Source: a virus
Virus record (IMG/VR): IMGVR_UViG_3300011115_000073
Location: 1-26,073 of that record
Length of the DNA: 26,073 nucleotides
Direction: 5' to 3' (one strand)
Positions 1-26,073 of this stretch are shown here, in pieces. Below the pieces are notes generated by a model. That model worked only from the letters and a program-made list of their open reading frames with translations. It was not told the origin of the DNA and did no database searches. How positions within the stretch are numbered: position 1 is the stretch's first letter; every line of letters starts with the position of its first letter. A program made the position numbers and the translations under genes.

Positions 1-127
1 AACAGGTTTGTATAAATATATCTATGCAAGTGAGCAATCCACTTGCTACTGGTTTGGTGAGTATCTCTCGTCGCTTGTTGGTAACATAATTTAATTGTAA
101 TAGGGAGGCCATCCTTATTACGCCAAA
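1..127. repeat. Left copy of the exact 127-bp terminal redundancy (identical to 25947-26073)
   Basis: Compared base by base: aacaggtttgtataaatat...ccttattacgccaaa is present at both ends. Confidence 0.97.
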
Positions 128-203
128 TCAGGGAATAGGAACAAGGTGCTGTTGGGGCACAGTTGGATATTTTATATTCAACAACTTGTTCCTTTTCTAT
201 TGG

Positions 204-242
204 CCAAAAGAAAAGCCCCAGTGTCTCACGACATGAGGGCTT
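204..242 (-). terminator. Intrinsic terminator closing the late operon
   Basis: Minus strand reads AAGCCCTCATGTC-GTGA-GACACTGGGGCTT followed by TTCTTTTGG. The outer stem is AAGCCC/GGGCTT and the inner stem is a 5-bp helix including one G-U wobble. The loop is a GTGA tetraloop and a U-tract follows. It lies downstream of the last ORF (336..629). Confidence 0.7.
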
Positions 243-335
243 CAGTGAATGATGGATCCTGACCCTCTTGGGCTGGAGCCTATGCTATACCTGTCAACAA
301 CTTAGTGTTGTTAACACTTTTAGTTATGGCGGAGT

Positions 336-629
336 TTAAGGTTCTAGTCGCCCAGAGTCCATACGCACCACACTAAATTCTTCTGTGTTGAACAAGGCGT
401 TCATTTTATCTCGTAGGCGTAGGGCATGTGCTAGGTTTTGAAAGTTGATTCTAACATACTTGGGACCAGGATAATCAAAGTCCACATTAATACGAGTTTT
501 GATCTGACATGGTTTATTTTTGTAAAACAGGCTCCATGTGTAGTGTGCTTCTACCACTTCAATGCTTTTACGGTTATCATCAACATGACTCAACAACACA
601 GTTGGTTTGGTCCTTCCACCTGGACTCAT
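336..629 (-). CDS. Hypothetical protein (97 aa), last gene of the late operon
   Basis: The ATG at 629 overlaps the upstream TGA (ATGA at 626-629), indicating translational coupling. No recognisable motif. Confidence 0.6.
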   Translation of the reverse strand: MSPGGRTKPTVLLSHVDDNRKSIEVVEAHYTWSLFYKNKPCQIKTRINVDFDYPGPKYVRINFQNLAHALRLRDKMNALFNTEEFSVVRMDSGRLEP

Positions 630-1261
630 AAGGCCATGGCCCTTCTGTCATTGCGTCCTACAACCAGACCCGCTTCGCTGGCTATTTCTTTGATGCGAAG
701 TCTAGTCAAGCCATACTTGTCTTGTAGTGCTTGTTGTAGCATGACACCTTCTCGTATGTCTACCAGTAATGCTTCACGATCAAACACAACTGAACCAGGA
801 GGTGTCCATTTTCTTTTTATTTGTATACCATACTCTGGCATATCAGGTATATCAGGAGGTGGAGCACCTGGTGGTCTATACTTGTTGCCAGTGGCATCAA
901 GCCTTGGCGGTTCATACTGATATGTAATGGTCATGCTATTGGCTTTGAAGAAAGCATCGCATCCTGAACTTGCCGCAAGGTCTATCCAACTTTGAATGTT
1001 CAACACACTGGCAATAATCATTCTCCAATCCTTTGTGGCATATTGCATACTCCAAGGTGTATCCATCAAATGACTAAAGGGTAAATCTTTTTGGATCACC
1101 ACAGCGGCTCTAACATGTTCAGTTGAAACAGTTTCACACAAGAACTTATAATCAGCCACCCCACATGCAAATCGTAATATGCTTTGGGGCGTTGGATACG
1201 CATTGTTGATGCGTTTAAAGTTGTGATCATACCAACGATTGGCTATCATATTTTCATTCAT
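626..1261 (-). CDS. Hypothetical two-domain protein (211 aa) with a Pro-rich linker and a C-terminal HTH-like segment
   Basis: ATG at 1261. The linker is YRPPGAPPPDIPDMPE and the C-terminus has LQDKYGLTRLRIKEIASEAGL, which resembles a helix-turn-helix. No lysin motif seen. The RBS is weak, and 1249 is an alternative start. Confidence 0.6.
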   Translation of the reverse strand: MNENMIANRWYDHNFKRINNAYPTPQSILRFACGVADYKFLCETVSTEHVRAAVVIQKDLPFSHLMDTPWSMQYATKDWRMIIASVLNIQSWIDLAASSGCDAFFKANSMTITYQYEPPRLDATGNKYRPPGAPPPDIPDMPEYGIQIKRKWTPPGSVVFDREALLVDIREGVMLQQALQDKYGLTRLRIKEIASEAGLVVGRNDRRAMAL

Positions 1262-1301
1262 AAATTAGTTAAAATCCCTTTACTAATTTATATATGCTCC
1301 A

Positions 1302-1742
1302 TTAACTCTTGCCTGCGATCTTCTCTTGACTACGCCCATAAGCCGCAAGTCCAAGCACAGCACCCATTGCAATGTGATACAGGCCAGCACCTTGCAATGT
1401 TAAAGGACTCCATTGACTTGTCACTTGCCCACCTTGAACTGTTTGTAACACACTCCACAATATTGGAAACACAACAAAGTCTGTGGCACATGTAATCATG
1501 TAAATGAACGCCATCATGGGCCTCCACTTTGAATTAATGAACTGCCCAAACTTGTCATCAGTTTCTAGCGTATTGGTAGCACCTTGAACTGCCACTTGGG
1601 CTGCCGCATCTGCCACTGCTTTTGTCTTGGTAGCCTCATCAGCACTTGACCAACCTCCAGCGGCCACCTTGGCATCTATGTTCATTTGCACTCTAGGACT
1701 TAACTCATAATGAGTGTCATCGTAATCTTCTAACTTTGGCAT
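1302..1742 (-). CDS. Putative holin (146 aa)
   Basis: Soluble N-terminal half followed by hydrophobic segments: WRPMMAFIYMITCATDFVVFPILWSVL and GAGLYHIAMGAVLGLAAY. It sits after the tail fibre at the operon end. The ATG at 1742 follows the upstream stop directly. Confidence 0.55.
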   Translation of the reverse strand: MPKLEDYDDTHYELSPRVQMNIDAKVAAGGWSSADEATKTKAVADAAAQVAVQGATNTLETDDKFGQFINSKWRPMMAFIYMITCATDFVVFPILWSVLQTVQGGQVTSQWSPLTLQGAGLYHIAMGAVLGLAAYGRSQEKIAGKS

Positions 1743-1743
1743 A

Positions 1744-2103
1744 TTACTTTAGGTGAATAATCACATAACCAAGAAAGGCTATCAAGGCCACAATCACTGA
1801 TCCTGCGGCTGTTATAATTGCTGTGTGGCTTGAGTTGTTACGCTTTTCAATAAGTTCTTTGATTTCACTGAAACCCCTACTGGTGCCTGAACTAAGTTCT
1901 TTTACAGTTGTTTCCAATTTGTCTAACCTATCATCAATGTTCTTCATCTTAACATCCAAACCTAAAAATCGTTCAGCACATACAGCCTCATGGGTGTCAA
2001 GTCTTGCACTGGTCTTATCTATTTGAGTCATTTCTTTGCTGCCTGTTTCTGTAACAATTCTTCTAGTTCTGCGTTTCTTAACGCTCGTATCAATTGATTG
2101 CAT
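1744..2103 (-). CDS. Membrane-anchored coiled-coil protein (119 aa), possible lysis accessory
   Basis: C-terminal TM segment AIITAAGSVIVALIAFLGYVIIHL after a heptad-like region (DDRLDKLETTVKELS). GAAGGT lies 9 nt upstream of the ATG at 2103. An alternative start at 2031 makes an ATGA overlap with the competing ORF 2028..2213. Confidence 0.55.
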   Translation of the reverse strand: MQSIDTSVKKRRTRRIVTETGSKEMTQIDKTSARLDTHEAVCAERFLGLDVKMKNIDDRLDKLETTVKELSSGTSRGFSEIKELIEKRNNSSHTAIITAAGSVIVALIAFLGYVIIHLK

Positions 2104-2221
2104 GATTGCTTTACCTTCAGTATTTCTTTGTCTGTTACAATATCGTGTAATTCTGTTTCAGCAAGTCTAACTCTATGATAATTTCTTTTTATTATTATAA
2201 ACTTAGACATCATGAACTTAT

Positions 2222-4657
2222 TTAAAACAATGCATTCCAAGTGGTGCCATCATGACATTCAAGTTTAACAGTTGTTGTGTTAAAAATTACCCATCCTGCA
2301 CTGGCTGCCAATGCATCACGCTGAGTGGTTGTATAACTTGGAAATCTAATTGGCACACTAAAATTTGCTCTAGTTGTGTTTAAGTTCAAAGAAGTTGTTG
2401 TGCCACTTTTACCTTGCTGGAATATATGTTCATCACTGCGATATGTAGATGATTGTGGGGTTAACCCTAGAACAGGAATCAAACTAGCACCTGAAGTAAT
2501 AGTAGTTGCTGTTGGTGCTAGATTCAAACTAAAACTTGTGCCTAATGCTGTATTTGACACATAACTTTCTGCGGCTGTAAATCCAAAGAAACCAGTCACT
2601 GCTGGGATAGTGTCATTTAACCAACCTGTTGATGTATAACCTGTGACATCAACTGAACCTAATACATCATTTACTAGAACTGCTGAAGGTGCGGCTGCTG
2701 TGCCACGAGCCTTTTCAAATAACACACGACCTCGTTGTGCTGATCCATTGGCAGCGTCACTGCCTGAATAACTACGCATCAAGGTAAGTGGACCACGGGC
2801 TGTATTCTCACTATTGCTAAGACTAATACCACGGAAATATGGATTGCCTGAGGCTTGTGCGGCACTGGAGTTTAAAGCAAATATATCACCAGCGGCTGCT
2901 TGTGTTAAGTTGCGTATTGTGCCTTTAACAAAATTACCTGTGGCTGTTACACTATTAAATGTTGTGCTGTCAGTAGTAGCAACTGCTTGACCAATGCTGA
3001 TGGCACCTGTGCTACTATTGTATGTGACACCTGTTGATCCACTCAACGCACTTCTAGCACCTGATGTAGTAATGTAATTTGCATCATTAGTAAAACTACT
3101 AACTGCGGTGGGCTTACCAGTTAAGTCTGCATAAGCACCACTAAACAATGTAGGCTTGCTTGTTAAGTCTGTGTATGAACCAGAGAACAAACTAGGCAAT
3201 CCACTTAAACTACTATAAGCACCATCAAACAATGTAGGCTTGCTTGTTAAGTCTGCATACACACCTGAAAACAATGTAGGCTTGCCAGTCAAGTCACTAT
3301 AAGCACCTGTTGAGGCCACTGTAGCATAAGAAGGTTGAGTATAACTTATCGCACCTGTAGTGCTGTTGTAACTTAATGAACCTGTTGCACTGATTGAGGC
3401 TCTGGCTCTAGCATCTGTATAATATAAGTTTGTGCCTTCTGCTACATCAGTTGTGCTCTTACCAGCAAGTTGTCCACTAAACGCACTACTAAATCCTGCG
3501 GCATCTAACTTGTTGCCTAATGCTGTTGTTACAGTTGTAGCAAAGTTTGGATCATCACCCAAGGCAGCCGCCAATTCATTTAAGGTATCTAGCGTGGCTG
3601 GACTTGAATCAACAATGGCCGCTGCCGCACTTGCTGCCGCACTATCAGCATAAGTCTTTGTTGCAATTGTTGAATCAACTGCAATGGCACCTGTGGCCTC
3701 TGTGTAAGTGATACCTGTAGAGCCGCTTACAGCCGCCCTAGCACGGGCTGTAGTGTGATATAAGTTAGTGCCTTCTGTTAAATTGGTTGTTGATTTGGTT
3801 GCTAGTCTAGTATCAAAATCACTATTAGCCCTAGCACTAGTGTAATATAGATTAGTTCCTTCAGCCAAGTTTGTAGTGGCTTTGGTTGCCAAGCGTGTAT
3901 CAAAGTCACTGTTAGCACGACTGCTGGTATAATAAAGATTGGTGCCTTCATTTAAGTTTGAGGTTGTTTTTGTTGCAAGGCGTGTATCAAATGCTGAGTT
4001 GACTCTTGTATCAGTATAATATTTGTTTGTGGTGCCTTCTGGCAATTCATCTGTAGTAACAGGATTAGCACCACCTGTGTAACTAATGACACCTGTAGTG
4101 TTGTTATAGGTAATACTGCCTGTGCCACTTATGCTAGATCTAGCACGACCAGTTGTAAAATATAAATTACTGCCTTCAGCAACATTGGTTGTAGTTTTAG
4201 CGGCCAGTCTAGTATCAAATGCACCATTGGTAAAATATAGATTTACGCTGCCTTCTGGCACATCATCAGTGGAAGTAATAACAGGCACAGCCGTTACTTG
4301 ACCGTCAACATATTGTTTTGTTGCAGCCTGTAAGTTTGCGGCAGGATCAGCACTCAGTGTCAGTGCTCCAGTCATTGTCCCACCTGACTTGTTGAGTTTG
4401 GCATCTAATGCTGTTTGTGTCGCGGTGCTGACAGGTTTATTGGCATCGCTGGTGTTATCTACTGCACCAAGACCAACATCACTTTTGTTGGCAATAGTGC
4501 TGATGGTAAATGTTGCGTTTTCTTCAATGACACTAACAGGTTGGCTAGTGGTTGCAACTGAAACAGTTGCTGAGTCGCCAGTGACAGTAATAGAAGTTGT
4601 GCTTTCTGTTACTGTGACTGTTTCTTTAAGTTCAGTTACAGTTATATCAGTAGGCAT
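2222..4657 (-). CDS. Tail fibre protein (811 aa) with two internal repeat families
   Basis: AGGAG sits 6 nt before the ATG at 4657. N-terminal motifs are typical of phage fibres: KSDVGLGAVDNTSDANKPVSTATQTALDAKLNKSGGTMTGAL, AATKQYVD and LDTLNELAAALGDDPNFA. Repeats are EGTNLYYT-ARA-SDFDTRLATK and a 15-aa Y-DLT-KPTLFSG unit. Confidence 0.85.
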   Translation of the reverse strand: MPTDITVTELKETVTVTESTTSITVTGDSATVSVATTSQPVSVIEENATFTISTIANKSDVGLGAVDNTSDANKPVSTATQTALDAKLNKSGGTMTGALTLSADPAANLQAATKQYVDGQVTAVPVITSTDDVPEGSVNLYFTNGAFDTRLAAKTTTNVAEGSNLYFTTGRARSSISGTGSITYNNTTGVISYTGGANPVTTDELPEGTTNKYYTDTRVNSAFDTRLATKTTSNLNEGTNLYYTSSRANSDFDTRLATKATTNLAEGTNLYYTSARANSDFDTRLATKSTTNLTEGTNLYHTTARARAAVSGSTGITYTEATGAIAVDSTIATKTYADSAAASAAAAIVDSSPATLDTLNELAAALGDDPNFATTVTTALGNKLDAAGFSSAFSGQLAGKSTTDVAEGTNLYYTDARARASISATGSLSYNSTTGAISYTQPSYATVASTGAYSDLTGKPTLFSGVYADLTSKPTLFDGAYSSLSGLPSLFSGSYTDLTSKPTLFSGAYADLTGKPTAVSSFTNDANYITTSGARSALSGSTGVTYNSSTGAISIGQAVATTDSTTFNSVTATGNFVKGTIRNLTQAAAGDIFALNSSAAQASGNPYFRGISLSNSENTARGPLTLMRSYSGSDAANGSAQRGRVLFEKARGTAAAPSAVLVNDVLGSVDVTGYTSTGWLNDTIPAVTGFFGFTAAESYVSNTALGTSFSLNLAPTATTITSGASLIPVLGLTPQSSTYRSDEHIFQQGKSGTTTSLNLNTTRANFSVPIRFPSYTTTQRDALAASAGWVIFNTTTVKLECHDGTTWNALF

Positions 4658-4658
4658 A

Positions 4659-5162
4659 TCAAACTCCTAGTGCTGTGTATTGTGGACTAGTGCTTGTGGT
4701 TGGATCACCAACTGGGCAATCAGGTTCCCAATTATTGATATACACCCAACGATGTGTATTGATGTTGTTTAAACTACCTGCTGTTTTCCAAGTAACACCC
4801 ACAACTGTGAGTGGAATGTTTTTACGAGCATCAGGCACAATAGGACCTGCATACATGCCTGCTGGAATAGTAATGTTAACTGTTCCTGCTGTGGCATTGA
4901 CTACAACAATGTTGCTGCCACTAACTTCCACCTTGGGGAAGGAACCAATAACCTTGCTGGTAGCAAAGTTGGGTTCACCTGTAAAGCGGTCATACGCAAG
5001 TGTGTCTACTACTAAAGTTTGATGATCAACTTCAAATGTCCATCCAGTGATGTTTTGTCCAAAGTTATATTGTAATGTTTTTTGTGATGATGGGAAGATT
5101 GATTCACACTTGACCTCGTCAGGTCCACCCAGCCACTGTTGAAAAGATAAGATGCCAGCCAT
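4659..5162 (-). CDS. Hypothetical tail-tip/fibre-associated protein (167 aa)
   Basis: AGGAGAAACAAAATG RBS and start at 5162. Beta-rich sequence located between the J-like protein and the fibre. Confidence 0.65.
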   Translation of the reverse strand: MAGILSFQQWLGGPDEVKCESIFPSSQKTLQYNFGQNITGWTFEVDHQTLVVDTLAYDRFTGEPNFATSKVIGSFPKVEVSGSNIVVVNATAGTVNITIPAGMYAGPIVPDARKNIPLTVVGVTWKTAGSLNNINTHRWVYINNWEPDCPVGDPTTSTSPQYTALGV

Positions 5163-5225
5163 TTTGTTTCTCCTAAGGGATACAATGCTGACGCTAAGGC
5201 TTCAGCAAGGTTCTATGTTTATTTA

Positions 5226-8200
5226 TTAAGTGCTGAAGCGAACAGTATAAGACACGGTTGAAACAGCAGATCCATATAGCACTGAAAGATTAGTAGATCC
5301 TATACCATAGTATCCTGTTCTATAAATTGCAGGAGTGCCACTAACACCAGGATAATGATACACAGTTGCATAAGCAATTGGCACATCATAATTTGTAGTT
5401 CTTGTTACACCTGTAGCCAAGGTTGTTATACTGCCAGCAGGTTCTGCAGGGGGTGCTGTATAAGTTCTTGTAAAACTTGATGCTGTTATTGTGTTACCGC
5501 TGATGGTATATGTTCCATATACCGTGCCCAAGTTGTCGCTCATGGTCAAACTGGTATCAGGATTTTCACCAGGCTTGCTCCATTTATTGAAGTTGCTTTC
5601 CGCCATTACATAAAATGAAGTTGCACTAATAGGTATAACAGTTAGTTTGCGTGACAAAGTTGTTTTAACAGTATACGAATTCCAAAAAGGATCAGTATTA
5701 ATTTTGCCAGTGGCAGCACCTAATGCTTGAACATATTGTTCTATTGATTGCACACCACTATTAAAAGTATATGCACCTTTAGTAGGAGTGGTAAGTGTAA
5801 AATAATTTAATTTACAAACCCATCTATTGGAACCAGGAACGGGGTAAATTCTATCACCAGTTGGATAATCTGATGTATTTGTAGGAGCAAATATTCCACT
5901 TACTACACTTGGAAATAGCGACCAGTTTAGGCCATTGGTGCTGTAATACATTGTAGAACCAGAATTGGAACTAGTTTCATTTGGGTTCCAGCCAATGTAT
6001 TCACCACTGGTGTTATTGGATTTAAACGAATTTAATTGTGCACCTCCTGGAAATCCAGTTGAGGATTCAGTCCAATTTTTTCCATCCGTGCTATATGCGG
6101 TTGCATTAACTTGTGTGGCATTGGCTTGAGTAAAATATCTATACGCAATAAATTTTCCAATCACACTGTTATAAGGTAATAATTTGAATACATCTTTATA
6201 AACATAATCTGTTATAGCGGTGCCTTCAAATGTTACATCTTTTACTTTGTTCCATGTAATAGTGTCATTTGACCAATATAACTTATCAACTTCTGTTGGG
6301 TCTGGAGAAACATAAATGCTACCGTTGGTCACTGATTTTACACCAGTAAATGGATAACCAGTTGCTCCACTAGTAACATAAGTGGCTGTTTGAATGCCAA
6401 AGATTGTGTTGGTAGAAAAAGCAACACTATCACCTAAGTCAACATTGCAACCGCCAAACACCACCATTTGTCCAGCCGCAACTTTAACTGTTTGATAAAC
6501 TTGTTGTGAATATCTTGTTGAATAAATTGGTAAGTTTGGAATAAATGAATCATAATTAATCCCATTGTTGACATCTGGAATTTTAACTGATGCTCCGCCA
6601 CCAATATATTCACCATCAACACTGTATGTGATTGGCACAGCAGGGGGTGGATTGGTATAACCAGATATATATTGTTCAGTAATGGTTGCTGAAGGCTTCC
6701 ACTTGGTCCAGGCACTCCATGCTTGATTTTGTAATCCCACTGCAGAATTGTATGTGCAAGTGGAATAATACAGGTAAGAACTTGCATAGTCTGTAATTGG
6801 AGACAATATAGTATTTGGTGTAACAATATTACTTGCTGGAATAACACCGCTATAAGAACTATTGGCAAACACCAAGTTACCATGTGTAAAGATGGCTGTT
6901 TTATTTGTGCTTCCATTTGTGGTTGTGTATTTGCAAGGAAATATTGAGCCGTTTAAAATATAAGAACCACTTGTGGCTCCACCGCCATCAACAACACCTC
7001 CACCACCTCCACCACCTGTGCTACCACTTACACTAATTGTGACATCACCAATGCCTGTTGTTGGAGCAATAGTAATGCCTGTGCCAGCAATAATTTTACT
7101 AACACCTGCTGTGGTCTCACCAGTAGCACTGATGGTTATTTCATGTCCAATATCGTTGGAGGTAATTGAAATGCCAGCACCTGCGAGGAAAGTAAGTGTG
7201 TCATCTACACCAGCACTAAATGAAACATTGCCAGCATTTATAATTCTAAACGCAGCCGCTTGTTGTTCCAATGCGGCCTGTGCGGCCACAATGTCTGCTG
7301 GATCTACAATGCCCAATAACTTACCTAAATCAGTTTGACTTAGTGCTGCCAAGGCTTGTGGTGCAAATGCTTTGTAGGCAAAATATGCAATGGCACCCAT
7401 ACCCAGGACTGGCAATAGGTCACCAAGACTTGGCGTATCAATGGTTGTTTTGTCAGTAACTTGATCAGTAACTTGCACTGGTGCCCATGTTTTAGCAACA
7501 GTGGCACTAAAGTCACCAAATGCTTTTTCATTGCCACCACGCACTTTGAACAAGTAACTGCCAGCAGGTAAACTTGCGGCTCTAAATGTTAAACTGGTTC
7601 CTTGTGCATATGGACTACCATTACTGTTGCTACGACTACCTAGAACTTTATAAGTGGTGCCTGCATCGCTACTATACCAGTATTCAAAGCGGTCAACAAT
7701 GCCTGCTGGAGTTACACCTGTGATGTCTAGTGCAGGAACAGCAACATTATTAAGTTCAGCAACAGTGGGGGCGGCTGGGGTTCCAATTACTGCAATATCA
7801 GGAATGGCAATGGCTTCAGTTGGCACACGCGGTCTGCGTGGCACACCACCTGCTGTATACATTGTGCTGTCATATTCTTGTGCTGTAATTTCAACTGCTA
7901 GACCACCAGAGTCACTTTCAATCTCACGCACACGCACAACACGGAATGGTTTAAGTGTCCAACCATATACATCTGTAGTGATGGTAATTACATCACCTGC
8001 TTCAGTGTTGATCTTTGAATAATCAGTTGTGAATGTAACAACTTGATCCATACGATTTTGATACAGTTCCAAATAACCAAGTGAACGGGCTTGTAGCGGT
8101 TCATTGATCAGGTCCAACTTTAGTTGTAGGATGTTGTCAGGTTCATTGGCGTTGCGATATTCAGTGGGCAAGTCAATGCGGATCATGTCCATTTGATCAC

Positions 8201-9305
8201 GCAACTCACGATGTGGAAATTCAACTTCAACTGCGTTATACATGCTGTCCAAGTTGGTGCCTGTTAAATCAATACCTGAAATAATGTTGCTGTCATCAAA
8301 TGCTAAAACTGCTGACTCATCTTTGTTGATTGTAACTCCCCAGAGTCCAGTGGCAATGTCATAACCAACAAAACAACCTGCGTTGCCTGCCAGTCTTTGT
8401 AGATTGTTCATTACATTGTCAGAAGGATTGATTACACCATTAATTTGATAACGATTGGCTAGAGTTTTTGTTGCACCATCTGCTTCATCATAATAACTTA
8501 TTGTATCATCAGCATAACCATTCAGTGCCACTAGACTGGCTGTGTCAATTTGACTTATTGCTAGTCCAGCACCACTGATCTTGTTGCGTAGAAATGCATA
8601 AATGGCATCACCAGGCTTGAACAAGTTGTTGCTGACTTTGAATTGTAAATCAGGCAATCCTGTGATGCCTTTATCTCTGTTGTAAGAAATTTTAACAAGT
8701 GCAAATGTCAAACCTATCATGCGTTCATCACTGACCCAACCTGGCATTAGCGTTCTAGCATCACCATGTAGTGTTGGCAAACTAGGCAAGTAGTTTAACA
8801 AGTCACTGGGGCGTATTGCATTTGCCGCACCATTGTATAGATAAATCTTAACCAAGTCTCTGGGACTTGTATCAACCACACCATCTTGATTAACCAAGTA
8901 ATCAATTGTGATACCATCTGCTTTAAAATATACTCTTTGATTGTTCCAATATATTTCATCCACTGTGGTTGTGATGGTAGCACCATCACTGAGTCTTAAA
9001 GTTGTTGTTGTTGGGACTTCACTCAAGGTCAAGCAATACCACATGGTCTTATTTGAGTCAACCAGTTGTGCATCAGTGATCTTACCACCCAAATAAGCAC
9101 TACCATACACTACTGGGATTGGGTTTGTTGTGTCTGGGGCAACTTGTAAGCGTATGCCTTGATCTACTGCACCTGCTGTATTGGTATTGCCTGTTGCCTT
9201 GTTAATAAGTCTACTAACGCCATAAGCAACCAAGATGCGAACTATAGCACTACCAATGTTTGAACTACCTATTGCAGCCGCTGCCGCTGTTAAAAAACTT
9301 GCCAT
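5226..9305 (-). CDS. Giant central tail-tip / host-specificity protein (1359 aa), lambda-J-like N-terminal half fused to a C-terminal Asp-box-containing domain
   Basis: The N-terminus has NPIPVVYGSAYLGGKI, typical of J-like tip proteins. An FN3-like segment covers aa ~505-605. Then come a hydrophobic helix (aa ~626-656), a G7 run (aa 764-770) and three SxDxGxxW-like motifs: YWSNDTITW, YSTDGKNW, YSTNGLNW. Confidence 0.8.
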   Translation of the reverse strand: MASFLTAAAAAIGSSNIGSAIVRILVAYGVSRLINKATGNTNTAGAVDQGIRLQVAPDTTNPIPVVYGSAYLGGKITDAQLVDSNKTMWYCLTLSEVPTTTTLRLSDGATITTTVDEIYWNNQRVYFKADGITIDYLVNQDGVVDTSPRDLVKIYLYNGAANAIRPSDLLNYLPSLPTLHGDARTLMPGWVSDERMIGLTFALVKISYNRDKGITGLPDLQFKVSNNLFKPGDAIYAFLRNKISGAGLAISQIDTASLVALNGYADDTISYYDEADGATKTLANRYQINGVINPSDNVMNNLQRLAGNAGCFVGYDIATGLWGVTINKDESAVLAFDDSNIISGIDLTGTNLDSMYNAVEVEFPHRELRDQMDMIRIDLPTEYRNANEPDNILQLKLDLINEPLQARSLGYLELYQNRMDQVVTFTTDYSKINTEAGDVITITTDVYGWTLKPFRVVRVREIESDSGGLAVEITAQEYDSTMYTAGGVPRRPRVPTEAIAIPDIAVIGTPAAPTVAELNNVAVPALDITGVTPAGIVDRFEYWYSSDAGTTYKVLGSRSNSNGSPYAQGTSLTFRAASLPAGSYLFKVRGGNEKAFGDFSATVAKTWAPVQVTDQVTDKTTIDTPSLGDLLPVLGMGAIAYFAYKAFAPQALAALSQTDLGKLLGIVDPADIVAAQAALEQQAAAFRIINAGNVSFSAGVDDTLTFLAGAGISITSNDIGHEITISATGETTAGVSKIIAGTGITIAPTTGIGDVTISVSGSTGGGGGGGVVDGGGATSGSYILNGSIFPCKYTTTNGSTNKTAIFTHGNLVFANSSYSGVIPASNIVTPNTILSPITDYASSYLYYSTCTYNSAVGLQNQAWSAWTKWKPSATITEQYISGYTNPPPAVPITYSVDGEYIGGGASVKIPDVNNGINYDSFIPNLPIYSTRYSQQVYQTVKVAAGQMVVFGGCNVDLGDSVAFSTNTIFGIQTATYVTSGATGYPFTGVKSVTNGSIYVSPDPTEVDKLYWSNDTITWNKVKDVTFEGTAITDYVYKDVFKLLPYNSVIGKFIAYRYFTQANATQVNATAYSTDGKNWTESSTGFPGGAQLNSFKSNNTSGEYIGWNPNETSSNSGSTMYYSTNGLNWSLFPSVVSGIFAPTNTSDYPTGDRIYPVPGSNRWVCKLNYFTLTTPTKGAYTFNSGVQSIEQYVQALGAATGKINTDPFWNSYTVKTTLSRKLTVIPISATSFYVMAESNFNKWSKPGENPDTSLTMSDNLGTVYGTYTISGNTITASSFTRTYTAPPAEPAGSITTLATGVTRTTNYDVPIAYATVYHYPGVSGTPAIYRTGYYGIGSTNLSVLYGSAVSTVSYTVRFST

Positions 9306-9311
9306 TCTATT

Positions 9312-9761
9312 CTATTCCTTAATCCAATGCTGTTCCACACAACGCCATCCACGCTTGTCAAGATTGACATTTGTGCTGCCTGGTTGTGTGCTCAGACTAA
9401 CCTGATCTACCAATTTATCTCGTATAAATCTTTCACAATCTCGTTCCCACTGCAGATATAATTCTGCACTACTTCTACTACCCCGTGAACTTGGTTCAAC
9501 CCACCAAAACAATTCACGCATCCTGGTGCGACTTCCAATCCAAGGATCTTGTTCTTTCATTGCACCTATCATACCTGTTACCGCACCATCATCTTCAGCA
9601 ACCATGAGATAGTGATACAGTATAATATTAGTTAGTCGCTCACGAGCACATGATAAATCTTGTGCTGTCCAGGAGTTATAATCTAATAAACTGGCACCAG
9701 CAAATGCTTTCAACAACTGTAACAGTTGTTCCACATCAGCAACTCTGGCTGGTCTAATCAT
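9312..9761 (-). CDS. GNAT-family N-acetyltransferase (149 aa) embedded in the tail-tip module
   Basis: IRPARVADVEQLLQLL (beta1/alpha1), MVAEDDGAVTGMIGA (beta strands), LFWWVEPSSRGSRSSAELYLQWE (motif A, R-G-x-x-x-S) and LDKRGWRCV near the C-terminus. ATGA overlap with the upstream gene at 9758-9761. Confidence 0.65.
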   Translation of the reverse strand: MIRPARVADVEQLLQLLKAFAGASLLDYNSWTAQDLSCARERLTNIILYHYLMVAEDDGAVTGMIGAMKEQDPWIGSRTRMRELFWWVEPSSRGSRSSAELYLQWERDCERFIRDKLVDQVSLSTQPGSTNVNLDKRGWRCVEQHWIKE

Positions 9762-10621
9762 GCTACCGCCAAGGGCTTACCAAAGTCAAAGTTTGAGTTG
9801 GCAATAGTGGCCACACGGCCAAATGCCGCATCATTACCACGATAATATGTTCCAGGCGTTGTAACTGTTACACTTGATACTTTATTTGCTGTGACAACTG
9901 CTGTAATCCTAGCACCTGTGGCTGAAGTTGAATCTGTTGTTGTAACTGTCAGATTAGTGTATGTGCCATTGGTATAACCTGTGCCTGGTTCTATATCATC
10001 TATTGAGACAATGGCACCATTCGTGTTTGTAGTTGCTATTCTAAAACTAAAACCTGTGCCACCTGTTATAGCGGCGGTGCATAAAAAGCCTGGAAAGTTA
10101 TACTTGCGTTCAGAATCATTGGTTCTTTGACCAACAATCTTTTGTTCCAATACTTTAACAATGCTACTGCAACTTACACTCACAGTTGTGGTTGCTGATT
10201 CACTGAACTGATTGAACTCATCATTGAAACTGTAGTTGGCAATGATACCTTGAAAGCGTAAACTTGGATTGCCTGTAATGTTTAACTTTACACCAGAGTA
10301 GTAGTCAAAAAACACACGATAGATAGTAACACTACTGCCTTTGAGTTTATAATCCATCATGCTGGCAACAAATGCTTGATCAATGGCACTCATTGAAATA
10401 GTAACATCACTACCACTGGGTGTAAGTTCATTGTTAAATTCACTGATGCCAAGTAGAATACCTAGAGGTGAATATGTGTAAGCAACATTATCACTTTCAG
10501 TAATACTAAAAGGCACATCATGGCTGCTGAAACGCAATATGCCATAGTTGGGGATTACCATGCGAACAAATGCCGCTTGCTTGACTGCTGAGTAAGAACT
10601 TAAATTAAGACCTGTGCTCAT
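9758..10621 (-). CDS. Tail-tip hub / minor tail protein (287 aa)
   Basis: Second gene after the tape measure. TAATG coupling at 10621. N-terminal pattern VRMVIPNYGILRFSSHDVPFSI...YTYSPLGIL resembles the hub proteins of GTA-like/siphovirus tail tips. Confidence 0.55.
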   Translation of the reverse strand: MSTGLNLSSYSAVKQAAFVRMVIPNYGILRFSSHDVPFSITESDNVAYTYSPLGILLGISEFNNELTPSGSDVTISMSAIDQAFVASMMDYKLKGSSVTIYRVFFDYYSGVKLNITGNPSLRFQGIIANYSFNDEFNQFSESATTTVSVSCSSIVKVLEQKIVGQRTNDSERKYNFPGFLCTAAITGGTGFSFRIATTNTNGAIVSIDDIEPGTGYTNGTYTNLTVTTTDSTSATGARITAVVTANKVSSVTVTTPGTYYRGNDAAFGRVATIANSNFDFGKPLAVA

Positions 10622-11262
10622 TATACCACCTCTTGAAATTCAAAGTTGCCATTAAACTCAATAAGATCTTTTTCAACAAATGTCCATGTTGGTAGTTTAG
10701 TGCAGATAACAGTCCATGTCACTGCTGGACCAACTTTAAATGTCACTGCTGTGTCACTTGGTGTGCTTAAGATACTTCTATGAACTTCAACCAATTGTGT
10801 TGCGGCACTACCTTTAGTAACTGCACTCACTGTGCTATAAACATAATTGCTACCAGTAGGTTGAATCAAATCACCTGCTCTAAACAGCACAGCACCTGTA
10901 GAACCTGGCATATTGCCTAGTTCAAACTTATAGGTATTACTGGCAGCCTGTGCGGCATTATATTTCCAAGTCATTGTAGTTGTTGAAGTTGCATCACCAC
11001 GATACTTGACCATCCAATCATAACCAGTCTTGGCCAGGTTGATAGTTTGACTTTCTAACATGGCCTTGGTATCAATGCTTTCTATATAGCCGCGGTGTGT
11101 GTTCCATACCATGCGTCCAGGCATTGACACAGCAAACTTCCAAACTGCACCTCCGCGGCTCACACTACGAATCTTTTGATCACGACTGACAGTTTGACTT
11201 ATCACTGGTCGTTTTGTTATGCTGATGTCCTCAGCATTATCTATTACCCATTGAAAACTCAT
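10621..11262 (-). CDS. Distal tail protein candidate (213 aa)
   Basis: First gene after the tape measure, with the size and position of a Dit-type protein. Function assigned by position only. Confidence 0.5.
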   Translation of the reverse strand: MSFQWVIDNAEDISITKRPVISQTVSRDQKIRSVSRGGAVWKFAVSMPGRMVWNTHRGYIESIDTKAMLESQTINLAKTGYDWMVKYRGDATSTTTMTWKYNAAQAASNTYKFELGNMPGSTGAVLFRAGDLIQPTGSNYVYSTVSAVTKGSAATQLVEVHRSILSTPSDTAVTFKVGPAVTWTVICTKLPTWTFVEKDLIEFNGNFEFQEVV

Positions 11263-11265
11263 ATC

Positions 11266-13620
11266 TTATCTCCTACCACTTGGGATTGAACTGCGACCTT
11301 TCTCAGTCACAGCATATAAAAACTCTGGATCTCGTGCAATCATTTGACGGAAACTTGCGGAATCATTGGCAACAATATTATAAATTACATTGGTTCCACT
11401 GCCACCTCTACCACCACTCAATTGGTTGTTGGGAATGATAGTTCCAGCACTCTTGCTTAAAAATAATTCAGGCCCGTTTTCTCCTACCATGTAAGGTGTA
11501 TTGGCAGCAACTGGACCACCACTTGCTCTACCACTCAACATTGAAAAGAAGTTGCCAATGCCACTGCCAGTTCCACCACCACCAAATAGCCCCAATGCCA
11601 ACTGCTTGGCTTGTATGCGAACAAAGTCAGCAATGATACTGTTGGCTAGATCTTTGAAACTTAGTTTACCTGTTTTGACAAAGTTAACAATGGCATCTTC
11701 AAAGCCTTTGCTGAATGTTGAAAAATAACCTTGTGCTTGCTTGCTGGCATTGTTGGCATCTTCAGCATATTGTTTGTATGCTTGTGCCCAACCTGTTCCA
11801 AACTCACGACTCTTATCAATTTGTTCTTGTGTTTGCTTGGCCTGTCCATCATAAAAGTCAGTGATTTGTTTTTTAATTTCAGCAATGCGTTCTGGTTTAA
11901 TGGGAACCAGTTCACCATCTTTCCTACCCAACTTTGATTGTTCTTCTTGTAGTTTCTGAGCAATGGCCAATTCTTTTTGTAGTTTGATAGCCTCAATAAG
12001 TTTTTCATTTTCAGTTGAGGTAAGTCCAATTAATTCGCCCTTGGCTGTAATGGCACTTAGTTGTGCTTGGTTGGTTAGCCCCAAGGCAAATTGATATGCG
12101 GCTTCACTGTTGCGTATTTCCTGAACTCCAAGAACACTTTCTTTGTTGGTTTTTAATGCAATTTCAGTTTGTTCTTTAACAAAGCCAATAGCCTTGGCAT
12201 TGGCACGCAATTTGTCTTCTGCTGTTGGATCAATGCCCAGAGTTAATTTAATTTTCTCAGCATCTTGTTGTAGGCCAATCACTTGCATACGGCTTCTTGT
12301 TAATACTGCTTCTTGTTGTTGATACAATTCAAGATTATCTTGTCCTAAACCAGTGCCACGCAATTGTATTGCCAACTGATGATCTGCTTCAATATTGCCT
12401 CTAGTAAAGTTCTCTACCAATTGTGTATATTGTAGGTTTGATGCGGCAATTTGTTCAGCAATTTTTGATTCAAGATTATAAAGTTCCAACTGACCTTTGG
12501 CCTGAGCGGCACTTGTTCTTGCGGATATTTCTGCGGCCCGTTGATTAGCACCTTCAGGCCCTGATAACTGTTTGTTGCTGTTTACATCTGCTGTGATTCT
12601 GGCAATCTCTGCTGCCATGTTTGCGGCAATTTTAATTTTCTCATCACGAGTCATTAATGCCAATTGTAAACTATAAGCGGCATCAGCGTCAGCAATGCGT
12701 TTGTTACTGGCTTCTACTGCATCTTTATTAAGATTGCCAGCGGCTCCAGGTGTTGTTGGAGCAGGTGCTCTGTTTAGTAGTCTACGATTTTCACTGTCTA
12801 CTTCGCTTTGTGGCAAGAAAGTTGGTGTCTTGATACCTAACGCATTTTGAATGTTTTTCTTAATGCTGTTGTATAACTTTTCACTGGCATCAAATGCGTT
12901 GTTGATATCAAGTGCTAGTTCACCAAAGAATGTTAAAAACTTGGTTTCTAGTGTGGCTTTGAAGGCTTTAATAGCATCATTGTATTTGTTGAGTGCGGCA
13001 ACTTGTTCATCAGTAACAGCGTTCTTACCTGCTGATACTTTTGACCAATCAATCTTGCTGGCTTCTTTGCCCATTAAACTAACAGCCAGTCTTGCTCGTT
13101 CAGCAGGATCAGCAATTTGTCCTAGACTAGCAATGGTGTCTTGTAAGATTGCTTCACTGCTTCTTAGTTTACCATTTACATCAACGGTGTTGACACCCAG
13201 GGCTCTAAATGAATCTTTGTAGGCCACATTGCCATCTGCGGCTTCACCAATGCTGACACTTAGTTTACTGGCAAACTTTTCAAATGAATCTAGGCTACCG
13301 CCAGCGTTGACCAAGGTCTGTTTAAAGTTTAACAAGTTGCTGGCACCAATGCCTGTGGCATCACTTAGATCACCTAAACTATCAGCAAGACTTAAGGCCT
13401 TGCCACCCAACACTGAGAACACGGCAGCGGCTGCGGCGGCTGCTATTCCAACTGGTCCTAACTTACTGACAATGCCTGTCAAGACATTGCCTAGTGCTCC
13501 ACCAGAAGGGATCAATCCCTCCATGTCTTTGCCTAAGTTTTTAATATTGTCGCCTGCGGCTTTGATACCAGCCGCACCTTCAGTCTTAAACCTTAGAATG
13601 AAATCTTCAATTGTTGCCAT
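11266..13620 (-). CDS. Tail tape measure protein (784 aa)
   Basis: Long, Ala/Gln/Lys-rich helical protein downstream of the chaperones. Hydrophobic GPVGIAAAAAAAVFSVLGG segment near the N-terminus. C-terminal motif GGPVAANTPYMVGENGPELFLSKSAGTIIPN is typical of tape measures. Confidence 0.9.
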   Translation of the reverse strand: MATIEDFILRFKTEGAAGIKAAGDNIKNLGKDMEGLIPSGGALGNVLTGIVSKLGPVGIAAAAAAAVFSVLGGKALSLADSLGDLSDATGIGASNLLNFKQTLVNAGGSLDSFEKFASKLSVSIGEAADGNVAYKDSFRALGVNTVDVNGKLRSSEAILQDTIASLGQIADPAERARLAVSLMGKEASKIDWSKVSAGKNAVTDEQVAALNKYNDAIKAFKATLETKFLTFFGELALDINNAFDASEKLYNSIKKNIQNALGIKTPTFLPQSEVDSENRRLLNRAPAPTTPGAAGNLNKDAVEASNKRIADADAAYSLQLALMTRDEKIKIAANMAAEIARITADVNSNKQLSGPEGANQRAAEISARTSAAQAKGQLELYNLESKIAEQIAASNLQYTQLVENFTRGNIEADHQLAIQLRGTGLGQDNLELYQQQEAVLTRSRMQVIGLQQDAEKIKLTLGIDPTAEDKLRANAKAIGFVKEQTEIALKTNKESVLGVQEIRNSEAAYQFALGLTNQAQLSAITAKGELIGLTSTENEKLIEAIKLQKELAIAQKLQEEQSKLGRKDGELVPIKPERIAEIKKQITDFYDGQAKQTQEQIDKSREFGTGWAQAYKQYAEDANNASKQAQGYFSTFSKGFEDAIVNFVKTGKLSFKDLANSIIADFVRIQAKQLALGLFGGGGTGSGIGNFFSMLSGRASGGPVAANTPYMVGENGPELFLSKSAGTIIPNNQLSGGRGGSGTNVIYNIVANDSASFRQMIARDPEFLYAVTEKGRSSIPSGRR

Positions 13621-13621
13621 T

Positions 13622-13897
13622 TTATTTTCCTAACTTTTTAATTTCAGCACGGATGAACTTTTCAGTTGGCTTGGTCATGCCCTTTCCACCGTTTTGTTTA
13701 CTCCACCCATTATCCAGGCGTTGAGCATAAGGATAGTTGGCTTGAATCTCATCACCTTTCAACACAGTTGAGCGTTGAGCGTTGTAAGTATCGTGAGGAG
13801 TTATATTTTTAAAGAAGGCGTAGGCCTTGGCAGCCAGGTTCTTGCTAGCCAAGTCCGTTGACAACTGCTGTATGCGTTTGTTGATTTCTCCAGCCAT
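13622..13897 (-). CDS. Hypothetical protein (91 aa) between the chaperone frameshift product and the tape measure
   Basis: The ATG at 13897 lies immediately after the TGA that ends the -1 frame. Its stop is 1 nt before the tape measure ATG. No firm motif. Confidence 0.6.
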   Translation of the reverse strand: MAGEINKRIQQLSTDLASKNLAAKAYAFFKNITPHDTYNAQRSTVLKGDEIQANYPYAQRLDNGWSKQNGGKGMTKPTEKFIRAEIKKLGK

Positions 13898-13898
13898 T

Positions 13899-14431
13899 TC
13901 ATTTCTTTCCTATAATCTCCAACAACTGCTCTTGCGAGTATTGGGGTGCTACGCCATTCACTTCATCTCTTTGGTGTTGTTCCCATGTTAAACTAACATC
14001 ATACACCTGCAGATCAAATGTTGTGGCCCTATTAATTACATCACTAGGTAAAACTCCATAATGCTTGGCCATGGCACCTATTGTAATTAACTTGACTGTT
14101 GCCCAGTCACTACTGTTGATGACATGGCCTTTGACTTTCCCAAGTTTTCATTTATCTTTACCAATGCGGCAAAACAAATGTCCACTGGCAACATGTCATC
14201 TTCTTTTAATACTGGTTGACCTGATTCATTCAAAACAATCTTACGAATCAGTTTATTCAATTCTGTTCCATCCTCATCCTGCTGAACTTTAAAAAAGTTA
14301 AAGTAGGTATTGAGGTCTATATTATCATACATGTAGAATGTGATGGTATCCCCGTAGGTCTCTACAATCTTGGGATCATCAAGATCCATTCTAATCAGTG
14401 TGGGTTTTTTTGCGACTTCGCTTATTAACAT
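13899..14431 (-). CDS. Tail assembly chaperone frameshift product, GT-like (~177 aa, -1 shift at 14135-14141)
   Basis: The -1 frame is open from just upstream of the heptamer to the TGA at 13899-13901. Frame arithmetic was checked: G codons start at coordinates congruent to 1 mod 3, and T codons at 2 mod 3. Confidence 0.6.
14087..14431 (-). CDS. Tail assembly chaperone, G-like (114 aa)
   Basis: Acidic small protein between tail tube and tape measure. It contains the slippery heptamer in frame near its 3' end. Confidence 0.75.
   Translation of the reverse strand: MLISEVAKKPTLIRMDLDDPKIVETYGDTITFYMYDNIDLNTYFNFFKVQQDEDGTELNKLIRKIVLNESGQPVLKEDDMLPVDICFAALVKINENLGKSKAMSSTVVTGQQSS
14135..14141 (-). 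promoter_or_regulatory. Programmed -1 ribosomal frameshift heptamer G GGA AAG
   Basis: The minus strand reads TTG GGA AAG TCA in the zero frame (X XXY YYZ). This is the same heptamer as the phage lambda G/GT site. Five nt downstream, GGCCATG (14123-14129) can pair with CATGGCC (14067-14073), enclosing a TGACTG/CAGTCA hairpin. Confidence 0.65.
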
Positions 14432-14434
14432 ATC

Positions 14435-14605
14435 TTATTTTCCAATCTTATCTTTTAAATGATGTATGGTGCTTAGTAGAAAACGCAATCTTGCGTCTGC
14501 TTGTTCCAAGTCCTTACGACTGCACTTTAGTTCTGCAATGCATTTGGCTGCTTCTGCTTCCATGCTCTTGAGAATATCTTCAGTGCTCAACTTATCAAAA
14601 ATCAT
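14435..14605 (-). CDS. Small coiled-coil protein (56 aa), missing from the ORF track
   Basis: Perfect AGGAGG lies 6 nt upstream of the ATG at 14605. Hand translation: MIFDKLSTEDILKSMEAEAAKCIAELKCSRKDLEQADARLRFLLSTIHHLKDKIGK. The stop is 3 nt before the next ATG. Confidence 0.6.
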   Translation of the reverse strand: MIFDKLSTEDILKSMEAEAAKCIAELKCSRKDLEQADARLRFLLSTIHHLKDKIGK

Positions 14606-14640
14606 AACTTACCTCCTAGGGCTAGTTACAGATATTTAGT

Positions 14641-14670
14641 CCATGACAAAGCCCCCAGGGTAGGGGGCTT
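14641..14670 (-). terminator. Hairpin / partial terminator after the tail tube gene
   Basis: AAGCCCCC-UACCCU-GGGGGCUU (8-bp GC-rich stem) followed by a weak UUUGU tract. Likely attenuating rather than complete, because essential tail genes lie downstream. Confidence 0.5.
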
Positions 14671-14696
14671 CTATCACTTTATTAACTTGTGGTTAA

Positions 14697-15248
14697 TTAA
14701 GCAATGTTGGCCAATGTATAATCCCCGTTGCATTCTATGGTAAGAGGACTGGTCCATACTGGCGAATCTGCACTAACTTTTGGAGCCAGGCTAGATACAA
14801 AGCCATTACCCATGATTAAGTAGTTGTCAGGAGTTTGTCCAGTAGTAGCACCACTTGGAGCAATCATGAATGCCACTTGTGTGCGACTGTTGCTTAGACC
14901 AAATACACCTGCTGTAACTGCTGTTGTAGTTGCACCAGTTGTTCCAAAGAACAGGGTTGGGTCAAGCACAAAGTTACCACTTAGGCTGTTGGTTGAAACT
15001 GTAGTAATTACAGATTCACCAGACTGGTCAAGTTGCTTCCAACGGAATGAACCGTTTGCATTGTTGATAGTTACATCTTGTAGACCTGTTAATTCAATGG
15101 CTCCTGCAACCAGTGTCAAAGCACCAGTAGCAGAATCAACAGCACTATAAAAGTCACTGGCCGTTAAGACCGCGTGTGCTGTTGCATCATACTTAACAAG
15201 AACAAGTTTAACGCGATTTACCGCGGTAGTTGCATTAATATATGCCAT
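14697..15248 (-). CDS. Major tail tube protein (183 aa)
   Basis: AAGGAAC RBS. Size, beta-rich Thr/Ala/Val composition, position upstream of the chaperones, and a downstream hairpin. Confidence 0.7.
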   Translation of the reverse strand: MAYINATTAVNRVKLVLVKYDATAHAVLTASDFYSAVDSATGALTLVAGAIELTGLQDVTINNANGSFRWKQLDQSGESVITTVSTNSLSGNFVLDPTLFFGTTGATTTAVTAGVFGLSNSRTQVAFMIAPSGATTGQTPDNYLIMGNGFVSSLAPKVSADSPVWTSPLTIECNGDYTLANIA

Positions 15249-15259
15249 TTTTTTGTTCC

Positions 15260-15652
15260 TTAATTAATTGTGTAAAACCTATACTCAAAAGTATAAGTTA
15301 CGACATCTCTGTCTATAGAAGCATCATAATCAAATTCTTTTCTGAAAGATGTTGGTATGTTGCTCAAATCTTTTGCTACTCTTAAAGTAGTCAGGGTTGT
15401 ATCAAGATCGCTGGGTCTATTCTTGGCGTCTACTGCAAGATATCCTTGGACTGTTGTTACAGTTTCCATGATATCATCGCCATCAAGCACCTGAATGACT
15501 GGAGTCTGTTTAGTGGTTGGTTCATCAAGATAAACTCGTTTCTTGTTGGTCAGGTATAAAGGACTATCTCCTTGTGCCCAAGGCAACTCTGGTGAGGTAG
15601 TAATGCCACCCGCCAGGTTTGCTTTAAGATAATTTAATAGTTCTGTTCTCAT
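15260..15652 (-). CDS. Head-tail joining / neck protein candidate (130 aa)
   Basis: ATGA overlap with the upstream gene at 15649-15652. Position between capsid and tail tube. Confidence 0.5.
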   Translation of the reverse strand: MRTELLNYLKANLAGGITTSPELPWAQGDSPLYLTNKKRVYLDEPTTKQTPVIQVLDGDDIMETVTTVQGYLAVDAKNRPSDLDTTLTTLRVAKDLSNIPTSFRKEFDYDASIDRDVVTYTFEYRFYTIN

Positions 15653-16155
15653 CTTACACGAATCAAGTTTAATTTACTTGGAGCCTTATCACTTGTATTA
15701 ACTGTGCCGTCACCAGCAAAGTCATAAAAGTCTCCCGCCTCAATCAATTCCACAAACAACTTTTCACTCTTATCTTCATAATACTTGATCTTTTGAACTT
15801 CAGCACTATCTAGATTTGAAAAGTCTGCTACCTTTGGCAAAATATATTCTGCTAAGGCCAAGTATACACACAAGTCAGTAAAGTCTGATTTGCGTGATAC
15901 TATTCTTGCGGCATTGACTGGGGGAATTAGTCTGACATCATTCTTCAAAGAGGCATCACGAGTGAATTGGTAATCTTTCCACCATCCACTGCTTTTAATG
16001 CGTGTCAGTAATCTCTCACTGGCACGAATCAATGCATCTTCTACAACAACATCAGACAATCCCTCATTACCTTCAAATAACCTTTGGTCGCGATCCACTA
16101 CATCCTGGTAGTCCGCAAAACTGCGAACCGTTGTTCCTGAAATAATAAACGACAT
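15649..16155 (-). CDS. Head-tail connector / adaptor candidate (168 aa)
   Basis: First gene after the major capsid gene. Function assigned by position only. Confidence 0.5.
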   Translation of the reverse strand: MSFIISGTTVRSFADYQDVVDRDQRLFEGNEGLSDVVVEDALIRASERLLTRIKSSGWWKDYQFTRDASLKNDVRLIPPVNAARIVSRKSDFTDLCVYLALAEYILPKVADFSNLDSAEVQKIKYYEDKSEKLFVELIEAGDFYDFAGDGTVNTSDKAPSKLNLIRVR

Positions 16156-16176
16156 CGTGACCTACTTTATTGATTA

Positions 16177-16983
16177 TTAAACATTAACAAGTTTAATACC
16201 GCGTGTGGCGTCAATAACACCAACACCAGCGTGTAAACTTGCAACAATGTCGTTACCAACTGCGGCTGCTCTGCGTTGAACTTCTAAGTCAACATTCTTG
16301 AACATAGCGATACGCAATGCGTCTTGACTGAAGATGAAGCCTTTGTTTGTTCCAGAAACATAAGCACTTTGGAATAAACGAACACCACCAACTGTGGCTA
16401 AGAAACCATTTGTCAATGCTTCAGATTGGAATGTGCCACCAGCGTATGCGGCAGAACCAATTGCTTTCATTAGTGTGGCTGCTTGAACTGGGCTCAAGAT
16501 ACCAAACAATTGACCCATTTCACCAGCACCACGGATCTGTGCAACTGCGTTGAAAATTGCATCAACACTCATTGGATCGCTGTCACTTGTAGACGCTGTC
16601 AATGAATTCATTGCGGCGATAACATCTGCGTCAAATGCCTTGGCAACTGATTGACCTAATACACGGCCAAGTTCAGATGGATCAACTGCACCTAGATCAC
16701 GCATGACATCACGAGCGGCGTAGATGTTGGCTGTGATTGTAACTTTAGTGTCAGCAATGCCAAGTGCGGCAAAGTCTTCAGCGTCGTGACTTGCACTAGT
16801 CAACTTGCTGGCTGTAACAGAACCCATAACTGGAATCTGTGCGGAAATGCTACCTGCTGGTAGATTAACCATGGGGATAAGACCACCACCTAAGAATAGG
16901 GAGTTTTCTTGTGCTGTATAGACTGTGGCTGCTTTTGTTGCAACTACCAAACTGTCTAAATCATATGCTGTATTGAAAGCCAT
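16177..16983 (-). CDS. Major capsid protein (268 aa)
   Basis: AAGGAAAATATAAAATG RBS and start. It immediately follows the scaffold gene. Ala/Gly/Val-rich sequence of the usual size for small HK97-fold coat proteins. Confidence 0.8.
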   Translation of the reverse strand: MAFNTAYDLDSLVVATKAATVYTAQENSLFLGGGLIPMVNLPAGSISAQIPVMGSVTASKLTSASHDAEDFAALGIADTKVTITANIYAARDVMRDLGAVDPSELGRVLGQSVAKAFDADVIAAMNSLTASTSDSDPMSVDAIFNAVAQIRGAGEMGQLFGILSPVQAATLMKAIGSAAYAGGTFQSEALTNGFLATVGGVRLFQSAYVSGTNKGFIFSQDALRIAMFKNVDLEVQRRAAAVGNDIVASLHAGVGVIDATRGIKLVNV

Positions 16984-17000
16984 TTTATATTTTCCTTAAA

Positions 17001-17675
17001 TTAAATTTTGCCGTTGCGTCTTGCTTCAGCGTATATTTTCCTGTGGTCACTGCGAGTGAGATCTAATGAACCTAAATCAACTGGTCCAGGACTGTTGTCA
17101 CGGACTCCACCATTTGTGTTAGTAGTAGCAGGAGTAGCAGAAACAAAGTGGGGATTGGACTGAAGCCATTCTTGAACATATTGTTCAACACTTAATGGTT
17201 TGCCCTTTTCACTGTATCTCACTGTGCCTTTTTCATCTAACACTTCAACATCGCCTTCTTCATTTAGTCTTAAATTGTTCCTGAGAAGTTGTTTCACTTG
17301 TGCAGGATTCACACTACGATATTGTGCGGCGTAGTTCATCAATGGTTGTTCTAATTTAAACTCACGAATGATATTATCGCGTTTGGCAATTTCAGCCTCC
17401 TTCTTGGAGATTGCATCTGCCATGACCTTTTCAAAGTTTCCTTTTTTCACTTCAAGATCTTGCTGTTGTTTGCGATAGTTGGTTACGATATCTCGCAACT
17501 CATCTGGTTCGCCTAGATCAGCATATTTGCCTGAGAGTTTCTTTTCTAGTTGAGTCTTGCTCTTGGCTAGAATAGCATTTACCTCATCTTGAGTAAAAGT
17601 CTTTGATACCTGACTGTTTGTTTCAGTGGATGTGTCAGTGTCCACGGTTGCTGTTGTGTTTTCTTGATCCAACAT
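17001..17675 (-). CDS. Capsid scaffolding protein (224 aa from the ATG at 17675)
   Basis: Acidic N-terminus, then TFTQDEVNAILAKSKTQLEKK and charged helical repeats typical of scaffolds. The track start at 17711 is a TTG without an RBS. The ATG at 17675 has GAGAGG 9 nt upstream. Confidence 0.7.
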   Translation of the reverse strand: MLDQENTTATVDTDTSTETNSQVSKTFTQDEVNAILAKSKTQLEKKLSGKYADLGEPDELRDIVTNYRKQQQDLEVKKGNFEKVMADAISKKEAEIAKRDNIIREFKLEQPLMNYAAQYRSVNPAQVKQLLRNNLRLNEEGDVEVLDEKGTVRYSEKGKPLSVEQYVQEWLQSNPHFVSATPATTNTNGGVRDNSPGPVDLGSLDLTRSDHRKIYAEARRNGKI

Positions 17676-17723
17676 AAATCCCGCCTCTCTTGGAGTATTG
17701 TTTTGTGACAACTTCTTGCTGTC

Positions 17724-19082
17724 TTATACTGCTAGGTTGTCACCTGCTGTATTGGGTTGAGGTGTTGCATCCACTGTGAGATCCAACAGGCCTTTAATTT
17801 TTTCTACAATTGATGTTTTAACAGCAGGGTCATCAACGGTGCTATAAGTTTTAATCAACTGGTCTAATTCGTTTTGTGTATCGTGAATAGCAAATGAGTC
17901 TGGGTAACAAATTTCACCTGACCATGATAAGTTTTGATACAGGGCATAAAGTTTCCATAACTGTTCTTCACACAATTCAATGTTGTCTGCCATTTCACTT
18001 AAGCGGCTGTTGAGCAAAGCAAACTCTACTTCTCTGCTGACCCCACTCATGACTTGTGCTTCGTTGGCACGGATACTGCCTGTGTTGGCCATCTTGTCAA
18101 TACTGCTGACAATATTATTAATGGCTGTGTAAATGCTTGACACTTCTTGTCCTGAGAACTCTAGCACGAATGGTTTTAAGGCAGGGTCCATATTCAACGG
18201 CATATGAATAAGTGCACCTGCTCCTGAACCTACATTAGTATCTGGAGTGGTCACAAGACTTGGATGACTACCAAGACGAATTGCCTGATCACATTCGCTA
18301 GTCAAGTTATAAATCATTCTTGAGGCATCTGCAATGTCTTCAATACTGCTGATACCCAAGCCACGAATGGTTGAAGTTTGATTGTATAAAATAACAGCAG
18401 GGATAACACCTAGTTGATTTATTTCAATGCTTTTGTTTTTTACTTCTTGCTTTTCATGATTGATGGTTGTGGTTTGAATAAACTCTGGTGTCCACTCTTT
18501 AACAACTGAAACACTATTGTTGCTGTCTTCAATGTATTTGAAATATGAAAGTTCATAACGACCACTTTCTAATCTAGTCCATGAGAAATCTGTGACCAGT
18601 AATGGTGACAACAAGTTAAGATAAGGACGCACACCAGCGGCAAGTTCATCTGCTCTAGTGATGGCACCAATGTTGGCTTTGCTCATGATTAACCATGAAT
18701 GTCCAAACACATTAGCCCAGGTTGCGGCCTGCTTCATGAATGAATCTAAATCACGGCCTTCATGATCAGCATCAGCCAAGAAAGCCATTAATGCTGGGTC
18801 ATTTTCTAAACCTGTTAATACACGCTCAGGTTCAGTTCTAAACAAAAAGGAAATATAAGTGGAAATGATACTCCGTGGATGATTATCATATGGGGTATTG
18901 GCCAAGCGTTGATTGTATTCGTTGGCTGTTTCAAGTTGGTAGCGTGTAAGATAGCCACCTTTGCGATAGGTCTCTCCACCTGAGAAACTATCGTATAAAA
19001 ACTCGTAGCGTTGTCTGTTACGACTGACAAGCGGGTTCACTGAGGCCGCGTCAGCGTAGTTCTGGCTTAGAATTGTATCCAT
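17724..19082 (-). CDS. Portal protein (452 aa)
   Basis: Follows the large terminase and precedes the scaffold. Size and N-terminal pattern (YEFLYDSFSGGETYRKGGYLTRYQLE..EYNQR) are consistent with portals. Confidence 0.75.
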   Translation of the reverse strand: MDTILSQNYADAASVNPLVSRNRQRYEFLYDSFSGGETYRKGGYLTRYQLETANEYNQRLANTPYDNHPRSIISTYISFLFRTEPERVLTGLENDPALMAFLADADHEGRDLDSFMKQAATWANVFGHSWLIMSKANIGAITRADELAAGVRPYLNLLSPLLVTDFSWTRLESGRYELSYFKYIEDSNNSVSVVKEWTPEFIQTTTINHEKQEVKNKSIEINQLGVIPAVILYNQTSTIRGLGISSIEDIADASRMIYNLTSECDQAIRLGSHPSLVTTPDTNVGSGAGALIHMPLNMDPALKPFVLEFSGQEVSSIYTAINNIVSSIDKMANTGSIRANEAQVMSGVSREVEFALLNSRLSEMADNIELCEEQLWKLYALYQNLSWSGEICYPDSFAIHDTQNELDQLIKTYSTVDDPAVKTSIVEKIKGLLDLTVDATPQPNTAGDNLAV

Positions 19083-19151
19083 TGCTTTTCATTTCCTTGT
19101 ATAGACCGTCTGTGATCAGTAGATGTCTGGTATCTTTATTTATGCTCATGC

Positions 19152-20393
19152 TTAGGCCAGTTGATGCCCCCATCGCTGTGGTGATCGTGCTTCCACTGGT
19201 TTAGTGATTGGATATAGATATTGAATCATGTAGGTCAAGGCATCCGCTCCGTGCGACCAGTCTAATGCACCATTCTTGTCAGGTATCATTGTGCCTTCTT
19301 TGTATGCCCAGTTCTTTAAGCAGGCAATTGTTTTTTTACATGACGGATCTATAGTAAATCTTGTGCTTCCATCTGGTCGTTTAAAGAACAAACTATTGCC
19401 TGCGTTTATTCTATCTCTTACAAGTGGATGCTGCCTATGATATCTAGTTTGAAACCCTGCCATCTCTAATAGTTTGACATCAGTATTGCCGTTGGCACTT
19501 GTTTTTCTTGCAACTGAACTTGGATCTGGCCAAATTATAATGGAGTTTCTAGGATATCTATTTCTTATCTCATCAATCATTTCTGTAGTGTTTGAGTTGT
19601 CAAGATATATCTCATCATAGATCTCAATGCCTACTTTACTTTGACGACCAATAACAGCACTCATTGGAGTTATGTTAAAGTCCATGCCAATATAAATGGG
19701 TTCTGTTTCTGTTGGCTTACGCACTTCGCCTATGTTATGCTCGCCAAAGTCGCCAAAGATAACTCCAGCAAAATTAACGAAGGTTGCCATGTATTCTTGT
19801 TGAAACACTTTGGGACTTAGATCTTGTCTTGCTTGTTCAACCTCTTCTGCATCAACGAAAGAACCTTCTTCAGTTGTGTAACTAAAACTGGCCCAGTTCT
19901 TTTTAGTCAAGTGGTTGTCGTATAAGTCTCTGGCAGCCTGATTGCCTGCTTTGGGAGTGCCAATGAACAAGGCATGACCTTTTTGATCTGCCAAGGATGG
20001 TCTTATAATCTGGCTCCATATTTCATTTAAGTTTATATCGCAGAATTCATCCATACAGAAAAATGAGATTGATTCACCACGCAAGTTATCTCCTTGCTCT
20101 GCTGACTTCAAACAGATTTGACTATTGTTAGTGAGGCGAATCGTAAGTTCAGATTCATTTGTATCTGCAATCCAATTTAACTTACCCAGTTTCTTTTTTA
20201 GTTTGCTCCACACAAGGCTTTTTGCTTGTTGTCTGGAACCAGTAAGATACCATACTGTGCTGTTGGGCTTACTGGCAAAGCGAGCAAGTTCACGCATAGC
20301 AAGAAATGTTTTGCCACCACGACGCCCTGCTACTACAACTCTAAAGCGTGTGGTGCAATCAGCAATCTCTTGTTGCTTGGCACTTAGCGGCAT
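19152..20393 (-). CDS. terL: Terminase large subunit (413 aa)
   Basis: Walker A is VVVAGRRGGKTF and Walker B is ISFFCMDEF. The nuclease-domain aspartate motif is IYIGMDFNITP. Confidence 0.9.
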   Translation of the reverse strand: MPLSAKQQEIADCTTRFRVVVAGRRGGKTFLAMRELARFASKPNSTVWYLTGSRQQAKSLVWSKLKKKLGKLNWIADTNESELTIRLTNNSQICLKSAEQGDNLRGESISFFCMDEFCDINLNEIWSQIIRPSLADQKGHALFIGTPKAGNQAARDLYDNHLTKKNWASFSYTTEEGSFVDAEEVEQARQDLSPKVFQQEYMATFVNFAGVIFGDFGEHNIGEVRKPTETEPIYIGMDFNITPMSAVIGRQSKVGIEIYDEIYLDNSNTTEMIDEIRNRYPRNSIIIWPDPSSVARKTSANGNTDVKLLEMAGFQTRYHRQHPLVRDRINAGNSLFFKRPDGSTRFTIDPSCKKTIACLKNWAYKEGTMIPDKNGALDWSHGADALTYMIQYLYPITKPVEARSPQRWGHQLA

Positions 20394-20578
20394 AGCACAT
20401 CGTTAATGTGATCAGCGATACGCATGGCTTCTTCTGGTGAGACAAAGTAACTGCGGTTGTGAACTGATCCAGTTACACCATCAAGTATTGTAGTTGTAAT
20501 TTTGAGTTGTAGTTCTTTTTGTGTTAGCCAACTTAAACTAATTTTCAATTCATAGTCATCAAGTTTCTGTATCAGCAT
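20384..20578 (-). CDS. Small hypothetical protein (64 aa) between terS and terL
   Basis: The ATG at 20578 is preceded by AGGAAGAA. It overlaps the terS end by 20 nt and the terL start by 10 nt. It is the only frame that fills the 20394-20558 gap. Confidence 0.45.
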   Translation of the reverse strand: MLIQKLDDYELKISLSWLTQKELQLKITTTILDGVTGSVHNRSYFVSPEEAMRIADHINDVLCR

Positions 20579-21005
20579 CTTGTTCTTCCTGTTCATCATC
20601 AATGGTGTCTTCATCCATATCATCAGTCCAAGGTAATGGACGCTTGTCATCACTGGTGGTTCCAGTTTCATTTTGAGCCAGCATATTACGGCCCAACCAC
20701 ACAAGCATAGGAACGGAACCTTCAAGTGCCACTCGTAACTGGGCTTGGCGTAGACTGATTTTGAGTTTGTGCCGCCCAATCTGAAGATTTTCCGCAAATC
20801 CTCTGCGTAGTGTATCTTCTTTGACACCAAAATAGTTGGCAATATCTCTGTCTGTGCAACCCAAGGAAGCCAAGTGTTCTACTTCATCAAAGCACACAGG
20901 TATCTTGTTGCGTCCAATAACTTTGGCCAGTTTTGTAATCTCCACAGTATGTCCAGTTTGCGGACCAGGTTTGCCATGTGGTTTATCGTTTGATTCTTCG
21001 TTCAT
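20559..21005 (-). CDS. terS: Terminase small subunit (148 aa from the ATG at 21005)
   Basis: HTH segment LASLGCTDRDIANYFGVKEDTLRRGF, then GRHKLKISLRQAQLRVALEGSVPMLVWLGRNMLAQ and an acidic tail, a pattern typical of small terminases. The track start at 21029 is a TTG. Confidence 0.75.
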   Translation of the reverse strand: MNEESNDKPHGKPGPQTGHTVEITKLAKVIGRNKIPVCFDEVEHLASLGCTDRDIANYFGVKEDTLRRGFAENLQIGRHKLKISLRQAQLRVALEGSVPMLVWLGRNMLAQNETGTTSDDKRPLPWTDDMDEDTIDDEQEEQDADTET

Positions 21006-21351
21006 CTTCTTCCGTTGTCCTTTCAGCAATAAAGCCTAGTAGTTCTGGGTTGGCAAAGAATATTTGTGCCCATGCCATACCTAGGTTGTGAACTTGATGT
21101 TCTGTTAATTCTAAATGTAGTAAGTCACTGACAACATGTGTGACTTCATGTAGTAATGTGTCCAAGCACTGAATACCTTTGAGTTGATCTTGTATTCTAA
21201 TTTCGTTGTGTGCCAAATCTTGTTCACCAAACGCACTTGACATGATGCGTTGTGGGATCCACTGTATGTCCGTGACATTACCTAATATTTCTATTTGAGT
21301 ATATGTTGTAGGGTGAGGTGGATTAACCAGTTTGCGTGGTTGTGTTTTCAT
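20983..21351 (-). CDS. HExxH zinc-metallopeptidase-like protein (122 aa from the ATG at 21351; 148 aa if the GTG at 21429 is used)
   Basis: HEVTH at 21136-21150 was verified at nucleotide level (CAT GAA GTC ACA CAT). The context FGEQDLAHNEIRIQDQL...LDTLLHEVTHVV resembles ImmA/IrrE (M78)-type minimal peptidases. It is the first ORF after the switch terminator. Confidence 0.55.
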   Translation of the reverse strand: MKTQPRKLVNPPHPTTYTQIEILGNVTDIQWIPQRIMSSAFGEQDLAHNEIRIQDQLKGIQCLDTLLHEVTHVVSDLLHLELTEHQVHNLGMAWAQIFFANPELLGFIAERTTEEDERRIKR

Positions 21352-21494
21352 TTCTATGCAATCTCCAAGTCTATTCACATACTTACCTGGTGTAGAAAAG
21401 AAACTTGCTCTTAGCCGTGAAAATGCCACTTTTAGTCAATGGCGTTGACTGGGCTGTGGCCGCCAGGTCCTAAGGTAGATAGGATAACTTTATT

Positions 21495-21531
21495 TAAATA
21501 AAAAGGAAACCCCGTATCTCACGATAGGGGG
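21495..21531 (-). terminator. Strong intrinsic terminator between the early block and the late block
   Basis: The minus strand reads CCCCCUAUC-GUGA-GAUACGGGG (9-bp stem with one mismatch, GNRA tetraloop) followed by UUUCCUUUUUAUUU. Confidence 0.75.
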
Positions 21532-21586
21532 CTCCAGGATTTAATTACACACATTGCTAGGACCACACCACATAATCCCAGCAACT
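21497..21586 (-). ncRNA. Candidate ~90-nt leader RNA / sRNA bounded by a promoter and a terminator
   Basis: The predicted start is ~7 nt below the TATACT box. The 5' stem-loop is UUGCUGGGA-13 nt-UCCUAGCAA (21554-21584, 9 bp with one G-U). A linker and then the terminator hairpin follow. Confidence 0.35.
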
Positions 21587-21592
21587 ATATTT

Positions 21593-21621
21593 AGTATACT
21601 ACTTTTATGCGGGTATGTCAA
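21593..21621 (-). promoter_or_regulatory. Near-consensus sigma70-type promoter TTGACA-17 nt-TATACT
   Basis: The -35 TTGACA is at 21616-21621 and the -10 TATACT at 21593-21598 (minus-strand reading). The spacer was counted as 17 nt, and the upstream flank is AT-rich. Confidence 0.65.
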
Positions 21622-21625
21622 TGAA

Positions 21626-21689
21626 TTTTGATAAAACTTGATTTCTTTTCAAAAATTCAACTCTGATTAAATCTGATTTCTTTTCAGAG
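21626..21689 (-). repeat. Two tandem 29-nt hairpin/inverted-repeat units, 35-nt period, with compensatory stem changes
   Basis: Plus strand: ttttgataaaacttgatttcttttcaaaa (21626-21654) and ctctgattaaatctgatttcttttcagag (21661-21689). They share the core TGATTTCTTTTCA. The outer arms are TTTTGA/TCAAAA versus CTCTGA/TCAGAG. Confidence 0.7.
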
Positions 21690-21690
21690 T

Positions 21691-21945
21691 TTAACATTGT
21701 AATTTACGCACAAACTCTAGTTCTGGATCATGATAACTTATTTCTAATACGCTGTCTTGCACATTTCTAATACTAATAATGTCAACATCTGGCTGTCGTA
21801 TTGTTATTGTGCATAAGCCTAGGGCCTCATCAGCATAAAACTGGTTCAACACAGGATCATCAAATTCCACTTCTGAAACTATATTGGCTTTAAATTTTAC
21901 AAATGCTTGTAGTGCATCTTGTAGTGTTAAGGGGTATGTGAACAT
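21691..21945 (-). CDS. Hypothetical protein (84 aa), last early ORF
   Basis: The ATG at 21945 makes an ATGA-type overlap with the upstream ORF. No motif recognised. Confidence 0.6.
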   Translation of the reverse strand: MFTYPLTLQDALQAFVKFKANIVSEVEFDDPVLNQFYADEALGLCTITIRQPDVDIISIRNVQDSVLEISYHDPELEFVRKLQC

Positions 21946-22151
21946 TATAATTCAAACTCCAATTCCCTATGTTTGTATACTCTTGACAAGTTGTATTCAT
22001 CTAATCCTAAAATATCCACACAATACCCTGCTAATTTACATACAAATGCATATTCTTCAGCATCATCCTTGTTGCCAAAAAACTTTACATAATACTCTTT
22101 GCTTAACAATCCAGTTCTGCATTTTGGCACAACTAACAAATGTTTTCTCAT
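21945..22151 (-). CDS. Hypothetical protein (68 aa from the ATG at 22151)
   Basis: The track start at 22166 is a TTG. The ATG at 22151 has AAGGGA 8-9 nt upstream. Confidence 0.55.
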   Translation of the reverse strand: MRKHLLVVPKCRTGLLSKEYYVKFFGNKDDAEEYAFVCKLAGYCVDILGLDEYNLSRVYKHRELEFEL

Positions 22152-22175
22152 ACCAGTCCCTTTCAAATACTATGA

Positions 22176-22308
22176 ATGCTACACACAAAACCATTCAAAA
22201 CTTTTTGCTAAAAATAAATTTATTTTTTATTATTTTTTTATTTTTATTTTTTATTTCTTTTTTGCTACAGTTTTTTAAAAACACGGTTTGTGTGTAGCAT
22301 CTGTAGCA
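22176..22308. other. AT-rich element bracketed by inverted repeats; candidate replication origin
   Basis: A 16-bp inverted repeat, ATGCTACACACAA(A)ACC (22176-22192) / GGTTTGTGTGTAGCAT (22285-22300), has one bulge. A second IR is GCTACAG (22264-22270) / CTGTAGC (22301-22307). There are four TGCTACA/TGTAGCA sites. Positions 22209-22263 are 55 bp with a single C. Confidence 0.4.
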
Positions 22309-22310
22309 GA

Positions 22311-24230
22311 TCAATCCTTTTTATTGGATCTAACGCTATTTAAGATGCTTTCAACATCTATTCTTGGTCTTACCATTGCGGCTTCTAGGGCTTTGCCACT
22401 AGCACCATCAATAAAAGCATCTGGAGTTGGCGGTGTTTTAGTTTGACTAAACACAGTTCTTAATTGTTGACCCACTGCTTTTAATCTACGGACACTTTTA
22501 CCATACTGTTGTTGTTCAACAATATAACGCTCAAAATCTTCTTTATGTGAACTAATTTTACCATGTTCTAAAGCACCACGATGAAAAATATTACACTGAG
22601 CACCGTTGGCAATACGAGCATTGACTTTATAACAATAACCTTCATCCAACAAGTATGATTTGATGCTTTCAGTGCAGGATTTAAGTTGCTTGCTAGACAC
22701 AGCATTTCGTTCGCTTTGTATTACTTTATAAATTTCATGAACTTCATGCACAGTAATAATGTCTGGGCTGTTGGCAATAATATGATCTGCTGTGCATTTG
22801 ATGGCATCGCGTTTGTATTCAGCAATATCTTCCCAATCTTGTCCACGCAGGGGCTCTAAACTATAACGCGGCCCTTTAAATTTTTGATCCAAGTAATTTA
22901 ACATCTGTTGACTGGCTTCTCGTCCTTGCCAGTCACGAGTCAATACTTTTCTTAATACTGTATCTCCCACCATAAAGTCTGACATGTCATCTGAGTTGAT
23001 GCCTTCTGCTTTTAACAATTTACGGCAATAGTTTTCTCCATGTGCTTTGTCCAACATCTTAACAGCATTTTCAGCAAATGTGCTGGCACCAACTTTAATT
23101 GGACTTACACGCATCATTTGTGGACCATCTTCAAATGGCAACGGAAACTGGTCTTGATTGCTACCCCATGCATAAGAAATACAGTTATCCACTTCCATTT
23201 CTACACCATATTTTAATTTGATATAATCTTTAATACTACCAGTAAAGTTTTTAATCTTATTCCATTCACTGCGTTCAGGTATTTCATCACCGTAAATGAA
23301 TGTCTTGTTTAATTTAAAACCATTAAAACTGCTGTCAATTGTTTCCCACATGCCAGTAAAGCGTAGTTCTGCTCCCAAGACATTTGAAAATATAATATCA
23401 AACAATGCGTTCTTACCAACTTTACCTTTGCCAAATATCACTGGCATACTCAACATGTTGTTGCCAATGTCAGCATGTAATACACCATACATCCATTTTT
23501 CCAACCAGTCTAAATTTTCTTGTTTACTACCAACCCAACGCTGTTCATCATCGTTCCACATGATAGAACAACCACTTAGTGCAAACAACAATGCTTTAAT
23601 AATAATTGGACATGTTTGCTGTTGTTCAGTATCATAACTGGGTTGCATAATGCCTTTGAGATCCAACAGATTAAAAGTTTTATCATCTACCATGTCAACA
23701 GTATTAATAAGTTTTTCATATACTCTTGGAGGGAATTGAAAAACTGCTGTATCATCAGCATCTGGAATGTAGACACTGATCTTTTCACCTTCAATCATTT
23801 TCCTAAACATGCTTTGTGCAAAAGGATGTTGAAGTTCAATCCAGTTGGGATACAATGAACTAGGAGGATACCATTTAATCTCAGTGCAATATTCTTCTTT
23901 GTCTGATTTTAAATTTCGTTTACTAGTTGTTAAACTATGAAAATATTTAGATTGACCATCTCTAAAAAAGCAAGGTTGATATTTTTCATAAATGTCCAAT
24001 GCTTTTTGAAAATGACTATATTTTTCTTCTGCTGTAAGTTCTTCTTTTTCTTTGTCCTTCTTTTTCTTATCTTCCGCCTTTAAATCAGCCGCTTTCTTTT
24101 TTTCATCTGCGACTCGTTGCCGCTCAGCCTCTTTGGCGGCTTTGGCAACTGCCTTGGCTTTTAATTCCTCGTCTTTGATTTTTGCTTTTTCAATAGCAAG
24201 TTCTTCTAAAGTTCTGGGTGTGTTATTCAT
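22311..24230 (-). CDS. SF3-type P-loop replicative helicase-like protein (639 aa) with a Lys/Glu-rich N-terminus
   Basis: Walker A GKGKVGKN was verified at 23409-23432. Walker B is TFIYGDEI and the motif C-like sequence is AWGSNQ. The first 70 aa are a K/E/A-rich charged helix. Confidence 0.7.
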   Translation of the reverse strand: MNNTPRTLEELAIEKAKIKDEELKAKAVAKAAKEAERQRVADEKKKAADLKAEDKKKKDKEKEELTAEEKYSHFQKALDIYEKYQPCFFRDGQSKYFHSLTTSKRNLKSDKEEYCTEIKWYPPSSLYPNWIELQHPFAQSMFRKMIEGEKISVYIPDADDTAVFQFPPRVYEKLINTVDMVDDKTFNLLDLKGIMQPSYDTEQQQTCPIIIKALLFALSGCSIMWNDDEQRWVGSKQENLDWLEKWMYGVLHADIGNNMLSMPVIFGKGKVGKNALFDIIFSNVLGAELRFTGMWETIDSSFNGFKLNKTFIYGDEIPERSEWNKIKNFTGSIKDYIKLKYGVEMEVDNCISYAWGSNQDQFPLPFEDGPQMMRVSPIKVGASTFAENAVKMLDKAHGENYCRKLLKAEGINSDDMSDFMVGDTVLRKVLTRDWQGREASQQMLNYLDQKFKGPRYSLEPLRGQDWEDIAEYKRDAIKCTADHIIANSPDIITVHEVHEIYKVIQSERNAVSSKQLKSCTESIKSYLLDEGYCYKVNARIANGAQCNIFHRGALEHGKISSHKEDFERYIVEQQQYGKSVRRLKAVGQQLRTVFSQTKTPPTPDAFIDGASGKALEAAMVRPRIDVESILNSVRSNKKD

Positions 24231-24231
24231 A

Positions 24232-25260
24232 TTATTTTACTCTATACTTGTTCAAAGTTTCTTCTGAAACTTTATTGGGTCTCTTGACCACAATTGGTTT
24301 GCCCCCGTATGCACTAATAAATGCATCACGAGTTTCTTTGCGTATACGGTCTCCATCCCAACCAGTCCATGCCTGCATTCTAATAACAGGACTTGTCAGT
24401 GCTGATTCTGGGTGTGCCATTCTAGCACAAATAGCATCATACTCATTATATGTCATTCCTACACTACGACATAAACTTACAAGTGTAAGCACAGCATGAT
24501 TGCTGGCTCCAGCACCTGCATAATGTAAGCCTACACATGTTGATAAACTCGCCACTACTGCTGATTTATACGCATCAGCAAATTCTGCATCCATTGGCGT
24601 ATTTGAATGAGGTAGTGGAGGAATATAAACTTTGGGTTCACGATATTCAAAATCATATGGATCCAACATAACTCCTTCATTCCAGTTGCTGTATGAACTG
24701 TTTAGACCGCTATGAAAGTAAAAACTTTGACTCATTGTAAATGAACAGTTGTCTACTCCAGGAAATGTTTCTGTAATTGCCGCTTGCCTGCCCCCAATGT
24801 CTGCTTTAAGCAAAGGTTGACTGAATGGTATTACAATACGGAATTTGTGCTTTTCTGGGCTGTGTCTGAATGTAGTATAAAGCACATGCTCAATGTCTTT
24901 ATAAAGATCCTGTGCCGCTTCAATAGTCATCTTTTCATCAACATCTAATATGATGCCGTTGACAGCAACCACATTGGCTTTACTTCTACGAACAGTATTT
25001 GGAATCTCATCGTAGGTGCCTTCTGGAATCCTTTGCCATTCACCATCTACTACATGTCCGTGATAACTGCGTCCAGGTTCTACTGAAGGATCATCTAGTG
25101 TTTTAAACTCCGCAAAGTTAAACATTAAAGTTTCTTCTTTGCTGGGGCTATCCATATGCGTTGTTAACAAGTTGGCAATGTCCTTCCACGATTCGTTAAC
25201 AACATCTGCAACATACGCCTTCTTAACGCTTTTAAAAACTGTTAGTATCATATTATTCAT
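24232..25260 (-). CDS. Archaeo-eukaryotic-primase (AEP)-like primase candidate (342 aa)
   Basis: hhhDhD motif NGIILDVDE. A His-containing strand, SPEKHKFRIVIPF, and a third acidic motif, PGVDNCSF. The helical C-terminal domain resembles primase C-terminal domains. The gene is coupled to the helicase gene. Confidence 0.5.
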   Translation of the reverse strand: MNNMILTVFKSVKKAYVADVVNESWKDIANLLTTHMDSPSKEETLMFNFAEFKTLDDPSVEPGRSYHGHVVDGEWQRIPEGTYDEIPNTVRRSKANVVAVNGIILDVDEKMTIEAAQDLYKDIEHVLYTTFRHSPEKHKFRIVIPFSQPLLKADIGGRQAAITETFPGVDNCSFTMSQSFYFHSGLNSSYSNWNEGVMLDPYDFEYREPKVYIPPLPHSNTPMDAEFADAYKSAVVASLSTCVGLHYAGAGASNHAVLTLVSLCRSVGMTYNEYDAICARMAHPESALTSPVIRMQAWTGWDGDRIRKETRDAFISAYGGKPIVVKRPNKVSEETLNKYRVK

Positions 25261-25676
25261 TATTCAAACAAGTCCTTGACCATGTGAGCCAACTTCTCTG
25301 CTTGTGCAAGGACATCTTCTTTAGTCACTTTGCTTTTAGTTGTTACTGTGTTTTCTTCATTCCAAATCTTACGGCAAACATCTTTCATGGCCTGCACAGA
25401 TTCAAGTTTGTCTTGTATCTGCGGAATTGAGTCCGCGTTTATTTGTAGTTCTTTACTGAGTCTGCCGTTAAGAAACTTGACTAAAAATCCATTATCTAGA
25501 TTGCGTGTAATGAAGCCCCAGTTTTGTGAATTGCGATAGTCGTCCACAACATAAGTTGAATATGTCTTACCATCGTCTATGCCCCACAAAGTAATTGTGG
25601 TCATTGCTGAACCATCGCGGTTGCTGTAGCCGCGGTGTTGAGCCACCACTGCATAAAATTGATCTTTGAATACCAT
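25260..25676 (-). CDS. Hypothetical protein (138 aa), first early gene
   Basis: AGGAGCGATTTATAATG RBS and start at 25676. TAATG coupling to the next gene at 25260. Confidence 0.75.
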   Translation of the reverse strand: MVFKDQFYAVVAQHRGYSNRDGSAMTTITLWGIDDGKTYSTYVVDDYRNSQNWGFITRNLDNGFLVKFLNGRLSKELQINADSIPQIQDKLESVQAMKDVCRKIWNEENTVTTKSKVTKEDVLAQAEKLAHMVKDLFE

Positions 25677-25725
25677 TATAAATCGCTCCTAATTGTTGGT
25701 AATAACTACTGCTATCGTTTGGGCG

Positions 25726-25737
25726 ATAACATGTTAT
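25726..25737. promoter_or_regulatory. 12-bp perfect palindrome ATAACATGTTAT abutting the -10 box (operator candidate)
   Basis: The sequence is its own reverse complement. It covers the predicted transcription start of the proximal promoter. Confidence 0.5.
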
Positions 25738-25766
25738 ATTATACTTATCTTCAATATAAAAAACAA
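25738..25766 (-). promoter_or_regulatory. Early promoter candidate P-proximal: TTGTTT-17 nt-TATAAT
   Basis: The -10 TATAAT is at 25738-25743 and the -35 TTGTTT at 25761-25766 (minus-strand reading). The spacer was counted as 17 nt. It lies ~55 nt upstream of the first ATG. Confidence 0.5.
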
Positions 25767-25830
25767 GAGCCCTTATTCCCTGAACTTTCGCTCCTAATTG
25801 TTGGTAATAACTACTGCTATCGTTTGGGCG

Positions 25831-25842
25831 ATAACATGTTAT
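25831..25842. promoter_or_regulatory. Second copy of the ATAACATGTTAT palindrome
   Basis: Same position relative to the distal promoter copy. Confidence 0.5.
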
Positions 25843-25871
25843 ATTATACTTATCTTCAATATAAAAAACAA
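25843..25871 (-). promoter_or_regulatory. Early promoter candidate P-distal (duplicate copy)
   Basis: Identical sequence 105 bp upstream of the proximal copy. Confidence 0.45.
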
Positions 25872-25946
25872 GAGCCCTTATTCCCTGAACTTTTGCTCCG
25901 TTTGGTGAAATTGACCAAAATACCTGTAGTTGGATGTGAATACTGC

Positions 25947-26073
25947 AACAGGTTTGTATAAATATATCTATGCAAGTGAGCAATCCACTTGCTACTGGTT
26001 TGGTGAGTATCTCTCGTCGCTTGTTGGTAACATAATTTAATTGTAATAGGGAGGCCATCCTTATTACGCCAAA
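25947..26073. repeat. Right copy of the exact 127-bp terminal redundancy (identical to 1-127)
   Basis: Same as the left copy. It implies a circular or circularly permuted assembly, or a short direct terminal repeat. Confidence 0.97.

Follow-up and report, generated by a model that had tools for sequence, protein, structure and literature searches.

Here we describe a real, conserved unit at the border between the early and the late genes of an uncultured phage, in which a strong promoter is followed by a folded RNA of about 85 nt and then by a terminator. Judged from its sequence, this cassette either gates transcription of the late genes or makes a phage small RNA. The reading that we favour, with a probability of roughly 40%, is that the cassette is the head of the late operon and follows the logic of lambda PR'-tR': passage into the late genes would depend on an RNA element, the 5' stem-loop SL1, and a short RNA would accumulate. 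The comparative data, namely the invariant promoter hexamers and the covariation in the RNA, show the marks of a functional cassette. A first-pass annotation of the same DNA had already described a promoter, a structured leader and a terminator here, and every element of that anatomy was recovered where it had been placed. The pair of readings that it offered, an antitermination switch or a small RNA, also still stands.

Genomic context of the cassette

The stretch of DNA analysed (the window, 26,073 nt in full) represents a complete phage genome that was assembled as a circle of about 25,946 bp, with bases 1-127 repeated at 25947-26073. All genes lie on the minus strand, which is thus the coding strand, in the order non-coding region, early module, the intergenic region studied here and about 21 kb of late genes. 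The non-coding region contains a 2 x 105-bp tandem repeat. The early module encodes a 138-aa protein, a primase-polymerase-like protein, a D5/DUF5906-type helicase, a 73-aa protein and an 84-aa protein, and the late genes encode a small HExxH protein, TerS, TerL, portal, scaffold, capsid, tape measure, tail and lysis proteins. This is a small, uncultured freshwater siphovirus, apparently lytic, and no RNA polymerase, sigma factor, repressor or antiterminator family was detected among its proteins. The cassette region has no blastn match in cultured phages. Identity to the nearest TerL proteins is no more than about 44%, and the phages with these best TerL matches are built differently; most relatives of the window phage come from lake metagenomes, with IMG samples 3300046000, 3300042393 and 3300048657 among the sources of relatives.

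A conserved promoter sequence and its upstream repeats

The promoter sequence consists of a -35 hexamer TTGACA (21616-21621, minus strand, as for all features below unless stated otherwise) and a -10 hexamer TATACT (21593-21598), both invariant in the eight relatives that reach this far, and transcription would start at about 21586/21585. In the same relatives the 17-nt spacer is constant in length and differs in sequence at many positions. Invariant hexamers around a drifting spacer are the classical signature of a working promoter, and with the hexamers lying within the usual 16-18 bp of each other we assign this sequence to the predicted sigma70-type promoters. A TAAATA motif (21588-21593) overlaps the end of the -10 hexamer, and every related unit begins with TAAATA.

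On the coding strand, TTGACA-17-TATACT (21621-21593) is the top match, with a score of 11/12. It had been called the best promoter in the genome, which holds for this strand, but a plus-strand site at 1123-1152, inside a gene, is the sole other site with the same 11/12. No sigma70-like site of at least 9/12 was found on the coding strand between the cassette terminator and TerL, and among strong sigma70 promoters the one in the cassette alone faces the 21 kb of late genes. That this sole promoter sits exactly at the head of the late genes argues for the cassette as the late-operon head.

Two direct repeats lie upstream, the A/T-rich AATCAGATTTAATCA (21664-21678), which may be either a UP-element-like sequence or a protein-binding site, and AATCAAGTTTTATCA (21629-21643), which ends 7 nt before the -35 hexamer, a distance also seen in L003 (relatives are given by L numbers). 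Exact copies of the repeat motif are confined to the region upstream of the cassette promoter, in the window group and in L005. The latter lacks the -35 hexamer and the spacer and retains a stem-loop and a terminator; it was considered as an independent promoter variant and rejected, since a 30-nt deletion explains what is missing.

Iteron-like repeats next to a strong, quickly terminated promoter bring to mind a role at the DNA level, as a transcription-activated replication origin or a packaging site by terS. The repeats are confined to this site, the site lies between the replication module and the terminase genes and the transcript is G-rich, all of which would suit such a role. We nevertheless find it highly improbable: the spacing of the repeats varies from 26 to 35 bp, L004 and L006 keep the cassette without them, no skew signal was found, and the covariation described below shows selection on RNA pairing.

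A covarying stem-loop at the 5' end of the predicted transcript

The transcript, with a length of about 80-90 nt as predicted from sequence, would begin with SL1 (21550-21587). A 9-bp stem-loop had been noted at this end of the RNA; it is present, with the core UUGCUGGGA (21584-21576) pairing with UCCUAGCAA (21562-21554), but it is only part of a longer stem, which the consensus fold extends to 16 pairs over 21587-21550, G-U pairs included. The loop is GUGGU, and the GU-rich apex UUAUGUGGUGUGG (about 21575-21563) is unchanged across the members except for a 2-nt deletion in L006. SL1 is followed by a single-stranded, GU/AU-rich linker, UGUGUGUAAUUAAAUCCU (21536-21549, approximate edges), which is conserved in eight of the nine members. 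A 111-nt stretch folds at -36.4 kcal/mol (z = -4.4), and none of 200 shuffled sequences folds as well.

Nine distinct genomes carry the homologous unit: the window, L003, L001, L004, L006, L033, L113, L115 and L117. Compensatory double changes occur at four stem pairs of SL1 (for example CUGGGA/UCCUAG, UUAGAA/UUCUAA and UUAGAG/CUUUAA), and 94% of the cells of this helix are paired. The terminator hairpin is identical in seven members; those of L033 and L113 differ in sequence and keep the same fold, with a GNRA or longer loop, which adds three more compensatory pairs. Taking the structure as a whole, 96.4% of cells pair and double changes are seen at seven pairs. The covariation score, obtained from only nine related sequences with an alignment fitted to the model, is 0.286, against 0.193 for shuffles (0 of 500 reach 0.286) and at most 0.11 for slid controls. 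An independent MAFFT/RNAalifold analysis of five sequences agreed with this, yielding four compensatory pairs. Covariation in related phages, which the first-pass annotation had proposed as a check, thus stands above both the shuffled and the slid controls. An apex that stays constant in the members while the stem around it changes in a paired manner favours an RNA-dependent late-operon head.

Two smaller features of the leader had also been pointed out. The -10-like GATTAT is present at 21577-21572, about +10 to +15, but it is not conserved as a pause element: it lies in stem positions that covary as RNA pairs, it is lost in three of the nine members (L003, L115 and L006), and the form NANNAT is kept at this site in only six of the nine. 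The 10-codon mini-ORF MWCGPSNVCN (21541-21573) can likewise be read in the window but is not conserved. We judge it to be non-coding, as its length varies, its non-synonymous changes track the stem, it has no Shine-Dalgarno sequence and it is absent in L006.

Searches for known RNAs returned nothing that resembles the cassette. Rfam 15 at the gathering threshold gave no match in the whole window, and at a lax threshold over 21300-21750 the single match was a chance snoRNA (E = 4.8); ARAGORN found no tRNA or tmRNA. The exact hairpin pattern has 0 matches in 185,579 genomes. Looser matches to the SL1 pattern elsewhere (57 in genomes and 11 new ones in viral sequences) were set aside as chance, none of them fitting the covariance model. 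Taken together, the covariation, the lack of an Rfam or tRNA match and the absence outside the phage group point to a structured RNA family that is new and has a promoter and a terminator of its own.

The terminator between the early and the late genes

The terminator hairpin (21505-21535) has the sequence GGAGCCCCCUAUCGUGAGAUACGGGGUUUCC (21535-21505), followed by the U-tract UUUCCUUUUUAUUU (21496-21509), which ends at 21496. It is capped by a GUGA tetraloop and forms four plus four pairs around a conserved internal C.C mismatch, with four outer pairs that reach into the U-tract; the U-tract itself, UUUCCUUUUU, is interrupted by CC. A simple terminator scan missed the site because of the mismatch and the interruption, and a dedicated scan ranks it first on the coding strand, with a dG of -16.1. 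A G+C-rich hairpin with a U-tract directly behind it is the build of an intrinsic (Rho-independent) terminator, and we predict that the site acts as one. It had been described as the strongest terminator of the genome, with a GNRA-capped 9-bp stem; the rank, for the coding strand, and the cap stand, but the stem is imperfect.

Only two strong terminators were found on the coding strand. The second closes the late operon (243-214) and is built in the same way. That the cassette holds one of the two is in line with a late-operon head. As had been proposed, the early operon and the sigma70-type promoter both run into the cassette terminator, ahead of the 21 kb of late genes.

Search for an antiterminator

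A switch of the lambdoid type would call for an antiterminator, and the first-pass annotation had remarked that nothing Q-like or N-like is encoded. This holds even at lax thresholds: scans of all early and small proteins with Pfam, PHROGs and NCBIfam, at E-value thresholds of 1 to 5, returned no Q- or N-like family. Sequence and fold searches of the PDB with the antiterminator candidates were also negative. No arginine-rich or basic small protein is found among the early proteins, and no GCUCUUUA-like boxA sequence occurs in the leader.

Two nearby proteins that had been named as candidate factors were examined and dropped. The 84-aa protein is acidic, has few homologues and is kept in relatives without the cassette, and its AlphaFold model (pLDDT 76) has no Foldseek match better than E = 0.5. 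The model of the HExxH protein is confident (pLDDT 91) and matches, weakly, the IrrE/PprI zinc-protease domain and minigluzincins; the protein looks like a small zinc protease, a mini ImmA/IrrE-type zincin, rather than an antiterminator. No early protein co-occurs with the cassette, and the 73-aa protein is found in only some of the cassette-bearing genomes. The lack of both a candidate and a co-occurring early protein speaks against the late-operon head.

These results bear most directly on a classical lambdoid Q, that is, a DNA-binding protein that would load onto a polymerase sigma-paused at a -10-like element. The order of promoter, short RNA, terminator and late operon, the GATTAT at the expected distance in the window and the small gene immediately upstream all resemble such a system. 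However, the Q families are missing at any threshold used, GATTAT is lost in three members and covaries as RNA, and the small upstream gene encodes the acidic 84-aa protein, which has no structural match and occurs without the cassette. We regard a classical Q as largely refuted by the present analysis, with very little probability left to it. The analogy with lambdoid PR'-6S-tR' drawn earlier thus survives in the layout of promoter and terminator directly before the late operon, but not in a Q protein, a conserved GATTAT or a conserved mini-ORF.

Distribution and modularity of the cassette

By its distribution among relatives, the cassette is an accessory, modular unit. In L008-L011, L015 and others, the 84-aa gene is followed by the late genes within about 35 nt, with no repeats, promoter or terminator there. 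An intrinsic terminator at most 650 nt upstream of terS is present in 24 of 68 assessable relatives, and in many of these 24 it stands just 15-45 nt from the terS ATG; about 44 lack one. Only the window group, L012 and L092 have a promoter of at least 10/12 within 200 nt upstream of such a terminator; in L050, promoter, leader and terminator are arranged as in the latter two. In L012, L092 and L050 this arrangement occupies the same position and is not homologous to the cassette, which favours a role at the head of the late operon.

The covariance model also finds diverged units, in tandem in L033 and L012, and further in L041, L072 and L037, as well as at 285-206, at the 3' end of the window's own late operon. 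Units with the same architecture of stem-loop, linker and terminator but without a sigma70 promoter occur in L189 (NCBI OX382913.1), L196 and L198, and L041 has a homologous stem-loop-plus-terminator unit that likewise lacks it. In L189, two terminators in series, with no promoter, precede the first late gene. Several of these observations count against the late-operon head, namely that the cassette is dispensable (L008, L010 and L015; about 44 of 68 relatives without a junction terminator), that promoterless units exist (L189, L196, L198 and L041), and that a unit lies at the late-operon 3' end, where no switch is needed.

The U-tract is a hot spot for the insertion of extra genes. In L001, L004, L006 and L113, morons are inserted exactly there, and since they carry their own extended -10 promoter and strong terminator, the late genes of these phages lie behind two terminators. 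Short contigs of other samples also break at this insertion point; short Logan contigs were considered as transcript ends and rejected, as their breaks fall at the mosaic junction.

The serial terminators bear on a simpler explanation, in which the cassette would be a passive attenuator: a strong constitutive promoter would feed a deliberately imperfect terminator that leaks a fixed fraction of transcripts, there would be no switch, SL1 would merely protect the 5' end of the late mRNA, and timing would come from genome copy number. The conservation of the C.C mismatch and of the interrupted U-tract agrees with this, as do the lack of a factor and the many relatives that have a terminator alone before terS. 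However, at least two terminators in series, as in the moron-bearing relatives and in L189, would compound the loss of transcripts; the imperfections recur in the end-of-operon terminator, which suggests a house style rather than tuning; and a protective 5' hairpin needs no invariant apex. We therefore think a passive attenuator quite unlikely. For the late-operon head, the same moron terminators (L001, L004, L006 and L113) argue against simple leakiness and for processive read-through.

The late leader and the TAARTA motif

The 145 nt from the terminator to the ATG of the HExxH gene form a conserved structured leader with two further hairpins. Hairpin A (21468-21484) pairs UCCUA with UAGGA. 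Hairpin B (21425-21460), with the stem GCCAC..GUGGC, encloses an inner hairpin with three compensatory pairs and is followed by AUUUU. We place the start of the first late gene, which encodes the 122-aa HExxH protein, at the ATG at 21349-21351 instead of the listed GTG at 21429, on the basis of gene calls, of L008-L011, which match only from residue 39-40 of the longer ORF, and of a GGAG 11 nt upstream.

TAARTA occurs twice in this region. TAAATA (21491-21496) directly follows the U-tract and marks the 5' edge of the conserved late-operon leader, and TAAGTA (21380-21385), 28 nt upstream of the first late start codon, is invariant in the leader alignment. The coding strand of the window has 8 copies of TAAATA, against about 22 expected, and 6 of the 8 lie at gene junctions. 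In a set of about 100 non-redundant related loci, the density of TAAATA is about 8-fold higher outside than inside ORFs, and outside ORFs the motif is strand-specific, with 222 copies against 33 of the reverse complement. In 38 cases, against 0-6 for composition-matched hexamers, TAAATA is followed after exactly 5 nt by an ATG that has no Shine-Dalgarno sequence and opens an ORF of at least 50 aa; the logo of these starts is TAAATA-NNNN-T-ATG-G, with no -35 element. TAAATA also lies within the next 45 nt of 33 of 118 terminators, the TAAGTA variant precedes the HExxH start by 4-28 nt where the upstream regions are otherwise non-homologous, and mosaic and contig breakpoints fall at the 5' edge of TAAATA.

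The T4 late promoter TATAAATA has a distance to its transcription start that equals the distance from TAAATA to ATG; no gp55-like sigma factor is encoded in the window phage. A late-specific promoter was considered for TAAATA and rejected, the density being 1.9 per kb upstream and 2.2 per kb downstream of terS. Hairpins are not generally enriched after the motif (18%, against 8-16% in controls). From its sequence context, TAAATA/TAARTA could be a -35-independent start that gives leaderless mRNAs or, equally, a processing or translation signal. For the cassette this motif is important, as no other candidate for an independent start of late transcription lies beyond the terminator. The earlier statement that no other promoter is visible before terS/terL is correct for sigma70-type promoters, but the family-wide TAARTA stands both after the terminator and 28 nt before the first late gene. 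A start at the copy after the terminator could be independent of the cassette promoter, which is a point against the late-operon head.

The main rival to the late-operon head, possible but somewhat less probable, is that the cassette is a stand-alone small-RNA gene and insulator. An early-class promoter would then have as its sole product the RNA of about 85 nt, which would act in trans; the terminator would efficiently end both this RNA and the early operon; and the late genes would start at a downstream TAARTA, where TAAATA (21496-21491) and/or TAAGTA (21385-21380) could serve as -35-independent promoters for a modified host polymerase. The RNA has an Hfq-type anatomy (5' hairpin, exposed conserved apex, AU-rich linker and terminator) with an apex under sequence selection, and the unit is self-contained and accessory, with a moron-like distribution. 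The units of the same architecture without a sigma70 promoter always begin with TAAATA, and L189 has tandem terminators and no promoter before its late genes. The strand bias of TAAATA, its enrichment outside ORFs, its fixed distance to start codons, its place after terminators and the breakpoints at its 5' edge add to this. A small-RNA gene would also explain well why the cassette is dispensable, why promoterless and operon-end units exist and why early transcripts would carry SL1.

Other observations fit such a gene less well. It requires TAARTA to act as a promoter of a new kind, read by a recognition factor of its own, but TAAATA is without the final T needed by a sigma70 -10 hexamer and nothing sigma-like is encoded. 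Nor is the motif specific to late genes, and the lack of a general enrichment of hairpins behind it is a further point against. No target was found: the sole site in the phage complementary to the SL1 apex, 21395-21383, at which 12 of 13 positions pair, is not conserved in relatives and was rejected. Finally, the non-homologous leaders at the same place in L012, L092 and L050 fit a position-tied role better than a trans-acting seed.

Discussion

We then propose a model in which the cassette acts as the late-operon head. The promoter would fire constitutively and most transcripts would stop at the terminator, with the result that the short RNA would accumulate. The late genes would be expressed by polymerases that pass the cassette terminator and, in moron-bearing relatives, also the moron terminators. 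Passage would be conferred through SL1 in a nut- or put-like manner, with a small early protein or with host factors only, and the short RNA may in addition act in trans, like the StxS RNA discussed below. Since the conserved specificity lies in the RNA and not in a DNA site, a nut- or put-like SL1 is the most coherent version of this model. One difficulty is that early transcripts would also carry SL1, so that a mechanism based on the RNA alone would give no temporal gate.

The closest layout among known systems is that of lambdoid late control. In a Shiga-toxin phage, PR'-tR' yields the small RNA StxS, which is itself a regulator (PMC7547250), and this serves as a precedent for the late-operon head. 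As with PR'-6S/StxS-tR', a strong promoter heads the late operon, a short transcript would be terminated before the late genes, and downstream morons are tolerated. Unlike it, the cassette comes without a Q homologue or a conserved -10-like pause, and its conserved element is an RNA stem-loop; moreover, the window phage, a small siphovirus, is apparently lytic, and close relatives can do without the cassette.

Lambda nut consists of boxA and a 5-bp boxB with a GNRA-like pentaloop, and the N protein is small and arginine-rich. The order of promoter, RNA hairpin with a sequence-specific apex and terminator is shared with N/nut, and specificity could likewise co-vary between phages. However, the cassette has no boxA, its SL1 has 16 pairs and a GUGGU loop, and no arginine-rich small protein was found.

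The put RNA of HK022 is a cis-acting antiterminator whose two stem-loops bind the zinc-binding domain of the polymerase beta' subunit and suppress terminators further downstream. It needs no protein factor, and stem I of putL contains a -10-like sequence (PMC9378689). This protein-free precedent also supports the late-operon head. In both cases two stem-loops lie immediately downstream of a promoter and put needs no dedicated protein, but the second stem-loop of the cassette is a terminator with a U-tract, and Rfam detected no similarity to put.

The conAn system of conjugative elements is a bipartite antitermination device of RNA plus protein (PMC8191782). There too the main promoter is followed at once by a terminator, before a very long operon, and the device includes an RNA element. 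The two differ in host range and in the elements involved, and the family scans, which were not aimed at conAn, detected no protein homologue.

Like Hfq-type small RNAs, the cassette RNA has a promoter to itself and is about 85 nt long; it also has an exposed segment that is conserved, an AU-rich stretch by a Rho-independent terminator and a U tail. It differs from them in that no target or Rfam family was found for it and in its fixed position at the early/late junction.

It is tempting to speculate that the cassette is a phage regulatory RNA of a new kind, either a protein-independent, put-like SL1 antiterminator or a small-RNA gene within a hitherto unrecognised TAARTA-based expression system, although we consider this unlikely. 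In the put-like form, SL1 would allow polymerases that start at a single promoter to pass an entire series of terminators. In the other form, a bare TAARTA would define RNA 5' ends, including those of leaderless mRNAs, in small freshwater siphophages. Apart from this speculation, the cassette stands either as a new version of the late-control layout of promoter, short RNA and terminator, or else as a new family of phage small RNAs.

The control of late genes is understood in only a few model phages. The phages that carry the cassette belong to an abundant uncultured lake group with genomes of about 26 kb and no recognisable transcription factor. At about 130 bp, the cassette is a short, synthesisable object on which the timing and dosing of late expression could be tested. 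The outcome would be either antitermination by an RNA-based device beyond the lambdoid phages or a phage small-RNA family that is new. If TAARTA is a start signal, it would account for the expression, in these phages, of dozens of genes that lack a Shine-Dalgarno sequence.

A strand-specific signal at gene junctions

In the window genome and throughout the phage family, gene junctions carry a strand-specific TAAATA signal (TAARTA). In the window, TAAATA lies on the minus strand at 21593-21588, 21496-21491, 19142-19137, 14638-14633, 5225-5220 and 2224-2219, and the variant TAAGTA at 21385-21380 (minus). The genes themselves are depleted of internal copies of TAARTA. A terminator often stands directly 5' of the signal, and in 38 cases an ATG without a Shine-Dalgarno sequence follows TAAATA after exactly 5 nt. 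TAARTA could mark the start of leaderless mRNAs, or else act as a processing signal. The signal shows no specificity for late genes.

The U-tract of the cassette, the promoter, stem-loop and terminator unit at the early/late junction, is the site at which morons (extra genes) have entered some relatives. In four related loci, the insertions (L001 3376-3925, L004 1839-2420, L006 2132-2700 and L113 3448-4265) lie exactly between this U-tract and the downstream TAAATA. Each moron holds one or two small genes and has its own extended -10 promoter (TGTTATAAT) and strong terminator, along with an operator-like inverted repeat (GGCTACACAATGTAGTT). In L113, the opposite strand carries a gene as well.

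Structured elements within and at the end of the late operon

Between the cassette terminator and the gene of the HExxH protein lies a conserved structured leader (21499-21349, minus). Its hairpin GCCAC..GUGGC (21460-21425) surrounds an inner hairpin that has three compensatory pairs and invariant loops. An Rfam search of the window gave no match for this leader.

The covariance model built from the cassette and its relatives also matched a stem-loop and terminator unit that closes the late operon (285-206, minus). This unit is composed of a stem-loop GUUAACAAC..GUUGUUGAC and a terminator AAGCCCUCAUGUCGUGAGACACUGGGGCUU followed by a U-tract. Units located upstream of the terminase gene terS in four related loci (L012, L041, L072 and L033), with a AUAGCAUA linker motif, resemble it.

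A further element is found 3' of the gene for a 183-aa protein (14670-14605, minus), where a terminator-like hairpin is arranged as AGCCCCCUACCCUGGGGGCU-UUGUCAUGGAC-TAAATA, followed by a Shine-Dalgarno sequence and ATG. The hairpin is probably an internal attenuator upstream of the tail-assembly genes. The composite of terminator and TAAATA is common to this site and the cassette.

Genome ends and early promoters

The ends of the window overlap by 127 bp (1-127 = 25947-26073), which identifies the window as a circularly closed genome. An exact tandem repeat of 2 x 105 bp (25683-25892) precedes the first early gene. Since both copies contain TTGTTT-17-TATAAT and a hairpin GUUAUCG..CGAUAGC, they likely represent early promoters that were duplicated. 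The 163-aa ORF listed across the repeat is probably not a real gene.

Proteins encoded near the junction

The 122-aa HExxH protein (20983-21351, minus) yielded a confident AlphaFold model (pLDDT 91) and bears a weak likeness to the zinc-peptidase domain of IrrE/PprI (ImmA/IrrE family) and to minigluzincins. The protein is also found in a different phage type (L192-L197), where its gene does not adjoin terS.

In some relatives, the 84-aa gene is separated from the cassette by an inserted gene for a ~112-aa protein (L004 1181-1516, L006 1675-2028, L012 2998-3335 and L201 804-941). This gene starts with TAAATA-N5-ATG, and its product bears a GG-RPG-GRPKGS motif at the N-terminus.

The 84-aa protein itself (21691-21945, minus) has similar proteins in L014, L037 and L193, and even in distant relatives a protein of this kind is encoded by the early gene that lies closest to the junction. 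These proteins have in common M-x-x-YP-(L/I)-(T/S)-x-(R/Q)D at the N-terminus and Y-x-(D/N)-PE-x-EF at the C-terminus. The family offers a candidate late regulator.

Follow-up and report, generated by a model that had tools for sequence, protein, structure and literature searches.

Two 29-nt repeat units lie in the gap between the replication and packaging genes of this phage, immediately upstream of a strong promoter, and the same element is carried by at least 11 lineages. What is conserved in the relatives is a set of three TGA/TCA triplets one helical turn apart (TGA-N6/7-TCA-N7-TCA) together with a core, AnTCAnnTTTnATCA; selection acts on these phased triplets of the repeat, not on its stems. 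Judging from their sequence and position, the units may be operator-like DNA sites to which a regulator of the adjacent promoter is predicted to bind, a reading that we favour tentatively and to which we give slightly less than an even chance. In what follows, the window is the whole stretch of DNA that was analysed (26,073 nucleotides).

All of the long ORFs of the window are on the minus strand, and its first and last 127 nt are identical, which makes it a complete circular assembly of 25,946 bp. According to Pfam and PHROG it encodes a primase, a DUF5906-type helicase, the small and large terminase subunits, a portal, a scaffold, a major head protein, a tape-measure protein, tail proteins and a holin, and this gene content identifies it as a small siphophage. 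The terminase large subunit is about 43% identical to those of the closest named phages; the closest of these by this protein has no region comparable to the intergenic region, and a DNA search with the intergenic region against 50,697 phage records gave no match. No tRNA or tmRNA was detected, and among all 30 ORFs Pfam and PHROG found no regulator and no antiterminator family. The 84-aa protein encoded by the last early gene is acidic (pI 4.2) and has 42 homologues; Pfam and PHROG assigned it no function (no family match), and its AlphaFold2 model (pLDDT 76) had no fold match in the PDB at E < 0.5. The gap that follows this gene measures 339 nt and contains, in minus-strand order, the stop codon, unit A, unit B, the promoter, a transcript of about 90 nt, an intrinsic terminator and a conserved block ahead of the first late gene (Table 1), which is followed by a terminase small subunit-like gene and then by that of the terminase large subunit.

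Table 1. Features of the early/late gap and of other regions of the window referred to in the text, with promoter-relative positions counted from the predicted transcription start near 21586.
Feature	Position	Strand	Details
Primase gene	24232-25260		Replication module, upstream of the units
DUF5906 helicase gene	22311-24230		Replication module
84-aa ORF, last early gene	21691-21945	minus	TAA stop at 21693-21691, adjoining unit A
Unit A (distal)	21661-21689	minus	About -103 to -75; minus strand CTCTGAAAAGAAATCAGATTTAATCAGAG = CTGA-N6-ATCAG-N6-ATCAG
Unit B (proximal)	21626-21654	minus	About -68 to -40; minus strand TTTTGAAAAGAAATCAAGTTTTATCAAAA
Near-consensus sigma-70-type promoter	21593-21621	minus	TTGACA (21621-21616), 17 bp, TATACT (21598-21593)
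Short structured RNA, ~90 nt	21497-21586	minus	5' hairpin at about 21583-21555, plus terminator
Intrinsic terminator	hairpin 21535-21506, U run 21504-21500	minus	End of the ~90-nt RNA
Late-operon leader block, conserved	21425-21496	minus	Second TAAATA box (21496-21491), CTACCTTAGGAC (21478-21467), nested hairpin
First late-operon gene, 122 aa	20983-21351	minus	ATG at 21351
105-bp tandem repeat	25683-25899		Non-coding region
A-rich tract	22218-22263		Non-coding region

Read on the plus strand, unit B is TTTTGATAAAACTTGATTTCTTTTCAAAA and unit A is CTCTGATTAAATCTGATTTCTTTTCAGAG. They are 29 nt long, start 35 bp apart and are identical at 23 of 28 positions, and each has a perfect 6-bp terminal inverted repeat, which in unit A, with its flanks included, extends to 8 bp, or to 11 nt at 91%. 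The coordinates, size, layout and spacing of the pair are as given in the original prediction, as are the location of unit A 1 nt after the stop of the 84-aa ORF, that of unit B 4 nt from the -35 hexamer, and the strength of the promoter beside them, which agrees with the consensus at 11 of 12 positions and is the best promoter-like site in the stretch scanned (14000-26073). Chance can be excluded as the source of the twin units, since a direct repeat of at least 23/28 at offsets of 20-60 was reached in none of 100 dinucleotide shuffles of the window and in none of 1000 for the 339-nt intergenic region. The pattern TGA-N7-TCA-N7-TCA occurs three times in the window against 0.35 expected, two of the three being units A and B, and the core ATCARNTTTWATCA has its exact matches in the window at the units only.

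Three coordinated substitutions had been claimed to distinguish the outer pairing of the two units; what differs is two outer pairs, at positions 4 and 6 counted from the loop, which are C-G in one unit and T-A in the other, together with a matching change in the segment X2. The TCA triplets of unit B begin 20 and 10 nt upstream of the -35 hexamer. One inverted and two direct half-sites per unit, with the units centred near -54 and -89, describe the arrangement better than the simple inverted repeats at -40 and -75 as which DNA sites for a promoter regulator had initially been put forward. The sequence, the 10-bp phasing and, in the close relatives, the constant distance to the -35 hexamer speak in outline for such sites, but neither family searches (Pfam, PHROG) nor a fold search with the 84-aa protein identified a DNA-binding protein for them.

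Relatives were gathered by searches with the 84-aa and 122-aa proteins and by context look-ups, and the homologous region was obtained from many contigs. The layout of the window is common to six lineages (L005, L007, L144, L146, L147 and L275), which with the window are referred to here as the seven close lineages. Across 18 units from 11 lineages the invariant or near-invariant columns are TGA, TCA and TCA at 10-bp steps, and the units of the close lineages (n = 15) additionally hold A.TCA..TTT.ATCA, with TGA 9-10 bp upstream. In 7/7 close lineages TTGACA is preceded, at 20 and 10 nt, by the starts of the proximal TCA triplets, the linker between proximal unit and hexamer being fixed in length and variable in sequence; the distance to the distal unit is not constant, the period being 26, 27, 32 or 35 bp. 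In the alignment of these seven lineages the units are about as conserved as the -35 and -10 hexamers, with the 17-bp promoter spacer largely free. The relatives thus bear out the conservation of the units, in triplets and in phase, but not that of the stems, which vary, only a dyad of 3-4 bp being common to them. The 13-nt identical core and the 6-8-bp arms are found in this genome only, and the core TGATTTCTTTTCA (TGAAAAGAAATCA on the minus strand), which had been described as invariant, is so within this genome but is lacking in the promoter-proximal units of relatives, which read TGAAT(N)TTAATCA in place of TGAAAAGAAATCA.

The layout is kept in lineages whose 84-aa protein is just 45-62% identical, and in the relatives the TGA stop codon of the 84-aa gene often doubles as the first triplet of the element. 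This is the case in L287 (84-aa protein 45% identical), where TGAatagaatTCAaaaagaaTCAaacaACTAAATA has the form TGA-N7-TCA-N7-TCA and its arms pair over 3 bp only; L003 carries TTGAATaggATTCAAtaagATTCAAACTAAATA in the same layout. L002 possesses two units, the proximal one abutting GATACTAAATA with no TTGACA, L280 reads CTTGA-N17-TCAAG, and L283 has CTTGATAAGGAATCAAG plus TGA-N5-TCA-N7-TCA. In L002, L003, L287 and L280 the unit is followed after 3-11 nt by the TAAATA box belonging to the next promoter and so lies over the -35/spacer region of that promoter. The position of the element relative to the promoter therefore differs between lineage groups; the spacing between units is not helically phased. 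Where extra genes have been inserted (L001, L003, L287), the element follows the promoter box and not the terminase genes.

Other relatives have something else in this place. L001 and L009 have the same promoter and RNA with coding DNA upstream in place of the units, and L149, whose 84-aa protein is 98% identical, nevertheless has a different dyad beside the gene. Unrelated dyads are found at the equivalent place in L277 and L282 (ACGGAT-N13/14-ATCCGT) and in L009 (AACTTGCT-N15-AGCAAGTT), and these fit a structure-based function as well as they fit swapped operator specificities. Two short-pattern scans of viral contigs returned mostly unrelated matches and no further relatives, and a metagenome scan with the terminator sequence returned one locus only.

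The twin 29-nt form itself, with its long arms and identical core, looks like the product of a lineage-specific 35-bp duplication or recombination. The 35-mers at 21694-21660 and 21659-21625 are identical at 26 of 35 positions, a period that spans the stop-codon region, and the second opens with TGAAT, a sequence that in the relatives makes up the stop-codon region. Unit B together with its flank is the same as what in the relatives is the stop codon followed by the distal unit, and the sequence flanking unit A, AAACTCTGAA, is the one found beside the proximal unit of L146. Given these matches, the long arms and the core appear to come from recent duplication or recombination of pre-existing units and do not reflect long-term selection on a hairpin.

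Downstream of the units, the -35 and -10 hexamers are invariant in nine related contigs, with a variable spacer. The promoter overlaps a TAAATA box (21593-21588), and we infer a transcription start near 21586. The region 21590-21495 folds at -36.3 kcal/mol, compared with -21.0 for shuffles (z = -5.19; 0/200 shuffles as stable), and in an alignment of eight sequences the 5' hairpin of the ~90-nt RNA has compensatory changes in four pairs and a main stem without a broken pair, the terminator being invariant. On this evidence the product of the near-consensus promoter appears to be a short, conserved RNA that terminates just in front of the late operon. Searches of Rfam gave nothing at gathering score in the whole window and nothing meaningful in 21200-22000 at E up to 10. 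Between the terminator and the first late gene the promoter scan revealed no sigma-70-like site, and the late genes therefore need either read-through or an unconventional promoter. The leader block is present in 13 distinct sequences, and its nested hairpin (GCCAC..CAGTCAA-cgcca-TTGACT..GTGGC, 21460-21425) has inner arms that vary by lineage and stay complementary. TAAATA boxes also mark most of the coding-strand non-coding gaps, with occurrences at 21496, 19142, 14638 and 5225. The ~90-nt RNA with its terminator, the TAAATA box and the structured leader with CTACCTTAGGAC are the more notable leads of the region.

An RNA function of the units at the 3' terminus of the early mRNA, where the hairpins would give read-through of the terminator (nut-like with an early protein, or put-like alone) or would protect the 3' end of the mRNA, is in our view unlikely. 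The placement foreseen for it, in an early read-through transcript upstream of the terminator, is there as far as position goes: no minus-strand terminator-like site was found between the 639-aa gene and the units, which would be transcribed by read-through, the terminator follows about 90 nt downstream, and the missing sigma-70-like promoter beyond it would suit a read-through mechanism. It would also be consistent with a loop more conserved than the stem, as in boxB-type sites, and with the different dyads, having 13-15-nt loops, at the equivalent place in other lineages.

The pairing tests, however, go against it. The 81-nt RNA across both units folds at -12.7 kcal/mol (z = -0.87), with 41/200 shuffles folding equally well, and the opposite strand of this region folds no better. 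Contiguous pairing from the loop amounts to 8 and 6 bp in the window and to 3-7 bp elsewhere, with loops of 16-17 nt (15 units), and pair 6 is Watson-Crick in just 5 of these 15. The stems are AU-rich, with stem-only energies from +2.0 to -8.0 kcal/mol, many of them positive, folding energies of single units run from -0.5 to -8.2 kcal/mol, no stable hairpin forms in L005 or L002, and L287 retains the triplets with a 3-bp dyad only. Over 18 units the outer pairing stands at 72.9%, versus 72.0% in column shuffles (195/500 as high), and its covariation score is matched by 141/500 shuffles; the inner pairing (X3 with X2) stands at 77.8%, versus 79.2% in shuffles, with no covariation excess over the shuffled controls. 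The covariation seen within this genome, which the original prediction had read as selection on pairing, therefore does not generalise to the aligned homologous regions. A weak hint of pairing comes from pair 4, which is U-A in eight units, C-G in six, U-G in two and unpaired in two, the two G-U pairs being valid on the sense strand only; its covariation is largely that between two homologous unit types, distal T-A and proximal C-G, which the window holds in swapped order. Furthermore, a 10-bp phasing would be meaningless for RNA, there is no Rfam match, and no arginine-rich N-like protein is evident. A role of the units as the intrinsic terminator of the early operon was also rejected: the terminator scan does not list them, their loops measure 16-17 nt and their stems are AU-rich.

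The antiterminator that had been suggested as a model, the put RNA of phage HK022, acts on the beta' zinc-binding domain of RNA polymerase without a protein factor. This RNA of about 70 nt, located downstream of early promoters, forms two stem-loops that are long and stable, stem I containing a triplex (PMC9378689). The units resemble it in their total length (~65-70 nt), in having two hairpin-capable halves and in their transcript position upstream of a terminator, but their stems of 3-8 bp are AU-rich, no stabler than those of shuffles and not supported by covariation, with arms of 3 bp in L287, and the put-type interpretation finds no support.

The operator-type reading rests on what the alignment shows: the triplets are conserved, with their 10-bp phase kept even where the arms cannot pair, and the units are locked to the -35 hexamer in close relatives and lie over the -35/spacer region of the next promoter in others (L002, L003, L287 and L280), as expected from operator geometry. 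According to this reading the units would be a pair of operator-like sites that are recognised as double-stranded DNA by a sequence-specific protein, encoded either among the early genes of the phage or by the host. Three half-sites would make up each unit, one inverted and two direct, of the form YTGA-N6/7-(A/T)TCAR-N6-ATCAR, which, being one helical turn apart, would be presented on one face of the helix. As a cis-element of this small-phage family it would always stand between the stop of the 84-aa gene and the next promoter, in this genome with the proximal unit fixed 7 bp upstream of the -35 hexamer, and the bound protein would tune initiation at the early-to-late transition, either by repression, through occupancy or looping between both units, or by stimulation from about -54. 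A point against DNA sites is that a near-consensus core promoter needs no activator, and the promoter of L001 and L009, with its upstream coding DNA, indicates that the promoter as such can function without the units. The lineage-dependent distance between unit and promoter and the lack of helical phase between the two units also count against this reading. The different dyad beside the 98%-identical protein in L149 indicates that the 84-aa protein is not the specificity determinant.

Several familiar kinds of site were compared with the units and not adopted. The IHF consensus is WATCAANNNNTTR, of which the WATCAR part is matched and the TTR part is one base out of register. A CRP/FNR-type dyad, TGA-N6-TCA, is at variance with the N7 spacing of most units, N6 occurring in some, and this mixture of spacings argues against a rigid dimer site on the first pair of triplets. 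A phased A-tract bend was set aside on reading the sequence, in which the A and T runs lack a common phase.

It is also conceivable, with a low probability, that the units are generic upstream promoter DNA, the proximal one serving as a UP-element-like contact for the alpha C-terminal domain or as bent DNA with no dedicated factor, and the distal one being a spare copy. The DNA from -59 to -38 agrees at 10 of the 14 specified positions with the UP consensus, reportedly that of Estrem et al. 1998, its TTTT falling on -50 to -47 and its AAA on -43 to -41; the score is 9-10/14 in close relatives, versus 7/14 for the coding DNA at the equivalent place in L001 and L009, and the distance to the -35 hexamer is constant. 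Like a UP element, then, the units offer A/T-rich DNA with T and A runs at -40 to -60 of a strong promoter. They differ from it in having invariant C/G where the UP consensus is free (ATCA at -56 to -53 and -46 to -43), in a second copy some 35 bp further upstream, where alpha contacts are not expected, and in overlapping the core promoter, over the -35/spacer region, in L002, L003 and L287; moreover, L001 and L009 retain the promoter without the element. Both the conserved C/G and the occurrence of the element at other locations make a specific factor more plausible than a UP element.

If the units are sites for such a factor, the functionally closest known things would be arrays of operator or activator sites with helically phased half-sites, such as those of the phage early/late switches governed by lambda CII (TTGC-N6-TTGC) and phi29 p4 (CTTTTT-N15-AAAATG). 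Common to both sides are short half-sites one helical turn apart, or a dyad over about two turns, in A/T-rich DNA, two sites by the promoter that divides early from late, and conservation above background. In contrast with these arrays, the half-site of the units, (A/T)TCAR, is unrelated and occurs in one inverted and two direct copies, the units are upstream of a promoter that is already near consensus, and by Pfam and PHROG the genome encodes no homologue of CII or p4, nor any other known regulator.

The arrangement of the region is also that of the Q and AlpA systems, with a last early gene, a strong promoter, a short terminated transcript and then the late genes, and, having a terminator ahead of the late genes, it recalls the PR'/6S RNA/tR' layout of lambdoid PR'. 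The known binding elements for Q and AlpA are situated in the spacer between the -35 and -10 hexamers, and that of phage 21 consists of two direct 6-bp repeats (PMC6606751, PMC9371919). The units share with the latter a construction from two direct repeats but are located at -40 to -68 and -75 to -103, outside the -35/-10 spacer, which is filled by a unit in the relative L002 only. Pfam and PHROG found no protein of the Q or AlpA family in any ORF, and the 84-aa protein is without a fold match; the units were accordingly rejected as a Q-binding element on account of their position and the absence of a Q-like protein from these searches. These systems also have a -10-like, sigma-dependent pause element in the initially transcribed region, where the window reads TGgGATTAT at about +7 to +15 and the relatives read AGAGTTAT; an element of this type appears not to be conserved here, and the stretch lies within the covarying stem.

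It is rather improbable that the units are relics without a function of their own, the duplicated upstream half of an ancestral promoter left behind once the promoter had gained a consensus -35 hexamer with its spacer, and now at most weak tandem promoters. The TTGAAT/TTGAAA arm with its 16-17-bp spacer does equal the -35 and spacer of the L002 promoter, in which the proximal arm TTGAAT is 17 bp from the GATACT of a TAAATA-box promoter, and TTGAAA-16-CAAAAT inside unit B is promoter-like at 9 of 12 positions; the 26/35 identity over the 35-bp period and the AAACTCTGAA flank common to L146 would likewise point to duplication or recombination. Relics would be expected to decay, however, and the element is as conserved as the promoter hexamers although the spacer and the neighbouring protein have diverged. 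A replication or packaging site, with iteron-like repeats bound by the upstream primase-helicase module or the downstream small terminase, is very unlikely: the units are short phased repeats in A/T-rich DNA between the replication and terminase genes, but there are two copies only, the motif is absent from the 105-bp tandem repeat and the A-rich tract, the element tracks the promoter box and not the terminase genes, and the separate conserved block beside the packaging genes is a better packaging-site candidate.

In conclusion, the motif is new, and the element belongs to a familiar kind. There is a small chance that the units, the TAAATA box and the terminated RNA together constitute a previously undescribed early-to-late switch, used by small freshwater siphophages without a known Q, N, sigma or activator homologue. 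In one possible version there would be a new, phage-specific class of promoter, with the unit as its recognition box next to TAAATA, and its logic would resemble that of the T4 class made up of a MotA box plus a -10 element; in another, they would load a new kind of factor with which RNA polymerase passes the terminator of the ~90-nt RNA.

With no recognisable transcription regulator and all genes running one way, the phage must have its timing logic in the few hundred non-coding bases that separate the replication module from the packaging module. The value of the present analysis is that it moves attention from the idea of an RNA antiterminator to the DNA sites, the neighbouring small RNA and the TAAATA box. 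A repeat situated beside a conserved structured RNA with its own terminator offers a concrete entry to late-gene switching in this family.

Directly ahead of the late (packaging and structural) operon, the minus strand of the window carries a short RNA of about 90 nt, in which four stem pairs change in a compensatory manner among the 8 relatives compared, and which is transcribed from the near-consensus promoter and closes with a strong intrinsic terminator. No family in Rfam matches this RNA. The succession of promoter, short RNA and terminator is similar in layout to the lambda PR'/6S RNA/tR' arrangement, though unlike in lambda, no homologue of Q is found in the window. Coordinates of most features are collected in the table.

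Features of the window and of related lineages (contigs designated L)
Feature	Position	Strand	Characteristics
Conserved structured RNA, ~90 nt	21497-21586	-	Fold z = -5.2; compensatory changes in 8 relatives
Two terminators with common loop context	~200-250 and 21506-21535	both -	tCGTGAGAnA
TAAATA boxes, non-coding copies	21588-21593, 21491-21496, 19137-19142, 14633-14638, 5220-5225	all -	
Conserved block 3' of terminator	21425-21478	-	CTACCTTAGGAC and nested hairpin
Adjacent genes for 68-aa and 84-aa proteins	21945-22151 and 21691-21945	-	
105-bp tandem repeat, two copies	25683-25899		99% (nearly perfect); upstream of first early gene
Very A-rich tract aaaaaagaaataaaaaataaaaataaaaaaataataaaaaataaa	22152-22310	-	Between helicase gene and 68-aa gene
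Second short RNA type, GCAACGAATACTGATAATAGGCGTTGTGA ... terminator	L002 4290-4380; L011 ~3900-4000; L282 ~2133-2300		
Unrelated dyads at place of twin 29-nt units	L277 1753-1800; L282 1735-1780; L009 1130-1185		Each just 5' of TAAATA box

The terminator following the small RNA shares its loop context, a GTGA tetraloop with a C-G closing pair, with the one at the end of the long operon, 3' of the 97-aa gene. Beyond the former lies a conserved block, which may form a leader structure of the late mRNA or be a site for packaging; in it, CTACCTTAGGAC is followed by the nested hairpin GCCAC..[7-bp hairpin, loop CGCCA]..GTGGC, whose inner arms are lineage-specific in sequence and keep their complementarity (CAGTCAA/TTGACT, TCTTATA/TATAAGA, GTTAC/GTAAC).

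Five of the eight TAAATA copies on the coding strand fall within the non-coding 6.5% of the genome, usually in the form TAAATA(A/T)A(G/C) and either heading a gene block or close 3' of a terminator. In relatives, the ATG of a 113-119-aa gene, itself devoid of a ribosome-binding site, is found 4-5 nt 3' of the box, and in L285 TATAAATA, lacking a TTGACA 17 bp upstream, stands ahead of the small RNA. TAAATA could be a phage promoter element, for which the T4 late TATAAATA offers a comparison.

The 68-aa and 84-aa proteins, possibly diverged paralogues, both terminate in an ...ELEF... motif (HRELEFEL and DPELEFVRKLQC); no family matches either of them, and modelling of the 84-aa protein, the only one of the pair modelled, gave no fold match. 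A tract comparable to the A-rich one upstream of their genes is located 5' of the 84-aa homologue in L002/L004.

Positions 1-127 are identical to 25947-26073 over 127 nt, and the window is a complete, circular assembly (25,946 bp) whose genes all lie on the same strand. Each copy of the 105-bp repeat contains the hairpin TGTTATCG-cccaaa-CGATAGCA, a TATAAT-like box and a ribosome-binding site region, and the repeat could serve as an early promoter region or as an origin of replication.

Two dyad types occupy the place of the twin units in other lineages: (A)ACGGAT-N13/14-ATCCGT(T), whose loop contains TTATCAAA, and, in L009, AACTTGCT-N15-AGCAAGTT, the latter recurring in L149 with C-G exchanged for T-A. 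The second short RNA type, unrelated to that of the window, lies 3' of a TAAATA box and 5' of the 122-aa gene, the first of the late operon; as an unrelated RNA type is found at the same place in other lineages, the layout of box, short RNA, terminator and late genes is conserved, with the RNAs themselves being interchangeable.
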